Assembly (NCBI GenBank): GCA_001938485.1
Contig: MQRK01235862.1
Coordinates: forward strand, 31,070-95,069
Length of the DNA: 64,000 nucleotides
Source of the DNA: Girardia tigrina
Lineage: Eukaryota
Reading direction: 5' to 3'
Part shown: piece by piece, positions 1 through 64,000 of the stretch
Layout of the letters: each line of letters opens with the position of its first letter
Numbering within the stretch: the stretch's first letter is position 1
Made by a program: the position numbers and the translations under genes
The notes under the pieces: model-generated
What the model was told of the DNA's origin: nothing
The model's input: only the letters and a program-made list of their open reading frames with translations
Database searches by the model: none

Positions 1-300
1 AAAATGTCAAGAAAACAAAAATATTAAATATTTATTTATAAATAAAAATATTTTTAATAAGAAATTTTAAAAATTGATTTTAAAAATAAAGTTTAAATAA
101 TTTTTTGAAATAAATTTTCAGGGTTTTAAAAATTAAATCGAAAAGAATTTAATAGATTAATTTGGGTCGAGATAATTAAATTAAATTAACCGGAAAATTT
201 GTTTTAGAAATGTGAATTGTTATAGTAATAAATTTTTGGTGGTGTTAAATTATGGCTTTAGAATGTGATATTAATGAAAGTGGCATAAACGCTACTTACA
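1..300 (+). repeat. 3' part of an LTR (ends ...GCATAAACGCTACTTACA), inserted into the gag of the next element
   Basis: The last ~200 bp match 21120-21286 and 31540-31719. It has a CA terminus, and the gag-like frame (VPLNIYMELDEKKQ...) starts immediately at 301. Confidence 0.7.
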
Positions 301-2442
301 GTTCCGTTAAATATATACATGGAATTAGATGAAAAGAAACAGAGCAACTGTGAAGAAGTACTCCAAATCTTGGACAATTCATTCGGATTAACCAGACGAT
401 CTGCGTACAGCCAACTGATTAATTTGAAATATTACGAAGGACAAACTATTGACGATTACGTTTCTCAAGTAAAGATGTTGGCATCGACGATCTGACCAAG
501 GCGGCCTTTATGGCTGGATTGCCGTTCGAGTTGCAATTGAATTTAGAGCAGGTCGGAGATCAAGATTTAACCGAAATGGTTGAATATAGTCGCAGGTATT
601 TAGGAATTCAAAAATGCGTCACACAAAGTTCAATGTCAGCGGTACAAAACATTGGTGATGGAAAGATCGTTTCTAAAGAACGAAGTGAGGTCAGCGCGGT
701 AGAAGGAGTTCCTTTACAAAACCCCGTATGCCACATGACGGAAATCTGGTACAAACAAAGGTAAAGCGTTATGAAAATTCTGAGCGGCAATCTAATAGAC
801 AAATAATTTGCTATAAATTTAAGCAAGTTGGACGTATAGCAAAATATTGCAAGTCGGGAAACGGACAAGGGAGTTTGTAGGCGCCGGCTCTCTCCCTCAG
901 ACATTTCCGGCGCTGCCAACCATGAATGTCATTGTTAACAACAAGTCGGTTACAACGTTGATAGATTCGGGTTGATCAAAAACTGTTGTTTTGAAAGGGT
1001 TGATCAAGGGAAACTCATTACTGTCAAATGAGCAAAGAATTATTTTGGCTAATGGCGATGATATATGTGTGGGGATTAGTGATGTGGAATTTACTATAGA
1101 CAGCAAAACTAGAAACAGTTGTGAAGGGTCTAAATCTGTGTATTAAAGGGTGACTAACGAATTTTGTAGTAAAATCAGATAACAAATCAGTTGTTTCTTG
1201 GATAACTGAGGCACTATCAGAGCGAAATAAATCACACACGAAAGCCTCTTCCGAGCTTTTGATAAAGCGCCGATTGTCAATGATTAAGGAGTTGTGCCAG
1301 GAATACAAAATAACTTTGAAAATTGAGTTTGTTAATAGTGAAGACAACAAAGCTGATGAACTGACAAGAATACCCAAACAATTAAAACGAAGTAGTTCCC
1401 TTTTGTGTGTAACAGATGACATATTCAAACTACAGAAACTTCATGACAGATGTCATTTAGGTGCAAAAAGAATGTGATATCTGTGCGATAAATTGGAAAT
1501 AAATGTGTCAAATGCGGATATAAAGGATTTGATCTCGAAGTGTCAAAGTAGCACATCTATTGATCCGGCGCCAATAAAATGGGAAACTGGAAAATTAGCT
1601 GTCAATGAAAACTGGACAAGACTTGCAGCGGATGTCACAAAATTTGATCAACAAAAGTTATTAAGTACCATTGATGTGGACCCTCTCAATTTGCTGTATG
1701 GAAACTAATCAAAGCTGAGGATGTCAAATCGATTATTACAGAGTTTTCAAATTTGTTCTGCGAGCGTGGATCTGCAAAGGAGTTGATTATTGACAATTAT
1801 ACGACATTTCATTCAGCCGAATTCAGCAAGTTGATGGAAAAGTGGAATGTACATGTCCTATACCGCGCAATTAATCGACCAAATTGCAACGGAATAATAG
1901 AGAGAAACCATAAGACAATCAAGAGAATTGCGTCTCGATCGAATATCAGTATCATGGAAGCCTTTTGGTGGTATAACAATACACCTTCCGACGGAAAGGA
2001 GACCCCTAGTTCAGCTTTTAACAAGTACATTCCAGTCGGTTTGGAGATAATCGAAAGAATTGAAAAGGAGCCGTTTAGAATAAGGTAAAAACAGACTTCA
2101 TAGAGCAACAGTTAGTCTGGGTAAAGCCTGAAAATAATATGCCATGTACAAAGCAATGGACAAGAGGTGTTGTCGTTAGAAAATTGGATCAAAGAAAGTA
2201 CTTAATAAATTGTGATGGTTTTTGCGGTCCACGGCAAATAGCAGATATTCGACCAAGACAACCAGACCTGCCGCGAAACTCTTACTCGGATTACATGTTG
2301 GAAAATAACAACGAATAAGCTTTGAGTGTTAAGCAAAGTGAATCGGGAATCAGTAACAGACCCCAAAGAGAAAGACGAAAACCGAATTATTTAAACGAAT
2401 ATATAGTAGATATAGATTCTTGTGACTAAGAATCTGGGGGAG
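301..2442 (+). pseudogene. Degenerate Ty3/gypsy internal region: gag remnant, protease, RNase H C-terminus, integrase (RT deleted)
   Basis: Protease LIDSG at ~958, RNase H end 'SEDNKADELTR', HHCC 'LHDRCHLG...C', integrase 'LAADVT', 'LIIDNY', 'NGIIERNHKTIK', PPT GGGGGAG at 2436-2442. Many stops and frameshifts. Confidence 0.85.
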
Positions 2443-2742
2443 TGTTCCATGTTAAATTTATTTATTAAATGAAATATTTAACATGAAAAAATATAGATAA
2501 TTATTTGTTTAAATAATATCTATTTAAAAGTATTTGTTATTGAAAAATAAATGTTATAGATTTGTTATTCGTTGTTACATAATCAATTGTATTTTTTTAA
2601 TTGTAAAGATAATTTATTCATGATTTGCAGTTTAAAATGACTTTTATTTGTTTCTTTTTTCTGCTTAACTCTAGTTTTTATCTTTGTCTGATACACCATA
2701 AATGTATTTCTTTCAAGGTAAAAACAATATAAAGTAATAACA
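2443..2742 (+). repeat. Putative 3' LTR of the 301-2442 element
   Basis: TGTT start directly after the PPT. The AACA end at 2742 is a guess. Confidence 0.45.
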
Positions 2743-5269
2743 TAAATAATTGTGATGAATTTAATTTATAAGCAAAAATAATATATGTATGAAGGTCATT
2801 TCCCGATGGTAAAATTTGATGCAAGATTGTTCACGAGCCTGAACGCAGAGGATTCTGCGATCACTCAGATGGTTCAGTGAATATGATTGATGATGATATT
2901 ACGGGGCTTGTGATGACGATGAATAAATATGAGTGCTGTTTTAATAAACTCATTGCAAGTGTAACTTTGATTTAAGAAATATTGTCAGCGTCGACTTTGT
3001 TTTCTGTTGGATTAGATTGCAACAAAAATTATCAATAATTAACAATAATGCGCTTGCATGTTAACGTATTTCTTAAGTCTTTTTGTGGTTAATGAAAAAA
3101 AATTCAAAATGATAAATAAAATAATTTAACTGAATTAAATTCCGATACAAAAACGTTTATTTAACTATCGATATTATTGATTTAATGCACATTCGATAAT
3201 AAGTCATATTTTAACAGTTTTTTACTGGGCACTCACTTTCTGACAATTTCGTGAAAATGAAACCTATTTTTCTGAAATGCATCTTTTTCAAACCATACGG
3301 GAAAGAACTTTTAGTATTGATACTCTTTGTAGTGCCCTACTTATTTTGCTGTTCCTTGTATTTTTTATTAATTTAACTGTAATACGTGATATTCATGTGT
3401 TGTTCATGTTTTTAGCAATTTTTTTTAATACTTGTTTTCTTTCTTTCGTTTTGTCCCATCTTCTGACAATTCTATTGTATGTGTATCTCGTTGTTTTGGT
3501 ATGAACAAAGGGTAAATTCATACATGAATGCAGGACAGTTTTCTTTATTCACATGTACCATTTTTATCTATTTTTTATGTGTTATATTTTTTTTGACGAA
3601 GTAAGAAGAAGTTCAATCAAAAAAAAGTAAGAAGAAGATAAGGGAAAGAATAGAAAAAATAAGCAGAGGGTTATATTATCCCCACTATTTTTTTAACCCT
3701 GATAATTATTATTTAATTATTGCTATTAGCAATAATTAAATTTCAAAATAAAAAAAAATCATTAAAAGATTGATTATTTAATTTTATGATAAAAAGTTAA
3801 GAAGCGAATTGAAAAAAAAATTACTCGTTGGGAAAATTATCGTTGCTAATTAAACCTGCTTCGCTTGTTATAAAACAACAAAAGACAATTCCAAATCAAC
3901 AAAAAAAAAGAACTTGTCTATTCTGAATCATTCTCATTTGTCCATTCCCTATTCCGGCAACCTATCAAATCCGATCCATTCAAAAAATAACTGGAGTACT
4001 CGCTGTCCCCAACTAGAGAAACACGTAGGAGTCTCTCTACACAGTAGTAGACTATGAAGTAACTAACGGTATTATTTTTGATTGTTTCTCGAAGCCAATA
4101 TCTTTTTTTTTGTGATCAACTTTAATTACCTTCTTTTTATAATATTTTCTGTTTGATAGTTATCAATAGAATAATTGTTGTTATAATTGCATTATTTTGG
4201 TGGTTTTATAAACACATCAGTCAAACTCAGCTTGTAAACAATCCGTACTTATACTAGTAATATCTTCTTTGAACAGTAATAAAAACCGTGTTTTAGCACC
4301 TCAGTTGAAACACAGTTTTTATACTCTTCAATGACAAACTCTAGTTTACCACTGTACACGTCCACAGTCACAACTTGATCTATAGAAATGGGACTGTGAT
4401 TATCATCAGAATAATAAGTTTATGAATCAGTCAATTTGCCGTGCTGCAAAGAGTAAGAGTCAAAATAGGGGATCGAGTGATAAAGAATGATAAAGTTTAT
4501 CCCTAAAGTTTATTTATCCGATAAACCAGTTACATCTGAAGGTGGCAGAAGATGGAGCTACACAACGGAATATTCTAGGTGAGTGCCCACTTCATCAATT
4601 ATTCAATGAGTTGGCACCCATTTGGGTGTGCAGTTACTAAGTTAAGGCATTTCCTGTTCGACAACAAATAATATAATTATATAATATTAATGATATTTTA
4701 ATATATGATGTTAATATATGATATGATGTTAATTTTTTATTTTACGTAATGGTGTTTTTTGCAGTAGTTAACTGTCAAATATATGATATATTCGTATGAT
4801 TTACATGTTACATAGATAGTACTCTTCCTCCATAAATAAAAACGTGGTTGTTTTGATTAAACAATCATTATATTTATAAAACAGCGTAGTAGTTGATAAT
4901 TATAACTGAAGATTGTGGAAAATAAGTCGAAAATTTTTCGAAGAAATTTATAAAGTGAATGAATTTTATGATATCTGATGATGTGTTGGATAAAACCATT
5001 AAACATTTGCGATTGTTTTTTTAAATTGATTATTAAAATAGTATATTCCGAAAAATGCTTTTATAACTATGAAATTCAAAACAAATAAACTCCATTTAAA
5101 AATATTAAAAAAAATAATAATGAACAAATTAATAATTTAAATATTGAAAACTGCTTTAAACTTGGGTATACTCTAGGTTTACCTTATTCTGAGAGTTTTA
5201 AACACCTAAGGAATTTGATCTTGAAATCAACAAATAAATTTTACATTTAAAAATTATATCTCAATCATA

Positions 5270-8200
5270 TAAAGTGTATCTTGTGTATATCTTCCACAAA
5301 TTCAGTTCTTTTGATTTTCTGGATCCAGTATTTATTATCTATTGTCGTCACGATATCATCTTTCAGTATCCATTTCTTTGTTTTCCCAGTTCTAATATCT
5401 TCTCTAATTTGGTTTATCTCATCATTATCTTTCTACCATCTGAATTCTTTTGATTCATCGTCAAGGGCTAAGATTCTTGTTTTAATTTTTCTTTTCTTAG
5501 CTTCTTCGTGCATCATCTGACATTGTACACACATTTCGTAGGAATTCCTCGACATTGCATCGGCGTTAGAGTGTGTTTTTCGCCTTTCCGGTATTCTATT
5601 TTCATATCCAACCCACTGAGAAAATTTATCCAAGTTTGAAACTGTGGGGTTATTGAATTCTTTGTTGTCAACATAAATGTGATGGCTTTGTGAACTGTTC
5701 TTAATAAAAAATTTTTGCGTAAGGATAGTGTTTAAAGTGTTGCGTAAAATAGTAGATTGCCAGCAGTTCCTTTCTCGTAATACAGTATCCCAATTCATGC
5801 TTGTTCCTTTTGTGGGATCCATATGCAATCACTCTTTCTCTTCCATATATATCTTTCTGAGATAGCACTGCTCCAATGGTATCAAAGCTGGAATATGTAT
5901 CCAATATGAACTCATTTTCAAAATCTGGATATGCTAGTATTGGTGTTTTGATCATTTTTTCCTTTAATTTCTGAAATGCCTCGTTACACTCTTCCGTCCA
6001 TATTATTTTTTTATCTTTATTCTTTCTACACAGCCTTTCCAATACTTTTGAATATTTTGCGTAGCCTTTAAGAAAATTTCTGTAATAGTTTGTTAAACCT
6101 AAAAAACTTCTTAAGTGCTTAACACATGAAGGGTTCTGAAACTGTCTAATCGTATCGATCTTTGTTTGATCTGTTTCTAAATCTTTGCTGATCAAGTATC
6201 CTAAAAACTTTGTCCTTTCAACCAAGAAGTGGCATTTCTCAGGGTATATTCTTAGACCAGATTCCTTTATTTTACTAAATACATGTTCAATTCGTTTGAG
6301 GTGTTCCTTTTTATCTTTCGCAAAAATTAAATTATCGTCCAAATATACAACTGCCTCTTTCCAGTTCAATTTGCCAAAAACTTTTACCATTAGTTTTTGG
6401 AAAATTGCTGGTGCCGCCGCAATTCCGAACGGCATTCTGTTGAAATAGAATTGACCATTCTTTGTTGAAAATGCTGTTTTGATTTTTGATTCATCTTCCA
6501 GCTCTACTTGATTCTGCTCTTTAATTCTTGATTCTTCTCTTTAATTCTGCTCTTCCTAAGTCGATCGTGCTAAATTACTTTGCTCCATTTAATGTGTTTA
6601 GCATCTCTTCTACATTTGGCATTAGAAAAGCAGGTCTGACAGTGATTTTGTTTAATTGTCGAAAATCTACGCACACTCTAATGTCCTGTTTCTCCTTTTT
6701 CCAAACACATACAAGAGGGAAATTCTACGGAGAACTGCACTTTTCGATAATATCGTTTACTTCATAATTTCTAATGATATCGTCTAATTTTTCTTCGAAA
6801 TGTTTCGGCTGTCGATACGGTTTCACTAATATCGGTTCTACATGCGTTTCGATTTTATGTTTTGTCAGTAAGGTTCTTCCAATATCCCATTTGTCGGCCA
6901 TAAATATTGATTTATATTCTGTTAAACATCCCATTAATTGGTCGTCATTTTTTTCGTACAGCTCTTTAATTCTGTTTAGTATATCCTCATCAGAGGGGCT
7001 GTCTCGTATTACTAATACATTTTCTGTGTGAGATGGTTCTTTCTTCAACTTTATTCCAAATTTGTCCAAAAAATCTATTCCTGCTATCATTTCTGGATCT
7101 AGATCTTTAACTACAAAAAAATCAATCGTTTTCACTAACCTTTCAATTATCACTTTTAGTTGTACAATTCCATAGTTTATAAGTTCCGAGTCATTTGCAG
7201 AGTGTATTCGTCTTTTTGTTTCTTTTATTTTGATATCTTTCATATCTTTGATAATCTTTGCTTTAATAACATTGACTCGGGCCTCTGTGTCCAACAGGCA
7301 CTGTACACTTTTATTCTTTATGCGAAACTCTATGCTTGGTCGTCCTTTCAATTCTTTATAATTTATGTTAAACATTGGTATTCTCGATACATCTGCATTC
7401 TTTTTTTTCTTTTCTTCTCTTTTTCGGTTTACATATTATCACATTTTCCATCATTTCAATCATGTTCACCATTTAGTATACATATCTCCAGAGGAATATT
7501 TTAAAACACATCATCAAACATACAATCACATACACATTCATACATACAATCAATCATAAATCTACATTTATTTCCTATTGTAGCACACTGATCACTTCTC
7601 CCTGTGATCGTGCATCCTCGTTTCCATGCTCGTTTCTGAATTTCGTGAAATAATCTCTTCTTGTAATATCTTCCCTTCTATCTGTTCTTTCCGACATTCT
7701 GTCCCATTCCTCATTTCGTTTTCCTAATTTAGCCAATGAATATTTTCTATTTTTCTTTGAACTTCATTCTCCATATTTCACATTCGAGTAATTTCTCCTG
7801 TCATCTCTTCCAGTCTTTCCGTTGTCCCGTTTCCATTGCACCCGTTCTCTGAATCTATTTGGATTTTCATAGCATTGTGTTCTTACGTGCCCCTTTTTAT
7901 TACAGTGGTTGCATCTGATATTTGGGCATTCTCTTCTCACATGACCTTCTTCGTGGCATGCCCGACAATAATTTTTTCTCCTTTTGAAATATCTATTTCT
8001 TTCTTCTCTTATTCTTTCTTCGCTTTGTGGTCTTGGCTGTCGTCTCTTATGTTCGACCGTTCTCCATTCGTTGTCTCTTTTTGTAGTGTAAGCGTCCACC
8101 CTTATATCTTGACTCTTTAATTCGAATTCGTATATTTTCTTCTGTATACATTCGATATCCTCAGCTTTCGAGATACCTCTCCAAGCTATTTGTCTCTTTA

Positions 8201-9522
8201 CTTCTCTATCATCTACGGTGTTAGCATATGCTAAGTCTGATATCTCTTTTTTTCCTAATTTCTTTTCTACTAGTTTTCCAACTAGTTCGTCTATTTACCT
8301 GTGATGGTTCGGGGGTCGACTGAAGCGTCAGACTTTGATTACGTGCTCCAGGAAACCGAACAGAAATTAGCGGTGTCGAAAATCCGCTGTTTCGGCGAGC
8401 ATCATTTTATCCAGAACGATGCCGGATCGACAAATACGTGCAACTAAAAAAGAAACGAAAACCGCTGCAAGTACAAGGGCCACCAAAAAGGCCACAAAAG
8501 AAACAAAAAATACTATTTTTCGACAATTAACCTCCATCATAGCCATCAAAAACAAAAACCGAGTTTCTCTAAAATATTTTTATTTAGAAATCGAAAGTAT
8601 AATTAAAGATCAAAACAAAATACAAATAAAAACAATTTGTACATTTTTTGACATAAAATAATTATTAAAAATTTTAATTTGTTTTCATTGTTGATTCCAC
8701 AAAATGAATTTTTTTCTTTCAATATTTTTAATTGATAGCTGAAATTGTTGTCTGATTGATATAAAAAACTAAATGAATTAATAAACAAATGGCTAATAAA
8801 CATCAAAAAATTCTTTTTTCCTTGACAATTACTTCTTTTTCCATTGAATAATAAAAACTTTACCTTTTACAAAATACACATAATTGTTGTGGTACGCAAC
8901 ATTACCAAAATACGGTTGAAGGGTCGATTGATCCAACTTTTATTTCAACAAGTTTCCTCCTTATCTCCAGAATGTTCTTTTCTCTGGTGAATGTAGATCT
9001 CATTTTTGTTTCCCATGTATCTCCCTGTGCATTTTCGTATTTGTTTATTGCTTCGGGAGTCATGAATGCTGTCACCAGCAAGATTCTTCTTTCTTTTGAA
9101 AATCCCATGATCTTCGCATATCTGCCGAAGCTTTTTAAAAACTCCTCAACTTTTGACTTAGATCCGTCAAATATTTCTGAACCTCTAATGTTCGGAGTCA
9201 CGTCGTCGTTGGTCGCCATATTAAGAACATTAATTGGGGTTTCTTTGCATTTATTTATATCACAATTTGAATTGTCACTACAACAATTCTCCGTAAAACT
9301 TACGTAGCTCGTCATCGTTCTTGATTGGTAATATTTAATAATATTCTTTAACGTATTATTATTCAAACAAATTTAAAATACAATTTAATCATTACAAAAA
9401 TAATTTATACTTTAAATTATAATTTAATTATTACAAAAAATATTTGTAATTGAAATTTAAAATAATTTTTATTTATTTTAAGAAATTATTCTTAAAATAT
9501 TATTATTTATTAAAATATTAAT
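5270..9522 (-). mobile_element. Ty3/gypsy retrotransposon, 3'-truncated (partial 5' LTR, PBS, gag, PR, RT, RNase H, start of IN)
   Basis: PBS TGGCGACCA at 9218-9210, gag with 2 CCHC knuckles (CRACHEEGHVRREC, CNHCNKKGHVRTQC), PR 'CLLDTEA', RT 'MPFG...YLDD', RNase H 'FILDT..S...IGAVLSQ', 'ELLAI', 'NADAMSR'. Confidence 0.92.
8300..8901. repeat. Solo LTR (602 bp) inserted into gag
   Basis: TGTGA...CAACA termini and a perfect 5-bp TSD TTACC (8295-8299, 8902-8906). Removing it rejoins the gag halves. Confidence 0.85.
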
Positions 9523-9529
9523 CCTGACC

Positions 9530-10970
9530 CTTATGACAAAATCAAACGGACAACAATAGAAATGTAACAATGAAGAAATAAAAGAGATAACTAAAACGCT
9601 ACATATTGGTCATTCAAAAAAATTTAAGATTGAAAATGGAATAATTCTAACAAAAGAAGGTAAAATATGGATTCCAGAAGAAAGAAGCGCAGATTTTATT
9701 ATTGAAATACACAAGCTGTTATTTCACACAGGAAGTAAAAAAGTGTATGATTACATAAAAGCTGTTTTCGATATGAATAAAGTTAGTGAAAACACAAAAA
9801 AAGATCGTCGAAGCGTGTGAAATATGTCAAAAACGAAAAACCTTGACAACAAGATTGAAAGAAATAACGCTAAAACAAAGTGCAGATTTGAAACAAAGTT
9901 CCATTTGAAAATATTTTTTAGATTTTTGTTTACCGTTCAAACAGGTGTATCAAAGGGAAAAAATACATATTGGCCATTATCGACCAATTAAGCCGATACA
10001 TATCATTACACGCCGTTGATAAACAGGATGAACAGGCAATAACAAACGTATTGTTTAGAAATTGGATTTTAAAATTTGGGCACCTCGTACCATACATTTA
10101 GATTGTGGTAAGGCGTTCCAATCGAAGATGGTGAAACAACAGTCAGAGCATTACAAAATCAATTTACAATTCTCGAGTTCACACCATCATAGCACTAATG
10201 GGTTGATAGAAAGGCAGTTTAGAACTGTATGGGATTACATAGCGACGTCAATTAACGATAAACGAGGGAAAACCTGGGTAGATATTTTACTGGAAATCGA
10301 ATTTACCTTAAACGCTACTGTTCAAAGTCTATTAGAATGAGCTCTGCAGAAGTTTTTTTTGATTTAGAATTAATAGACAATGGAATGAAACGAATAAAAT
10401 AATCAAAGACAGAGATGAAATTTTAGAGACAGTTAAGAACAACCAAAAGAAAATTCGATACAATAACGATAGAACTTGTCAAAGAGAATTCCAAGTGGGG
10501 GAATGCATATTAAGCAAAGTGGAAGGAAATACTACAAAAGATGCTAATCGATTCGAGGGACCTTTGGAAATCCTACAAAAAAGACACGATAGAAGTTATA
10601 TATTGGAAGGGGAAAACGATAAAACAGTTATAAGAAAAATATCTTGGCTGAAGCCTTTTAAAGGAGCGGGATGTAAGATATAATTAATAACTTAATAATA
10701 ATTTGTAAATAAACTAAATTTAATTAAAAATAATAATGGTTCAAGAATACTTTTAATAAAACTCTCTGTTTAGAATATAGAATTTAGTTAAATTAAAATA
10801 TGTCATTAAATATGACATATTTTAAGGTTGTTTAAATAATCTAAAATAATAGGCGATAATTTAATTTTGGATTATAAATAAATTTTAGAAGAGTATTTTC
10901 GTTATTTCTAACAGATTAAAAGTTAAATTTATTTATTTTAATCAATTTTTGTACATTTTGTATCCCAATA
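9530..10970 (+). pseudogene. Gypsy integrase remnant with PPT and start of the 3' LTR
   Basis: 'IHLDCGKAF', 'HHSTNGLIERQFRT', 'RFEGPLEI'. PPT AAAGGAGCGGGA is followed by TGTAAGA at 10672. The LTR end is uncertain. Confidence 0.8.
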
Positions 10971-10989
10971 TCATATTTATTTACTGCCT

Positions 10990-11228
10990 TTAATGTAGTA
11001 AAACAAAAATACAGCTGTATTATCAATGAACGTTTTAGTATGATTTATGAACGTTTTATTTAATTTATTGTTTTTAATGTAGTAAAACATATTTCTAAAC
11101 AGTAGTTTACATATTCATATAAATTATACAGTAATATAATGTATGAACGTTTTAGTTCATTTAATGTTTATTTATTGTTTTTAAAGTAGTAAAACATATT
11201 TAATGTAGTGTAATATATGAACGTTTAT
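10990..11228. repeat. Degenerate ~85-100 bp tandem repeat (3 units), followed by (TA)n
   Basis: Recurrent 'TGTAGTAAAACA' and 'ATGAACGTTTTA' motifs. Confidence 0.6.
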
Positions 11229-11242
11229 TTTTAATATAATAA

Positions 11243-11301
<59 letters not shown>

Positions 11302-11559
11302 AGTCTAAAGATAAAAAAAATAATTATATACCTTTTATATATTTTTGTTTTTATGTATAACTTGTAATAAATAGACACAAGGCGGGAATGTGAATTGTAT
11401 ATTCTCTAAATAACCTCCATTTTGATGCTAAACTATGTCAATACGTTTTACACTTTCCAGGCTAGTCCTTGATCCATCAAGTTTACGTTACAATATCACC
11501 AATATTAGTATATAATCTATTGTAGTCATATATGATTATGGTCAACATATTAATACTAT

Positions 11560-11606
<47 letters not shown>

Positions 11607-11755
11607 TATATGAATATACGCCATAAATAGTCTGTTGAGTAATAGAAAGCAATGCAATTTCGTAATCATTAAACCTTTTAGACGACTGTTATGTTTATTA
11701 TTATATGTTATATATTATGATTACATATAACTATATTCTTATTATTCTTATTATT

Positions 11756-12286
11756 CATTACGAACACCAACAAGGTTTTTCGAACTTTTATTTTCAATAC
11801 AATTAGATTGTCTTTTGGACAACTCTCAGCAAAGCTTTCGTAATTCGACATCATTCTAAATTGATGAATTTTAGTTAATGTTTTTTAATAAACAATTATT
11901 CGAACAAATTTTTCATTATTTTCAGATTTTATTTTTAAAGTTCAAATTTTGTAATTTTAGTAATATTTTATCTACATATTAATTTTATTTAAAAAATGAT
12001 TTTATGTAAAGAAAGAACATTTATTTAATTTAAAACTTAGTTAAAAGTTATTTACTTTATTTAAATTTTTAATATGAAAATTTGAAACGATTTAATATTT
12101 GTACATTTTTTACATATCTTATGCTGTACTTTAAAATATAAATTATACTCGAATAATTATCTATCGTGAACATCTAAAATATCAATTATCCATCTGGGTG
12201 ATAGAAACACATTTCCAAATACTAAACTCAACATACAAAATTCAACAAACCAATTTCAACATACCAAATTTAAAATATTTCTCACA
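11756..12286 (-). repeat. Solo LTR, TG...TA family
   Basis: 531 bp and closely matches 30881-31411 along its length. Confidence 0.8.
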
Positions 12287-12289
12287 ACT

Positions 12290-12511
12290 ATAAATAAAAA
12301 TGCTTTCTGCATTCTTTCGACACATTTCATTATTTATTAATTCACGGCTTCATATGTAGAAAATACATTCCTGCTGATAAATGCCTTGATCATCATTGAT
12401 TTGAGCGATTTTGAAAAATCTCTTGCAGTCCGATATAAGCAGGTGTACATCTTGAAGTCCATCGAATATCTTTTGATCACGGTTATTAATGATACTGATC
12501 ATCGTTGACAT
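12290..12511 (-). pseudogene. Gypsy gag N-terminal remnant
   Basis: MSTMISIINNRDQKIFDGLQDVHLLISDCKRFFKIAQI resembles 'IFDGSKSKVEEFLKSFGRYAKI' of the gag at 9219. Confidence 0.5.
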
Positions 12512-13925
12512 ACGAGATTATAATTTATTCTTAACAATCAAAATTTCTGCCACATTAGAATAATAAAACAAAAGAGTTCAAGGAAAACAGAATAAAAAAG
12601 AATATTTGGAATGTCTTACATACTAAACATATTATAATATTTAGTTTATAGATATTGTTAGATACATATTTAATTATCCTTGCATGATGTTGTTATAAAA
12701 ATGTTTCGTTTTGGAGACAAGTTAATTGAATACAAAATAAAACTTAATGAGAATTGTTTATCTTCTCCAGCATTTATTTACAATGTATTCACTTATGTTT
12801 ATATTAATTTAAAAAATTTTTTTCAAGTGGTGTCTCGGCTAAACCAATAATTATTGTAACAAAAGTTACTGTAACGAGGTTCAAGTATTATGCACATATA
12901 AAGTAATAATTAATAAACTCTAATATATTTTGAAAATCAACCGTGAAGTCACTGACAATAGATTAAATTTGTATTGACATAAGTTACTTATACCAGAGAC
13001 TTTTAATAAGAATGGATCTTGCCTTTAAAAGAATAAAAGATTTGTATTCATGTTGCTATGACGCTGGGAAGAGACAAATATTTTTAATTTTTATGAAATA
13101 TTTTTTAATATTTTTATCATATTGATTGAAAAAAATTTCAACAAATAAATATAAAAAGTTTAATCTCATTACATAAGATCAAATATTTTTGTCTTCCAAA
13201 GCATATCATTCGGAAAAGGAAATACACTTCAGACTCTGAGCTCTTTCAGTTGCCACTTGTAAAAGACATTTTTAAAATCAGGTAATTCAAATTAGACAAA
13301 AGCCTCCGTTTAAATTCAGTTTTTCAAGTAATTACGATGATGGCTTAAGTGTATGTGAACATTAAGTACAGCTTCTTATTCTAATAAGTCTTAGTAAAGA
13401 TTCAATTAATGTGTTTCAAAATGAATCATCAAAGTGCTCCTGTTTGATTTTAAATTTTAGATAATAAATAAACTCAAAATTGATGAATAATAAGTTATTT
13501 TCAGAATCTTACATTTTTTTTCTTTTATCTTATATTTTCCTATCTCACATCCCTTTTTTATAGATTTTGTTTATGTACTAGATTCTTTACGAACAGGGCT
13601 GATACCACTGTTATCAACCTCGTTACTTTGTGATACCAATTTTGTTGCATTATAATTAGTTTGGATTCTTCTTTTATCTATGTTGTTAAACAATATAAGT
13701 CCAATCATACAATGCTCGCAGCAATATTACCTCTTTGGTTGTTTTTAGCTTTGCTCTGAGGCCATTTATAAAATCCCTGTACTTCGTGAATGTCATTTCT
13801 TCGGGTAGCTTTAAATTTCATTATAAAAGAATGGTAATCCTGGTTTAAAGCAGAATAATATCGCAAATGGAATGCTTCAGATTTGAATTAAAAACAAAAA
13901 AGAAAAAAAATGAAATTGGAATTTC

Positions 13926-13971
<46 letters not shown>

Positions 13972-15313
13972 CAAGTTTTAAAAATAGTATAAAAATTTAT
14001 TTTCAATAAATTTGAGAATATAAAAAGCAATTAAAAAGTATATTGAAAATTGATTAATTTGAAATCGATGGATCGAATACAGTTTGAATTTGGAGATAAA
14101 TCTTAAAGAAACGGTAAAAAAGAAAATTTCTGAAGATAAAAAACGCAATAAATTGCAATAATTCTATTTCAATGACTTATATCAAAATGTTTCCACATTT
14201 AATTATAGCGATTTAGGAGACTATTACTCCACGGACAATTTGAAAATTATCAACCGCTAATTGTAAGATAGTCGCGTGTTTGAGAAAATCAAGGGATTGA
14301 AGGAAGTACAGCATCTCAAGGAGAAGACGCAATTTAAGGAATTGAATCTCCTTCAATCGGAACAAAATAAATTGTAATCGGGAGAATGTGAAATTTTCCT
14401 CATTAGGGCTCAAATCTTTGATTGTCGTGTATATGCGATGACCGGTATTGATATCCTCGAGTCGAGGTCGATATCGGCTATGTGGTCTCTTTCAGGATGG
14501 TGCTGTAGATGGGACCAAGATTGTTTGCAGATCTCCGTCCGAGCGAGAGGATGTCGTGGGTCTGATGAATCTGGTATTTTGGATTCTAAATTCAATCAAA
14601 TTTATTTTTTTCAAACTTGATGTTTTCCTCATTCCATGATAGTTACGATCATTTGTTTGATACTACTAAAAAAGCATTTTAATAATCCATTACTCTTATT
14701 GGGTTCGTGATTAAAATTCAAAGTCATAATTTGCAAACTTTATTTCTAATACAACTTTCATTATTCAAACAAATTTATGAGGAACAATATTTCAGTTACA
14801 TAAACCAGATTTTGAAATTCTAAATACAAATAATAATATCGATGTATATATATATATATATATATATGTGTGTTAATTTATTCAATTTTGCATAAATCCT
14901 ATTTTGTTTTTACGATAAATTAATGCATAAATTATTGCATAAATCCTTTACGAAGACGCAAAGACAAAAGTGTTGACAAGTAAGCAATTAAGCGACTGGT
15001 TTAAATAATCAGTAGGAGTAAGACAAGGTTGCATTCTTTCACCAACACTGTTTAACCTTTTTCTTGAGAGAATTGTTATGGAAGCTGTAAGATAGTTTCG
15101 TTGTTAATTTTTTAATTTTCTGAAATAAGAATTTTTGTTTTTAAAAATTTCGAATTATAATCGAAATTAAAAAAAATAATGGAAAATAGAATTAAAAAAA
15201 AGAAAATAAAAAAAAATTTGTTTAAATAACAAATTTAACCTGTTGTAGATTAATAAATTTTGCAAGTCTTAATTTCTTTTTGGTTTAGAATGTATGATAA
15301 TTCCCAGCCTAAC

Positions 15314-16243
15314 ATGGTAGCAGCGCTAGCGGAATCAATCATGAACCGACTGATTCCCGGCATGTTCCAGATCGGAGAAGACCTAGAAAAATTTATTTCT
15401 CGCTGCAGATATTTTGAAGCAACCGAAATTAATCAAAGGAAATGGCAAAAATGTATTTACTCCATGATATATGAAGATCTTTTGGAAGCATATGAGAACG
15501 CAGCTGGTAAAGCTGATAATTTTGAGGATCGGTTAAGACTAGCGTTTGAGAAACCGAGAGCAACCGCGACGGACTGGGAAAAACTGTTGAGATATCGCAA
15601 AAGTGCTGATAACGCACAGACTTTTTTCAAAAAAGTAGACCGGCTGGTAAAAAATGCGTTGTCGCATAGACTCGAGGAAGAAGAGCTGAAAGCTCAAATG
15701 TTAATTCATTGCATTGATGATGAAGATGTTGTTCGTGAAATTAAATTACGGAAATTAAAGAGTTTCAAGGAAATATCTGAGTTCGTTGCACTCGTGGACG
15801 AAATAAACCACAAAAAGAAGAGCAGGATCAATGCTGTTCGAAGTTATCGAGATGTTGTTCAAAACAGCAGGGCTCCTGAGGTAAATAAAAAATGGGTAAA
15901 TCAGAGTCAGCCGAGAAAACCTCTCCTAAGAGAGGAATCAACCGAGTCCAAATGTTATACTTGTCATCAACCAGGACATTTCAGTCGATATTGCCAACAA
16001 AGAAGACCTGTGCAGTGTTGGAATTATAAAGAGACTGGGCGCATCAGTCGAAACTGTCCTAGCAGACAGCCATTGGTTTGTTTCTTGTGCGGGAAGAAGG
16101 AACATAAGCGAACTCAATGTCCAGAGATACGCTGTGAAAAATGTGGCCGGAATGAGCACCTAGCAGCGGCATGCTTAGTGAACTCTAGCAGACAGAATAA
16201 TGGTTACGACAATGGAAGATCGAGAAATTTATCGGAAATTTAA
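15314..16243 (+). CDS. gag: Gag with four CCHC zinc knuckles (C-terminus frameshifted)
   Basis: ORF 15260-16243: CYTCHQPGHFSRYC, CWNYKETGRISRNC (degenerate), CFLCGKKEHKRTQC, CEKCGRNEHLAAAC. Confidence 0.85.
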   Translation: MVAALAESIMNRLIPGMFQIGEDLEKFISRCRYFEATEINQRKWQKCIYSMIYEDLLEAYENAAGKADNFEDRLRLAFEKPRATATDWEKLLRYRKSADNAQTFFKKVDRLVKNALSHRLEEEELKAQMLIHCIDDEDVVREIKLRKLKSFKEISEFVALVDEINHKKKSRINAVRSYRDVVQNSRAPEVNKKWVNQSQPRKPLLREESTESKCYTCHQPGHFSRYCQQRRPVQCWNYKETGRISRNCPSRQPLVCFLCGKKEHKRTQCPEIRCEKCGRNEHLAAACLVNSSRQNNGYDNGRSRNLSEI

Positions 16244-17935
16244 AATCAACACAATAAATGAAGATGAAGAACGCACATTTGATGATAATGAAGAAAAAAA
16301 CGATAAGCCGTACCCAAACAACTGGGCTCCGCCAATTAGGGAGTTGGTAGGAGCCGAATGCCACTGATCGTAGAAGATAATTCCCACGGATTCGGATGCG
16401 ACTTGGATGTGCAAACGATGAATAAGGTCTATGGATTTGTGGAAAAGAATTTTGAGCAAGTATTCTATGTTAACGCGTTGATTGAGGATCAGAAATCAGA
16501 GATATGTTATAGTAAAATGCAGGGGCGTCCGAGCGTTACAGTGGATATTCAGGGGAAACAGTTGGAGTATTTGTTGGATACAGGAGCAGGTGTTAATGTT
16601 ATGAGTAAGAAGTATTATCAAAATTTGAATAATTTGGTGCGAGAAAAATGCGATATCAATTTGAGAGGTGCCAACGATGGAAAATTGAAAGTATTGGGTA
16701 AAATAGAGGTAGAAGTAGATATATGTCAGACAAGAAAAGCAGCACTATTTATTGTTGTGGAGAGTGTGGTTCCAGAACTGATAAGAGGCATAGTATTCAT
16801 GAAAATTTTCTGTTATTCCATACAAAGGAACGAATCTCAATACAATAATGTATGAAGGGAAGCACGTGGAAGTATGTGTAACATCGAGGCAAAATTCGGC
16901 AGGGTGATAAGGCCAGGAGAGACATTAAAAAGAGTGTTAGATTGCATAGGTAAAGTAGATTCAAAACTGTTAGAGATCATTCAGAATCAGGCAAAAGTAT
17001 TCATGGCTGATAAATGGGATATCGGATGTACCAGTTTAGCAAAACATCATATTAAGGCGAATGGAGAGCCAATTAAGTAAAAACTTTTTCGTCAACCAAT
17101 GCAACTCGAAGAAAAAATCATGGAGACTATAAAAAAATTGTATGATAATAATATCATTCGGAAGTGTAATTCACCTTGGAACACACCATTAATTTGTGTG
17201 TGGAAAAAAGAGGAGAAATATATTCGTATCTGTTTGGATTTTAAGCGCTTAACTGCAATAACGGAGAGACAAGCTTTTCCAATGCCCAATGTTGATGGGA
17301 TGTTGGGTAATTTAGGAGGTGCAAAGTATTTTAGCTCGATTGACCTTGGAAATGCATATTATCAGGTTGAGCTGGACGAAGAATCTCAGGAGAAACGACC
17401 TCTTCTACAAAGCAAGGACAGTATTGTTTTACTCGTATGTCGTTTGGTATAGTGACTGCGCCGGGAACTTTCCAAGAGATGATGACAAAAGTAGTCGGAG
17501 GAATCAAGGGTGCCACTGTATACTTAGATGATATCTTGGTATACACAAAAGATCGGGAGCAACACTTATTGTTTTGAATCAAGTTTTAGATAATATTAGG
17601 AAAACAGGATTGCGGGTGAACCCAGCAAAATGTCAATTGTTGAAGCGGGAAATTAAATTCCTTGGACATATAGTTAACGAAGACGATGTTGAAAAGGACC
17701 CGTCTAAGATTGAAGCAATAAGAACGTTTGGGAAGCCAAAGTGTGTTGGAAAACCCATCGGATGTTGGCACACGCGGGTGCAAGTAAAGTTGAGTATTAT
17801 TTAAGAGACTCTAAGGATTTTGACAATCTGAAAGGTAAGATCAAAGAAATTGTACGCAGTTGTGAATCATGTCAAAAGTATAAAACATATACGGCAAAAA
17901 CAAAAGAGAACACCGAGATTTTTTAATATATTTAA

Positions 17936-18664
17936 GTGGATATTTGTGGACCATTGAAGGAGACTTCTGGGAAAAAGAAATATATTCTAGGCATAACTGA
18001 TCAGTTCGATAAATACATTACGTTATTATCAATATCGAAACAAGATGAAGAGTCGATAATAAAAGGAATAATGCGGAATTGGATACTGAAATTTGGTTCT
18101 CCCAAGGCGATGAATGTGGATTGCGGTAAGGTTTTTGAATCAAAAAAGATGAAAGAGTTTGCAGAGAAACATAATTTTGAAATTAGATTCTCCAGCCCAT
18201 ATCATCATAACACAAACGGACAAATTGAACGTCGATTCCTTACCGTGAGAGAATTGATAAATGCAACATTGCATGAAAGAAGAAGTTCAGACTGGGCAGA
18301 GATTCTACCGGAGATCGAGTTTTCATTAAATGCCTCTTTACAGACGACTATCGAGATGAGTCCAGCTGAAATTATTTTCGGAAGACGCATTAGCAGGGAG
18401 AAATGGGATGGAAGAAATAGCAAGACATTCCAATATGAGCGGGACCAGGAGCCTATCACGCGAAGACAATTCTTCCCAGGAGATGATGTATTGGTAAAAG
18501 TAGAATCTAGAACAAAAGATCGAGGGAGATACGACGGGCCATATAAAGTCGTTCGAAGAGTACATGATAGAAGATATGTTCTTGAAGATATGTCTGGTAA
18601 AACATGTGAAAGAAATGTGGAGAAAATTAAAAAAAATCTTGCGTGCGGGGAGTGTCGTTGTTAA
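17936..18664 (+). CDS. Gypsy integrase core and GPY domain
   Basis: D(ICGP)...D(CG)...E(RRF) catalytic triad, YDGPY motif. Confidence 0.9.
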   Translation: MDICGPLKETSGKKKYILGITDQFDKYITLLSISKQDEESIIKGIMRNWILKFGSPKAMNVDCGKVFESKKMKEFAEKHNFEIRFSSPYHHNTNGQIERRFLTVRELINATLHERRSSDWAEILPEIEFSLNASLQTTIEMSPAEIIFGRRISREKWDGRNSKTFQYERDQEPITRRQFFPGDDVLVKVESRTKDRGRYDGPYKVVRRVHDRRYVLEDMSGKTCERNVEKIKKNLACGECRC

Positions 18665-20713
18665 TTTTTTAATTTTCGGAAATAAGAATTTAGGTTTTTA
18701 AAAATTTCGAATAATAATCGAAATTAAAAAAAATAATAGAAAATAGAATTAAAAAAAGAAAATAAAAAAAGAAAATTTGTTTAAATAACAAATTTAACCT
18801 ATTGTAGATTAATAAATTTTGCAAGTCTTAATTTCTTTTTGATTTAGAATAGATGATAATTTCCAGCCTAACAGAAGCAATAGACGAATAAACTGCAGAG
18901 GAACAAGAATAACCAACCTACGATTTGCTGATGACATAGACCTAATCGACAAAGATGAGGCATAGATTCAGGAACTTACGAACAGATTACACAAAGCGTC
19001 AAACAAATTTTGAATGGAAATCAACAGACAAAAAAGCAAAGTAATGGTTTCAGGAAACCATAACAACGAGGTTAAATTGGAGATTTTCATTGAAGGGGAG
19101 AAGCTGGAACAAGTTAAGAGTTTCAAATATTTAGGCTCTACTATCACAGAGAATGGGGGAAGCGAAGAAGAAATCAGAAGCCGGATTGTTATATCAACAA
19201 GCGCAATGATTAAACTTAGCACAGTTTTTAACCTCAAAGAAATCCATCTCAAGAGCAGATTAAAGATCACTAAGGCTATTGTCTGGGTAACACTCCTCTA
19301 TGGATGCAAGAGTTGGACAATAAATCAAAAGAATATGAATAGACTTAAAGCGTTTGAAATGAAGTGCTACAGGAGAATGCTGAAGATCACGTGGAAAGAA
19401 AAGAAGACAAATGACTTTGTTTGCAGGAGAGTGACAGAAATACTAGGTAAACGATCGGAATCAATAGAAGAGATCATCAAGAGAAGGAATCTGAAATTCT
19501 TCGGTCATCAAATAAGAAAACAAGCACTAGTAAAGCTTATGATTGAGGGAAGAGTGAAAGGAGAAAGACCAAAGAGGCAATGAATGAATGATTTAAAAGA
19601 ATGGACTGGACTGACTATGGAATGTCTGAGAAAAAAAACTAGAAATAGAAAGATGTGGCGAAGTCTTGTTTATAATTGGGTGCACCCACGGCCCAACGGC
19701 TAAGGTCAAAAAGAAAGAAAGATTTTTGAATTAATTTAATGATATGATTAAAAGATTAAACATTTAAAAAATAAGATTGAATATTAAATATAACGTATTT
19801 TCAAAATTTCTAAAATAATAAAATATTAAAAATGGTTTTTTAAAAAAACAACGCAAAATTTATAAAAACAGCATATAAGATTTCAGTTTGAAAATCAAAA
19901 TTATAAAAACAGGATAAAAGATTAAAATAAAAAAAACATATTTAAACATTAAATAATATTTTAAAAAATATTAATTAGAAAATAATAATTTTTACCATTT
20001 CTCAATAAATCCCAAAATAATAAAAATATCATCAATTTATTAAAAATGCACTTAATTTAAATTTTACTAAAAATTAATAAACTTAATTTTAATTGTGAAA
20101 TTACAAATATGAACTTATCAAATGATTATTTTAATTATGTCCCAATAGTCAATCACTTTAAATTTAAATAAAAAACACCAATTTCATTCTGGGTGGGAGA
20201 ATCACCATTCTAAATTTGTTGTTTGAATCGATCAAATTTGAATGATGTCTTTTTTGATCTGATGTGTTGGGTCTATCGATTCTGAAAGTGTGAGTAAAAA
20301 AATTGTGGTTCTTTGTGTTTTGGTCCTATTATTGGGACTATACTGTAATGTTCTCGTTGGAACAAAAGCTGTTTATTGTAGCAATTGACCAGCATTTCGT
20401 GGTGGGTGAGAAAATCGACTCCTAGGATGGATTTTCGGACGTTGGCGAAAAAAAAATTTATCCTGTTACAGTTTTGAGCAAAATAAATTTATCCTGTTAC
20501 AGTTTTGAGCAAAATAAATTTATCTACTGACGATATGGAATTATAATCTAATTTTTATAGTTTAAAATCATTTTGATAAGTATTTTTGTTTAAAAATTTT
20601 AAAAAGTTGAATGTTGTTTTGACTTTATGAGGGGTTAGTTTTAAGTTTCACCAAAATAGTTTATTATTTTTTTTTAATTTGAAAATTTAAAAGAAATAAA
20701 TTAACAATTACAA

Positions 20714-21286
20714 TGTAAGTAAAAATATGATAATAAATATTTATTTAAAATATGTTTACAGTAATAGCAATTAACATATTTTAATAAAAGTTATAGAATA
20801 AGCTAAATAAATTTTAATTAACGGATTAATATTTTCAGAAATATTTTTTTTAATAAAATGGTTATTGTAAATTTAAATTAATTAGTTTTATGATTAAGTT
20901 TCGTAAGAATGTAAAATTTGGTTACATTAAAAATTTGTAAATTTTTGTAAGAAAATGTAAATTATTTAAGGGTAAAATTTTTGTAAAAAATATAAGATTA
21001 ATTAAGATTTAATATTGTAAAATTCTTTGTAAAAAATATAAGATTAATTGTGATTTAATATTGTAAAATTTTTGTAAAAAAAATGTAAGATTATTTTAGA
21101 TTTAAATTTTTGTATAGTTTCAAAATTTAATCGAAAAAATTTAATGAACTAATTTTGGGCGAAATAATTGAATTAACAAGAAATTTGTTTAAGTATATGA
21201 ATTGTGAATATTAATAAATTTTTGGTGGTGTTAAATTATGACTTTAGAATGTGAAAATAATGAAAGTGGCATAAACGCTACTTACA
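20714..21286 (+). repeat. Solo LTR (same family as 1-300)
   Basis: 8-bp inverted termini TGTAAGTA...TACTTACA. The 3' end is nearly identical to 230-300. No clean TSD. Confidence 0.75.
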
Positions 21287-21599
21287 GACTTAATTAAAAT
21301 TATAAATATATGAAAAATTATTTGAAAATAGAGATGACATATCCCCATAAAACAATGAAACAGCGAAAGAAATGATGATGCACTTAAATAGAAACCCATG
21401 TACGCACATTCAGATTCCACATCTACATTTTTGAAAAAGTGCTGATAAATCGATTTGTTCGAACATTTCTGAAATTCTCAAAAAAGTGCTTAAAATCGAA
21501 TTTTTCGTATATATCTGAAATCCCTATGATATATGTATGTTATTTACCATCAAACAATACCTCATGAATCGCTTAATGTACCTCATTAATAATTACAAG

Positions 21600-21987
21600 T
21601 ACCATGGTTACCGTAACCAAGATAAATAACCTTTTATATAATATGTAAAAGCTACATGTATAAAACTCCTGTAGTACTTAAAACATACATCGACATAATA
21701 CATAACATCTGCATTAATCAGCTAAGTATCTAAGCCTAGGAATCAATCATCAAAAGTACCTTGGTTACCGTAACCATGATACATAACCTTTTAATATTAT
21801 ATATAAAAACAATCGAAAACACCTTAGAAACCATCACCGTTACCTTAAAATCCATGAAAAACACCTTTAAAATCATTGAAAACATCGAGCAATGGTCACC
21901 GCGACCGTTGCCATGTTTACCGTTGCCATAGCAACGTGTGACCCCCTCCCAAGGGGGTGGTAAAGAATGCCCATTTTCCCCCCTACT
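21600..21987. mobile_element. Possible Polinton/Maverick-like terminal repeat remnant
   Basis: Repeated palindromic GGTTACCGTAACC / GTTGCCATAGCAAC motifs. Ends ...CCCCCCTACT (AGTAG terminus on the minus strand). Confidence 0.35.
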
Positions 21988-24984
21988 TCTATGTGCTATT
22001 ATATCTGTTTCATAGTTGATATCTCAGAAACATACACATATTCGACTGAATTAGAACTGTTTACAAATACATATATCGAAATTGAAAATGAACCCTTTTA
22101 CTTAATATTCATCGCCTTATTTAAAATAAATAAAGAACTGATAAATACTTACTAAAACAAAAATAAAATATTAATTATCAATAATTATAATTTATAAGAA
22201 AATGAAAGCTAAAAACATTAGTAATAATTAGAAAAGTGCCTTAAATTATTTTTAGTTGAATTGGGAGTCAAAACAATAAAAGTAATAATAACATTAGGAG
22301 ACATTAAGAAGAAGATACATTATGATATGTTTTGTTCCTAAATATTTTTATTATAACTAATTATTATTATGATAGTTATTTTTATTATTATTTGTATTTG
22401 AACATTATTTTAAATAAGAAAATTATTATTATTAATTTATTAATATTCTTATTATTTTTATGATTATTATATTATATTATTATTATTATATTATTATTAT
22501 TATTATTATTAGTTTTAATATTATTATTTTATTATTATCATATTATTATTTAAATTAATATTATAATTAAAATTATTATTATATTGGTATGGTATAATTA
22601 TTATTTATTAAATAATTATAAAAAAATAATAATAAAAATAATAATTAATTCTCACTTAGCATAAAACAAATGAGTTGAGCCGTCCTGCTCACTCATTTTA
22701 TTTATTAGATTAAAAGGGCGATTACGCCCATCATAGGGAGCGATTTGAATGTCAAACTTGACATTTTAATCACTGTGGACCAAGATAATAAAAATAATGT
22801 GCAAGCACAAATAAAATAATCTCTAACTTAATAAATTAATCAGGGCAATTAAGCCCAAATGTAAATAACAATTTTTTTAATTAATTAAATTTTTTTATTT
22901 TTTATATTAATAATAATAATTAAAATGGGTATAAATACCCCAAATTTTTAAATATAAAATTTAGAAAACATAAAACTAAATATTTAATTTAAAGAACTAT
23001 TATTTTAACAAATAATTTTATTTTCAAAAATCATTAAAGAAGAAAAATATACCGATTAATATCTTGGAATCCTCCATCGTTATTTATACATTGTACTATT
23101 CCGAAAGATTGTGAATCAATTGAATAAAGTTTTGAATTGGAATTGCTTTGAGTTTTTACTATTATTAATAATAATTTGAAACTAATCTCCGACGAGATTC
23201 ATTTGGATTGAGACCTCAAGAGAGGTTTAATCAAATTATTATATTCATTACAAAGTTGGAAGAACCATTTGAAAAGGAGTAAGACAATTATATTTGAAAG
23301 CTTTTTTAAAGTTATTAACAAAAAATATTTTCGAATACCCCAAAATATTAAAATATAATTAAAGTAATTAAAAAGATCAAAGCATTAATAGGAACAATAT
23401 ATATCGAAGATATCGATTAAAAAGATTCAAATATATAACAAATGAATATAGAAAAATTAAGAACACAAAAGCAATATGCTTCTAAAAAATGAAAGTGTCA
23501 TTTAGAACCTCTTTTGGTTTATCCGGTTGATCAGAAAACTGTTCCCTCTATATAAATGAATTGTTGGACAAAAAGGAAAATAAACACAAAATTCACATTT
23601 AAATACGTCTTTTATCGAATATGATACAACAAATGTTCGATGTTCAAATCATTCAGTTCTTATGAATATTTACAGTTCTTTATATATTCATTACCTTTGT
23701 ACATTTTGTCTATGATTATATTTAACACAACCTTATATATATATTTATATATATATATATATATATATATNNNNNNNNNNNNNNNNNNNNNNNNNNNNNN
23801 NNNNNNNNNNNNNNNNNNNNATATATATATATATATATATATAAAATCTATTGAGAAAAATATTTCAACAAAAAATAAAAAAATATAAATTTAATGGTTA
23901 AAGCATCAAAAGACTTTAAAATATTATTTGGGTGGGTTTTCCAGTTCTTCGAAGAAAGTAATTAGCATTAAGACAATCTGAAGATCCGAAAATTAAAGTT
24001 CAAATATAATAAGAACTAAAAATAATTAAATTTTTAGAACTCCTCGTTGATTATTTATTGGTTGTGTTAATGAATGTGATGGATTAAATGATCAGAAAAT
24101 TTTGAAAATCAAAGAACGATACAGTGGTCATAAAAACGGAGACATATAAGTCTGGTGTGGTGAATGAACGTATGAAACGCAGACACAAATTAATTTTGAG
24201 CAATCAATAGAGGTAAAAAGGAAGGAGATGAAGAATATTAACTAAACTCCCTCCGTGCGACATTGAGATTTTGTCATAATCGGATAAAATTTTCCAAACA
24301 GTAGCCAATACATTAAAGTGGTCAATACTGGGAGACTACGTTCCTCCTGATATTGTTTATGATGATAAATTGAAAGGACATTCCGCGAATCTCAATACAC
24401 TGTTATTTATTAGGCAAAACTGGAAGTAGTAACTCTCAAATATAATTTATTATCTAAGAGAGACTTTCATTGCATTAACTAAAACTAATTTAACATTAAT
24501 AATGTAAACATGTCCAAAACGACAAGAAATATCGAAAATTAAAGGTTTCAGAGAAATTCCAAAAAAGTAAGGCAGTGGAAGAGGGAACGCATAATCATTA
24601 TATTTTTAATTTATTGTTTAAAAATTAGAAATGCAAAAAATATTTATTTTAGGTCTTCAAACTAGTATAAAATGTTGAGATTTTTTAAGTCATAAATTTA
24701 GGATTAAATATTTCTCACAATCGTAATGACAGATTGTGATTTTTGTTTGTTATAAATTTACATCATTACTCTTTTGAACGTACACTATAACTTGCGATTG
24801 TCTTTTATATTTCATTTTATAATTTTAGAATAATTGTGGTAAAATTAGCATTTAAGTCTCCAGAAGACAACTGACATACTTTGACATACTGACTTCTTTA
24901 TTTCTGTGAATGAAATAAATCATTTCAAAACATAAATATGAACGGATACAGAGAGATTTAGCCAACCTCAATACTTTGAATTAC

Positions 24985-25420
24985 CGCCTTTTACCAGGAG
25001 GACAATATTAGTGCGGCGTGACATAAATGCAATTAATTACATACAAAAGTTTGGTGTGACCTTTGCAATCAAGTCAGGTAATGATATCGGTTTCAATTTA
25101 GAGACCTATGATTTATCCTTGAACCAGCAATTTTCGGTAGAGTTGAGATCTGGTGAGGAAACTGGCAACGGGTGTAGGAGATGTATGTTGTGGTTGTCAA
25201 ACCACTCTTTGATATATTTACTTGTGTGACAAAGAGCCCCATCCTGAAAAATAATGCAATGTTTCGTTTCCATACCAGCAACTACTCGATCTTCGATAAT
25301 ATTTCCATACATAATGGAATTCACAGTGACTTTTGTAGGCACAAATCAAAGGTCCAATGGTCCTCGTACAGAAATCGCTCTTCAAATCATAACAGATGGA
25401 AAATGTTTAAAGATAGGAAT
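24985..25420 (-). pseudogene. Tc1-family transposase C-terminal remnant
   Basis: 'IFQDGALCHTSKYIKEWF...SSPDLNSTENCW'. Confidence 0.85.
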
Positions 25421-26249
25421 AGTGTATTTGGAAACTAATAATAATCATCCATATTCGCCGGATCTGACTCTGACTGTTTACTGTTTCCATAAACAATTTA
25501 AAATTTCCTTCTATAATTAAAAAATAAATTTAACAAAATATAAAACGGAAATTCGTTTTTATAATTTGTATTTAAGATATTAATACATTTTTCTTAAAAA
25601 TAAAAATTTATTATAATATGATCGAAAATTAAATTTTTTAATGCTGAATCACAATAAAATGTTTCTTTAATTGATTCAATTGTGATATTTATAATTGTTT
25701 CGATACTAACTTTTTTCTAATGACGTTAAAATGACAAAAAAAATTTTAATTTTTTGATTATTTGATTTTTTTTGTCTTTGAAGTTGTGACTGCGAGCAAA
25801 ATCAATTAATCGTTTTTCCATAATCATTAATGACGAGGTTTTTATATGAAATTTTCACAGAAGCATTAAAGAAACGTGAATCCATATCAAAATTTAAATT
25901 TCAAATGTTTATGAAAATCTTTCATTATTCTTATTCTGTCACGATATTCTAAGACATTCTTTAATCAATATATTTGTACGGACAATTTTACAAAAAGAAA
26001 GCGGCAATCTATCTTTGTTTCTCGAACAACAGATAAGTAATGCATATATATATATATATATATCGAGAATGAACGGAGTAATTGCATAGATTGTTAAATA
26101 CAAAAACGAATTCCTAAGCAGAAAATCTAAAAAATGTTTAAATCTTTTGTTTAAATATTTAATAACAATTAGCATTTATAAAAACTGCAAGAACTTTCTT
26201 AAAGGTCTAATATAATTTTTTAATATATTTTTTATAAGAAATTTAAAAA

Positions 26250-27100
26250 TGTGCTAGACCTTTAGCTTATAAACGATATGTCGATGATATTTTTCTTGTT
26301 TTCATAGAGCGTGAAAATATGTTGCCGTTTTTAGCTTATATGAATTCCCTTCATTCTAATATTGTTTTCACGGTTGAGCTTGAGAAGAATGGTGTTTTAC
26401 TATTTTTAGATTTGTTAATCGAGAGAAAAGGGAGTCGTTACGAGACAGAGATTTATAGAAAGAAAACAGATACAGGTCTATATACTACTACTAAAAGCTT
26501 CTGTGAACCTAAGTACAATAGAAGTATGATAAAGGGTTTGTTATTTAGGTGTTGGTCTCTATCATCAACATATGAAAAAGCAGATGCAAGCATAGATAAA
26601 CTAACAGAACTATTGCAGAAAATGGCTATTCGAAATCATTTTTAGAGAAATTAACTAATGAGACGATAGATAAATTAATGAATAAAGAACATGAGGGTAA
26701 ATGCGAATTAAAACCCGATAAATTATCTAATGAAAATTTTAATATTGGATATTCGCTAATCGTTCCTTATTCAGAAGGTTACAAAAAATTGAAATCGTCT
26801 ATTTTAAAATCAATCGATAATNNNNNNNNNNNNNNNNNNNNNNNNNNNNNNNNNNNNNNNNNNNNNNNNNNNNNNNNNNNNNNNNNNNNNNNNNNNNNNN
26901 NNNNNNNNNNNNNNNNNNNNNNNNNNNNNNNNNNNNNNAATATTTAATTAGTTATTACGCAAGATGTTTGCATAATCATCAATTTGCTATATATAAGACA
27001 GCGAAATTGTTGTTAATTCAGCCTGAAGATGGTGGAAAATCCACTGAAATATATTGCAATAAAATTTGATTTTAATGGCGTTCTTAAATATTTTTTATAA
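26250..27100 (+). mobile_element. Penelope-like element fragment (RT C-terminus/thumb, assembly gap, 3' end)
   Basis: 'RYVDDIF', 'FTVELEKNGVLLFLDLLI', 'IYRKKTDTGLY'. Hammerhead motif at the 3' end. Confidence 0.88.
27019..27057 (+). ncRNA. Minimal hammerhead ribozyme motif
   Basis: CTGAAGA, stem II GGTGG/CCACT, GAAA-TATA-TT. Confidence 0.65.
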
Positions 27101-27601
27101 TATATTTTTTTAAACTGTTATGTATGGCTGAAGTGAGAGGTTTTTATGTATGTTAGATCCAAGGTTCTATAACTCAGTTTGTTTGACATTACGATTGTTG
27201 TCTTCTGTGTTTCTGCTTTGAACATAGAAGAAGATGAATGCTTGCAATTGTGGACCCACGGGTACTGCTCTGCTCTCCTGCTTCGCAAAGTTCCAGTGCT
27301 GATAATTAGGAGCCATTCTCTCTTTCTCTTCTTTGCCCTCCTTCACCGTCCACTCAGAAAATGTGCCGTAAAGCACAAAATTGTAACAAATCACTGTGTT
27401 TACAATAAACATTTTGCAAAAAAATAATTAATAAAGATTATTGAATATATTTACAATTTCTGTGAGTGGAATATTTGTTTTAGAATTGTATCTCTCTTGA
27501 TGCTGACAATTAATTGCTAAGTTCGATAATTTGGTTATGTAGACGTAAAATAATATTTTGAATACTTTTTGTCTAGTCTAGGTTCCTACTCTTTGAACGT
27601 A

Positions 27602-28161
27602 CAATTAAATATAAATAAAAGAATAAAAGTGATTTATATATGATACTGTAAATTGTCCTTTGATTCTAATTTTGTATAATATTTGTATATTTTCTATAAC
27701 TTTCTAATTGTGTATATGTATTTTTTTAATATTGTGTAATAAAGAAATTAATTTATATCGTCGAATTCTTACTTTTCGTACTTTTTTTAATTTGTTTTGA
27801 AAATAAAAATATTTAAAAACAAGTTAAAAAAAATTTAATTTAAAATCATGAAGTGTTTGGGATGTTTTTAAATATTTTTATTTTCAAAACAATTTTAAAA
27901 AAATCATGAAGTGTTTTGGATGTTTTTAAATATTTTTATTTTCAAAACAATTTAGAAAAATCATGAAGTGTTTTGGATGCTTTTAAATATTTTTATTTTC
28001 AAAACAATTTAAAAAAAGTACGAAAAGTACAATATTAAAAAAATACATATACACAATTAGAAAGTTATAGAAAATTTACAAATATTATACAAAATTAGAA
28101 TCAAAGAACAATTTACAGTATCATATATAAATCATTTTTATTCTTTTATTTATATATAATT
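27602..28161. mobile_element. Foldback/MITE-like element
   Basis: ~135-bp inverted arms (27602-27735 / 28029-28161), an inner inverted segment, and three ~57-bp tandem units (ATCATGAAGTGTTTTGGATG...). Confidence 0.75.
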
Positions 28162-28207
28162 GGGAAATTAAAATAAATGCAAATTATTTTTGATCAAGAA
28201 AATAATG

Positions 28208-29658
28208 TATTAAGAACATTAATTGGACTTTAATACATTTATTGATATCAAAATTTGAATTTTTACTAGGACAATTATCCACAAAACTTGCGTAACTAGT
28301 CACTGTTCTTGATTGATAAATTTTCGATCGTTTCTAAACGTCTATTTATCCAAACAAATATAAATAACAATTGTAAAGATATACGAATTTAAAAATTTTT
28401 GAATATGTGAAAAATAAAAATATCTACAATATTTAAAATCAGAATTTTATTGAGAATCATTTTTTACAATTAAAAAAAACATTTTCTAAATAATATTAAA
28501 ATTGAAATTTTTATGATTTTTATACTGTTATATATTTTCTAAGTAATTTTGAAGTTGAATTTTTTTTAAAAAAATTAATTGTTTCCTAATTCAAGAAATT
28601 AAATAATTTAATCGAAAATTAAAAAAACAAATAAGATTCAAATCAATAAGTTTCAATAAGGTTTTGATAAAAATATAAAAGATTTTAATTTTATGTTACA
28701 ATAGGTTTTTTGAAAAATAAGAATTTAATACTAAAATTAATAAGTATAAATAATGTTTTAATAAAAAAATATCTACATAAATTTTATGGTAATTATAAAA
28801 TAATATTTGTTTATATTTATTTATTTCTGATTCGTACAAAATAAGAAAAAAATTTCCTCAAAAATTTGTTTTAAAAATTGTTATTGTTAGAGAAATAATA
28901 TTATTAGAGAATATTTAGTGTGTTGATGTTTTTGTGTAGTGCTTGCATGTTTAAATGTTGTGTGTTAATTTGGGATTGTGTCTCTCCCAATCAGACGAAT
29001 GATTAATATTTTAATTCTTATAATCTGAAACTAATTTCTTATAATCTGAAAATAATTCAAATATAGATTTAATATTCAAATTTTTAATTATTATTATTGT
29101 AAATTTTAAATAATTTTATTGATTTTATTTTTGTAAATATTTAAATAATTAAAATCAAATTAATGTTTTAAAATGATTATAAAAAGTTATTTTATTTTAG
29201 CGAATAAAATTTAAATTATATATTTTAAATAAAATAGTTTTCTTCAAGTTAGTTCAGATTGGATTGAGGAGTATTAAACATTGAGTGATGGATTTAAGTA
29301 AAAGCAATACTATTGATCGTCATAGAGATGATCAAAAATGTGAATAAAATAAATGTTCTGTCAAATGTGTGAGTTCTATTAACATATACATTTACGTGTT
29401 ATGACTTTAATTGATGATTTCGAACCTAATAACAATTTAATTTACAATTTCGATTACAAAATAATTTTAATTATTTTAAAAAATAGTTGAAATAAATTAT
29501 TTTTGATATATTAATTTAATTTTAAAGTTTTTACCTTTTTAAATTATCCAAATAATTCAACTTTTAAAAACATTTAAAATGTCAATCTTCCATCTGGGTG
29601 GCAGAAACACAATCCTAAGACAACACACAATAAACATCATTCAAAAGTATTCCTCACT
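28208..29658 (-). repeat. TG...TA-family solo LTR carrying nested LTR insertions (including 28903-29386, plus strand)
   Basis: Both ends match 39616-40034. Near-TSD TAATG/GAATG. The inner segment matches 41036-42290 in inverse orientation. Confidence 0.65.
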
Positions 29659-30880
29659 GAATGAAAGCAAAAAAAGTTATAAATTAAGGATTCCTTCATT
29701 GTTGCTTTTGCGATAGTTTCTAAATAAATAGAAAACAAAGATAAACTATTCATTTGTTTACACAAATTATATTGAAATTTTATATTCATTTTTGATAATG
29801 TTAAACGTTTTTAAAAATATTTATGTCAAATATATTTTACAGCGGCAAAATTAATATAACCAAATTTTTTTATATATTTTTTAAATTTTTTTTAATACAT
29901 AACACTAAAAGACGAAAATATTTATTGAAAATACCAAAATTGTATGAACATCAAAATCGTAAAGGAAATGAAAACATCACACAATTAAACAAGTATGAAT
30001 ATATTTTATCTAGAAAGATTAAACATAGAATAATAAATAGCATCACATCAGTGTTGTTCATTAAAGAATAAGTATTTGTTGCACATTTTATTAATCAAAT
30101 AACATAACAAGTATTTATTAATAAATATAAAAATATATTAAATTAAATAGAATCATTATCGTCGCTTACCTATGTATATTACTTACCAGTTTTATACGAT
30201 TTAAAACTATAAAAAATTCAATGTTCTAATATGTTTTATCTCTTCCATTATTTTGTAAACATTGACATTATTTAGATTTAAAATAAGATGATTCCAAAAT
30301 TTAGAGGTAGAAGTCGGAAACTGTTCCAAAAGTCCCCACAAACAATGATGAAATAAAAAACGCCAGATTTGGTAAATATTTGGAACTTAGTTATGCAAGA
30401 AAGAAGCCAGATCACCAAATATACAAAATGAGATAGAGCCATTTTAATAAGATAGAACCACCAGTCAGTCCAAAAACAAGCATTTTACAAGCTTTTTTTC
30501 TGACAACTTAAAAAATACATATTTGTGGACTGGCTTCTTCCTGTATAACTGCGCTCATCAATTTCAATAAAATAAGGAACTTTTGTTGTTGAGAAAACAA
30601 CTAGGAATTGGTAGCTCATTATTCTGATTCAAAATTATCGCTCTTTTTTCTGCTTTTATAAACAAAATTATTTTTCTGCTTTGAGAGGTTAATTTAAATT
30701 TTAATTTCGCCAAAATAGTTAATTGTTTTTTAATTTGTAAGTTTAAAATTAAAAGTGATTTAATAAAAATCATAAAAAATCATAAAAAATTAAATAAAAT
30801 TTAAAAATAATTTAATAAAAGTTTTGAAATAATTTTAAATAAATTTTAAAATCGATAATAAACGGATTAAACTTTATAAT

Positions 30881-31411
30881 TATTAAGAACGCCAACATGG
30901 CTTTTCGAACTTTTATTTCCAATACAATTAGAATGGTCTTTTCGACAACTCTCAGCAAAGCTTTCGTAATTCGACATCGTTCTAAATTGATGAATTTTAG
31001 TTAATGTTTTTTCGAATAAATTTATTCAAACAAATTTTTCATTATTTTCAGATTTTATTTTTAAAGTTCTAATTTGGGAATTTTAGTAATAATTCTATCT
31101 ACGTATTAATTTTATTTAAAAGATGATTTTATGTAAAGAAAAAACATTTATTTAATTTGAAACTAAGTTAAAAGTTATTTACTTTATTTAAATTTTTAAT
31201 ATGAAAATTTGAGACGATTTAATATTTTAAGTTTTTTCAATATCTTATACTGTACTTTAAAATGCAAATTATACTCGAATAATTATTCATCGTGAACATC
31301 TAAAATATCAATTTTCCATCTGGGTGGGAGAAACACATTTTCAAATACTAAACTCAACATACAAAATTCACATAACAATTACAACATACCAAATTTAAAA
31401 TATTCCTCACA
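30881..31411 (-). repeat. Solo LTR with TG...TA termini
   Basis: TGTGAGGAATA...GTTCTTAATA on the minus strand, with a perfect 5-bp TSD ATAAT. Confidence 0.85.
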
Positions 31412-31449
31412 ATAATATTTTAAGAAATAATTTTTTTAAATAAAAGGCT

Positions 31450-31719
31450 TGTAGTAAATTTCAATTAACTAGTTTAATGAAAAAAAATATAAAATTTTTA
31501 GTTTTAATTTAAAAATTATTTTATTAATTTAAAATTTTAAAAATTGAATTGGAAGAAAAATTTAATGGATTAAATTTTGGCGAAATAATTGAATTAACAA
31601 GAAAATTGTTTAAATATGTGAATTATTGTCATTAATAAAAGTTTTGGTGTTGAGTTATGACTCATAACTTATAAGCATTGAATCTGTTAATAATGAAAGT
31701 GGCATAAACGCTATTTCCA
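31450..31719 (+). repeat. Short/deleted solo LTR of the 1-300 family
   Basis: TGTAGTA start, 'GAAAGTGGCATAAACGCTATTTCCA' end. Confidence 0.6.
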
Positions 31720-34401
31720 GTCTTTATAATAATTTCTATTCTACTTATGATTTTAATTCATTTGTTTTGAAATTAAATCAGAATTTGATTTTTTAAATTT
31801 AATACTTTTTTTGCGCCAGTCAAATTTTGCAATCCGCGCATTTTTTGAAACAGGATGTGAAGAATATTTTAATTTTTTTGAATGTTGAGGATGTATGTTG
31901 ATGTACATCACGTTAAGATATTTTGAGGTGGATTCGTGAATTACAGTTTGAAATATCGAAGGTTTTTATAATTAGAATTTACTGTAAAATTTAAAAGTTT
32001 TATGCAACGAATTCGGAAACAGATAATTTTTTTAAAAATATATGGTTTACAAATGAATTTGTTAATGTTCTTAACAAACTTGACTGAAAGAATCAATGTC
32101 AAATCCAAGTTACCTGACTATGTCAATGTAAAAAGTGAATGAATATTTACGATAAAGGTTGGCCAATTAGAATTACAAACTGGACGGACCCGAAATTGCC
32201 AGAATCTCATCGAATCAATCAAATCATCAACACAGATCTATCTGAATCTGTAGATAAAATGAACGGCTTCTAGAATATATAGATATTTTTATAGATAATT
32301 TGGGAAGTGAGTAAACCATAGTTTGATAAACTTTTATAAAAAATGTCTCCAAATTAAATATTAGAATTTTTCCAATACGAGGATGATACCTTGATAAAAC
32401 TAGGCTGGAAGATTACCTTCAACAAGCCTTAATAATTATCTAATCTAAAAATACTAATCTTAAAATTTGAAAATGGTATACTGAGTCTTCGTGTTTAGAA
32501 TAAATATTGCAGTATCTATCCTTCTTATTTTTATTGGGTACCCTGGTTCCATAATTGAAAAATAATTTTGAGTGAAGTTTAATTTCGATGGAAAACTATA
32601 TGTCGCTAATATAATAAATAACTATTTTCTATTCTCTAATTAATTTCGGTAAAAAACCATTTATGAAATTTTCTTTAAAAAAATAAAAATTATTTTTGAA
32701 TTGTGGACAAAAACAGTTTCTAATTTCTAAATATCATTTATAGTATTTAATGAGCATTATTGCTTAAACTTAAAGGAATTTTTAAAAGAATTATTGAATT
32801 GCATATTAATACAAAAATTAAAACAAATCTTTTTAATAAAAATTCAATTTTTAAATGTCATTTTTATTGGGTAAAGACAAAGTAAAGGATACATTGTCGG
32901 CCATGGCGATTTCCGAGTAGATGCACATCGGATAGCCACGAGAAATCGATTAGGTTCCATGTCTTTTATGTCCAGTGCATTATACTGGGACAGAACGGGA
33001 AGAGAAATGATCAACTGTACTAAAAAAATACTATCAAATGATGGCGTTTGATAAACAAACTGCAGGCCGCTATTTTGCCTACTCGACACACTATTGGTGG
33101 ATCCACCGATAATATTAGAATTAGTCGATAATTAGAATTAATCGATAAGCTGTTGACGAGATTGAATGATATCGATTTTACCTCGACAACAAATGACAAA
33201 TGAAAATGATTTGACATTTTTTATTCTCAATTATTATCACACGAGCATCAAGTTTTTTAAAAAACTAAAACACATTTCTTAATTATACAAACACGATTTT
33301 TTTACAATAAAAATTTTCAAATACAAGCAAACCAAAATACCAAAGATATTCCAGAAACTCAAAGTCGTTTAGCAGCGAAACCTCAAAATATCGTGAGGGT
33401 GATGGAAGAAATGATCTGTTAGGATCACAGACTTATGTGCAAGAAGAAAGTTCAGATATCCCTTTCATAGCTGTATAAAATCCACAAATATATTCAAAAG
33501 CATACAAAACCATGGAAATATAATCCATGAGTAGACATTTCTTAAAGAAAGCCGAAAAAGTCTCGGAGACCGAAGCAATCCGACCCCATATCGGGCTTAT
33601 CGGTGGACTCCTAGGTACTCTCTAGTTTGAATGGACACTTTAAAAAGATGGGAGGTCCACGATAAGGAAGGAATAAGTTTTAAAACATAATTCGCTGTAT
33701 CATTATAGTATGAAATTAAAATAATCATTTTCTTAATATCAGTTAAATTACATAATTATGAACTTTTTACTTCCTCTAAAATACGGTGTAAAAGAAAGGG
33801 GTCTTTACCTTTTAAACCGCCACATATCTAGGGATTTAATGCATCCTAAAAGCCAAATGATTTTTAAAGAGATTAGAAAATAAAATCGAGAAATTTTACA
33901 AACAAGTTTCTTAGCAACACTTATTACAATAAAGATAAAATCATCAAAAGTTGGTTTCGGCACTCTGACAAAAACTACCGCGAACCGGTTATCGCCGGTT
34001 TCAGTGGTTTAAAGCTTAAGAGGTACACAATTCAATTGTTTGCTACATCGAAAACATAAAATCAATTTTAATTATTGTAAAGGAGCTAACTGAAAACGTG
34101 TTTCAGTGAACTTCTTTACAATAAAAAACAGATAAATCTCGATTTCGATTTGTGTTTGTTGTTCAAAGGTTTCAAGGAATGATCTTCTGTTGTAATAATA
34201 TCGATGGAAACGTCAGAGAATCATTTGGTTGCACGACGAGATTTTGAGATAATACATCACATGAAGAGGAGCACTTTCAGGGGGAATATTGATAAATTGG
34301 TTTGCAGAAAATTACTTTACAAAGCGATTTTACAAGAAAACGCCCTGTTGGAAATATAGTATAATTGTAAACAGTAATATTAATGATTGTTTTTATCGAT
34401 T

Positions 34402-34442
<41 letters not shown>

Positions 34443-34629
34443 ATGTAATAATTGACTGGATCACTACAAATATAAATAATAATATTTATCAACAATTATC
34501 AATGCGGAGAGACCTTGTATATTGCCAATTTTAGATTCTGAAAAATGTTTGCAGTATACAGATGACGACTAAAAATATGAATATTTAAAGCAGTATAATA
34601 TACTGTTTAATTACGATTTTAGTTATTTG

Positions 34630-34682
<53 letters not shown>

Positions 34683-34695
34683 TATATTTAAATAA

Positions 34696-35336
34696 TTACT
34701 CACTCAACATGCAAATAAATTGTTGGTTTCCATCACATTTGAAATCATTGAAGTTATTATATTTCAAATAAGTGTTGCAAGCTTCGTTACCATCAATCGC
34801 CCATTGAGCATCTGGGTAATAGTTCGAAACATTTTGCGTCCAGTAAACACTATATGGATGTTTAGGGTAACTCGAGGAAACCTTTTTCGTAATATCGATG
34901 GTCATATTAAGCCACACTCTGCTTCTACAAAGAACATTAACTTTATTTTATTAAATACAAAACCTTTGATTATAAATAGAACTCGTCAAAATTAAATATA
35001 AAAATCACTGGATACGAATTATTTCAAAATAAATAAAACAATCTTAAAGTACCACTTTTCCTTTTACTAGTCGCAATATAATTTGATAATATTTATACTC
35101 GAAAAAAAAATCTGAGAAAGTAAATAGTCATAAAATATTTCTTACATATTTGTTGTATTCAAAAAAGCCCTAAACGATTGATACTCCTCCTCGTTGAAAA
35201 ACATCGGCAACTCCATCCCGATAGACAGACACATGCTCGAGGCATTTTGGAATGGAACACTTTGGTTTGAGATGTTCACAAAGGTTACCGAACAATGAAT
35301 CTCTTTACATAGAAGCAACAAAAATAACAAAATCAT
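34696..35336 (-). CDS. Secreted C-type lectin-domain protein, 2 exons (35336-35146, 34924-34696), ~139 aa
   Basis: Signal peptide MILLFLLLLCKEIHC, 'FQNASSMCLSIGMELP', 'VWLN', 'C...FNDFKC....FIC'. A GTAAG...TTTGTAG phase-2 intron joins the exons in frame. Confidence 0.85.
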
Positions 35337-36541
35337 TTCTAAACTTTAAAATGATATTTTGTTAATTGTAGTTTTTATCAAATTTATTATAAATTATTAA
35401 ATAAAATGAATCTATTTTGATATTATATTCATTGGGTATTTGTTATTAACAAATGGGTTTCCTTTCCATTAGTGAACACAAAAGAACTTATAAATTATAG
35501 ATAATGATGTTATTGTCGATGTATTATTTTTACTAAAATATAAACTAATATAAATAAAACTTATATGGCCACAGAAGGCTTGATTGACATTCGATATTCT
35601 TTCAAAGTTAAAATTTTAATTGAAAAAGTTGTTCATAATTTTATTATTTTATATTTTATTTACTACTTAAAATATTATTTAAATAAAAAAATATAAATTC
35701 TTTGCTATAATTAAAATCGGAGTTCAACACATTTTTTATTCTTTGCTTTGACTTTGTTTATGATACTTTGATTATATTATGTAGAACAAGTATATCAAAA
35801 ATGTGACCCTTTAGAGACATGGCTGCGACCCGCACAAAGGTTTCCACCTCTGAAGCACCCACAATTACCTACAATATCTATATTCCCTCTATGACATAGA
35901 ATCATGGCCAATCACATAACAAGTTTATTAAATTTTATAAATTTGTAAACAGATAAATGTATTCAAAAAATAAAAGTATCTTTGAATATAAATATTGTAT
36001 TTGTAGCCACTCCACAGCAGAAAACCCAAAGTGCCTGTTTAAATTTTTGTGAGCTCGTAATTTTTTTAATTTTAAAAGCATGAAGCTTAAAACATTTAAA
36101 AGATATTTCATTAATAATTTCATAATTGTAAATATTTAAATTTTTTTCTATAAAAAATTTCATTTACGACTGGTTTGTGCAAAATAAGAAAACATCGTTT
36201 CTCAGAAAATTTGTTTAAAAAATAGTTAATTGCTATGGAAATAAATTTTAGTCTTATGAACTCTCTTATTGATCACGAACCTAAAAGTGGTATTTATCGA
36301 ATATATGCAAATTTCAAAATGCGAATATAGAACAAAATTTAATATAGAAACAATTAATCAATTTGAATCAATTTCAAAAGCATTTGAGTACGTTTAAATT
36401 TACTTGTTTCTCAATTACATTTTCCAAAATAAAATTAAAATCACATTTTTCATTTAAGTCGATTTAATGGTTTTACAATTATTTTTTTTAATTTCAATTA
36501 CCATTTCCAAAAATAAAATTATAATTACATTTTCCAAAATA

Positions 36542-36989
36542 ACGGATAACATGAAATAGTAGGACACCTACTATTTTAATAGTAGGTGGAAAAAAAATTG
36601 AAAAGCCGCCCAATATTGGTTTACACCTACTATTTGGTGCTTTTGTTTTGAACTTNNNNNNNNNNNNNNNNNNNNNNNNNNNNNNNNNNNNNNNNNNNNN
36701 NNNNNNNNNNNNNNGAAAAATAAATAAGAATTAAACTGGAAAAATAAGAATTTATTCATCATAGATAATAAAAGCATCATCAGTTAATATTTCTTCACTA
36801 TCACTGTGATCAGTTTCTTTTTGGGATTCCGACATATACTTTTTTACAAAACGTTCACCATACACATCATTTAAAAACGATACACCTACAATTTGATTCC
36901 ACCTACTATTTTAATAGTAGGTGGAAAATTTTTTGAAAACTTCATTACACCTACTATTTCATGTCCACCTACTATTTGATGTTATCCGT
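36542..36989. mobile_element. Tc1/mariner-type non-autonomous element (MITE)
   Basis: TIR ACGGATAACAT(G/C)AAATAGTAGG and TA TSD. It interrupts a local tandem repeat at TTTCCAAAA-TA-AAATT. Confidence 0.8.
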
Positions 36990-37739
36990 TAAAATTAAAA
37001 TCGTATTTTTCAATTAAGTCGATTTATTTGTTTTACGATTATTATTTTTTTTAATTCCTATTACCATTTCCAAAAATAAAATTATAATTACATTTTTAAT
37101 CTACTTTGATTTAAAAGTTACGAAAATAGTTTAGTTTACTTTTATTTCGCAAATAAATATCAAACTTTTTATTTTATTTCAATTAAATATTTTCATTAAA
37201 TTTGAAATTAACTTTTTTATAGTTTATAATAAATATTTACATAAATCTTTTAATAACCCTACCGTAAAATTTATTTTATTTCTTACTTAAATTAATTTTT
37301 TACATTAAATTTCTGAAAATCTTATTTTAACATATTTATAACAATATTTTACGGAATGTAATTGTTTATTTAATAATTTGATGAGATTCAAAAATTTTAT
37401 ATTTTATGAACGCTCCCGACAGTGGGGAAAATGGTTATTTGTGTAAGCGCATTAATTAATTTCTGCGATAAAAATTATGCTAATATTAACAATTATTATT
37501 GTAAAAAAATATTTAGTTTTGTTTGTATACTCAATCAAAATTTTTTTATATAGAAATTATAAAAATGACTCATAATAAACAGGATAATAAAATTGCTAAT
37601 GCGATTTCTGCAATGGGAAAAAGAAAATTGATCGATGAAAAACGAGTATTTAACTAGAAATGGGAATATTTTTTTATAATATTTTTTCATAATAATAGAC
37701 GGGAAGATACATTGTCTTATTTGCAACAGTTGCATCGCC

Positions 37740-38470
37740 TAGCCAAAAGAGTAAAACTTGAAGACATAATGAAACGAACCACAGAGTTTGAGTTAAATTC
37801 AAAAAGGTTCTGTCGCTTCCGTTACTGTAGGCTATGAAGTCAGCCAAATGATCGCCATGAACGGATTTTATGGTGAAGAGGATTTTATAAAGCAAGATTT
37901 GTAAAAACAGCTGAAATTGTATGTCCAGAGAAAGCGCATTTATTCAATGACATTTCACTAAACAGGAACAATATTGCAGATTGGATTGATGAAATGTCAG
38001 TTGATGTGAAACAACAATTAAAGGCTGCATCATCAAGATTAGAACATTTTCTCTTGCTATTGATGAGTTAATTGACGTGAGTGGAATAGCACATTTTTAA
38101 AGCTTCTTTAATGCCTATGATAGTGGGTTTTAAATTTATGAAGAACTGTTTGATTTGGTACCCATTCATGACACTACGACAAGTAAAAATATATTTGAGA
38201 AACTCAATCATGTTCTGTGTGAATATGGCTTTGATTTGTGTAAGCTTGTATGTTTATCTACAAAAGGTTCTGCAAATATGGTTGAAAGATGAATGATTAA
38301 AACACGGATGAAATAAGAGAAAAGATGGGTTCCGATTCCTGGCTTTTGTTGGGGATATAACTGAACATTTAATTGATCTTAATCTGAAATTACAGGGTAA
38401 AACAAACTAATCCCTCCTCTGTGTGACGATATCAAATGTTTCATTGGAAAACTAAACTTATGGAAGTTGT
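37740..38470 (+). pseudogene. hAT transposase remnant (GTF2IRD2/SPIN-like)
   Basis: 'SLNRNNIADWIDEMSVDVKQQL', 'FSLAIDELIDVSGIA', 'LVPIHDTTTSKNIF', 'DITEHLIDLNLKLQGK'. Confidence 0.8.
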
Positions 38471-39129
38471 ATGTGATTGCGTTTGTAATGTAAATTGCAG
38501 GCCGCCATCTTGTCCGATCGAATCGACGTTTATCGACGGATCCGAGATATCTCAAATGTATGTCGGTTGTCACTCTATCGATACAATTAATCGTCACCGT
38601 GTCAGCGTTAATGAAAAAAGCATAAGAAGATAGAAATGATAGTTTTATTTTTAGTATATCACATTCAGACATCTCTGTTGTTTACCAGTCTTTTTTTAAA
38701 AGAATTCTTTCTTATATTATTAAAACAAATTCTTTAGATTATTTTTATTTATTTTTTTTCTAAATTGTTGAGAAAAGGAAATTTTATTTATGAGTTTTTT
38801 TATTGATGGTGGATAAAATTTGTTAACGGCAATATTTATTTGTTAATAAATTTGTGAATAATAGGAAAAAGAATTTAATTAGATGATGAGATTATTTATT
38901 TGTAATGAGATTACAAAAGAGTTGAATTGATTTGAAATGTTGCAATCTGAAGTAGGTGGTTTTGTTAAAAACTGGTCACTACAACCCTCCTTCGCGCCAA
39001 AAATATTGATCGTATATCACCGGCATTGCCCCCAGTGGTGGTCGTGGTGAGGAGAAGAGTACAAGAGAATTTAGATGAAGGTTAACAAGAAAAGACTGTA
39101 TTTCTAAAAAAGACAATTACTAAAATGTC

Positions 39130-40260
39130 ATTTGATAACTCTGAATCGTGAGTCACTTTTCCAAAAATGATGGCAAAGGTAATTGAAGAAATAAAGAGAA
39201 TCAACGTCTATGTGGATAGAGGTCTACATAAAAAATAAATATGCTACAAAGAATAGGACACAGAGAATCAAACAAATCGTTCTGCGATATGTGTCAAAAT
39301 TTAAAGTAGTAACTACGAAAATAAAGAATAATACTTGATAAATTATAAGAATCTGATATGTTCAATAGTTTTTATATCGTTATATTTGAGCTATTGAAAG
39401 ATACATTTTTAAAGAAGAAATATCTTTAGTATAATTGATTAATTCAGTAAATACATATCACTTACGCCTTTATCGAAATAGGACAAAACAACAGTTAAAA
39501 AACTTTTACTCAATTTCTTTATTCTACGTTTTGGATGTCCAATGAAAATTCATTTCTATCGTGGTAAGGTTTTCTATTCAAAAGTCATAGAAAACTTTGT
39601 GACTAGTTTAGAGACTATTAAGAACATTAATTGAGTTTTCTCTACATTTATTTGTATCACAATTTGAATTGCCACTACAACAATTCTCCGTAAAACTTAC
39701 AGAGCTCATCATCGTTCTTGATTGATAATCTTTAATAATATTTTTTAACGTCTTTTTATTCGAACAAATTTAAATTACACTTTAATTATTACAAAAATAA
39801 TTTATACTCTAAATTTAAAATGTTATTTATTTTAAGAAAATTATTATTAAAATATTATTTATGAAATATTAATTTAATTTTAAAATTGGTTGTTTAAGTT
39901 TTAATAATTGATTTAAAAATCTGACGTTTTCAAATATTTAAGATATCAATCTTCCATCTGGATGGGAGAAACACAATCCTAAAACAATATATCGTACAAC
40001 ACACAATAAATACCATTCAAAAATATTCCTCACACGAACAATGTAACTTTTTTCAAGTTCAAAATGATTAAAAACCTAACAGAGAGATAGAACGACGATT
40101 TCGAACTATGATGGACATGATGAACGTTGTAATAAAGAACAAAAGGGATTGAGCTGAAATTCTACGAGAAATTGAGGCCCGTTTGAATTCAACAAACAAA
40201 AAACACTCAAGAAGAGTCCATCAGAAGTTTTAATTTGTAAATCAATCTACAGAAAACAAA
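39130..40260 (+). pseudogene. Highly degenerate gypsy RT/integrase remnant interrupted by a solo LTR
   Basis: Patchy similarity to the integrases at 9830-10340 and 17936-18400 (e.g. 'IERRFRT', 'AEILREIE'). Confidence 0.55.
39616..40034 (-). repeat. Solo LTR, TG...TA family (same family as the 5' LTR at 9219)
   Basis: Close match to 9219-9522 and 56378-56460. Confidence 0.8.
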
Positions 40261-41035
40261 TACACCATCCGATCTACAGACTACTTCGAAAACCAAACGA
40301 TTTTAGCAGAGACATTGCTCTCGGCATTTAGTGCCGGATCCATTTTATTTTCGGCTCGTTAGCGTTAATCAAATTAAATAAAATTTTAAAGTCTTTTTTT
40401 TCAAAAATTCAAATTCGTTTCAAAAACATTCGTCAAAACGTAAAAAAAATATTCGTACAAATGAAAATACCAAATTTTGGTAAATTTCGATTAAAAAATT
40501 TCACAAAATTTCAGTAATGTAAAACGTCAAAAAATTTTAATCGAGAAACATAAAAACTGTCCTTTATATATTAAATCGTAAAAAAAGATTTAATAATCCC
40601 TTGTTCCTTTTTCTCTCCTTCAAAGTTTGCTCCGATTGGTCAACAAATCAGAGCGATCCATTGGATTCGAATTTACAATTTAATTGGTACACACCAGCAT
40701 ATGAGCTACCATTTTTACTGACTACAATATTAGTAATTATTGTTTATTTTAAAACGAACTAATTTCAATTATTTCAAATTATTATTTTTAAAAAAAAATA
40801 AATTATTGAATATACTATGTTAACTATTTTTATATTGATATATTGTTATTTATATATTAATATAAAGACACAAAAACGTTGCCACAAACAATTTAACAAG
40901 AAGGACAGTACCATTTTTACAGAAAAATGTGTCCAGTGGTAGAAAAGGTATTGGCCGAAGTGAAAGCAAGAAATAAAGGATAGGAACTATACGAAGAACC
41001 TTACCCTTTTTTGAACAAATATATGATTGAAGATA

Positions 41036-42290
41036 TATGTTAAGAGAACTGACACATTTGACAGAACATTTATTACATTCACATTTCTTATCATCTTTAT
41101 GATGATCAATAGTATTGCTTTCACTTAGATCCATCAATCAATTTTCAATATCTTGTTGGGTATTAAATTATCTTTAATTTAAATATTCACTTTTTTTAAA
41201 ACACAAATCTTAAATCTTTATCTTTAATCGTAAATCTTTATCTTTAATCGTAAATCTCTATTCTTTAATCTTTAATCCGAAATCATTAATCTGACTCCAA
41301 TTAGTCAGAATGAACTTCCAAAATAAATATATGAATAATGAACACAAATTCTTTTATGAAACTTTATTTCAAATAACAAAAATTAACAAGTCAAAAATAA
41401 TAATAATAATTCAATTCTTGATGACAGAATACAAACACAAATCAATATTTTGTGCGAGTTAACAGATTACAGTAAAGACTGTGAATCTCCCAAAAACGAA
41501 CGATATTGTAATCTTTTAGTTTAAACCTTGTTCTCCCATAGGGGATACTTTTGGTTTAAAAATTAAAAGAATATTTTAAAAAGAATAAAATTAAAAGGAA
41601 GTAAGCTTTTGCACTAACGTTACTTGTTTCAGAGACTTCTTCTTTGAGTAAATTTCTTGAAAATATTTTTTGGCAAACTAAAACTAAATTTGCTGCTGTT
41701 TATATAGCAAATTTCACCAGCCTTGAAAATTTATGAAATAAAACAAAGACTAAAATATTTATAATTTTTGATGAAGTAAAACAAACATTTATAATTTTTA
41801 ATTCCAAGTTTTGTTAAACTAAATATTATTTTGTTTGAAATTAATAATTTTACTAAAAGAATTATTTAAAAATTTTTATTATAAATATTTATTAAATATT
41901 AAATATTTTTATTAAAAATATTTTTCGAAACCCTAACAATCTCTCATTATAATGTGAATTATACTTGAGAAGATTATTTTATTTAAAAATATTTAATTTA
42001 AATTTTATTGGCTGAAATAAAATATTTTTATAGTCATTTTTAAAAATTAATTTGATTTTAATTATTTAAAAATTTACAAAAATAAAATCATTAAAATTAT
42101 TTAAAAGTTGCAATAATAAAAATTAAAAATTTGAATATTAAATCTAAATTTAAATAAATTATTTTCAGATTATAAGAAATTAAATATTGATAATCCATCT
42201 GGTTAGAAGAGGCACAATCCCAAATCAACATACAACATTTAAACATGCAAAAACTACACAAAAACATCCACACACCAAATATTCCTCACA
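41036..42290 (-). repeat. TG...TA LTR split by a nested solo LTR
   Basis: The two halves match 28903-29386. Near-TSD AGATA/ATATA. Confidence 0.7.
41154..41938 (-). repeat. Solo LTR (785 bp)
   Basis: TGTTGGG...CCCTAACA termini, 4-bp TSD ATCT, homologous to 56470-57175. Confidence 0.8.
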
Positions 42291-43125
42291 ATATATAAAG
42301 ACGACAAGAGAATGGACTAAAATAATAAAAAGCGTTGAAAATTCTTTGAAGGGTGATGTAAAAAAAATATTCATTAAGCATTCTTAGAAATTATTTTTAA
42401 AAATTTGTTTAAACTATTTTATTTTTTGCATTCTTAATAAATTTTTGTAAATTATTTTACTTTTGATTTGAAATTTTAAAAAAATAAGTTCCTATAAATC
42501 GATCAATTTAACAATAAACTTTACATATTTTTACACATGAATTAATTTTTGAATGGTGCTTATTTCATGTTGTTTGATATATTGTTTATTGATTGTGTTA
42601 CTCCTACCCAGATGGAAGATTGATATTTTAAATATTTTAAAACGTCGGAATATTTAATCAATTTAAAAATGTTACTAGCAACCTTAAAATTAAATAAATA
42701 TATCATAGGTAATTTATTTAAAATATTTTTTTAAATAATTAAAATTATTTTGTATTTTAAATAGTAAATTAGTTCTAAATCGAATTGTAAATAAATTGTA
42801 ATTTAAATCTGTTGAATAATAAGACATTTAGAAATAGAATTAAATTTATCAATCACGAACGATAACTAGTTACAAAATTTTTGTCATAGTGGCAATTCAA
42901 ATTTTTATATCAATAAATGTATTGAAAATTAAATTATGGTTCGCAATAATATTTATTTTAAAAATATTATAATTTTCCAAGTCACTTTTACTTTTACCCT
43001 GTTATGTAATGCTTTGATATAAAATTTATATATAATTCAAAATATCTGATTAAGCAAAAACATAATTCGTTTTAATAAACATAAAACAATATAAAAAAAT
43101 TAACGTCATTTAAAAAATATTTTAG

Positions 43126-43164
43126 GATAATATATTTCGACGGTTTAACCGTCATCATCAGATC
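43126..43164 (-). ncRNA. Minimal hammerhead ribozyme motif
   Basis: Reverse complement of the motif at 46826-46864. Confidence 0.75.
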
Positions 43165-44769
43165 ACTGATTATGTTCTTTTTTTATTGCTTTTATATAAG
43201 AAATGAATGATTGTGTAATCACTTACGTTAGTCTAATCGAAAACTTTTAACAAATTAGTTGAGAGTGTTGTTTGAACATTGATTTTAGGATCACATGATC
43301 TTATCAACAATGCTTCACATGACACTCTCCTAATAATTTTTAAAATGCTTGAACAAAATCTTAAAATCATTTATGCTCATATTATATTTACACGTTTTTT
43401 TATGGTCAGCAATATTACTCTTTCTCCCTTTTTGAATGTGTTCTTGGACTCGTTTGCAGAGATGATGGGCAGTCTCTCCGATGTATGTGGCATTGCAACC
43501 ATTACATGTGTATTGATAAACAATGTCCGAACATAATCCTAAAGGAATATGTGATTTATTGCAAAACATATTCTCAACTTTTAACTTGCTCAATGTATCA
43601 ATACTTTTAATAGATTTTGAAAACGTGGAAGAAAGAGACTAAGGGTGGTATAACAAACCTTTGATCATATTCCTTTTATATTTAAACTCACAAAAACTGT
43701 TTATGGAGGTGTACAAACCAGTATCAGTTTTCTTTCGATATATTTCAGTTTCATAATGTTCATTTTTCCTTTCAATTAACAAATCAAGGAATGGTAATTT
43801 TCCGTTTATTTCCTGTTCTACTGTAAAGATTATTCGTTAGCACTTTTATTTAAAGCGTGTTTAAAATTAGTAAAATTAAAATTAATATTAAAAACCAAAC
43901 ATTACCTCTATTTTCGCCTTTGTTGGGACTAGTAAGTTTTTCCTTCGCGTCAGCCTCGGGCCTATTCATTGCACCGGCACCAAGGCAGACGATGGAAAAA
44001 CTCCCTAAATCTTAAAAAACAAAAAATAAAAAATATTATAATTTATAATTAATTAATTAAAAAATAGAAACTTTTAATTGGTTTTGACCCTTGGATCCTG
44101 TCGATTTGAATATTTTCTTATGATAATTTGATGGCCTGATTTGTTGACGTGGGTTTGATCGGGATTTTGGCCATCTCCAGGTTGTTTCTATGTGAGGACT
44201 GTTGACTTAGTGAAGGATGATTGAAGGTTGACTGTGAGAATTGTCTGCTTGCTGGTTCTGTGAGTTTTTGAGTCGAAAGATTGATATAAATTCATCCGAA
44301 TTTGTGCACTTGATCAGACTTTTTATTGAATAAATTTCATTAGTGAAAAAGGATTTTTGTTTTGAACTTAGGTAATTTTTGGATTTTATTTCCTTTTTTG
44401 AAGTTGATGGAGGTTGGGGAGCACCTCAAGGCTGCCGATCTGTCGATAGATAACGGTAGGGGCTTATAGTTCCTGCCAAGACTATTGACGATCAGGTAGA
44501 GAATATGAACAGGTTGCGAGGTAATTTGATGACTGCCGATCCGTTAATAGATTAACGACAGGTACTTATAGTGCCTGCCGAGACTATTGACGATCTGAAA
44601 GTTTGAGAAAGTCCTTGCCAAGTTTAATTTCTAGAAGAGAATTCGTTTCTCTCAACCTCCATCAATTATTCTTTCTGTTCTTTTTTTTATTTTATTTTTT
44701 GTAATCTACTCATCGTCCTTATTCAGCATGGATAGAAAATATAAAAGCAAATAACAACAAAGAGAACTG

Positions 44770-45192
44770 ATGCTGGAGTTGCAGATGTGGAAAGGCGAAT
44801 GTGACAAGCTGAATGACGAATTGACGAAGAGGACAACCGAATTTGAAGACTTCAAAAAGAATTCCGTTCCTCTATCAATTCACAAACCGGTTGTGGACAT
44901 ATATTTGCTAGGACAACAAAAAATAAAGTCCTTGCAAAACGAGGTCACCGAGATAAGAATTCAGCAAAATATGTCCAGCTACTACAAGAAGGTGATCGAA
45001 AATGTTTCAGAAGAGCAACCGGAAATAATTATAGAAACAGCAAACAAGATTGGATTAAATACAGAAAAGAAGCCTCTGGTGACGAACCCGAACATTTATG
45101 GGTCAAATATGAAAGAGGATATGGCATCATCTTCCTCTATGGTGCTCAGCCGATCCCAGAAGCGGCGGGAGCAGAGGAAGCGAAAGGCTTAA
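44770..45192 (+). CDS. Hypothetical coiled-coil/basic protein (140 aa) inside a 2.1-kb insert (43835-45965)
   Basis: Open frame with heptad-like charged segments and a basic C-terminus (RSQKRREQRKRK). No recognisable domain. Confidence 0.35.
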   Translation: MLELQMWKGECDKLNDELTKRTTEFEDFKKNSVPLSIHKPVVDIYLLGQQKIKSLQNEVTEIRIQQNMSSYYKKVIENVSEEQPEIIIETANKIGLNTEKKPLVTNPNIYGSNMKEDMASSSSMVLSRSQKRREQRKRKA

Positions 45193-46825
45193 ATGTTTCA
45201 ACAGGCCAAGAATGAGCTGCAAGCTGTTTTTAAAACCAGTCGTATTGAGGTTGACGTCCAAGATGGATAGATGGTAATCAGAAATGACACCAGTCAAAGA
45301 GAGTCTCCTGATTTTGATACCTCGCATAGAATTTCGCTGCTTTTTTAACAAATAATTTTCAAGAGACTATAGAATAACAAGAATGGCTGAACTTTAAGTC
45401 AAAACTTGAAATTCAGAAGGAGATTCGTGACCGCCTACAGTTCCGATCTATCACAACTGGTTAAGGTGAAGAGTTTGTCAATTTATTAGATTTGGATGAT
45501 TAGGGACGATGGGTGGATTGCCTTTGATTAGCATTTTCTTTTGTTATATTTTAATAAAAAATGTCAAAATATAATTTGTTCATATTCTTTAATCTCTGAT
45601 ATGAAAATGATAAACTCATAATAAGAAATATAGTAATCAAATAAAAAAACATGTTGAGAAAGAAATACGATAATCATTAACTAAATAGAAGTAGCATAAG
45701 CCAACTTTCATAGACTTAAGATATTTAAATATAATGAAGAACCCAATAGGTACTTCATCGACTTCACTGGCGAGATGAAAGGGCCAGATGAGGTTGATGG
45801 GGTACGATATGAATCTCTAATAAGTGTGAGTTAGAGACACTTACCGGAGAGACATATCTAAATAATATGTTGGGTCAAAATAAACTAAGATGCTAAAGCA
45901 TAATATGAAACACATAAATTTGAATTAATAAAATTAAAATAATAATATAAAATCCAGCACTAATAATATCACACTCAACACCTTAAACTTATTTTTATCA
46001 AATCTATTTTTAATAGAGTGTTTATGGTCATATTTTAATAATTTGAGTTCATCTTTAGACAAAACTGTCTGACTTAAATTTAAAACAGTATTTTCAACAT
46101 TAAATTTAAATACACCAAACCATTTCCTCAAGTTAAATAATTTTTTATTTTGTGCAGCAATTTTACTTTTATTGGTTTTTTTGGAGTTATTAATCGATAT
46201 AACAATACAAAAATGAAAACAAAAATCATCACTTACATTATGTAGTGCAAATCGAAAGAAAACTGATACTGGTTTTTACACCTCCATAAACAGTTTTTGT
46301 GAGTTTAAATATAAATAGAATATGATCAAAGGTTTGTTATACCGCTCTTAGTCTCTTTCTTCCACGTTTTCAAAATCTATTAAAAGTATTGATACATTGA
46401 GCAAGTTAAAAGTTGAGAATATATTTTGCAATAAATCACATACTCCTTTAGGATTATGTTCGGACATTGTTTATCAATACACATGTAATGGTTGCAATGC
46501 CACATACATCGGAGAGACTGCCCATCATCTCTGCAAACGAGTCCAAGAACACAGTCAAATAGGGGGAATGAGTAATATTGCTGAGCATAAAAAAACTTGT
46601 AAATGTAATATGAGCATAAATGATTTTAAGATTTTGTTCAAGCATTTTAAAAATTATTGGGAGAGAATGTCATGAGAAGCATTGTTGATAAGATAATTTG
46701 ATCTTAAAATCAATTTTCAAACAGCACTCTCAACTAATGTTAAGAGTTTTCGATTAGACTTACGTAAGTGATTGCATAATCATTCATTTCTTATATAAAA
46801 GCAATAAAAAAAGAACATAATCAGT

Positions 46826-46864
46826 GATCTGATGATGACGGTTAAACCGTCGAAATATATTATC
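46826..46864 (+). ncRNA. Minimal hammerhead ribozyme motif
   Basis: GAT-CTGATGA-T-GACGGT(TAA)ACCGTC-GAAA-TATA-TT-ATC. Confidence 0.75.
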
Positions 46865-47599
46865 CTAAAATATATTTTTAAATGGCGTTTATTTGTTTAT
46901 AATAAAAAATTGCCATCTTTTTTCAAGTTTATTTGTAATAAAACAATACAACATTATTTATTCGTTTAAAAAAATATTTAAATTTATTTTTCTTGTCATT
47001 TCTATTCTTAGCAAATGATATTTAGAATGAAGTAATATAAAAACTGCTTTTCTTTATACACAAAGTTTTCTATTCATTTATAAAACTGTTCATTTTAAAC
47101 TATTCATTTATTAATACAACATTTTTAATCTGAAAGGAAATCTTATTAGAAATAATGAAATAATAACTTGTGTCTTTGATACTTAAAACTGCGGCTTTTA
47201 AGAAGTATTTGAAATAATAAATTTTTGTTAAAGACTTTGACGGCTTAAAAATTTTCTTGACGTGAGTAGAACTGACCTGCAGTTTTAAAGCAAGTGCAAG
47301 ATTTCAAACTAAAAAAACCATTGCATTGTTAAGACTAACTCGACGTTGACTAATTCAAGTGTACAATTGGTTAAATCAAAGGATCTAAAAAGCTTCGTGC
47401 GACAAACGTTTGGAATCTAAATTAAATATTATATGACTTATAAGGCCATTGAAAAAAAGGAACATTGAGAAAAAATGGGTTTTACTTAATTCTTACTTGT
47501 ATTTCAGCGTACTAGTTTTGCAACCTTGCATGACATTGATTGTTAACATTATATACAAATCGAAAATGGTACATTTTAAAGGATTTTTCACTGGGCCAG

Positions 47600-47790
47600 T
47601 ACGGTGGAAAAATGTCAATTAATCCGAAGCATTATTGCGGTGGATGGAACATACTTTTCATGGTTACTTAAAGGAACTTTACTTGTTGATGTAGCTCAAT
47701 AGAGAATGAACTAATTGATTCTTTTAACATTTCATTTAGTGGAGCCTAAAAACTTTGAAAGCTAGATAAATTTTAAAATCTTTTAAATCA
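47600..47790 (+). pseudogene. MULE (Mutator) transposase remnant
   Basis: 'RSIIAVDGTYFSWLLKGTLLVDVAQ...LTFHLVEPKNFES' matches the MULE first-Asp motif. Confidence 0.6.
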
Positions 47791-47810
47791 ATACTTTTAT
47801 ATCAATAATA

Positions 47811-50800
47811 CAGATTGTCCTTTAAAAAATGTCGTTTTTACAAATCCAGATAATATAGAAATAACTTTGCACCAATGTAATTCAAAAATAAAATTTCACA
47901 AAATTACCATAATGCTGAATGACCAGCTGGCAGTGGTGTTTCAGTTTATCAAACTCATGTCTCAAGATCTAAATACTCATAATCTCCTTGGAATCTTCCA
48001 GGAGGTCTCCAAGGAATGAGAATCAACGAAAACGTTATTTGTGCGACGCATTTCCTGGAGAGGGAATATGAGGTAGTAGCAAATTTTAGTGTCAGGAGAG
48101 TATGTAGGTTGGTTAAGACGATGGCAACGTTTCGTCTCAGGGAAGGTGGTAGTTGCCCTGAATACATAGGCTGGCGCATTTTCATGAATCATCATCGTAT
48201 TTTCCCATCGGGCGGCTTTTCTTGTTGACAGCCCAAAGACCCATCCACTTCTTCGCCATGGGCATTTGCCTGATTATTTGAGGAACATCACCGTCCGGGG
48301 GAATCAAAGCTTTCCTAGAAGCTGCTTTCCCAATTCCACACGCATAAAATTCCTTCTCAACAGTAAAGACAAGGTTTTTCTGCATGTTTCCTTTGTCCAT
48401 CACCTCCACAATTTTCTGGTAGGATTTCCCCCCGCGTTCTTTGTGCACATCAGTCAGATTGTGTGGGATCCACTTGCAGTGAACATTGCGAAATCCAAGG
48501 TCGTTGGGAATGATGATTATAATCACCTGTCTTTTAGAATATTTTAGCATTTCCAATGCCAAATGTAGAAGAAATGCTAAATACATTAAATGGAGCAAAA
48601 TACTTCAGCACAGTCGATTTGGGGAGTGAATATTATCAAGTTGAATTGGAAAACGATTCAAAAATAAAAACTGCATTTTCGACAAAGAACGGCCAATAAT
48701 GTTTTAAAAGAATGCCATTCGGAATTGCAGCTGCCTCATTGACATTTCAAGAAACTAATGACAAGAGTGTGAGGAGAATTAAACTGGAAAGAAGCAGTTG
48801 TATACCTGGACCATATTCTAATCTTCGCAAAAGACAAAGAAGAACATTTCAGACGAATCGAACACATATTTCAAAAGATTAAAGAATCGGGCCTTCGGAT
48901 AAACCCTGAAAAGTGTCAATTCATGGTAGAAAAGACAAAATGTTTAGGATATGTCGTGAGCAAAGATGGTATAGAGACGGATAAAACGAAAATTGAAGCA
49001 ATTTCAAAATTTCAAAATCCTTCATGCATTAAACATTTAAGAAGTTTCTTGGGGCTAACGAACTATTATAGAAAATTTTTGAAGGATTATGCAAAATAAT
49101 CAAAAATACTGGAAGGGCTATATGGAAAAAATAAAGATAAAAAATTGACATGGATAAAGGAATGTGACGAAGCATTTCAGACATTAAAAGATAAAATGAC
49201 AAAAACACCGATCCTAGCATATCCAGATTTCGAAAAGTAGTTTATACTGGATACAGACGCCAGTTTTGATACAATCGGGGCATTACTTGCACAGAAGGAT
49301 GCATATGAAAGGGAAAGAGTAATTGCCTATGGATCCCATAAGATGAACAAACACGAAATGTGATACTGTATTACAAGAAAAGAATTATTGGCAAACTAGT
49401 ACTTTACCCAAAACTTCAAACATTTCTTATACGGAAAGAAGTTTCTACTTAGAACGGACTATAAGGCTATCACATTCATGATAACAACGAAGAACCCAAT
49501 AACTCCACAATTCAAAACTTGGATAAACTTCCTTAGTGGACTTGACATGAGGATGGAATACCGCAAGGGCAAAAAACACACCAATGCAGACGCAATGTCG
49601 AGAAATATATGTGGACCATGTGTACAATGTCAAACAAGGCACAATGACGCTAAAAAAGGAAAAGTTTAAACTAGAGTCCTAGCATTTACCGAAGATTCAG
49701 AAGAGTTCATTTGGCAGACGAATGATGAAGAAATATAACAGATTAAAGAAAATATTAAAATTGGAAAGACAAAAGAATGGCTACTGAAAATCAATATCAT
49801 GACGACAAGAGATAACAAATATTGGATCCCTATGAAGAAGAGAAAAGACTTTATAGAAGATATACATAAAATGTTATGATTGCCTAAGTAAGAAAGTATG
49901 CAATTACATAAAAGATGATTTCGATATGTTTGAAATAGGACACCAGATAAAGAAAATCATACAAAGTTGCGAAAACTGCCAGAAAAGGAAGACGCTGACG
50001 GCAAAAACGAAAGAGAAACACATTAAACAATCTGCCGAAGAACCATTTCAAAAAATTTACATGGACTTTTGCGGACCATTCAGAAGGACTATGAATGGAT
50101 ACCAATACATTTTAGCAATAATCGATCAATTTAGTAGGTACATCAGCTTGACCGCAGTTGCACACCAAGACGAGAAGACTACACGAAAGGTACTATTAGA
50201 GAAATGCACTTGGAAATTCGGACAACCAAAAGAGATACACGTTCATAGAGGGAAAACTTTCGAATCAGCACTCTTTAAAGAAACGACGAAGAAATTTAAG
50301 ACAGAGATAGTCCACTCAAGCCCTTATCACTATAACACTAAAGGGATCATAAAAAGACAATTCAGAACAATAAGAGATGCCATAAATATACTATTAAAGG
50401 ATGAAATGCATAATAGACACAATAATAGACATTCGAGAGTCAGCCAATAATTCAGCCTTCACTTCTTCAACTAATTGGTGTCTTTTCTCGGTTTTTGGAC
50501 GACCACTTTCTTCAGTGCGATCCAATGATGTTCTAGGGCCATCTTCAAACTCTTTCACTATTCTTTGAACTTGTCGAAGTCCGATTATATTTTCCCCCGA
50601 TGCCGTTGTAAGACGTTCGTGTGTTTTGCTTCACTGCATTCCATTTCTGCGACAGATTTCAATCACAACGTTTAGCTGTTCAGCAGACGGTTACCGCATT
50701 CTGTACTGTAAATACGTGAAAAATAATTGTATTAAAATTAATTAAACTCAAAAAATTTATACAATACTTATAGAAATAAGTTACATAATACAGAATTATA

Positions 50801-50839
50801 TTTTTCTTTTAAAAACGACATTTCTTAAAGGATAATCTT
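47811..50839 (-). mobile_element. Mariner-like element with TIRs, interrupted by a gypsy pol fragment
   Basis: TIR CAGATTGTCCTTTAAAAAATGTCGTTTTTA with an imperfect inverse at 50810-50839, TA flanks, 'SGRP', 'CKWIPHNLT', 'HENAP', 'QPTYSPD'. Confidence 0.85.
48528..50410 (+). pseudogene. Gypsy pol fragment (RT-RNase H-IN), same family as the 5270-9522 element
   Basis: 'MPFGIAAA', 'LRSFLGLTNYY', 'ILDTDAS', 'NADAMSR', 'MDFCGP'. Closely parallels 5280-6640. Confidence 0.9.
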
Positions 50840-51122
50840 TAATCGAGCTATTTTAACCTTTATCATCTAAGTACTATTTTTTTGTAAAAATAAATTAGTT
50901 TTTCTTCAGATGCTGCTTATTGGTTGTCTAGTTAAGATATTTAATGAGTCTTCTGCAATTTGATCTCCACTTACCAAAGATAATCCTATGTTCACAATTG
51001 GGAACGTTGGCACGATGGTGTTAATGTTTAAGTAAAGTATCGTTACCAAGACAAAAAAACTAATAAATGAAACATTATATTTTTGATGATCAAATAAACA
51101 TCATTTACAGCATTTAAATGTA

Positions 51123-51965
51123 CGAGGGGTGTCACAAAAGTTCACGGACTGATAAGTAACAACAAATTCAAAAAGTTTATTCTAGTTAACAAAACTGATC
51201 AATCCTCATCAGACTCGCTATCGAACTTTTCAATATAATCACCATTCAGTTTCACACACTTTTCTCATCTCTGTGTCAACTTTCTAATACAATTATCGAA
51301 GAAAATAAGCGGGGACTCCGCAAACCACGCACTGACTGCTGTTTTCATTTCATCTAAATTCGCGAAATGATGCCCTCAAAGTGGTTTCTTCAATGCCGAG
51401 AAAAGGTGATAATCACTCAGCGTGAGGTCCGGTGAATATGGGGGGTGAGGAAAAAGGGTCCAGCCCAATCGTTGCATGGTACTGACAGTCAACTTCGCTG
51501 TTTGGGGACATGTGTTGTCCTGTTGCAATAATGGGATGGATGACAACTTTCCCCGCCGTTTGTTCTTGAGAGCTTTGCGTAGATCTTTATCGAGCAGGTT
51601 CGTGTAGTATGCGCTATTGATGGTGACCCCCTTTGGCAGGTTCTCAATGTTAATTATCCAATTACAGTCCAAAAAGACTGTAACCATTACATTCCCGGCT
51701 GAAGGGACGATCTTCGCCTTTAAAGGGGGTCTGTCAACTGGACGGCACCATTGACGGGACTGCTCCTTGGTTTCAGGAAGATTAAACGGGAGCCACATTT
51801 CGTCTGCTGTCATAATCTGTGACCAGACGCCTCACCGAGATCATGAACCAGTTGCAGCAGTTCTTGACAGACAGACTTTCGATTAACCTTCTGGTCGTTG
51901 TTGAGGAGGCGCGGTACCCACCTGGCAGTCAGTTTCCTCATATGCAGCTCCTCTGGCATGATGCC
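51123..51965 (-). mobile_element. Mariner (DD34D) 3' half with TIR
   Basis: 'RWVPRLL', 'TADEMW', 'LQQDN', 'HPPYSPDLTLSDYHLF'. TA-CGAGGGG terminus. Confidence 0.9.
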
Positions 51966-54900
51966 AAAGTAAAGGCCATTTGAATCTTTATCTGGAACCA
52001 ATCTATTGGCAAGTTGTGCGATCCCGCTGCGGTACCAATCCTTGTTCTTAGAAGCGAAGAAGTGGTGATACCCGTTTTCGACCTCGGCCAGATTATTGAA
52101 GCTGCGACCACGGAGAAAGTGTGCCATAGAGCGAAAAAGGTGATAGTCGAATGGTGCAAGATCCGAACTATACGCTGGGTGTGGAAGATTAATCAATTAT
52201 TTCTCGCTTTCAATGGCGTCGAGATTTTTGATTTTTTTCCTTTGTTTGCTTGGTGGTGTGCGGTTTTGCATTGTCCTGTTGTAGAAGAACTCGCTTTCCA
52301 TTGATTAAAGCGGAGTATTTCTCGCCAAGTGCCGCATCCATTCGATCAAGTTGGGCGCAGTAAAGGTCAGCGTCGATGGTGCGACCATTTGGAACCATCT
52401 CGAAGTGAATCACGCCTTCGAAATTCCACCAAACACACAAAAGTGCCTTCCTTGAGAAACAATCTCGTTTCGCTACCGGTTTCGCCATTTGTCCGGCGTC
52501 CAACCATTGATTTTGTTGGTCTGGATTACTGAAGTAAACCCACTTTTCATCGCAAGTTACAATTCGACGGATGAAACGGTCATCGCGCGGATTTTCAAGC
52601 AATTTTTGACAAGTTTCGAAACGCTTTTCGGTTTGAATTTGTGTCAATTCATGAGGCACTTCTCGACATCATGTCACGACCCTTCTGAGCACAAACATTT
52701 TTGAAAGCTCTTGAGCCCCCAGTGGCTATTAAGGATCAGCCACAACCCTACGTCTATTTTGATATTCACTTGTATCTACCTATATAATGGGTCGGACGTT
52801 TCTTCTCGCTCGACATCTGCCTGGCAGTGCCGAGTTTGAAGGACCTTCCGGTTCTGATAAAGATGGGATGAGCTATGGGCCCCCAACCTACAGAGTGTCG
52901 CTCGGGGATGATCTATCTATATTTTTCAGAAGTATTGCGTTCGAATTTCTCTTTGTATTTTAAACTTGTCGCACCGTCATGTGTACTAGACTTGTGGCAC
53001 GGTAATATGTTAGTCATGCTAGACTTGTGGCACTATTATGTGCTTGTACGTTTATGCTCTGTGGAACTTGTGGCAATGTGGAATTAGCTTAACCTACAGC
53101 ATATCGACAATCACTTGTCCCCTTATTAGTTTTATATTGTTACGCCGCCTATGATTATTTATCGAGATTTTTATCTATGTTGTAAAGCTTATATTGGTAT
53201 CGTTAATTCATATCCGCTACAAACTCATCTTATAACGCAACATTAGCCATGAACTTCCAGTTTAAAACAAGAAACTAGGGAAATTAATAACTCAATCGCA
53301 TTACCTCGAATAGGTAAACTCTTAATAGTCGATTTTAATTCAATTATATCTAAGTATTCACAAAATCCATATCAGATTAAAATTAAAGACCAATAAGTTT
53401 TCCCAAAAGAAATCTTAATAAAGTTTTCAGTAAAATTATCGATAACATTTTTGACGAAATTTCCAACAAAATTTCTAGCAAGATTCGTCTTATCACCAGA
53501 ACGAAATATGGACAATTTCGATTCAAATCAAATTGTCATCAACTTAATTTATTAATTTACTCGCAAAAATTTATTAATTACTAGTTATAACTCGTTATAA
53601 TTTACGTGTTAGATTAAACCTTAATCAAATCAAATCGCTTTTAAAATCATTATAGAAATTGTCAAAATTATCAAAATAAATAGAAATTGTCATGTAATTT
53701 AAGTCGAGCAATTCCAATTCTGAAATCCTTTAAAGTTTTCATGAATGAATAATAAACGGATAAACGTAAAATCATCAAATGTAAACTATCAAATGTCTCT
53801 TAAATACCATTAAAATCATTTAGCACCAAAAAATAGAAATTAAAAATTAAAATTATATTTGTTTTAGTATATCAATTATATCTAAAGGTCACGTCAAGGG
53901 TTCGAACTTCTGGAAGACCGAGACTCCCCTAACCGGTCGTCAGATCGTTCGGCCAATATGAACCGGGGACTCTATCCCGGCAAGAATCGACTCAACGGGA
54001 TCGATTTGGTTAAACGTATCGAGGGAGATCGACATTACGTCGACGATCATCGGGACCACGTGGTCCCCATCTCTCTTTAACAGCTCAGGTGATTGGGAAT
54101 CCAGTTGGGGCATTTACGGCGAAAGTTGACGGCGGCGACGACGGGCGTTCGTTACTTTTTAATACGGGAAGGTAATTTATTCCTGTAGTGGTTCAATTAA
54201 CAATAATAGTGGTTAAATAAAAATTCATAGATAAAAACATAAGTCGTATATAAAAATTCAAATTATAATTTAAACCGAAATTTACATTTATAACAGGATT
54301 TTCTTATTATGGCAAAGCGGATTCGGAGGAATGCTCGTCGGTTTCTCTTCGAATATTGTCGTGTAGAGATGGTTCTCTTATTGCTTGATCGCGTCGGTAT
54401 CGGGTGATCGTCCTGGCGTCGAATGTTACCAAGTTCTCGTCTCTTCGTTACGGATGTTTCGCTCGTCGGTTCAATTACCTATCAGTCGCTCTGATCTCAA
54501 TTGATTTCTTCGAAGCCTTGCGAATGTAAGTGCGTTCCATTCGTGAAAATCGTTGTCTTTAGAATTGCTTTTGAAATTGTTTTGTTATTTTATGGACGCA
54601 TGTTCTAAGAATGTTTGTCACATTTATAGGGCTGGTGAGACACCCTGTTAATCCTCGTGGACCAATCGACTTCTGCCAGGCAAGTGTCTGGACTTTTCTC
54701 GTGAGCTGATTCGTCGATTCGGGTAAGTGTGTTTCGATAAAAATTTTTAAAATTTGAAATTTTTATTTTATTATAGGAATCGATGTCGGTGTGTCGTGGC
54801 ACATCTGCAAATTCTAGAATCCGTGTGCGGCTGTGTCACCGATAACTCGGTTAAAATTTTCGGCGATGTCTATTATTATACTGGCCGTTGAGTCATGGTA

Positions 54901-55590
54901 AGTTTTTATTTAATCTTTGTTTTTGTTAATTAATTTTTGTATTTTTACAGGGCTATATCTTTTTCTGGGAGCACCGTACAGATTCACAAGTTCCACTCAG
55001 GGATTTATTATCTGCGGGGCTACACATGGAGGGTCGGTAGACCTCATAGCGCTAACGGATCGTCCGGTAATTAACTTTATTAGTTTTTGGGTTCATTTCT
55101 TAACGATTTTTCTTTTTCAGGACCCCCAATTCCTGTTAACCGCCTTGGAACGTTGTCGGGTCATTTTCGGAATTGCTATCATGCTCAACACGGTGTCTTC
55201 AAAAGATTTTTGAATTTATGTATTACATAATACAATATATGTATTACATAATAATATTTCTTTTTTGCTGATTATTTTTGTTTTGTGGGTGTTGTTTGTA
55301 AGGTGTTTTGACTGTGATCTAATCGATAGTGGACCGCAACATTAGGGTGTATCCTCTGGGTTGGTGATTAATAAGGGTTGATGCTTTTCCGACCGTAACA
55401 TTATGATGTATTCTCTAGGTTGGTGATTAATATGGGTTGATGCTTTTCGAACCGTAACAATCGTCTATTGACCTTGCCAAGAGCGTAAAGGTGTCATACA
55501 ATGAATGTTTGAGGAATATCGAGTTCGGCCGACAATCTGTGAGTACTTATTGACGGATTTGTCTCGACGGCTTCACGAATGGCTCGGAAT
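51966..55590 (-). mobile_element. Second mariner transposase (55590-55460 and 52671-51966), split by a 2.8-kb LTR
   Basis: The joined frame reads GKVNRR|CREVPHELT. Also 'TCDEKW', 'LQQDNA', 'HPAYSSDLAPFDYHLF'. Confidence 0.88.
52672..55459 (+). repeat. Giant solo LTR (2788 bp)
   Basis: TGTCACG...CGTAACA termini and a 4-bp TSD ATCA/ATCG. Excision restores the mariner reading frame. Confidence 0.8.
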
Positions 55591-56377
55591 CTACGGTGAT
55601 AGATTTAAAATTTTGTTTAAAATTTCATGAGGCAGTTGGTTTATAATATGTGGGAAAATTGCTTTTTCATTGTTTATGTTGTTAAATTTGAAAATTCTGA
55701 TATATGTTTCTAACCATTTGTTAATGTATTGATTGTTGTTTGTAGGGAAATCGGGTATTTTGAAGTGTATTTTGTTATTGTTGTATGCGATGTATGGTTT
55801 GGTGTTGTTTGTTTCAGCAAGTGTGATGTTTTTTGATTTGTTTTTGGTCGGCATATTTTATTGTAAAAATAAAACATAGTTTTCGGAAGGTGGGTTGCTG
55901 TGAGACCTTCTGACACCAGTTGTAAAAATAAAAAATCTTTAGCGCACTAACCGTGATGTAAAATCTGTTATTTTTACTTTATAAAAAAAACGATAATGTT
56001 GTAGATTGAACAAACTGGATTAACCCAAACGGAGTTTCGCTATAATTGAATCTAGTTCTTGAAATGATATTAACAAAACCTAATTGTCAGATGAAATAAA
56101 AAAATAACGTGATAATCAATTAAACTTTTAATAGTAAACGATTTACTATAATACCTTCAACAAAACTTTGTGAAACATATAGATAAAGACAAGCGTTCAT
56201 CAGAATCAAACGGGAGTCCAAATATCATAAAATAACAATTATCATTTTTGTCGCAATATAAATTCGAAATAATGAATTAATAATTTGAATTTCAATTGCT
56301 TATAGCAATCAAAGACAAATTATTAATAATTTAAATTGGGACATTAATGTTATTTCTTGTCTTTCATTCTTTCCTTC
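55591..56377 (-). mobile_element. Gypsy 5' end: LTR part (56377-55921), PBS TGGTGTCAGAAG, gag N-terminus (55854-55591)
   Basis: ...TTTACA-AC-TGGTGTCAGAAG junction. 'FKIPDF...NKWLETYIRIFKFNNI...IINQLP' is gag-like. Confidence 0.7.
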
Positions 56378-56469
56378 TATTAAGAACATTAATTGGGTTT
56401 TCTTTACATTTATTTATATCACAATTTGAATTGCCACTAAAACAATTCTCCGTATAACTAGGGGAGATT

Positions 56470-57175
56470 TGTTAGGGTTTCGAAAAATACTTATGAACAT
56501 TTATGATAAAATTTTATGTAGAAAAAAATTTAAAATAATTCTTTTGGTAAAATTATTAATTTCAAACAAAATAATATTTAGTTTAGCAAAATTTGGAATC
56601 AAAATTAAAAATATTTTAGTCTTTGTTTTATTTGATCAATTTTCAAGGTTAGAAAAAACTAGTATATAAACAACAACAAATTCAGTCATAAACACACCAA
56701 TAATTTCCTGCAACAAATTTTAAAGAAGATTCCGTGTAGAGTAAAGTTATTTAAATTCTTTCTTTTTATTTCTTTTTCTTGAAGTTGAAGTCGAACTAAG
56801 CATCCTGTATAGGAGAATAAAGTTCATTTTACTTTCAGGGTTTAACGGTTATCGTTCGTTTAGAAGATTTATAGTTTGAAAATTAATAATCTGTGATCTG
56901 ATAAACTCGCATCGAATATCCGTTTGTGAATACGTCTATTGATTCTATTGAATTGAACAATATAAAGCTGCGTGCTATTTTGTTTTATTGGAAAATAAAG
57001 TTTTGAAAAAGAATTTGTGTTCATTCATTTATATATTTATGTTGGAAGTCCTTTCTGATTAATTGGAGTCAGATTAAAGATTACAGATTAAAGATTATAG
57101 ATTAAAGAGTAGAGATTAAACATTTGAGTTTTTAAAAAGTAAATATTTAAGATTAAAGATTTTAAATACCCAACA
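56470..57175 (+). repeat. LTR preceded by PPT (GGGGAGA)
   Basis: TGTTAGGG...CCCAACA termini, homologous to 41154-41938. Confidence 0.75.
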
Positions 57176-57293
57176 CACGTTTAAACTAAGCCGGCATTAA
57201 AAACAGTGTGAAGATTATCGAATAAGGGTGAGTAACAACATAATAAATGCACCAAACATTAAAGAGGCTCGTATAAAGGGAACATGTAGATAA

Positions 57294-57736
57294 TTAATCG
57301 ATATTGATATAATCATCCCCGCGCGATTCTCGGCTAGTTGGAAAGCACATAGTCTTTTCCCAACTAAATTGAACCTGAAGATGCTCCAGACCTGGTACTA
57401 CTCGTTCGATGTCAGGCGAGGGAGGCACATCCGACCACCTAGTAAAGTGAATATGTGAAAATAATTGCGGGACATATCTGATCGTGGTTGACACTTAACA
57501 ACCACTAGGGGCACATGAGCTTTCAAAAATGTTATTGCTCGAAGGGGTTTTGACAAAATTCTCTCCATTTTCATGCGATAGTAGAATTCTTCAACAACTA
57601 ACTTCTGTTGATCTTTCTGAGGCTCCTCATGAAAAACCTGTTTTACTACCTCACATTTTTACATCTTTGTCACCCTGTGCACTATCGTAAATAACTTCCT
57701 CATCAAGGTCAAATTGACCTTAATCACAATTCAAAA
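57294..57736 (-). pseudogene. Accessory ORF remnant running across a PPT into the start of an LTR related to 52672-55459
   Basis: 57555-57294 aligns with 52672-52930 (ACATTTTTGAAAGCTC...AGTGG..TTAAG; GTCGGA; GGGGATGAT). Purine tract GAAAATGGAGAGAA lies just upstream. Confidence 0.6.
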
Positions 57737-58267
57737 CTGAAAAAATACTCTTTAATAAAGCTAAAATAGGATAAAGTTCTACTGAACTCTTGACTACAGC
57801 AAAAGTTCCATGTAGGCTTCGAAATGTTATTCATAATGTGAAAAGGTAAGTGGAAAATAAGTAGTGTTCAGTAAATAGTGAAAACAGTTGCCAAATGATT
57901 TAAATAAACAAAGAACGACAATGTATAACGAACCGAATCATGATAAAAATGAAATCTTTCCACATTTGTCATAAGATGATTTCGTTTTAGAAATTTTGAA
58001 TTTGATATTTCAACGATGGAATTTGATTATACTGTTATTTGTGTGAATTACGAGGATCTATAAAAATGAAGATAAAAACAAGACTTCAAAATTTACAAAT
58101 ATATATTTAATTATGTACACGAGTTACAATTTCAAACAAAATCAATATTTAGATTCTTAGACCTTATTTAGATTTTGTAATTTGGATAATGGGACCACAA
58201 TGTTTTGTTAATCCCAAGGTAATTTAAAAGATATATATATATATATATATAATTATATAATCGTAAT

Positions 58268-58770
58268 TGTCACGTCCTTCGTACTTTTTTATGATTCTCG
58301 TTTCGCTCTAGTGTTCAATTTTTTACTCTCTCTTTAGTTACGATAATCGACACCTTTTATAAGCTTGACTTGAATAAATTATCTCCGCGTGAGGTGTCGA
58401 ATGAATAATTTAATACTTGAAATATAATTCTGATCTTCTCTTAATCTTGTACTTGTTAATTACTTTGACCTTGAACTTTCAAAATATTTTGTCGTACTTT
58501 TTGTGCGCTTTTCTTCTTTTTCTTCTACCTTTTATATTACTTTCCTTGATATATAATTCTTCTTATTTATCTTATTTACAGTTCTGTTTATCCTTTTAAT
58601 ATAAATACCTTATTTTCAAATTCTGAATATTTATGTCTAAAATTCAATTAAATCTAATTATTTTTATATAATTTATATTTATTATAGTAAAGAGGTAAAT
58701 AATCTTTTATTATACCTATTTAATTAAAATAAATATTAATTGTTAAAATTTATATTTTATATACCTAACA
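58268..58770 (-). repeat. Putative 3' LTR of the exonuclease-carrying element
   Basis: TGTTAGG...CGTGACA on the minus strand, TATAAAAGG followed by GAGAGAGT, and an upstream GGGGAC...ATTTT motif typical of gypsy 3' ends. Confidence 0.65.
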
Positions 58771-58926
58771 ATTCGTCGGGGGGCGATAAAATTTATGTCC
58801 CCATAAATAAAACAATCAAAAGTACTATACATATGAAAGAATTTGAGATATACATAAATCAAGATAAGAAAAGATAGGATACACAAGATAAAAATGAAAA
58901 TCAATCAAATCAATAAAATGTTATTG

Positions 58927-61290
58927 TTAATCATCATCCTCAGTTAGATCAATCGGAAGTTCATTGAAGGGATCGTTCTGAAAACTCGGTTCCATCTTCA
59001 CAGGATATGGATGCGGCGAGTACCATGGTTGATCCGTGTTCCGCGGAGTCACTCGAAAACCCTCATCGATGTCTACCTTTTGGAGGAGAGGCGGGGTAGA
59101 ACGAAGACCGCCTGATTGGCCTCGGTACCAACGATTGTACCTAATGATATCTTCGTCGTTCCGAAAGAAGCGGTTTCCTTTAACGACAGGTGCCGGTTGA
59201 TCGCTGATGTAAGGGGGAGTGACGAGTCGTTGCTGGGTACATATAAGACTTTCGGAAGGGTTAACAATCGTACAGGAAGAAAAAGCGACGTGAGAAGGTG
59301 AGAAAACCTTTGCAACCTTCTCCGGATGACGACCTAATGTCCCCTTTGACCAACGCTTAGCTTTAATGATTATGGTCCTAGGTTCTTCAAGGGTATTCTC
59401 CAATATTTTAGGGGCGAGCCTCTCAGAAATCGGAGTTCGCGTGCCGGACAGAACCCTTAACTGGTCTGGATGAGGCGGTGGAGGCATTTCCTCCAAGGTA
59501 GGTATATAAACGGGACATGCATCCGGATCCATTGGTGGTAACTCGTATTCGAAATAATTCAAAGGAGCAAAAAGGTCCAATACATCAGCCTGTGGGGTAT
59601 CAACCTCCTCTCTGGCAGAATGAAAGGATGTTACCGAAGATATGTCAGAAAGTGCCTTAGACATCCTCCAATAATTGGCATCCAACCATTCTTCCGCCGT
59701 GGAAGAAGGTGGTCCGTGAGTTTGTGGAGGTGAGTTCTCAAATAAATTTGAGGCATGGGTAGGGGATAAATCATCCATCCACCTACTTTCTACTTTCCGA
59801 TAAATTCTACGTAGGGCGTCTGTATCCTCATGGGAATTATGGACATGGATCTGAATTTGTTCCTTAAGGATATCCCATGCCAAAGCCTTTAAGCCAAAAA
59901 AACTACCATTATTTTTTGGTTTGAGACCCATCAAGTGAAAAACTTTAGCCTTGGTGGTATCGCGAATTCCTAACAGAGTGTGAGTGGGTATGGCCAATCT
60001 TCTGATCTCCATTTGGATATCATGACCTACAAGTATGTTGCCATATAAATGTCGGTGTAGCTCTGCAATTACCTCATATTCATCCGCAGAACCTATGAGG
60101 CTGCCATCTTCCAACCCATGACACTCGGTGGCCCAATCAGTTATTCTAGTACGGAACCTAACTCGAGTGTTCATCAATAATTTTCCGTTGAAATTCATGA
60201 GCGTAATTGCCGCTACATGAAACCTCTTATCTGCATCTTTTACAAATTCCGCGTCAAGAAATCTCAAGCGAAGCCTAATGTCCTGTAAGGAGAGGTTTTT
60301 TCTAATAAAAGATGACCTTTGGGCGACCAGATTTTCGCTAACTTGAAAGTCCGAATTAATCTGAATATGCGAGAGCTGGTACCACGGGTTTGGCACATCA
60401 TCCTGGAGCAAAAACTCTACGGCTAGGACAGATATTTCTTTAGGGGAGGATATGTAGATGTCATTTATCTGTTCTGCCACATCGTCTTCCAGGTTCTCAG
60501 CGATGTCAATTGCAATAGAATGCAATTTCGGGACATTTACCAATACCTTAGTGTCGCTGACAATGAGAGGGGCAGAAGCAGCGTGGATACACAAGGTAAT
60601 TATTCTGTAATGTGGATTATTAAATGTTGTGGGTATACTGTGCCTGTATAATCCCATTATATCGGAAACCTTCCATCTTCGTGTCACGGTAGTCTTTATT
60701 ACTACCATTTTTTTGTTTAGGTCATTATAAATCAGCCGGTTTTGGTAAAATCTAGGTGAAGGATACACTGCTACAAACAATTTCTCCATGATCCTAGTCA
60801 AACCGGACTGGACGTCACGATAGAAGGTGTTGCCATAATGCATAGATCGTATGGCTAAACCGAACAATTTTGTGGACTGGGCCGAGATAGGCTCGTTGGG
60901 TGTCCAACTAGAAGGTAAAGGAATCTCAATGGGACAGATGGGCTGTTTCAAGAAAGCGCGTATGAGTCTATCCTTACATTCCTCTCTGCGCGTAAGTATG
61001 TCGAGGTGAGGTTTCTCTTTATTGATTCGAGTATCCCTAACAACAACTGGTAACTCCTCACAATGGCGATCAACCAGTTCCTTACGATTTCGATATTGGG
61101 AAAAAGAAAGATTATAGTCATAAGACAGCTCATTTTGATCGAATGTTTGATGAAAGTCATTATATTTTTGATTCATTTTGGTAAGAAACAGTTGAGAGGA
61201 TTGGGAAACTGGATGCATCTGCAAAATAGAAAACATTAACTTATTGTGCACATTTGCACGAATTAGAAAAGAAAAGAAAAAATTCAACAC
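58927..61290 (-). CDS. Accessory protein with a REX4/ISG20-like DEDDh 3'-5' exonuclease domain (probable ATG at 61218)
   Basis: 787 uninterrupted codons. ExoI 'FLDAEFV', 'ITDWATECHGL', ExoII 'ILVGHDIQME', 'IRDT', 'GLKALAWDILKEQIQ', ExoIII 'HNSHEDTDALRRIY'. Confidence 0.85.
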   Translation of the reverse strand: MLNFFFSFLIRANVHNKLMFSILQMHPVSQSSQLFLTKMNQKYNDFHQTFDQNELSYDYNLSFSQYRNRKELVDRHCEELPVVVRDTRINKEKPHLDILTRREECKDRLIRAFLKQPICPIEIPLPSSWTPNEPISAQSTKLFGLAIRSMHYGNTFYRDVQSGLTRIMEKLFVAVYPSPRFYQNRLIYNDLNKKMVVIKTTVTRRWKVSDIMGLYRHSIPTTFNNPHYRIITLCIHAASAPLIVSDTKVLVNVPKLHSIAIDIAENLEDDVAEQINDIYISSPKEISVLAVEFLLQDDVPNPWYQLSHIQINSDFQVSENLVAQRSSFIRKNLSLQDIRLRLRFLDAEFVKDADKRFHVAAITLMNFNGKLLMNTRVRFRTRITDWATECHGLEDGSLIGSADEYEVIAELHRHLYGNILVGHDIQMEIRRLAIPTHTLLGIRDTTKAKVFHLMGLKPKNNGSFFGLKALAWDILKEQIQIHVHNSHEDTDALRRIYRKVESRWMDDLSPTHASNLFENSPPQTHGPPSSTAEEWLDANYWRMSKALSDISSVTSFHSAREEVDTPQADVLDLFAPLNYFEYELPPMDPDACPVYIPTLEEMPPPPHPDQLRVLSGTRTPISERLAPKILENTLEEPRTIIIKAKRWSKGTLGRHPEKVAKVFSPSHVAFSSCTIVNPSESLICTQQRLVTPPYISDQPAPVVKGNRFFRNDEDIIRYNRWYRGQSGGLRSTPPLLQKVDIDEGFRVTPRNTDQPWYSPHPYPVKMEPSFQNDPFNELPIDLTEDDD

Positions 61291-61340
61291 AATTATAGCG
61301 AAATATATAATTGCAAGGCTCGTACAGCCAAAAATGATTT

Positions 61341-62539
61341 TTATACCTGTGTTTCCTCTACGTACACTCCTGGCAGGTATTTCTCCAAGGAGGTACGATA
61401 TAAGTTTAAAGCCGTTTGTTTCTTTTTATATTTTCTATACAAGAATAATATGTGCCACATTATTAAAGAACTGAGCGAAAACAGTCCTAAGCTGAACAAT
61501 ATGAATGGCCATATGTGTAATTGTAAGTTTTTGTGAAATATTGTATGATCATTTGTTCTATAAAAGATAGATTGAATTTTTGTTAAAGAATCGGAGTCAA
61601 TAAATTTCTCATGTGTTTTTACTTGTGGTAAGGTAAATAGTGAACTATATTGTACAAAAATATCCCATGAAAGACAGTGAACTGTGAGGTTTGATTCTGG
61701 ATTATCTATTAATGTTTTCTGTCGTGACCATTTTATTTCGAACGCTGCTGTTAAAGCTATTTCTCTGTAGATAAGAACATACATATTTGTATGATTCTGG
61801 TATCCGTCAAAATATATTGCGCTAAGTTCATTATTATTTTGCCAATAACATTGTCCTAGACAAATCTTGAAGGAATATTTATTGTTACAAGCTCCGATAT
61901 TAACAAGGACGGTATGTGGGACAATTTGTATTTGAATTTGTCGTTCTTTTAATATCGTTTTCGATGTTGCACTTACGCCTCGTAAAATAAAAGAGAGAAT
62001 AATCAATATGATTAATCTCCAATATTTAGGGTTAAACATTTGATTCCTATTTATCTGCTCTTTCTTTTTCTTTTCCGTGATCATGGTATTTCCGTTTCCC
62101 TCATCATTTATTGTTAATCTCTTTTGATGCTGATTATGTAATTTCAGACTTAATATTTCATCTTTTCCTTTTTGTGTATTTAGTTGTCTAATTCGATCTA
62201 AATCTTGGTGCCTTACGTATGAAACAACGGCCTTCTTTCCATCTCGTGATATAATATCATTATTTTCGATTATCTCAAAGACTGATTTTACTAATTCTGA
62301 ACCGTATTTCTTACTATATTCGGATGCGGTGTTTCCATGCTGATCCAAAAGCATCAAATTTGAATATATAATAAGTGGTGCTACAACTGTATGAAAGGGT
62401 GCTCGATGTATTATTGCTTCCATTAACGCAGTTAATCCATCATTTCCTTGAGTATCTATTAATCCTGGATACTCACATAACTTTATCTGTTTAAGTAACT
62501 TTGCAGCTTTGTGAAATTTATGTCGAATTATAACAATTA
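61341..62539 (-). CDS. Ankyrin repeats, internal signal sequence, Cys-containing ectodomain and C-terminal TM (env-position ORF); 5' end broken by a Helitron
   Basis: 'GNDGLTALMEAI', 'DQHGNTASEYS', 'KYWRLIILIILSFILRGVSA', 'IWPFILFSLGLFSLSSLIMWHILFLYRKYKKK'. Confidence 0.75.
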
Positions 62540-62866
62540 CTAGTAAATAACCCGTCATGTATGACGGGTAAAATTGAGAAAAGAAATTTCATTTTTTAAT
62601 TTTAATTTGAGTAATTTTGGATGTGGAACAGATGCATTAAAACAAAGAAGACNNNNNNNNNNNNNNNNNNNNNNNNNNNNNNNNNNNNNNNNNNNNNNNN
62701 NNNNNNNNNNNNNNNNNNNNNNNNNNNNNNNNNNNNNNNNNNNNNNNNNNNNNNNNNNNNNNNNNNNNNNNNNNNNNNNNNNNNNNNNNNNNNNNNNNNN
62801 NNNNNNNNNNNNNTTATTAATATAAATATCTACTTACAATTGTAAGTAGATAATATGAGCGTTAGT

Positions 62867-62905
<39 letters not shown>

Positions 62906-62929
62906 TGAGTGACTTGGGCTTTTATAAGA
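62540..62929 (-). mobile_element. Non-autonomous Helitron
   Basis: 5' TC(TTATAAAAGCCCAAGTCACTCAC) with (TGCC)n, 3' hairpin CCCGTCAT-AC-ATGACGGG then CTAG. Inserted between A and T. Spans an N gap. Confidence 0.8.
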
Positions 62930-63043
62930 TAAAATTAATGGTGTAGCATTCCATATTGGATCTTTTACAGCAAATAAATGTGGGTATTTTCTTACCGCAC
63001 ATTTGAAGAACTGGTCATTATAAATGTATCCTTTCGCGAAATG

Positions 63044-63321
63044 TTATCCAATATCTTCCTGTAACACTAAAATAGTTTCATCTTCTTTACTTTGCTTTTG
63101 TGATAGTTGTATTTTATGATCAATTTTTCTATCTTTTGATACTGGTAGATTAATTTCTATTACTGCTATTTCATCTGATTGAGTTTGTGATCGGAGATTA
63201 TATCTTTTAACTGGCTCATTTTCCGCCTTTTTACATCTATTTATGTGTACAACTATTGGATCAGTGTTCTTGTTTTTTATTATAAATAGATTTGTGGGTG
63301 TCACTTTGACAACCTCATAAG
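63044..63321 (-). pseudogene. Gypsy integrase C-terminus (GPY/F-type)
   Basis: 'YEVVKVTPTNLFI...PIVVHINRCKK...RYNLRS'. Confidence 0.75.
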
Positions 63322-64000
63322 TATTACGGAAACGGACTAGTGGGGCAAAGATTACTACTAACCCGCCTACGCAATCTTATAATAGACCAAATAAAAAAAG
63401 TATATACACAACTGTCGAAAATATAATTATATATATAAACAATTATCAACAGATGACAGCCAGGAAAAGAAAGGAGTCGTTTGATCACAAAAGAATTATG
63501 TCGATAACACTAGCGAAAGCCAAAACAGATTTGTCACAAAAAACAAACAAAATGTTTACTTCAAACTGAGGCTTCGACAAACGCTCTTGGACTGAGATAT
63601 CGATATTCGGCTAAGGTGCCAAAAATGTCGTAGCTCGATTGTCTGTTCCGTTCGATTAGATTGACGACTGTCTTTGTTCTTCTCGAAAATTAGGATTCTT
63701 CTATTAATTGCCCTTGATCGGTGGTTATGATTTGTCAGATGTATAGTCCTGTCTCCGGATTCTTAAAATAGTCCACTGGATTAAGGAAACCAGTCGACGG
63801 CGATTTTGAACCGGAATTTTATTATTCGGCGACTTTTACCGATGTCCTAACGATGGATCAGTAATTATAGAGATCACGATATCGTTAAGATTATTTTGAA
63901 TTTTGATTTAATTTTTTTTAATTGTTCGATCAATCGTTTTTATTGATCATTTTTAATTTTCATATTAATTTTATTATTGTCATTGGCAATATTCCAATGA
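63322..64000. repeat. Probable LTR-type insertion interrupting the integrase
   Basis: The integrase frame is lost abruptly at TATTACGG (...CCGTAATA on minus, like the TG...TA LTR ends). The sequence is non-coding and CpG-rich. Confidence 0.4.

Follow-up and report, generated by a model that had tools for sequence, protein, structure and literature searches.

Long terminal repeats (LTRs) are usually read as a promoter and a terminator. In the 64,000-nucleotide stretch of Girardia tigrina DNA analyzed here, referred to below as the window, one LTR contains a series of AT-rich blocks that begin and end like introns, which raises the question of whether they are introns, on which strand of the element they lie, and what a spliced LTR transcript would do. 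A first-pass annotation had read them as five canonical introns in the sense direction of a retroelement, removed from an LTR-encoded leader or long non-coding RNA.

The giant LTR named in that annotation is present, with TG...CA ends and flanks of ATCA and ATCG, and its framework is as follows.

52672..55459, minus strand (the gag or sense strand, with U3 at the high end and U5 at the low end): solo LTR with TG...CA ends, oriented from the primer-binding site (PBS) and gag of related elements.
52668..52671, no strand: left target-site duplication, ATCA, whose right counterpart at 55460-55463 is the imperfect ATCG.
52672..52920, minus strand: U5 end, conserved over about 250 bp, common to distant subfamilies and followed in full elements by a tRNA-Pro PBS.

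The window copy, inserted so as to split a mariner transposase frame, is 2,788 bp long, beginning with TGTCAC (52672) and finishing with GTAACA (55459), and six measured LTRs of the family span 2.5-3.1 kb. Three further copies examined have perfect 4-bp target duplications (ATTT, CATT and CGTA), and AATA, TGCA and TTAG were found as duplications at family copies as well. A search of the same genome with the LTR, in which the best 40 of 1064 candidates were scored, returned 48 matches besides the window copy at 71-96% identity. No second LTR in direct orientation lies within the 64-kb window. About 250 bp akin to the U5 end (68-79% alike) is found in opposite orientation at 57301-57555; the inverted pair 52672/57555 suggested an element with terminal inverted repeats, a reading ruled out by the TG...CA ends, the target duplications and the PBS. 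The U3 end (55317-55459) carries a tandem repeat with a unit of about 69 bp, whose copy number varies among LTR copies. Solo LTRs of the family also occur nested in other members, after gag, in gag or in the LTR (C227798, C210950, C245867 and C174698), and two lie close together on one contig; the second LTR in C227798 was considered as its 3′ LTR and rejected because it has its own target duplication, making it a nested solo LTR. An Rfam search returned no family for the LTR region (one chance hit, E 0.85). Elsewhere in the window, long inverted repeats (415 and 144 nt, 96%) surround 2.5-3.5 kb at 43109-46881, likely a DNA transposon, and two long uninterrupted ORFs of 832 and 415 aa occupy 58927-62588 on the minus strand. 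This ORF pair, which has a weak DEDDh/RNase_T exonuclease match (E 2e-4) and a stretch that is ankyrin-like by eye without a Pfam match, is possibly a piece of another large element.

The strand on which the element itself is read can be taken from relatives, the window copy being a solo LTR. A gag-like ORF adjoining a related LTR (weak Ty3 capsid match) has 126 matches in the genome. In three elements (C231198, C247461 and C227798), a PBS stands immediately after the GTGACA end of the LTR and is complementary to the 3′ end of host tRNA-Pro(TGG) genes, for which 16 pattern matches were obtained against 0 for the control, with five genes called in three loci. In a fourth, C186903, the attached repeat is a 3′ LTR with the same sense as the PBS-bearing elements, and in all four element-attached LTRs the gag strand is opposite to the intron strand. 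The introns of the window LTR lie antisense to the genomic RNA of the element, which reads on the minus strand. The sense direction claimed in the first-pass annotation is contradicted by the PBS and gag on the opposite strand, and the leader reading falls with it, since an antisense RNA is no leader of the genomic transcript. The plus strand, viewed alone, does resemble a promoter-to-poly(A) unit, and the annotation had supposed that sense introns were kept through packaging of unspliced RNA; because the PBS and the coding regions gag, env and pol all occupy the other strand, that account is refuted by the four element-attached LTRs, and we give it next to no weight. The template of reverse transcription is the sense RNA; splice sites are absent from it where the antisense introns lie, and every new copy inherits the introns. 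Because the introns are antisense to the genomic RNA, retrotransposition keeps them, and no mechanism for packaging unspliced RNA is needed.

Pfam searches of longer stretches of relatives place in the element a Ty3 capsid, a CCHC motif, a ubiquitin-like domain after gag (PF00240, E 6e-5), a Monjiviricetes fusion, a protease, a dUTPase after the protease (PF00692, E 1e-3) and a reverse transcriptase (RT), where the capsid, CCHC, ubiquitin-like and dUTPase matches are all below the Pfam cut-off. The env-like fusion (PF24664) and the aspartyl protease share a single ORF in C238120, with gag upstream, and the PBS-to-RT span exceeds 20 kb in one copy. At the one 3′ junction examined, where a polypurine tract would be expected, the 3′ LTR is preceded by only a short purine-rich end. 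None of the BIR, MATH, BCL2 or ankyrin accessory domains of Burro elements was matched in eight ORF pieces scanned from broken copies. In C186903 (L097-L098), gag, env, a protease-like region and dUTPase are present, but no RT was found before the 3′ LTR, ahead of which lie two ORFs of unassigned kind. The available text on the giant, gypsy-like planarian element Burro/GYPSM1 describes gag with CCHC, a ubiquitin-like domain, an env-like fusion between gag and protease, and a dUTPase before RT (PMC6431247), and the element here, likened by description, matches that order. The family thus appears to be a Burro-like, env-bearing Ty3/gypsy lineage, as judged from domain order, and these coding regions are tied to the window subfamily via related LTRs, no full element of the exact subfamily having been seen.

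The five blocks stand where the first-pass annotation put them, all starting with GT and all finishing with YAG. They are given here with 'exon 3', together with the copies that keep both splice sites; these counts come from aligning the copies, 21 near and 35 far, and use only rows with alignable flanks, with a 4-nt shift allowed.

54172..54296, plus strand: intron 1, 125 nt, variable; both sites in 18/20 near and 12/19 far copies; a second TATAAA lies at 54292 on the minus strand.
54526..54629, plus strand: 'intron 2', 104 nt, doubtful; both sites in 19/20 near and 0/3 far copies; the predicted main TATA of the sense strand forms its 3′ end.
54630..54722, no strand: 'exon 3', 93 nt, the most conserved exon, with no codon pattern; predicted core of the sense promoter.
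54723..54776, plus strand, antisense to gag: intron 3, 54 nt; both sites in 15/17 near and 17/22 far copies; a 55-nt equivalent is skipped in an X2 contig.
54898..54950, plus strand, antisense to gag: intron 4, 53 nt; both sites in 12/13 near and 21/22 far copies; a 53-nt equivalent is skipped in an X2 contig.
55067..55120, plus strand: intron 5, 54 nt, likely real; both sites in 7/7 near and 1/1 far copies; no contig across.

The block starts are, in order, GTAATT, three times GTAAGT, and GTAATT, and the claimed alternation of composition is borne out, with a GC content of 0.15-0.32 in the blocks versus 0.46-0.54 in the CpG-rich blocks. A strict short-intron rule applied to 53888-55210 gave 3 hits, where local shuffles give 0.18 (p = 0.002) and the opposite strand has none; across 57 LTR copies there were 103 hits, compared with 12.9 for shuffled sequence and 2 for the opposite strand. 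Conservation of GT/AG across LTR copies, proposed as a check in the annotation, came out in its favor: among 29 DNA-matched copies, which are related and hence non-independent, the splice dinucleotides are retained at 193 of 210 covered copy-sites (92%), versus 1866 of 2858 (65%) for other GT/AG. Introns 3-5 are mostly 52-57 nt long, which fits the 46, 50 and 55 nt of the three introns read in one host gene, for myosin. Precise intron loss was not found in any alignable genomic copy. Some subfamilies (L114, L120 and L131) have a sixth intron-like block, about 50 nt long, after intron 5.

Evidence for removal of these blocks comes from a relative. A run search listed no RNA run as containing the window LTR copy. 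Four partial contigs, each less than 90% alike and with no splice joint called, could be placed on the window from three small runs that belong to a single study. The unaligned ends of these contigs led to a related LTR, L151, which is 72% identical to the window copy over 54673-55132. The RNA support consists of three contigs, with depth 2-3, from this one study, whose run type was guessed ('RNA?'). On the antisense strand they show three GT..AG skips: intron 3 is missing as 55 nt, intron 4 as 53 nt, and a further 59 nt are missing within the region of block 1. The depth is 2.7-3 in the L151 contigs, with 0 letters differing from L151 in two X2 records and 3 in the X1 record. The intron 4 junction had 0 matches, at 2 mismatches, in the assembly, which may be incomplete. 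One L151 contig carries at its end 12 adaptor-like letters, which we take to be a template-switch adaptor (in a literature listing, 18 papers contain this string along with 'template-switching'); this suggests that the contig is cDNA with its 5′ end inside the homologue of a small sense-strand ORF (ORF57, below), near window position 54000. That end suggests where the antisense RNA starts, although, as a single contig, it may be a premature end. In a fourth short piece, from another subfamily, intron 4 is retained.

The blocks are therefore best graded one by one, and the five canonical introns of the first-pass annotation, while intact as a sequence pattern, are of unequal status. Introns 3 and 4 are real: they are kept in distant subfamilies and exactly removed in likely cDNA contigs of a relative. 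Intron 5 is likely real; its donor is displaced by 4 nt in some subfamilies and remains a donor, and it is hit de novo in distant copies. Intron 1 is variable, as in L151 a different GT-AG piece, of 59 nt, is removed from its region. Intron 2 is doubtful, because its 'acceptor' coincides with the predicted sense TATA and because the contig that skips intron 3 runs unbroken through the block 2 equivalent, where the L151 subfamily has no AG; when read by eye, 13 of 35 far rows keep TTATA at the block 2 end and have lost the AG. The claim of a spliced RNA holds for introns 3 and 4, as seen in L151, and is doubtful for block 2.

If the RNA is spliced, it might encode a protein, and we considered whether the antisense unit is a captured or element-borne intron-bearing protein gene, decaying or fast-evolving. 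Each exon does have one stop-poor frame on the plus strand, and in one copy, L012, a stop-free run of 179 aa crosses exons 3-6. In these stop-poor frames, however, dN/dS is 0.8-1.15, of 112 exonic indel events only 18 have a length divisible by three, and exon lengths differ modulo three among subfamilies, exon 4 ranging from 90 to 128 nt in all three phases. When 14 copies were spliced singly (3 more were incomplete), 11 had stop-free runs no longer than shuffles; L012, L015 and L022 exceeded the shuffles, each in different frames, and the long runs of 179 and 215 aa, in two of the 14, are likewise in different frames. The first-pass annotation had proposed translating the spliced consensus; translating the spliced copies one by one reveals no frame common to them, and we regard a protein gene on this strand as quite unlikely.

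The absence of a long ORF holds for the plus strand, but the annotation missed a conserved small ORF on the minus strand.

54113-53940, minus strand (the gag strand): ORF57, a 57-aa ATG-to-stop frame under purifying selection, of no known family.

A protein search with ORF57, in which the best 150 of 614 candidates were scored, found matches whose identity falls to about 40%, and in many of them the frame is exactly 57 codons long. Among 61 copies without N, a set selected in part by protein, 52 begin with Met, 56 have their stop at codon 58, and in 42 the whole frame is open. In 53 copies (the 56 with the stop plus the window copy, minus 4 with shifted 5′ ends), dN/dS is 0.49 (0.37-0.61), an all-pairs value that ignores the tree and includes neutral decay, and 7 stops occur in 3021 codons versus 63-171 in the other five frames. 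The value is 0.51 in 20 copies selected by DNA, not protein. One antisense frame has its third positions in common with ORF57; its dN/dS is 0.57, but it contains 63 stops, and the remaining four frames lie at 1.16-1.26. These comparisons of copies show that purifying selection acts on ORF57. Its product found no family in Pfam, no match among phages and none in a word-based search, while the best score in an Atlas search, 0.81, is a lead only. A profile search gave two matches, a likely chance match and a 60-aa unnamed protein (P0001) from one JGI/IMG contig (E 2e-9). The AlphaFold2 mean pLDDT, 59, is too low for a fold search.

ORF57 sits between a predicted sense promoter and a poly(A)-like signal, and the antisense RNA has predicted limits of its own.

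53863..53868, minus strand: predicted sense poly(A) signal, ACTAAA, about 70-85 nt past the ORF57 stop; AATAAA/ATTAAA in relatives.
54000..54171, plus strand: predicted first exon of the antisense RNA, inferred for the window copy, with a 5′ end inside ORF57 projected from one L151 contig.
55229..55239, plus strand: predicted antisense poly(A)-like signal, AATACA/AATATA, next to T/GT-rich DNA; AATAAA in relatives.

The main sense TATA box is predicted at 54628-54622 on the minus strand (TATAAAT), 94 nt from the intron 3 donor. It is found in 24 of 26 anchored copies, the anchor, the first CCAAT box, being present in 26 of 63, and a second CCAAT box lies between the TATA and the intron 3 donor in 21 of the same 26. 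'Exon 3' contains two opposed CCAAT boxes in most copies, one of which is altered in the window copy, and its high, codon-blind conservation is explained if it forms, with the end of block 2, part of the LTR's own promoter, as predicted. The sense leader from the main TATA would contain 2-6 upstream ATGs in most copies, and a second TATAAA lies about 180 nt ahead of the ORF57 ATG in 12 of 26. The pattern A[ATC]TAAA occurs 55-125 nt past the ORF57 stop in 47 of 60 copies, a count made in an AT-rich context without a control, and the antisense poly(A)-like signal in 19 of 32 copies, a set in which the wrong intron served as anchor for some. MMTV Sag is also an LTR-encoded protein, far larger than ORF57 and located in U3, whereas ORF57 is predicted to lie in R; both are coded inside the LTR.

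These sense-strand signals give substance to an alternative explanation, in which real introns serve no regulation: promoter or RNA elements of the sense strand would be what preserves the AT-rich blocks, and stray antisense transcripts would be spliced at them. The TATA accounts for the end of intron 2 and the CCAAT boxes for exon 3, the introns are conserved as much as the exons or more, and the contigs are of low depth. Against this, donor variants among copies stay within the splice consensus (GTAAGT, GTGAGT and GTAGGT), the intron 5 donor moves by 4 nt yet stays a donor, and the 52-57 nt lengths hold even where ORF57 is only about 40% identical. We consider this explanation improbable, if the least so of the alternatives. 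A further one is that LTR copies give rise to the antisense RNA chiefly for the benefit of the host, which would use it as a precursor of piRNAs or siRNAs. In the available part of one planarian study, most transposon piRNAs are antisense and the targets of PIWI include LTR elements (PMC8532177); the introns, however, persist in many subfamilies that transposed separately, a pattern that speaks for selection on the element lineage and not on a single host locus, and a host precursor seems to us very unlikely.

The reading that we favor, with fair though not full confidence, is that the window LTR is a two-way unit in which a sense gene for a 57-aa protein faces an antisense RNA, spliced and non-coding, whose effect would be to dampen the element. 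Its two parts differ in strength: the architecture, with both units on opposite strands of one LTR, is highly probable, while the proposed regulatory role of the antisense RNA could go either way. The LTR-encoded non-coding RNA of the first-pass annotation survives here in its LTR context, in its splicing (in a relative) and in its lack of a shared frame, and is amended by the conserved 57-aa ORF on the sense strand. Under this model, U3 (55459 to about 54600) would hold introns 3-5 and a sense promoter made up of two CCAAT boxes and the TATA at 54628, and R would hold ORF57 and end near the poly(A) signal at 53868. The antisense RNA would start in R, inside ORF57, cross the sense start and promoter, be spliced, and end near 55240. 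The convergent overlap could then repress the sense unit via transcriptional interference or pairing with genomic RNA, and antisense splicing may serve RNA stability or export. A bolder extension, which we hold to be rather doubtful, is that each LTR, solo copies included, is a self-contained switch, in which R supplies a 57-aa regulator, perhaps a transactivator or anti-silencing factor, and the antisense RNA shuts the same promoter, so that hundreds of solo LTRs would control the family in trans.

The closest known case is Drosophila TART, whose antisense transcripts, in the available portion of the account, contain several short GT-AG introns (mostly 53-104 nt), partly in terminal direct repeats; that RNA has no long ORF, its intron size and spacing are alike in divergent subfamilies, and antisense regulation was proposed (PMC1636488). 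As far as that portion goes, the LTR here has in common with TART the antisense introns in terminal repeats (removed in likely cDNA of L151), the lack of a long ORF, and the conserved size and spacing. TART, in contrast, is a telomeric non-LTR element, while this is a true LTR with PBS, target duplications and integrase-type ends; and, unlike in TART as there described, the whole antisense unit would fit one LTR and hence be present in solo LTRs as well, with a conserved small ORF lying opposite. By analogy, the LTR unit would work like that of TART, but it is not TART.

Antisense RNAs of BLV and HTLV-1 have one main intron and extend into internal genes. In the accessible text, the antisense RNAs AS1/AS2 of BLV and Hbz of HTLV-1 are spliced and have their start in the 3′ LTR, AS1/AS2 being likely non-coding and regulatory (PMC10186651). 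In L151, one adaptor-marked 5′ end falls inside the LTR, and here at least three minimal introns all lie within the LTR. Ty1 is likewise restrained by an antisense RNA that the element makes, for which the available text describes no multi-intron structure (PMC12786077). The corresponding part of the Burro description mentions no LTR introns, antisense RNA or LTR ORF (PMC6431247), and neither antisense introns within an LTR nor an LTR ORF come up in the available portions of three further papers (PMC8532177, PMC4558846, PMC8797187). In the literature covered here, neither feature is described for Burro/gypsy elements.

What sets this LTR apart is a pair of conserved units, one per strand, both of which persist in subfamilies where the small protein is only about 40% identical. 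The protein, of no known family, is directly searchable in ribosome or peptide data. If the two-way reading is true, the family would add to TART another, independent instance of its unexplained pattern of conserved antisense introns in a terminal repeat, in an LTR lineage and with many copies to compare, and its solo LTRs would be active regulators or protein sources, not inert scars.

What the first reader, a model, noticed from the sequence alone, without database searches (positions are those of the whole stretch)
58268..63321. Gypsy retroelement with two cargo genes: ankyrin/env-like membrane protein and REX4/ISG20-like exonuclease
Seen: on the minus strand the order is integrase C-terminus, Ank-signal-ectodomain-TM ORF, 787-codon DEDDh exonuclease ORF, then an LTR-like TG...CA unit, all co-oriented and tightly packed. 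Known: gypsy elements normally have at most an env here, and giant LTR elements with extra ORFs (Burro) occur in planarians. Inference: this is a virus-like retroelement that captured a cellular exonuclease and a membrane protein. Possible roles are degrading immunogenic or silencing-trigger nucleic acids (as the arenavirus NP DEDDh domain does), proofreading, or cell-to-cell spread. I do not know of this combination being described.
Basis: partly seen in the sequence, partly recalled or inferred. Interest (0 to 1): 0.92.

Follow-up and report, generated by a model that had tools for sequence, protein, structure and literature searches.

The report
Retroelement tail carrying exonuclease and membrane genes
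The region is the 3' end of a gypsy-type, virus-like retroelement that carries two conserved extra genes after its integrase, a small membrane glycoprotein and an ISG20/REX4-type RNA exonuclease; exonuclease cargo was known in rotifer retroelements, but of a different exonuclease class.

Summary
The two minus-strand ORFs are real. ORF-A is 405 codons. ORF-B is 763 codons from its likely ATG, or 787 from a table-11 GTG. Shuffled sequence never gave more than 195 open codons. ORF-B has a confidently modelled ISG20/REX4-type DEDDh exonuclease domain with all catalytic positions filled. ORF-A has two membrane-spanning segments, a small glycosylated Cys-containing ectodomain and a conserved tail ending T-Q-V. 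Its ankyrin region is only weakly supported, and nothing links it to fusion (env) proteins.

The stretch upstream of the gap matches an integrase C-terminus (E 6e-12) from an intact gag / env-PR-RT-RH-IN element that carries a related exonuclease ORF after pol. Three independent distant relatives put this exonuclease family next to retroelement genes. The A-then-B module recurs in five metagenome lineages, under purifying selection and with signs of recombination.

Not confirmed: the LTR, since no second copy is in the window. Continuity between the integrase piece and ORF-A is also unproven because the gap lies between them. The rest of pol is absent from the window.

Verdict: a retroelement accessory-gene module, and a new variant of a known kind. 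Rotifer LTR elements carry DEDDy exonucleases and KolobokD DNA transposons carry DEDDh ones. The function is inferred, not shown.

The parts
63044..63331 (-). pol remnant: an open piece that encodes the integrase C-terminal domain and the pol stop. The rest of pol is not recognisable in the window (one truncation).
   Evidence: tblastn against the pol of L007 gave 51% identity, E 6e-12, and against L009 45%, E 2.5e-10. The stretch 63332-64000 shows no integrase similarity (E>=0.9 on both strands alike) and has 13-17 stops per frame.
62868..62905 (.). (AGGC)9.5 microsatellite between the pol piece and the gap. A 26-nt perfect palindrome at 62827-62852 abuts the gap.
62653..62813 (.). Assembly gap (161 N) between the pol piece and ORF-A. 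It was neither filled nor looked up.
61341..62558 (-). ORF-A, 405 aa. Weak ankyrin-like N-terminus (aa 29-130; 62169-62474). Hydrophobic segment 1 (aa 179-200), directly preceded by a Met (aa 174) and followed by a signal-cleavage-like site. Ectodomain of about 146 aa with 4 Cys and 2 N-x-S/T sites (61521-61958). Transmembrane segment 2 (aa 347-373). A 32-aa tail ending T-Q-V.
   Evidence: The tail is invariant in 3 aligned lineages.
61314..61386 (-). Non-coding-level conserved block across the ORF-A stop. Synonymous sites are conserved. A predicted 13-bp hairpin lies at 61361-61397. The stop is embedded in a 5'-splice-site-like CAG|GTATAA.
   Evidence: The structure is not proven: no compensatory changes were seen.
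58927..61218 (-). ORF-B, 763 aa from the ATG that relatives share (the table-11 ORF begins at 61290). Helical N-terminus (60934-61218). Beta-rich domain of unknown fold (60319-60921). DEDDh ISG20/REX4-type exonuclease domain (59749-60291). Disordered Pro/acid-rich tail (58930-59721). A pyrimidine-rich ...CAG acceptor-like site lies directly before the ATG.
58773..58809 (-). Second conserved non-coding block, about 120-150 nt after the ORF-B stop. It is nearly invariant in four lineages and contains a G-run. It is a candidate polypurine-tract/LTR-start region, unproven.
58268..58926 (-). Homology to relatives runs at least to about 58665. The end of the element is undefined. (AT)14 lies at 58231-58259 just beyond it.

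Best explanation
The region is the 3' end of a 5'-truncated copy of a gypsy/Ty3-type retroelement. The copy may instead be interrupted upstream. Its relatives have the gag / env-PR-RT-RNaseH-IN layout described for flatworm, nematode and bryozoan errantivirus-like elements and for planarian Burro.

After the integrase the element carries a conserved two-gene accessory module.

ORF-A is a membrane glycoprotein. Both ends would be cytosolic, or it would be type I if translation starts at the Met just before the first hydrophobic segment. Its invariant tail ends in T-x-V, which fits the class I PDZ-binding pattern.

ORF-B is a multidomain protein whose core is an ISG20/REX4-type DEDDh 3'-5' exonuclease with a complete active site (D322, E324, E404, H460, D465).

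Shown: the gene order, the fold, the conserved catalytic positions, purifying selection, recurrence of the module, and pol linkage of the wider exonuclease family.

Inferred: ORF-B is translated from a spliced subgenomic RNA, because an acceptor-like site sits in front of its ATG. It trims or degrades RNA 3' ends for the element's benefit, most likely by removing host silencing or sensing RNAs or by-products of the element's own replication. ORF-A directs element proteins or particles to membranes or cell contacts. It is not the fusion protein.
For: Integrase C-terminal match to exonuclease-carrying elements.

Exonuclease-family members next to retroelement genes on all three independent contigs long enough to tell (L007/L010, L008, L009).

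A-then-B linkage in the window plus L001/L003 (87-nt identical overlap), L002, L004, L011 and L012.

Purifying selection: ORF-B pN 0.23 against pS 0.85 versus L001, and omega about 0.10 versus L005. ORF-A C-part omega is 0.16 versus L011.

At least two diverged lineages in each of three samples, and mosaic divergence: window versus L011 gives pS 0.19 in ORF-A but 0.84 in ORF-B.

Catalytic columns are kept in 23-24 of the 28 aligned family sequences.

AlphaFold pLDDT exceeds 90 over aa 300-490. Foldseek gives ISG20 TM 0.83 and ISG20L2 TM 0.79, and also returns PAN2 and SDN1.

Named cellular relatives are Rex4.

In L007 and L009 the pol C-terminal extension after the integrase has the same TM - glycosylated Cys region - TM - tail architecture, ending T-Y-V and T-D-V.

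Precedent for exonuclease ORF3s in LTR elements: PMC5408684.
Against: Pol, gag, the 5' LTR and the primer-binding site all lie outside the window or are missing.

The gap separates the integrase piece from ORF-A.

No close relative of the A-B module was recovered on a contig that also holds pol; all of those contigs are under 3 kb.

No sequence homology was found between ORF-A and the membrane extensions of L007 and L009.

The window protein's Pfam RNase_T score (22.1) is just below the gathering score of 24.

Copy number in the source genome is unknown, and both metagenome scans returned nothing.

No expression or splicing data exist. The substrate and role of the exonuclease are pure inference.
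Confidence: 0.75

Rival explanations
1. The two ORFs are a domesticated gene pair. They came from a retroelement but the host now keeps them, while the element around them has been lost.
For: Within the window pol is reduced to its last 96 codons, while 3.6 kb of ORF-A and ORF-B is fully open. Purifying selection is strong. Every contig with a close relative shows only the A-B pair.
Against: The retained pol piece is itself open, so no differential decay is needed. Each of three samples holds at least two diverged lineages, and there is a recombination-like mosaic. Contigs break at the shared conserved block, as expected for multi-copy repeats. Relatives lie next to intact pol. The close-relative contigs are too short to hold pol either way.
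Confidence: 0.12
2. ORF-A and ORF-B are two exons of one gene. A phase-0 intron of about 125 nt runs from the CAG|GTATAA at the ORF-A stop to the ...CAG in front of the ORF-B ATG. Splicing would give one membrane-anchored protein with a cytosolic exonuclease. This could hold in addition to separate expression.
For: The donor-like site is invariant in four lineages, including the 35-40%-identity L004. The acceptor-like site with a pyrimidine tract is present in the window, L001 and L002. The junction would be in frame. Conservation around the ORF-A stop exceeds coding needs.
Against: No splice predictor or RNA data were available. The L004 acceptor is poor. L007 and L009 lack the donor-like sequence at the equivalent stop. 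The invariant T-x-V end suggests that the free C-terminus matters. I searched each ORF separately and did not build the joined model.
Confidence: 0.12
3. The A-B module belongs to a different mobile element or virus, and lies beside an unrelated integrase fragment only because of the assembly gap.
For: The gap and a microsatellite separate them. No contig joins pol to a close A-B relative.
Against: The integrase fragment's best matches are the integrases of the elements that carry the related exonuclease ORF (51% identity in a usually poorly conserved domain). The order integrase - membrane module - exonuclease is the same in L007 and L009.
Confidence: 0.05

Closest known systems
Rotifer Juno/Vesta LTR retrotransposons with a DEDDy exonuclease ORF3 (Rodriguez, Kenefick and Arkhipova 2017, PMC5408684)
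   Same: A gypsy-like LTR retroelement carries a separate 3'-5' exonuclease ORF downstream of pol. Small transmembrane ORFs occupy the same position in related families. The third acidic catalytic residue is Glu there as well ('DEED' in that paper).
   Different: Those are RNase D-like DEDDy enzymes. ORF-B is DEDDh (His460, five residues before Asp465) of the RNase T/ISG20/REX4 branch. It is much larger (763 aa, with an extra N-domain and a disordered tail) and is paired with a conserved membrane protein.
Planarian Burro/GYPSM1 and GAG-ENV-POL errantivirus-like elements of Platyhelminthes, Nematoda and Bryozoa (PMC6431247, PMC13524379)
   Same: The pol-linked relative L007 has the fusion glycoprotein in frame upstream of protease, as described for Burro. 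Burro carries ankyrin repeats and accessory ORFs. The host sequence is AT-rich and repeat-rich.
   Different: The texts I could read mention no exonuclease for these elements. Membership of the window copy cannot be tested because gag, env and pol are not in the window. L007 has gag as a separate ORF, and its polyprotein is 3003 aa, not about 4900.
Cellular REX4 / ISG20 / ISG20L2 (and PAN2, SDN1) DEDDh exoribonucleases
   Same: The fold (TM 0.79-0.83), the catalytic D-E-(D/E)-H-D positions and the R-D-T-type motif after Exo II all match. The named relatives in the big search are 'RNA exonuclease 4'.
   Different: Identity is only 22-23%. ORF-B adds about 300 N-terminal and 270 C-terminal residues that have no detectable relatives outside the element family. 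The genomic context is a retroelement.
KolobokD DNA transposons encoding a DEDDh (DnaQ/TREX-like) exonuclease (PMC9587614)
   Same: A mobile element carries a DEDDh exonuclease as an accessory gene.
   Different: That is a DNA transposon, and its exonuclease is TREX/ERI1-like rather than ISG20/REX4-like.

Membership tests
Ty3/gypsy (Metaviridae) LTR retroelement | pol with PR-RT-RNaseH-IN in that order | tested here: inconclusive
   Only the integrase C-terminal domain is present in the window. The full order is seen in the relatives L007 and L009 that carry the related exonuclease ORF.
Ty3/gypsy (Metaviridae) LTR retroelement | paired long terminal repeats with target-site duplication | not testable with these tools
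   The 5' end lies beyond the window. No second copy of 57500-58926 exists in the window. No genome of the source organism is on hand.
Ty3/gypsy (Metaviridae) LTR retroelement | polypurine tract at the 3' LTR boundary | tested here: inconclusive
   A conserved block with a G-run lies at 58773-58809 in four lineages. No LTR start can be fixed.
DEDDh (RNase T / ISG20 / REX4) exonuclease | RNase T-type fold | tested here: met
   AlphaFold pLDDT exceeds 90 over aa 300-490. Foldseek gives ISG20 TM 0.83 and ISG20L2 TM 0.79, with rmsd about 3 A.
DEDDh (RNase T / ISG20 / REX4) exonuclease | catalytic D, E (Exo I), D (Exo II), H and D (Exo III) | tested here: met
   D322, E324, E404 (17 Glu and 7 Asp in that column), H460 and D465 are kept in 23-24 of 28 aligned family sequences. 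The Glu at the third position is a conservative change.
DEDDh (RNase T / ISG20 / REX4) exonuclease | Pfam PF00929 score above the gathering cut-off | tested here: inconclusive
   The window protein scores 22.1 against a cut-off of 24. Relatives pass: L007 28.4, L008 27.5, P0008 35.9. A family profile hits ISG20L2 at E 1.6e-13.
DEDDy exonuclease ORF3 of rotifer LTR elements | Tyr-type Exo III motif, RNase D-like | tested here: not met
   Exo III has a His five residues before the Asp. The best matches are ISG20, REX4 and PAN2, not RNase D, WRN or Rrp6.
Retroviral/errantiviral Env (fusion glycoprotein), for ORF-A | homology to a class I/II/III fusion protein | tested here: not met
   No Pfam hit at E<=1. 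No PDB sequence hit for aa 171-405 at E<=10. The structure model was too poor to search (pLDDT 39).
Retroviral/errantiviral Env (fusion glycoprotein), for ORF-A | signal sequence, glycosylated ectodomain, membrane anchor, furin-type cleavage site | tested here: inconclusive
   A signal-like segment, 2 N-x-S/T sites, 4 Cys and a transmembrane anchor are present. There is no R-x-K/R-R site, and the ectodomain is only about 146 aa.
Ankyrin-repeat protein, for the ORF-A N-terminus | match to ankyrin repeat models | tested here: inconclusive
   Pfam found nothing at E<=1. There is a single PDB match to the MIB1 ankyrin region, E 0.01, over aa 29-130.
Burro-type giant gypsy element | env in frame between gag and pol within a giant polyprotein | not testable with these tools
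   That part of the element is not in the window. The relative L007 has PF24664 (E 5e-80) upstream of protease in one 3003-aa ORF.

The most novel reading that the evidence does not exclude
A whole, so far unannotated clade of gag-env-pol retroelements encodes its own ISG20/REX4-type exoribonuclease as a counter-defence or fidelity factor. It would either remove the small-RNA or nucleic-acid signals by which the host silences or senses the element, or support unusually large retroelement genomes, in the way a DEDDh exonuclease is thought to do for the largest RNA viruses. It would work together with a membrane protein whose conserved T-x-V end engages host PDZ polarity or junction proteins.
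Probability: 0.12. Interest if true: 0.85.

Novelty: new variant of a known kind. Interest (0 to 1): 0.55.

Why it matters
Host DEDDh exonucleases such as ISG20, TREX1 and the PML-like enzymes are known as restriction factors against viruses and retroelements. Here a retroelement lineage carries an enzyme of the same branch itself, with an intact active site and under purifying selection.

That makes an old question descriptively testable: why do some LTR elements acquire nucleases? The candidate answers are RNA 3'-end processing, evasion of small-RNA silencing, and fidelity.

The finding also extends the 'extra ORF3' repertoire beyond rotifers, from DEDDy to DEDDh.

The recurring membrane module with a T-x-V end after the integrase suggests a second conserved accessory function in elements that already have a fusion glycoprotein.

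None of the 20 closest pol-type family members I looked up has a name or an NCBI accession. The clade therefore seems to be missing from annotated protein sets.

Tried and rejected
Metagenome scans. Both scans of metagenome contigs, one with the ORF-B alignment and one with the ORF-A alignment, found nothing.

Rfam. No family matched the whole window.

Arenavirus NP likeness. Structure searches against PDB and BFVD returned ISG20, ISG20L2, PAN2, SDN1, DnaQ, RNase T and TREX, plus exonucleases of giant viruses and phages. No arenavirus nucleoprotein came back, so I claim no specific likeness.

PAN2. Its UCH-Exo module tops the PDB list with long alignments but a poor overall fit (TM about 0.2, rmsd 17-20 A). 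By sequence only the exonuclease domain matches. A PAN2-like two-domain origin of the N-domain is a lead, not a result.

Integrase core read by eye. I read a possible integrase-core motif in 63332-64000 by eye and rejected it. tblastn gives only noise there, on both strands alike.

ORF-A structure. The prediction failed (pLDDT 39), so I made no fold search for it.

ORF-A versus the pol extensions. No homology was found to the pol C-terminal membrane extensions of L007 and L009 (hhalign probability 0.2%, BLASTP E 0.6). Only the architecture and the T-x-V end are shared.

LTR. I searched for repeats of the tail within the window and in the other loci and found only (AT)n matches.

RNA structures. 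Structures in the two conserved non-coding blocks have no compensatory support.

Source organism. It could not be identified. Run and sample accessions are in no paper of the library, and protein names give no organism for the close relatives.


Full report
OBSERVATION

On the minus strand the window holds the following features, from right to left:
- an open 96-codon piece at 63044-63331;
- an (AGGC)n microsatellite at 62868-62905 and a 26-nt palindrome at 62827-62852;
- the assembly gap at 62653-62813;
- ORF-A at 61341-62558 (405 aa);
- a 122-nt spacer;
- ORF-B at 58927-61218 (763 aa from the ATG that its relatives use; the '787 codons' count from a table-11 GTG at 61290);
- an AT-rich tail.

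In 200 shuffles of this stretch the longest open run was 195 codons, so both ORFs are far beyond chance.

GAP

The gap lies between the pol piece and ORF-A. Two in-frame stops separate it from the ORF-A ATG, and the pol piece ends in its own stop 230 nt before the gap. No ORF of the finding crosses it.

Whether the two sides are contiguous cannot be tested. No relative that I recovered spans this junction.

POL PIECE

Positions 63176-63331 match the integrase C-terminal domain of the intact polyprotein on L007 (51% identity, E 6e-12) and of L009 (45%, E 2.5e-10).

Upstream, 63332-64000 shows no integrase similarity: E is 0.9 or worse, and equally bad on both strands. Each frame there has 13-17 stops. 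In this window pol is therefore reduced to its last domain by one truncation. A motif I thought I saw there by eye was not supported.

ORF-B

Pfam gives RNase_T just under its cut-off (22.1 against 24). PDB sequence searches give ISG20L2 and ISG20 (E 6e-7 for the protein, 1.6e-13 and 5.7e-11 for a family profile).

An AlphaFold model built on a 28-sequence alignment is confident for aa 300-490 (pLDDT above 90) and fair for a beta-rich domain at aa 100-300. It shows disorder from aa 500 to the end.

Foldseek finds ISG20 (TM 0.83), ISG20L2 (TM 0.79), the PAN2 exonuclease module and SDN1, followed by DnaQ, RNase T and TREX. In the viral library only giant-virus and phage DEDDh enzymes come back.

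The catalytic positions are D322, E324, E404, H460 and D465. They are kept in 23-24 of the 28 aligned family sequences, and the third acid is Glu in 17 and Asp in 7. Named cellular relatives further down the exhaustive search are 'RNA exonuclease 4'.

The N-terminal 300 residues and the C-terminal 270 residues have no relatives outside the element family.

ORF-A

There is no Pfam hit at E<=1. The N-terminal 170 aa have one weak match, to the MIB1 ankyrin region (E 0.01). The rest matches nothing solved.

Hydropathy shows two membrane segments, at aa 179-200 and 347-373. Between them lie about 146 aa with 4 Cys and 2 N-x-S/T sites and no furin-type site. A 32-aa tail follows.

A Met sits directly before the first hydrophobic segment, here and in L003, and is followed by a small-residue cleavage-like site. 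A shorter type I product is therefore possible. The last 30 residues, which end T-Q-V, are nearly invariant in three lineages. The structure model was too poor to use.

RELATIVES OF THE MODULE

Only short metagenome contigs carry close relatives.
- L001 and L003 share an identical 87-nt overlap.
- L002, L004, L011 and L012 all run from the end of an ORF-A homologue into an ORF-B homologue.
- L005 holds an ORF-B 3' half.

Each of the three samples holds at least two diverged lineages.

ORF-B evolves under strong purifying selection in all three of its parts. Against L001, pN is 0.23 and pS is 0.85; omega is about 0.10 against L005.

Window against L011 is mosaic. ORF-A's C-part has pS 0.19, while the adjacent ORF-B has pS 0.84. 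This points to recombination between lineages. In L011 the ORF-A homologue carries one in-frame stop.

WIDER FAMILY AND POL LINKAGE

The exhaustive profile-free search found 762 proteins at E<=0.001. The top 30 or so share the exonuclease domain plus 50-100 residues before it.

All three independent contigs long enough to tell carry retroelement genes next to the exonuclease ORF:
- L007: a gag zinc knuckle, then one 3003-aa ORF with a viral fusion glycoprotein domain (PF24664, E 5e-80), protease, RT, RNase H and integrase, then the exonuclease ORF.
- L009: RT-RNase H-integrase, then the exonuclease ORF.
- L008: the exonuclease ORF, then about 2.1 kb, then gag.

L010 is the same locus as L007 on a second contig. 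Its pol is split into at least seven called ORFs.

In L007 and L009 the roughly 430 residues after the integrase have the same build as ORF-A's C-terminal two-thirds: a hydrophobic segment, a Cys- and N-x-S/T-rich stretch, a second hydrophobic segment, and a tail ending T-Y-V or T-D-V. No sequence homology to ORF-A could be shown.

The order integrase - membrane module - exonuclease is thus a clade feature. The true fusion protein lies elsewhere, between gag and protease.

CONSERVED NON-CODING FEATURES

A 73-nt block across the ORF-A stop (61314-61386) is nearly invariant, even in the 35-40%-identity L004. It includes synonymous sites, a predicted hairpin (61361-61397) and a stop embedded in a 5'-splice-site-like sequence.

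The ORF-B ATG is preceded by a pyrimidine-rich ...CAG in the window, L001, L002 and L007. This fits expression from a spliced subgenomic RNA. It would also allow an in-frame A-B fusion. I searched the two ORFs separately and left the joined model out.

A second block at 58773-58809, which contains a G-run, is invariant in four lineages. It is a candidate polypurine-tract/LTR-start region.

The LTR itself could not be verified.

LITERATURE

- Rotifer Juno/Vesta LTR elements and Athena Terminons carry DEDDy exonuclease ORF3s, with the third acid also changed to Glu (PMC5408684; PMC6431247).
- Burro has env in frame between gag and pol, ankyrin repeats and accessory ORFs. The text mentions no exonuclease.
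- GAG-ENV-POL elements are described in Platyhelminthes, Nematoda and Bryozoa, with no mention of a nuclease (PMC13524379).
- KolobokD DNA transposons carry a TREX/ERI1-like DEDDh exonuclease (PMC9587614).
- I found no paper describing a DEDDh exonuclease in an LTR retroelement. Repbase entries and figures could not be checked.

VERDICT

The feature is real. It is best read as the accessory-gene end of a gypsy-type, env-bearing retroelement, and as a new variant of a known kind. The function of both genes is inferred.

STEPS LEFT OUT AND SLIPS

Slips:
- The identification of the first 23 residues of P0003 as adapter-derived also rests on memory.
- Nothing was built from it.
- One search printed the three-frame translation of 62814-64000 as it stands. 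I list no places of breaks.

Noticed in passing
window 61344-61439; L007 about 9570-9636; L009 about 3840-3915: The membrane proteins or extensions that follow the integrase all end in T-x-V: T-Q-V in the window family, T-Y-V in L007 and T-D-V in L009. This fits the class I PDZ-binding pattern, although the three show no detectable sequence homology to one another.
   Followed up: partly
window 58930-58960 (ORF-B C-terminus): The last residues of ORF-B are conserved in all close relatives: a short hydrophobic stretch followed by an acidic run. From memory this resembles SUMO-interaction motifs. Not tested.
   Followed up: no
window 61341-62558 versus L011: Divergence is mosaic. ORF-A's C-part is 92% identical in protein to L011 (pS 0.19), while the neighbouring ORF-B is saturated at synonymous sites (pS 0.84). 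This suggests recombination between element lineages near the conserved inter-ORF block.
   Followed up: partly
window 15094-19583 (+): Another gypsy-type element with a gag zinc knuckle, protease, integrase core and a 189-aa ORF without a family. Direct repeats of about 220 nt at 15094-15314 and 18651-18873 (91-92% identity) lie only 3557 nt apart, and RT seems to be missing.
   Followed up: no
window 5278-7375 (-) and 48547-50450 (+): Two related gypsy pol fragments (protease, RT/RNase H; integrase) lie in inverted orientation, 73-85% complementary, about 42 kb apart.
   Followed up: no
window 51376-52659 (-): A mariner-type transposase (PF01359) is split over at least three ORFs.
   Followed up: no
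window 43109-43739 and 46251-46881: Inverted repeat arms of about 630 nt, 91-96% complementary, enclose about 2.5 kb. This may be a terminal-inverted-repeat or foldback element.
   Followed up: no
window 27602-28162: Three tandem copies of a 58-nt unit (27842-28017) are flanked by 134-nt inverted arms that are 97% complementary.
   Followed up: no
window 62827-62852 and 62868-62905: A 26-nt perfect palindrome abuts the assembly gap and is followed by (AGGC)9.5. Such sequences may be why the assembly broke here.
   Followed up: no
L003 1-71 (P0003 residues 1-23): The start of this metagenome contig and of its called protein looks like library-adapter sequence read as protein (identified from memory). 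I left it out of the alignments used for searching.
   Followed up: partly
L007 and L010: Two contigs of one assembly carry the same element next to the same prolyl-4-hydroxylase-like host gene. The polyprotein is one intact 3003-aa ORF on L007 but is split into at least seven called ORFs on L010. They may be haplotypes or an assembly-quality difference.
   Followed up: no

What the first reader, a model, noticed from the sequence alone, without database searches (positions are those of the whole stretch)
59795..60270. Intronless DEDDh nuclease with an ExoII Asp-to-Glu change in a long intact ORF
Seen: D-x-E (DAEF), GH-x4-E (GHDIQME, where REX4-like proteins have D) and H-x4-D (HNSHED). The domain is flanked by an unrecognised ~330-aa N-terminal region and a Pro-rich C-terminal tail. 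It is by far the longest intact ORF in a window where almost every other TE ORF is broken, and it is visibly more GC-rich than its flanks. Inference: a retro-captured REXO4/ISG20/AEN-like gene that is recent or under selection.
Basis: partly seen in the sequence, partly recalled or inferred. Interest (0 to 1): 0.8.

Follow-up and report, generated by a model that had tools for sequence, protein, structure and literature searches.

The report
Retroelement accessory exonuclease gene
The long intact ORF is not a retro-copied host gene but the last gene of a gypsy-type, retrovirus-like mobile element; it encodes a conserved, probably active 3'-5' exonuclease fused to an oxygenase-like fold, an accessory gene I did not find described for such elements.

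Summary
A minus-strand ORF at 58927-61218 (763 aa from the ATG that homologues share) carries a DEDDh exonuclease domain with Glu at ExoII. It is the longest ORF in the window and richer in G+C than its flanks.

The gene belongs to a deep clade (59 representatives at 50% identity) that is separate from cellular REXO4. In four larger contigs, members lie next to gag or directly after pol of Ty3/gypsy GAG-ENV-POL retroelements. They are followed by a conserved hairpin, a polypurine-tract-like block and a TGTT LTR start, all also present in the window.

In the window the gene follows an integrase C-terminal remnant and a 405-aa membrane-protein ORF. The copy is truncated or interrupted at about 63355.

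Synonymous sites between homologues are saturated (pS 0.78-0.92, pN 0.09-0.24), so the gene is old and under purifying selection. ExoII Glu is a clade trait (29 DEEHD, 17 DEDHD, one dead subclade).

The "unrecognised" N-terminus is a helical region plus a double-stranded beta-helix domain that lacks the HxD...H iron triad.

The function, an exonuclease serving replication or counter-defence, is inferred.

The parts
63161..63349 (-). Remnant of the integrase C-terminal domain at the end of pol. The reading frame runs on to a stop at 63044. No pol homology is detectable upstream of about 63355.
   Evidence: tblastn of the L009, L010 and L011 pol proteins: 51% identity over 59 aa to L009 pol residues 2508-2566, E 3e-9. 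Nothing credible lies between 63355 and 64000. A different repeat sits at 63885-63960.
61341..62558 (-). 405-aa ORF for a small membrane protein. It has two hydrophobic segments (aa 179-200 and 347-373), a loop with 2 N-x-S/T sites and 4 Cys, and a conserved cytoplasmic tail ending T-Q-V.
   Evidence: Homologous C-termini lie upstream of the exonuclease ORF in L001, L002 and L004. Homologue P0172 has 45% identity. No Pfam family matches.
61219..61340 (-). Conserved 122-nt spacer between the two ORFs. It ends in a pyrimidine-rich tract and CAG directly before the ATG, which looks like a splice acceptor.
   Evidence: Alignments. A YAG lies 0-3 nt before the ATG in 8 of 11 loci.
58927..61218 (-). 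Accessory gene of 763 aa: helical N-terminus, DSBH domain, DEEDh exonuclease, and a Pro-rich tail.
60949..61203 (-). N-terminal helical region, possibly a coiled coil (aa 6-90). It is present only in the closest relatives.
   Evidence: AlphaFold secondary structure, pLDDT 45-71; alignment A2.
60394..60876 (-). Double-stranded beta-helix (cupin / 2OG-oxygenase-like) domain, aa about 115-275. It lacks the HxD...H triad.
   Evidence: AlphaFold pLDDT about 90 in the strands. Foldseek: PBCV-1 prolyl hydroxylase, ABH2 and the vaccinia C16 N-terminal domains, E about 2e-4, TM 0.37-0.50. Only one near-invariant His. No sequence-level family.
59734..60306 (-). DEDDh (here DEEDh) 3'-5' exonuclease domain, aa about 305-495. 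The finder's interval 59795-60270 lies inside it.
58930..59733 (-). Pro-rich tail, not modelled, with conserved short motifs. It ends in a hydrophobic I-D-L-T core followed by an acidic run, which resembles a SUMO-interaction motif.
   Evidence: Composition. Conservation and pN 0.26 against pS 0.79. The SUMO-motif reading is from general knowledge and was not tested.
58791..58808 (-). Hairpin with a 6-bp stem and a G-G-G-G-A-C loop, just upstream of the polypurine-tract-like block.
   Evidence: Found at the same place in L001, L002, L003, L005/L006, L007, L008, L010 and L011. On the 7 loci with a 6-nt loop, 5 of 6 pairs change on both sides and 100% of cells pair. Caveat: the sites were found by searching for complementarity.
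58771..58785 (-). Block in the position of a polypurine tract. It is C-rich in this lineage and purine-rich in others.
   Evidence: Alignment A7.
58665..58770 (-). Start of the presumed 3' LTR. It begins T-G-T-T-A-G-G at 58770, followed by a TATA-like and an AATAAA-like motif. Its far end is not determined.
   Evidence: A TGTT(A/G)(A/G)G start is conserved after the tract in 8 loci, displaced by one base in L001. Similarity to L001 continues to 58665, where that contig ends.

Best explanation
The ORF is the 3'-terminal accessory gene of a Ty3/gypsy, errantivirus-like LTR retroelement. This copy keeps only its 3' part in the window: the end of integrase, a small membrane-protein ORF, the exonuclease ORF, a hairpin, a polypurine-tract-like block and the LTR start.

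Shown:
- The gene family is physically linked to gag-env-pol in relatives.
- It forms its own clade, apart from cellular REXO4.
- It is under strong purifying selection along its whole length.
- It keeps a complete catalytic pentad with Glu at ExoII.
- It has an ISG20-like fold preceded by a DSBH domain without the iron-binding triad.

Inferred:
- The protein is translated from a spliced subgenomic mRNA that uses the acceptor-like CAG before the ATG.
- It is a Mg2+-dependent 3'-5' exonuclease acting on RNA. Possible substrates are the RNA strand of RNA:DNA hybrids made during reverse transcription, the 3' ends of the element's RNA or primer, or host small or double-stranded RNAs that would otherwise silence the element.
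- The DSBH domain serves as a non-catalytic binding module.
- The Pro-rich tail with its SUMO-motif-like end directs localisation or partner binding.
For: Linkage to retroelements:
- L009 and L010 read Gag (CCHC), then a 3003 or 3108-aa polyprotein, then the exonuclease ORF 230-360 nt further on. The polyprotein carries PF24664 fusion glycoprotein (E 5e-80 and 1.5e-83), protease, RVT_1, RT_RNaseH, Integrase_H2C2 and rve.
- L011 reads RT-RH-IN, then the ORF.
- L003 reads the ORF, about 2 kb of non-coding DNA, then Gag.

Evidence in the window:
- An integrase C-terminal remnant lies upstream.
- The same hairpin, tract and TGTT block lies downstream as in 8 other loci.
- Synteny with the membrane ORF is seen in L001, L002 and L004.

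Selection: pS 0.78-0.92 against pN 0.09-0.24 in all three protein parts.

Clade and catalytic residues:
- The 59-member clade is separated from the 99 REXO4-like sequences with SH-aLRT 100.
- Pentads in the clade: 29 DEEHD and 17 DEDHD.

Fold: ISG20 target TM 0.83; the N-domain is a DSBH.

Glu at ExoII is compatible with activity: coronavirus nsp14 is a natural DEEDh enzyme, and MERS-CoV E191D is viable and active (PMC7654266).

REXO4 degrades the RNA strand of R-loops together with RNase H1 (abstract of PMC12915616). This is a lead for the hybrid-RNA idea.

Precedents for extra 3' ORFs: the DEDDy ORF3 of bdelloid elements (PMC5408684) and Cer1 CERV, which is made from a spliced mRNA (PMC10309623).
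Against: - No LTR pair, primer-binding site or intact gag-pol can be shown for this copy. The 5' part is missing or lies beyond 64000.
- Only one copy is in the window, and the host genome could not be searched, so copy number and age are unknown.
- Pfam RNase_T is just under its curated threshold.
- No activity, substrate or expression data exist.
- Conservative Asp/Glu exchanges reduce activity strongly in Klenow (cited in PMC7654266).
- One subclade of 10 representatives has lost all five catalytic residues, so the protein has some role that does not need catalysis.
- The source organisms of all relatives are unknown (metagenome and SRA assemblies).
Confidence: 0.8

Rival explanations
1. 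This is a host gene. Either it is a retro-copied REXO4/ISG20-like gene, or this copy of the retroelement gene, perhaps with the membrane ORF, has been domesticated and is kept by host-level selection while the rest of the element decays.
For: - pol is reduced to a 60-100 codon remnant, while two downstream ORFs of 405 and 763 codons are intact.
- There is a single copy in the window.
- Purifying selection is strong.
- G+C differs from the neighbouring element parts.
Against: - The selection signal comes from comparisons between element lineages, not between orthologous host loci.
- The integrase remnant itself has no stop for about 100 codons, so the copy may simply be young and cut by a later insertion.
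- The downstream retroelement cis block is intact.
- The higher G+C of the ORF is shared by element-borne homologues such as L010, 0.456 against 0.378 for its locus.
- A direct retro-copy of host REXO4 is excluded by the tree.
Confidence: 0.12
2. The protein is a pseudo-nuclease. The ExoII Asp-to-Glu change has crippled catalysis, and the domain serves only to bind RNA, as in Maelstrom or EXD1.
For: - Conservative Asp/Glu exchanges reduce Klenow exonuclease activity by more than 96% (cited in PMC7654266).
- A sister subclade has lost the whole pentad but keeps long ORFs.
Against: - In 29 representatives the Glu co-occurs with the four other catalytic residues intact.
- Glu and Asp alternate within the clade without loss of the rest.
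- nsp14 is naturally DEEDh and active.
Confidence: 0.12
3. It is an endogenous copy of a gene from a non-retroviral virus, for example an arenavirus-like nucleoprotein with a C-terminal DEDDh domain, or a giant-virus exonuclease.
For: - The layout of about 330 aa followed by a DEDDh domain superficially recalls the arenavirus nucleoprotein.
- The best matches in the viral structure library are giant-virus exonucleases.
Against: - No arenavirus protein appears among the sequence or fold matches.
- The N-terminal part is a DSBH domain, not a cap-binding-like nucleoprotein domain.
- The genomic context is a retroelement.
- Scans of viral contigs found no relative.
Confidence: 0.02

Closest known systems
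REXO4 / ISG20 / ISG20L2 (eukaryotic DEDDh 3'-5' exoribonucleases, Pfam RNase_T)
   Same: - Same fold: ISG20 target TM 0.83, rmsd 2.0 A.
- Same ExoI, ExoII and ExoIII layout with the His of the 'h' subtype.
- The nearest named cellular proteins are RNA exonuclease 4.
   Different: - It is a separate clade, not nested in REXO4.
- Glu replaces Asp at ExoII.
- It is fused to an N-terminal DSBH domain and a long Pro-rich tail.
- It is carried by a retroelement.
DEDDy exonuclease ORF3 of bdelloid rotifer LTR retrotransposons (Juno, Vesta) and Athena/Terminon elements (PMC5408684)
   Same: [quoted passage not shown]
- The function is unknown.
- That paper also reports DEDD changed to DEED.
- Coiled-coil and transmembrane ORFs accompany it in the same elements.
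   Different: - A different exonuclease subfamily: RNase D-like with Tyr there, REXO4/ISG20-like with His here.
- No DSBH domain is reported there.
- The host and element lineages differ.
GAG-ENV-POL errantivirus-like Ty3/gypsy elements of Nematoda, Bryozoa and Platyhelminthes (PMC13524379)
   Same: L009 and L010 have exactly this order: Gag, a fusion glycoprotein domain, then PR-RT-RH-IN. The paper describes the order for gB-type Env elements.
   Different: - The paper's text does not contain the word exonuclease, so the 3' gene is not described there.
- The window copy has no env or gag in view.
- Membership of the window copy rests on the integrase remnant and the 3' cis block.
Nidovirus nsp14 ExoN (DEEDh) and the arenavirus nucleoprotein exonuclease
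   Same: - A DEDDh-type exonuclease encoded by a virus.
- nsp14 has the same Glu at motif II and is active.
- Its roles in proofreading and in removing immune-stimulating RNA suggest functions to test.
   Different: - No specific sequence or fold relationship was found.
- The replicons (RNA viruses) and domain contexts differ.
Cer1 CERV (C. elegans gypsy element, PMC10309623)
   Same: [quoted passage not shown]
   Different: CERV is reported to have no homologues outside nematodes and no nuclease domain. Homology to this ORF was not tested, because no CERV sequence was at hand.
2OG-Fe(II) oxygenases (prolyl 4-hydroxylase, AlkB/ABH2) and the vaccinia C16 N-terminal domains
   Same: Double-stranded beta-helix fold of the N-domain.
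   Different: There is no HxD/E...H triad, the TM-scores are modest (0.37-0.50), and no sequence-profile match exists.

Membership tests
DEDDh (DnaQ-like) 3'-5' exonuclease superfamily | ExoI motif D-x-E | tested here: met
   D-A-E-F at 60255-60244. It aligns to ExoI of ISG20L2 and is conserved in 48 of the 59 clade members.
DEDDh (DnaQ-like) 3'-5' exonuclease superfamily | ExoII acidic residue is Asp | tested here: not met
   Glu at 60009-60007. There are 29 DEEHD and 17 DEDHD pentads in the clade. A carboxylate is kept, as in nsp14 DEEDh.
DEDDh (DnaQ-like) 3'-5' exonuclease superfamily | ExoIII motif H-x4-D (the 'h' subtype) | tested here: met
   H-N-S-H-E-D at 59841-59824.
DEDDh (DnaQ-like) 3'-5' exonuclease superfamily | Profile match above the curated threshold | tested here: inconclusive
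   Pfam RNase_T scores 22.1 bits against a cutoff of 24, E 2.4e-4, over the full model length. Relatives P0002 and P0007 carry the precomputed hit at E <= 1e-5.
DEDDh (DnaQ-like) 3'-5' exonuclease superfamily | RNase H-like exonuclease fold | tested here: met
   Foldseek: ISG20 1wlj E 8.5e-10, target TM 0.83; ISG20L2; Pan2; the epsilon subunit.
DEDDh (DnaQ-like) 3'-5' exonuclease superfamily | Metal-dependent 3'-5' exonuclease activity | not testable with these tools
   Needs a biochemical assay.
REXO4 orthologue or recent retro-copy | Nests within cellular REXO4 sequences in a tree | tested here: not met
   The clade of 59 is separated from the 99 REXO4-like sequences with SH-aLRT 100. The tree is rooted at the midpoint only and is sampled from hits to this query.
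Accessory ORF of a Ty3/gypsy LTR retroelement | Physical linkage to gag/pol on the same strand | tested here: met
   Relatives: L009, L010, L011 and L003. Window: an integrase C-terminal remnant at 63161-63349.
Accessory ORF of a Ty3/gypsy LTR retroelement | Polypurine tract and TG-start LTR directly downstream | tested here: met
   The conserved hairpin, tract and TGTT block occurs in the window and 8 loci. The tract is C-rich rather than purine-rich in this lineage.
Accessory ORF of a Ty3/gypsy LTR retroelement | Two LTRs, primer-binding site and target-site duplication for this copy | not testable with these tools
   The 5' part is absent from the window, and no eukaryotic genome collection was available.
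2OG-Fe(II) oxygenase | Double-stranded beta-helix fold | tested here: met
   Foldseek of the N-domain model: 5c5t, 3rzl, 4j25 and 8ag3, E about 2e-4.
2OG-Fe(II) oxygenase | HxD/E...H iron-binding triad | tested here: not met
   One near-invariant His only, no acidic residue at +2, and no second conserved His in 38 sequences.
Arenavirus-type nucleoprotein with a C-terminal exonuclease | Sequence or fold similarity to the arenavirus nucleoprotein | tested here: not met
   Absent from the PDB and viral fold matches and from the sequence matches.

The most novel reading that the evidence does not exclude
A whole lineage of large gypsy-type endogenous retroviruses of invertebrates carries its own DEEDh exonuclease, fused to a degenerate oxygenase-like domain. 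The enzyme would work either as a partner of reverse transcriptase and RNase H (removal of hybrid RNA, or proofreading that permits polyproteins of about 3000 aa) or as a suppressor of small-RNA silencing. Either way it would be a convergent counterpart of nidovirus ExoN or the arenavirus nucleoprotein exonuclease in the retroelement world.
Probability: 0.2. Interest if true: 0.85.

Novelty: new variant of a known kind. Interest (0 to 1): 0.6.

Why it matters
Extra genes of LTR retroelements are rare and mostly of unknown function. Here a two-domain enzyme gene is conserved across a deep retroelement clade and is under strong purifying selection. The same Asp-to-Glu active-site variant is seen in coronavirus ExoN and is reported for the exonuclease ORFs of rotifer retroelements.

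It offers a tractable protein for asking two questions. What does a reverse-transcribing element gain from its own 3'-5' exonuclease: replication, fidelity or counter-defence? And why do catalytically dead versions persist?

It also corrects an annotation trap. A long, intact, G+C-rich "host-like" ORF in a field of broken transposon genes can itself be a transposon gene.

Tried and rejected
- Arenavirus-like nucleoprotein or endogenous RNA-virus gene. I considered this because of the N-domain plus DEDDh layout and the roughly 2.7-kb single-ORF contigs. It is rejected by the fold searches and by the gag/pol context.
- One spliced gene joining the 405-aa ORF to the exonuclease ORF through the conserved C-A-G/G-T-A-T-A-A. 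This is not favoured. The stop follows a conserved T-Q-V C-terminus, and all homologues start the second ORF with Met.
- Ankyrin repeats in the 405-aa ORF, seen by eye. Pfam finds none. The only support is a marginal PDB hit to MIB1, E 0.075.
- Homology between the 405-aa ORF and the C-terminal extension of the L009 or L011 pol: none.
- Fetching more loci:
  - The search for related loci with the broad alignment failed because no block was conserved enough.
  - With the close alignment it found nothing in metagenome or viral contigs.
  - A 27-base pattern of the hairpin found nothing.
  - The window protein is not on record by exact look-up.
- Identifying the source organisms from run and sample accessions in the literature: no paper found.
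- Sequence-profile searches of the N-domain against PDB, Pfam and the protein collection: nothing beyond the family itself.
- Other copies of either ORF in the window: none.
- LTR pairs in L003 and L009-L011: none within the fetched stretches.
Full report
**1. The observation**

The window holds a minus-strand ORF at 58927..61290, 787 aa from a GTG. Two full-length homologues from metagenome contigs, P0001 and P0002 (64% and 63% identity, 97% coverage), begin at the Met that is residue 25. The likely CDS is therefore 58927-61218, 763 aa.

- ExoI D-A-E-F: D at 60255-60253.
- ExoII G-H-D-I-Q-M-E: E at 60009-60007. It aligns to the ExoII Asp of ISG20L2 and ISG20.
- ExoIII H-N-S-H-E-D: 59841-59824.

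The match is weak by sequence but consistent:
- Pfam RNase_T covers the full model. It scores E 2.4e-4 and 22.1 bits, under the 24-bit gathering score.
- PDB phmmer gives ISG20L2 at 6e-7 and ISG20 at 2.3e-4.
- An AlphaFold model of residues 1-500 (mean pLDDT 81, pTM 0.73) superposes on ISG20 with target TM 0.83 and rmsd 2.0 A.

The side remarks also hold. It is the longest ORF in the window. Its G+C is 0.435 against 0.299 for the window. Its last 268 residues are 13.4% Pro.

**2. A family, not a lone gene**

An exhaustive phmmer search of 1.84 billion representatives gave 758 hits at E <= 1e-3 and 58 at E <= 1e-10. The top hits, 350-680 aa, come from metagenome and SRA assemblies. None sampled carries a meaningful name (one reads only 'hypothetical protein'). 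They share more than the exonuclease domain:
- an N-terminal domain of about 150 aa with a recurring I-P-N and a near-invariant His;
- a linker ending in F-I-D-A-E-F;
- the exonuclease;
- a variable acidic tail.

In a tree of 158 exonuclease domains, these 59 sequences separate from 99 REXO4-like sequences with SH-aLRT 100. The named members of the second group are RNA exonuclease 4 of flatworms, a nematode, a fungus and an alga.

The catalytic pentads are:

| Group | Pentads |
|---|---|
| REXO4-like (99) | DEDHD in 98; the remaining row is cut before ExoI |
| This clade (59) | 29 DEEHD, 17 DEDHD, 3 cut or partly gapped rows, and one monophyletic subclade of 10 that has lost all five residues |

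So the Glu is a clade trait that alternates with Asp, and there is no random decay of the active site.

**3. Selection**

Between the window gene, L001 and L002, synonymous sites are saturated (pS 0.78-0.92) while pN is 0.09-0.24. This holds in the N-terminal part, in the exonuclease and in the tail. The gene is old and constrained along its whole length.

**4. Genomic context**

Four longer contigs settle what the family is.
- L009 and L010 read Gag (CCHC), then a polyprotein of 3003 or 3108 aa, then the exonuclease ORF 230-360 nt downstream. The polyprotein carries a viral fusion glycoprotein domain (PF24664, E 5e-80 and 1.5e-83), protease, RVT_1, RT_RNaseH, Integrase_H2C2 and rve.
- L011 reads RT-RH-IN, then the ORF.
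- L003 reads the ORF, about 2 kb of non-coding DNA, then a Gag with Retrotrans_gag and two zinc knuckles. This is what a contig gives when an assembler collapses the two LTRs into one.

The GAG-ENV-POL order is the one recently described for gB-type errantivirus-like gypsy elements of Nematoda, Bryozoa and Platyhelminthes (PMC13524379). That paper does not mention an exonuclease.

These four contexts span the basal Asp groups and both Glu subclades of the tree.

**5. The window copy**

Upstream on the same strand, 63161-63349 encodes the integrase C-terminal region. It is 51% identical to L009 pol residues 2508-2566, E 3e-9, and is open to a stop at 63044. Beyond about 63355 no pol homology remains, and a different repeat appears. 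The copy is therefore 5'-truncated, or interrupted with the rest lying beyond the window.

After a (CCTG)n run and an assembly gap, which I left alone, comes a 405-aa ORF at 61341-62558.
- It has two hydrophobic segments and a short glycosylatable loop.
- Its tail is conserved upstream of the exonuclease gene in L001, L002 and L004.

Downstream of the exonuclease gene lies a block found in the same position in L001, L002, L003, L005/L006, L007, L008, L010 and L011:
- a hairpin with a 6-bp stem and a G-(G/A)-G-G-A-C-type loop;
- a T-rich spacer;
- a block in the place of a polypurine tract, purine-rich in some lineages and C-rich here;
- TGTT(A/G)(A/G)G, the expected TG start of an LTR.

In the window the hairpin is at 58808-58791 and the LTR start is at 58770. 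The stems differ between loci but always pair. On the seven loci with a 6-nt loop, 5 of 6 pairs change on both sides and 100% of cells pair. The caveat is that I found the sites by looking for complementarity.

No other copy of either ORF is in the window.

**6. The N-terminal region**

Residues 6-90 are helical with modest confidence. Residues of about 115-275 form a beta-rich domain modelled with high confidence.

Foldseek places this domain among double-stranded beta-helix proteins: PBCV-1 and bacterial prolyl hydroxylases, human ABH2, the vaccinia C16 N-terminal domains and cupins, at E about 2e-4 and TM 0.37-0.50.

The iron triad HxD/E...H is absent. Only one His is nearly invariant, and no acid follows it at +2. 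Sequence profiles find no known family and no free-standing relatives. I read it as a non-catalytic binding module. That is an inference.

**7. How it most likely works**

Shown: a retroelement-borne, selected gene with a complete DEEDh pentad on an ISG20-like fold.

Known from elsewhere: Glu at ExoII supports catalysis. Coronavirus nsp14 is naturally DEEDh, and the MERS-CoV E191D mutant is viable and active (PMC7654266).

Inferred:
- Expression is from a spliced subgenomic mRNA. A pyrimidine-rich tract and YAG lie 0-3 nt before the ATG in 8 of 11 loci, as for retroviral env and for Cer1 CERV (PMC10309623).
- The activity is 3'-5' exonuclease on RNA. Three candidate roles can be tested:
  - removal of the RNA strand of hybrids alongside the element's RNase H, as reported for REXO4 with RNase H1 (abstract of PMC12915616);
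  - trimming of 3' ends of the element's RNA or primer;
  - destruction of host small or double-stranded RNA, as for viral DEDDh enzymes.
- The tail ends in I-D-L-T followed by acidic residues. From general knowledge this resembles a SUMO-interaction motif. It was not tested.

The dead subclade shows that some role does not need catalysis.

**8. Rivals**

- A host retrogene of REXO4 is excluded by the tree and by the saturated divergence.
- Domestication of this particular copy cannot be excluded, because pol is broken while two ORFs are intact. But the integrase remnant is itself open and the cis block is intact, so a young, interrupted copy explains the same facts.
- A pseudo-nuclease and a non-retroviral virus origin are less likely.

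**9. Comparison and novelty**

The closest enzyme family is REXO4/ISG20, but the gene is not a member of those orthologous groups.

The closest biological precedent is the DEDDy ORF3 of bdelloid rotifer LTR and Athena elements. That is a different exonuclease subfamily, and DEDD to DEED is also noted there (PMC5408684).

Five literature searches (and 40 for accessions) found no description of a REXO4/ISG20-type exonuclease or a DSBH domain in gypsy or errantivirus elements. Within those limits I rate it a new variant of a known kind.

**10. Limits**

- The source organisms of the window and of all relatives are unknown. An invertebrate host, possibly a flatworm, is only a guess, from the literature on GAG-ENV-POL elements and the AT-rich, mariner-bearing window.
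- No eukaryotic genome collection was available, so copy number, LTR pairs and age are open.
No contig looked human.

Noticed in passing
window 61341-61385 (-), with L001:1-46, L002:79-124 and L004:390-435: The last 14 sense codons of the 405-aa ORF show no synonymous difference among the window, L001 and L002, and a single one in the much more distant L004. Elsewhere synonymous sites are saturated. A nucleotide-level signal probably overlaps the ORF's end. The encoded C-terminus T-Q-V looks like a class I PDZ-binding motif.
   Followed up: partly
window 61219-61366 (-): RNAalifold pairs an 8-nt stretch near the end of the 405-aa ORF with a stretch about 30 nt before the exonuclease ATG. The latter stretch is also a local palindrome whose two halves change together between the window and L001/L002. 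With only three sequences the evidence is weak. The role is unknown; splicing, shunting or a binding site are possible.
   Followed up: partly
window 58791-58808 (-); L001:2610-2627, L003:2998-3015, L008:1688-1705, L011:6974-6991 and others: A conserved hairpin with covarying stems and a G-G-G-A-C-type loop lies just upstream of the tract that precedes the LTR, across very divergent elements. A second, similar hairpin lies about 290 nt before gag in L003 (4659-4678). I know of no described counterpart.
   Followed up: partly
L009:628-9639 and L010:443-9769: Single ORFs of 3003 and 3108 aa hold a viral fusion glycoprotein domain (PF24664, E 5e-80 and 1.5e-83) in frame upstream of protease, RT, RNase H and integrase. 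A further unassigned extension of about 450 aa follows integrase and contains a hydrophobic segment.
   Followed up: partly
proteins P0021, P0025, P0027, P0034, P0036, P0046, P0048, P0059, P0060, P0112: A monophyletic subclade of the family has lost all five catalytic residues but keeps long ORFs and the N-domain. These look like retroelement-borne pseudo-nucleases.
   Followed up: partly
L003:228-1194: In this relative, two coiled-coil ORFs of 158 and 120 aa take the place of the membrane-protein ORF upstream of the exonuclease gene.
   Followed up: no
window 62653-62915: An assembly gap (N run, 62653-62812) and a (CCTG)n microsatellite (about 62870-62915) lie between the end of pol and the 405-aa ORF. 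The gap was left unfilled.
   Followed up: no
window 51810-52659 (-): Remnant of a mariner-type transposase split over two frames. A 72-nt inverted repeat pairs 52672-52743 with 57484-57555.
   Followed up: no
window 43109-43739 and 46251-46881: Inverted repeats of 415 and 144 nt at 96% complementarity flank about 2.5 kb. This may be a young terminal-inverted-repeat or foldback element.
   Followed up: no
window 5278-7375 (-), 15260-18664 (+), 48547-50450 (+): Three other decayed gypsy-type copies (gag, protease, RT-RNase H, integrase pieces) have 23-50% identity to the L009-L011 pol. None carries a trace of the exonuclease gene.
   Followed up: partly

Follow-up and report, generated by a model that had tools for sequence, protein, structure and literature searches.

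The broken 3′ end of a Burro-like Ty3/gypsy element in Girardia tigrina: a reading frame that continues from integrase into an ankyrin-like region and a predicted second glycoprotein

Layout and lesions of the window copy

The window, that is, the whole stretch of 64,000 nucleotides of Girardia tigrina DNA that was analysed (assembly GCA_001938485.1, contig MQRK01235862.1, positions 31,070 to 95,069), holds on its minus strand the broken, dead 3′ end of the long reading frame (ORF1) of a Burro-like Ty3/gypsy LTR element. The final part of pol to lie in the window is the C-terminal end of the integrase (IN; GPY/F, PF22938-like) with a linker (63047..63321), which comprises the last ~92 integrase codons only. 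It is followed by a premature stop (63044..63046), the N-terminal part of an ankyrin-like (Ank) region up to the first repeat (62935..63043), a Helitron (62540..62934), the remaining ankyrin-like repeats with a basic linker (62022..62539, repeats starting at 62441 and 62339), and a module composed of a hydrophobic segment, an ectodomain, a transmembrane (TM) helix and a tail (62021 down to 61341), after which come ORF2 and interrupted remnants of the 3′ LTR (58059..58772). The hydrophobic segment, ectodomain and TM helix downstream of the ankyrin-like repeats had been recognized in a preliminary description of this DNA and are indeed seen in the sequence, the ectodomain measuring 151 aa rather than the ~170 aa given there.

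On its upstream side, the segment is separated from the rest of pol by an insertion of 4,965 bp that is unrelated to the element and mostly N (2,920 N), has a 5-bp target duplication and splits the integrase C-terminal region at 63322; its in-window part, to which no strand is assigned, occupies 63322..64000. The remainder of the pol of this copy lies beyond the window, past the insertion, and its gag, fusogen and protease (PR) were also found outside the window (L097, L044). Read along the minus strand, the frame runs for 110 codons to the stop at 63046-63044, which was thus correctly reported in the preliminary description, then for 69 codons, and then for 415 codons (62588-61341). The 38 open codons claimed to follow the first stop are real in that the frame stays open for 69 codons, to a stop inside the Helitron, but codons 37 and 38 of the claimed 38 are wholly or partly Helitron.

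Other copies were collected by a search of the source genome with the ankyrin region, in which 40 of 518 candidates were scored and 43 matches at 85-100% obtained. The best 30 of these were taken as loci, with L002-L030 as the 29 comparison loci; two contigs look like near-duplicates, and related copies underlie all locus counts given here, which do not represent independent events. The stop is found in the window copy alone, its position being occupied by a sense codon in every one of these 29. Like the stop, both the Helitron and the 5-kb insertion represent damage to the window copy alone.

That a Helitron interrupts the ankyrin region, as had been proposed, was confirmed at 62934-62540. 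The insert is a non-autonomous Helitron of 395 bp with a 161-N gap inside, and no RepHel ORF was found in these 395 bp, 161 N of which are unread. It is Helitron-like in its 5′ TC, its 3′ hairpin (62568-62551) with CTAG, its A|T target site, the absence of a target duplication and its high copy number, the family being very abundant, with 1,222 first-look candidates. The 3′ end (hairpin and CTAG) is identical in 12 of 12 loci, and the 5′ start TC-TTA-TC occurs in five of the seven loci readable by motif, from which the window and L059 deviate. The window copy has a T at the second base, unlike the TC start of the family, and because of this alteration the start of the insert had earlier been misplaced. 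It lies at 62934, 5 nt earlier than assumed, and the insertion is therefore precise; the 1-nt offset noted at the join does not exist, and in each of the 29 other loci the site is empty, without extra bases. The hairpin contains the ATG at 62558, which stems from the Helitron, in agreement with the preliminary description.

Architecture and frame continuity of the element

The element is a Ty3/gypsy LTR element of ~14.5 kb that resembles the planarian Burro. LTR pairs were found in two copies (97.8% over 650 bp and 91.8% over 755 bp), with distances between LTR ends of 14.6 and 14.8 kb and an internal duplication of ~0.7 kb in each copy; TG..CA ends, a primer-binding site and a 4-bp target duplication are seen in one copy with both ends readable. 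The primer-binding site is one that we take to match tRNA-Lys. The domain order common to the copies is gag (one CCHC), a BCL2-like segment, a signal, a class III fusogen, TM, PR, RT, RH and IN, and thus includes the PR-RT-RH-IN order of Ty3/gypsy; after IN come the ankyrin-like repeats, a second signal, the ectodomain, TM and tail, and then ORF2. The fusogen matches PF24664 (E 8e-22 and 1.6e-21, the latter for the window's own copy, beyond the window). For the BCL2-like segment, six of six PDB sequence matches belong to the BCL-2 family over BH1-BH2, with weak E-values of 0.35-2.2, and Pfam gave no match. A spacer of ~100 aa between PR and RT, the position of the dUTPase-like segment of Burro, which was assigned there with HHpred, has no Pfam match, and neither BIR nor MATH was matched in the gag-to-env segments scanned, which contain one CCHC only.

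In the region behind the integrase, the ankyrin repeats named in the preliminary description are visible as three repeat motifs, but the Pfam matches to Ank_2, in three relatives (E 0.088, 5.5e-4 and 0.019), are weak and all lie under the curated cut-off. Pfam found 0 families in the window ORF and no Ank match in that ORF, in two further relatives or in the segments scanned of a sister family (family 3, see below), and a profile of the ankyrin region had no match at E<=0.01 in the PDB.

The continuity of the frame from the integrase into the ankyrin region is real, and the stop of the window copy is not ancestral. In 11 of the 26 loci that hold both, the IN C-terminal and ankyrin motifs share one stop-free frame, and in five of 20 loci the frame is stop-free from the IN C-terminus to the tail. 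The other 15 of the 26 have a break between IN and Ank, at scattered places, from which we infer private decay. A natural frame of 1,218 aa in L033 spans RT, RH, IN, Ank and ectodomain, and a frame of 1,278 aa runs from IN to tail in family 3. The preliminary description had instead imagined a stop or readthrough after the integrase. An ancestral stop, either read through or standing before an independent ORF, has its only example in the window copy, and the sense codons of the other 29 loci, which are free of the Helitron, refute it for the loci examined; in families 2 and 3, too, the frame continues past the integrase, and this reading is hardly tenable. Its companion proposal, that the region from Ank through signal peptide and ectodomain to TM continues the pol frame, holds in other copies, where the region has no start codon of its own.

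The same continuity is seen further upstream. In 24 of 30 loci the fusogen tail and the protease motif share a frame with no stop between them, and L169 has the fusogen in frame with the segment that precedes it. This locus has a frame of 3,084 codons that reaches from gag to mid-ectodomain, and since 974 X in five gaps are part of it, end-to-end continuity in one copy is not established.

The predicted second glycoprotein and its variants

The sequence features expected of a type I membrane protein, namely a putative signal, sequons, cysteines, one predicted TM and a basic stop-transfer patch, are present and conserved in the module that follows the ankyrin-like repeats. The predicted internal signal peptide (61968..62021) consists of a basic n-region, a hydrophobic core of 11-13 residues (11-residue hydropathy 3.6) and a V-S-A end. 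The segment before the fusogen is built in the same way, and because of this common build both are read as putative internal signal peptides. The ectodomain of the window copy, of type A (61515..61967), has a Cys pair (61862-61848) and sequons at 61796 and 61691. Among 25 sequences, whose identity in the ectodomain goes down to 34%, the Cys pair and the sequon at ectodomain position 55-58 are kept in all and the second sequon in 20. A predicted TM helix with a basic, lysine-containing stop-transfer patch (61437..61514) leads to the cytoplasmic tail (61341..61436), which ends with T-Q-V and the ORF1 stop and is double-coded with ORF2. Because the element already carries a fusogen, the module is likely to represent a second type I glycoprotein.

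Both the ectodomain and the ankyrin region have low dN/dS (0.08-0.33, with 25 of 28 pairs estimable, and 0.10-0.20 over 21 pairs, respectively), and the ectodomain was therefore a working coding domain. Whole-domain dN/dS gave no sign of diversifying selection on the ectodomain, and thus no arms-race signal. A model of its first 122 residues, made from 38 aligned sequences, predicts a β-sandwich of ten strands (pLDDT 85.7, pTM 0.80). Strands 1-7 superpose on Ig/FN3 domains with Z 7.0 (rmsd 1.8, 66 residues aligned), 6.6 (2.4, 73) and 6.4 (2.3, 74), all below the Z 8 mark of the tool, and the model has three extra strands, so that it may best be described as a weakly Ig/FN3-like all-β sandwich. 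Among viral structures, none matched the model at E<=0.001, the best rows being weak ones to CD47-like and CD2-like proteins (E 0.019-0.15). A profile of the ectodomain had 0 matches at E<=10 among PDB sequences, and the ESM Atlas gave no usable match. Structure searches with a first fold, of pLDDT 65, had given no clear match. A lack of structural match is no proof of a new fold.

The type I topology after pol, which is the usual position of env, could also suggest that the ectodomain is a small fusogen, as has been proposed, in the available part of that report, for a rotifer ORF3 of 220-230 aa (PMC5408684). This is very unlikely for the present element, which has its PF24664 class III fusogen before the protease, and the model, a small β-sandwich, is predicted to have neither a helix bundle nor an elongated fusion domain; the doubts voiced in the preliminary description about a fusogen were in this respect well founded.

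The ectodomain varies in a modular fashion. In family 1, two types (A and B), about 45% alike, are found, either of them on copies with integrase and ankyrin regions that are >90% alike. Mapped on a tree of the ankyrin region (51 rows, of 52 loci chosen from 96 rows, duplicates left out), the type label changes eight times, at least five of these changes being forced by supported branches, and a single clade per ectodomain type is rejected (p-AU 4e-112). By these sequence comparisons the ectodomain types are shuffled among lineages as a cassette, with the proviso that a fragmented assembly may mix copies and so yield false mosaics. Exchange between families affects ORF2 as well (L191, L204), and swapping is thus not peculiar to the ectodomain.

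A profile search led to two distant relatives, which belong to further families (2 and 3) with >100 matches each in the source genome. Their likeness to family 1 amounts to 62-78% in the integrase, 38-50% in the ankyrin region and 50-63% in the TM-tail part, and the proximal ectodomain of family 2 is 29-32% alike to that of family 1. Against the family-1 profile, the domains nearest the membrane in families 2 and 3 reach 34-60 bits, where the best of 2,800 decoys has 11.9, and to judge from these scores the membrane-proximal ectodomains of families 1-3 are homologous. The two further families have longer ectodomains, in which two and three segments show the same Cys pattern. Their distal repeats score at decoy level on the family-1 profile, and it is on account of the Cys pattern that these families probably carry two or three such domains.

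Protein searches found one match of near length and none among 5,290 longer candidates, and a profile search among 1.84 billion protein representatives returned five matches. One of the five (P0005) is a repetitive sequence and was treated as false. For two others (P0003 and P0004), the matches to source-genome families extend over their length and reach 93% and 83%, and they thus do not demonstrate spread to other taxa. Neither a protein search nor a pattern search found anything in metagenome contigs.

The end of the long frame, its expression and known relatives

All the elements of a -1 frameshift signal are present at the end of ORF1: a slippery heptamer, U UUA AAC, in the ORF1 frame (61404..61410), a 6-nt spacer, a downstream hairpin (61361..61397) and an open -1 frame. 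UUUAAAC is present in 49/50, 12/13 and 22/22 distinct stretches (83/85 in all), and a 35-place pattern around it has 358 exact matches in the source genome, as against 0 for the reversed control. Codon identity, over 47 stretches, is 0.989 in heptamer and hairpin, where synonymous sites are frozen, and falls to 0.791 in the TM codons next to them. Across families, the tail peptide is the best-conserved part of the sequence, because the DNA there holds the heptamer, the hairpin and the overlapping -1 frame. The hairpin pairs in 90% of cells, as against 24-54% when slid; its stability is modest (z -1.86, 10 of 200 shuffles being as good), and covariation was not above that of shuffles (269/500), with two-sided change in 0 of 14 pairs. 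Within the 120 nt past the ORF1 stop, no stop interrupts the -1 frame in 36/45, 9/13 and 15/15 stretches (60/73, 73 of 76 stretches having been scored), compared with 3, 0 and 0 for frame 0, 2, 0 and 0 for frame +1, and a shuffle expectation of 2-7%; in diverged sub-lineages the -1 frame stays open despite in-frame length changes. In the window, the stretch open in the -1 frame only spans 61219..61346 and includes a hydrophobic peptide (61320-61255). From these features, the heptamer is likely to shift some ribosomes by -1 from the tail into the exonuclease ORF.

ORF2 (58927..61410, -1 frame) is composed of an uncharacterised N-terminal half, a DEDDh-type exonuclease and an acidic, Pro-rich C-terminus. 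The exonuclease motifs, at 60261, 60027 and 59841, are those of the DEDDh type (ExoI D-x-E, ExoII acid and ExoIII H-x4-D), the ExoII acid being E in family 1 and D in family 3. PF00929 is matched above the cut-off in L036 and L239 (E 4.8e-7 and 3.6e-7) and below it in the window (2.4e-4), and a DEDDh-type exonuclease is found in ORF2 of all three families. A -1 product would carry an extra hydrophobic segment, and its topology could place the exonuclease on the wrong side of the membrane.

ORF2 might alternatively be made solely from a spliced or trans-spliced message at its own ATG, the heptamer and hairpin then being some other cis-acting RNA element. The -1-only stretch is bounded by a donor-like GT at 61346 and an acceptor-like CAG directly before the ATG at 61218. 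More generally, a pyrimidine tract with an acceptor-like YAG precedes the in-frame ATG by 0, 1 or 2 nt, as would suit a non-coding upstream exon, in 58 of 73 stretches (by-eye count), and this conservation indicates that ORF2 may be made by splicing. Donor-like sites occur at the end of ORF1 and, in two of two leaders examined, 12 codons into gag, and the available part of the rotifer study describes ORF3s as typically expressed from spliced messages (PMC5408684). Splicing alone, however, leaves unexplained why an AT-rich stretch is stop-free in the -1 frame only in several diverged sub-lineages and why a canonical heptamer lies in frame with a 6-nt spacer, and some open copies (L006, L027, L163) lack that ATG. 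Two of the seven listed RNA runs hold part of the stretch; some assembled contigs run through the acceptor-like site, the RNA status of two of the three contigs being a guess, and no junction across 61346-61219 was seen among the matches listed, where assembled contigs cannot show absence. These contigs thus speak neither for nor against splicing or expression. Splicing as the sole route is rather improbable. In the proposed mechanism, a fraction of ribosomes would with good probability shift by -1 at UUUAAAC, extending the tail into the DEDDh exonuclease, and a spliced message starting at the ORF2 ATG would be a likely second route.

The polyprotein chain itself would, quite probably, make four passes through the ER membrane, and two glycoproteins would be released by signal peptidase, one-to-one with Gag and Pol. 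Cuts by signal peptidase and by the element's protease would then yield Gag-BCL2-like, fusogen-TM-Pol-Ank and the small glycoprotein. The overall reading, in which a Burro-like element encodes IN, Ank, signal, β-sandwich and anchor in one frame, with a second glycoprotein that would be freed and a -1 shift into an exonuclease, is one that we moderately favour.

What the small glycoprotein might do can be suggested by analogy. It may, rather tentatively, serve as an accessory component of the envelope, binding a molecule on the host surface and acting alongside the fusogen, and some class III fusion systems do use a separate attachment protein. If it binds such a molecule, this would account for a conserved fold that is nevertheless swapped and lengthened as a cassette, and the expected equal synthesis of all parts of the polyprotein would fit a structural role. 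With the same architecture, the glycoprotein could instead remain at the surface of the host cell and modulate immunity or receptors (decoy, superinfection block), the role preferred in the preliminary description, and would then form a host-modulating set with the BCL2-like segment, the ankyrins and the exonuclease. The Ig/FN3-like strands 1-7 (Z 6.4-7.0, rmsd 1.8-2.4, 66-74 residues) and the weak CD47-like and CD2-like top viral rows are consistent with such a modulator, but every fold score is under Z 8 and no viral structure matched at E 0.001, and one-to-one synthesis with Gag and fusogen would speak for a structural part. Class I PDZ ligands have a C-terminal motif of T-x-V type, which the T-Q-V end of the tail resembles, but double coding or a splice donor may be what keeps this end constant. 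Burro elements are also known to carry apoptosis regulators (PMC6431247). We rank the accessory envelope role, itself somewhat short of probable, ahead of the modulator, which is unlikely though worth weighing. The most elaborate picture is an invertebrate retrovirus-like lineage with a two-glycoprotein entry system, in which signal peptidase would cut a single polyprotein into a class III fusogen before Pol and a swappable receptor-binding glycoprotein of one to three β-sandwich domains after it, with an exonuclease tethered to the latter by a -1 shift like that of nidoviruses, and we regard it as a doubtful possibility.

In the usual scheme, a retrotransposon with an envelope has a single env gene, and a frameshift, if there is one, lies between gag and pol. 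In contrast, gag, fusogen, pol and the second predicted glycoprotein here share one frame, and the frameshift signal stands at its end, toward an exonuclease. In nidoviruses, UUUAAAC and a downstream structure at the ORF1a/1b junction lead into an ORF with a DEDDh exonuclease, and herpesviruses combine the class III fusogen gB with a separate receptor-binding glycoprotein, which recalls the pairing of a class III fusogen with a small Ig-type glycoprotein; both resemblances are analogies only, and no homology is claimed.

Burro and GYPSM1 are giant gypsy-like elements of planarians with a gag-env-pol polyprotein and ankyrin repeats (PMC6431247). Like the present element, Burro has one polyprotein, with gag and CCHC knuckle, an in-frame mononegavirus-fusion-like env and PR-RT-RH-IN after env, as well as accessory ORFs; its BCL2-like motif directly before env and its ankyrin repeats have weakly matched counterparts here (PMC6431247). 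It differs in size (>30 kb, against about 14.5 kb), in the length of ORF1 (4,873-5,140 aa, against an estimated ~3,200) and in its two or three CCHC knuckles, against one in the present element, which is also without a BIR or MATH match (PMC6431247). The section text of that report mentions no second signal peptide, C-terminal ectodomain/TM, frameshift or exonuclease. The element, likened to Burro by published description and not by sequence, is filed as Burro-like and not as a member of Burro. GAG-ENV-POL errantiviruses with an HSV/gB-type env are described, in the available part of another report, from Platyhelminthes, Nematoda and Bryozoa, with six Schmidtea entries of 14.5-18 kb (PMC13524379). 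They share the gag-env-pol order and the class III fusogen with the present element; the main text of that report has 0 mentions of ankyrin, exonuclease, frameshift, accessory or Burro, and describes no post-integrase glycoprotein (PMC13524379). In bdelloid rotifer LTR elements, as far as the available part of that study goes, ORF3 after pol is either a DEDDy exonuclease or a small two-TM Cys protein, each as an alternative stand-alone ORF (PMC5408684). In contrast to those, the present element has both together, with the TM protein inside ORF1 and the exonuclease having a DEDDh-type His motif and a -1 frameshift signal. The available parts of PMC8532177 and PMC13465017 add nothing on element structure.

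Burro-type polyproteins with ankyrins are thus already published, and what is apparently new is the C-terminal glycoprotein module, its cassettes and the terminal frameshift, no description of which was found in the literature searched, although key Burro sources could already show them. The preliminary description, too, contained neither the fusogen further upstream nor the swapping of cassettes, and it did not recognize the frameshift signal by which the exonuclease ORF would be entered in the -1 frame. If the reading is true, the two one-domain types and the longer forms would provide a natural series of ectodomains for studying target-cell recognition by the class III fusogens of invertebrates, and the frameshift signal, short and highly conserved, would be directly assayable. 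One Burro-type element is reported, in work cited by the available part of PMC13465017, to be important for the survival of stem cells, and the abundance of such elements in planarians makes their surface and nuclease cargo relevant to regeneration biology.

Switching between families in the ORF2 region

At two loci elsewhere in the genome (L191 and L204), ORF2 of family 1, to which the copy in the window belongs, is fused to a family-2 ectodomain, and the switch from one family to the other sits within the conserved tail. The predicted frameshift signal may be a recombination point. ORF2's N-terminal half, some 310 aa in length (window 60280-61218, minus strand), is conserved in all three families and has no Pfam matches.

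The fusogen signal peptide and the gag stretch

The predicted signal peptide of the fusogen directly follows the end of the BCL2-like segment (L169:7021-7530); once cleaved, it could anchor that segment in the membrane by its C-terminus, as is typical for BCL-2 proteins. In gag, a low-complexity stretch rich in Asn and Gly (L043:8799-9308) contains in another phase a long, Ile-rich open frame, which is probably a by-product.

The 3' LTR junction and neighboring repeats

In the sole copy with a readable LTR start (L093:2966-2990; C245599), the sequence directly upstream of the 3' LTR is C-rich, and no purine tract precedes the LTR. An insertion of 4,965 bp, flanked by a 5-bp target duplication, occupies window 63322-64000 and continues past the window end; its sequenced parts contain no ORF of 90 codons. 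Decayed gypsy elements distinct from the main element (5433-9372, minus strand; 15257-18664, plus strand), LINE pieces and mariner-type transposase fragments, all named by eye on translations, are found in window 1675-18700 and 49857-52670. Short contigs related to the main element also occur in a leaf-litter metatranscriptome (run X2) and may stem from either RNA or DNA.
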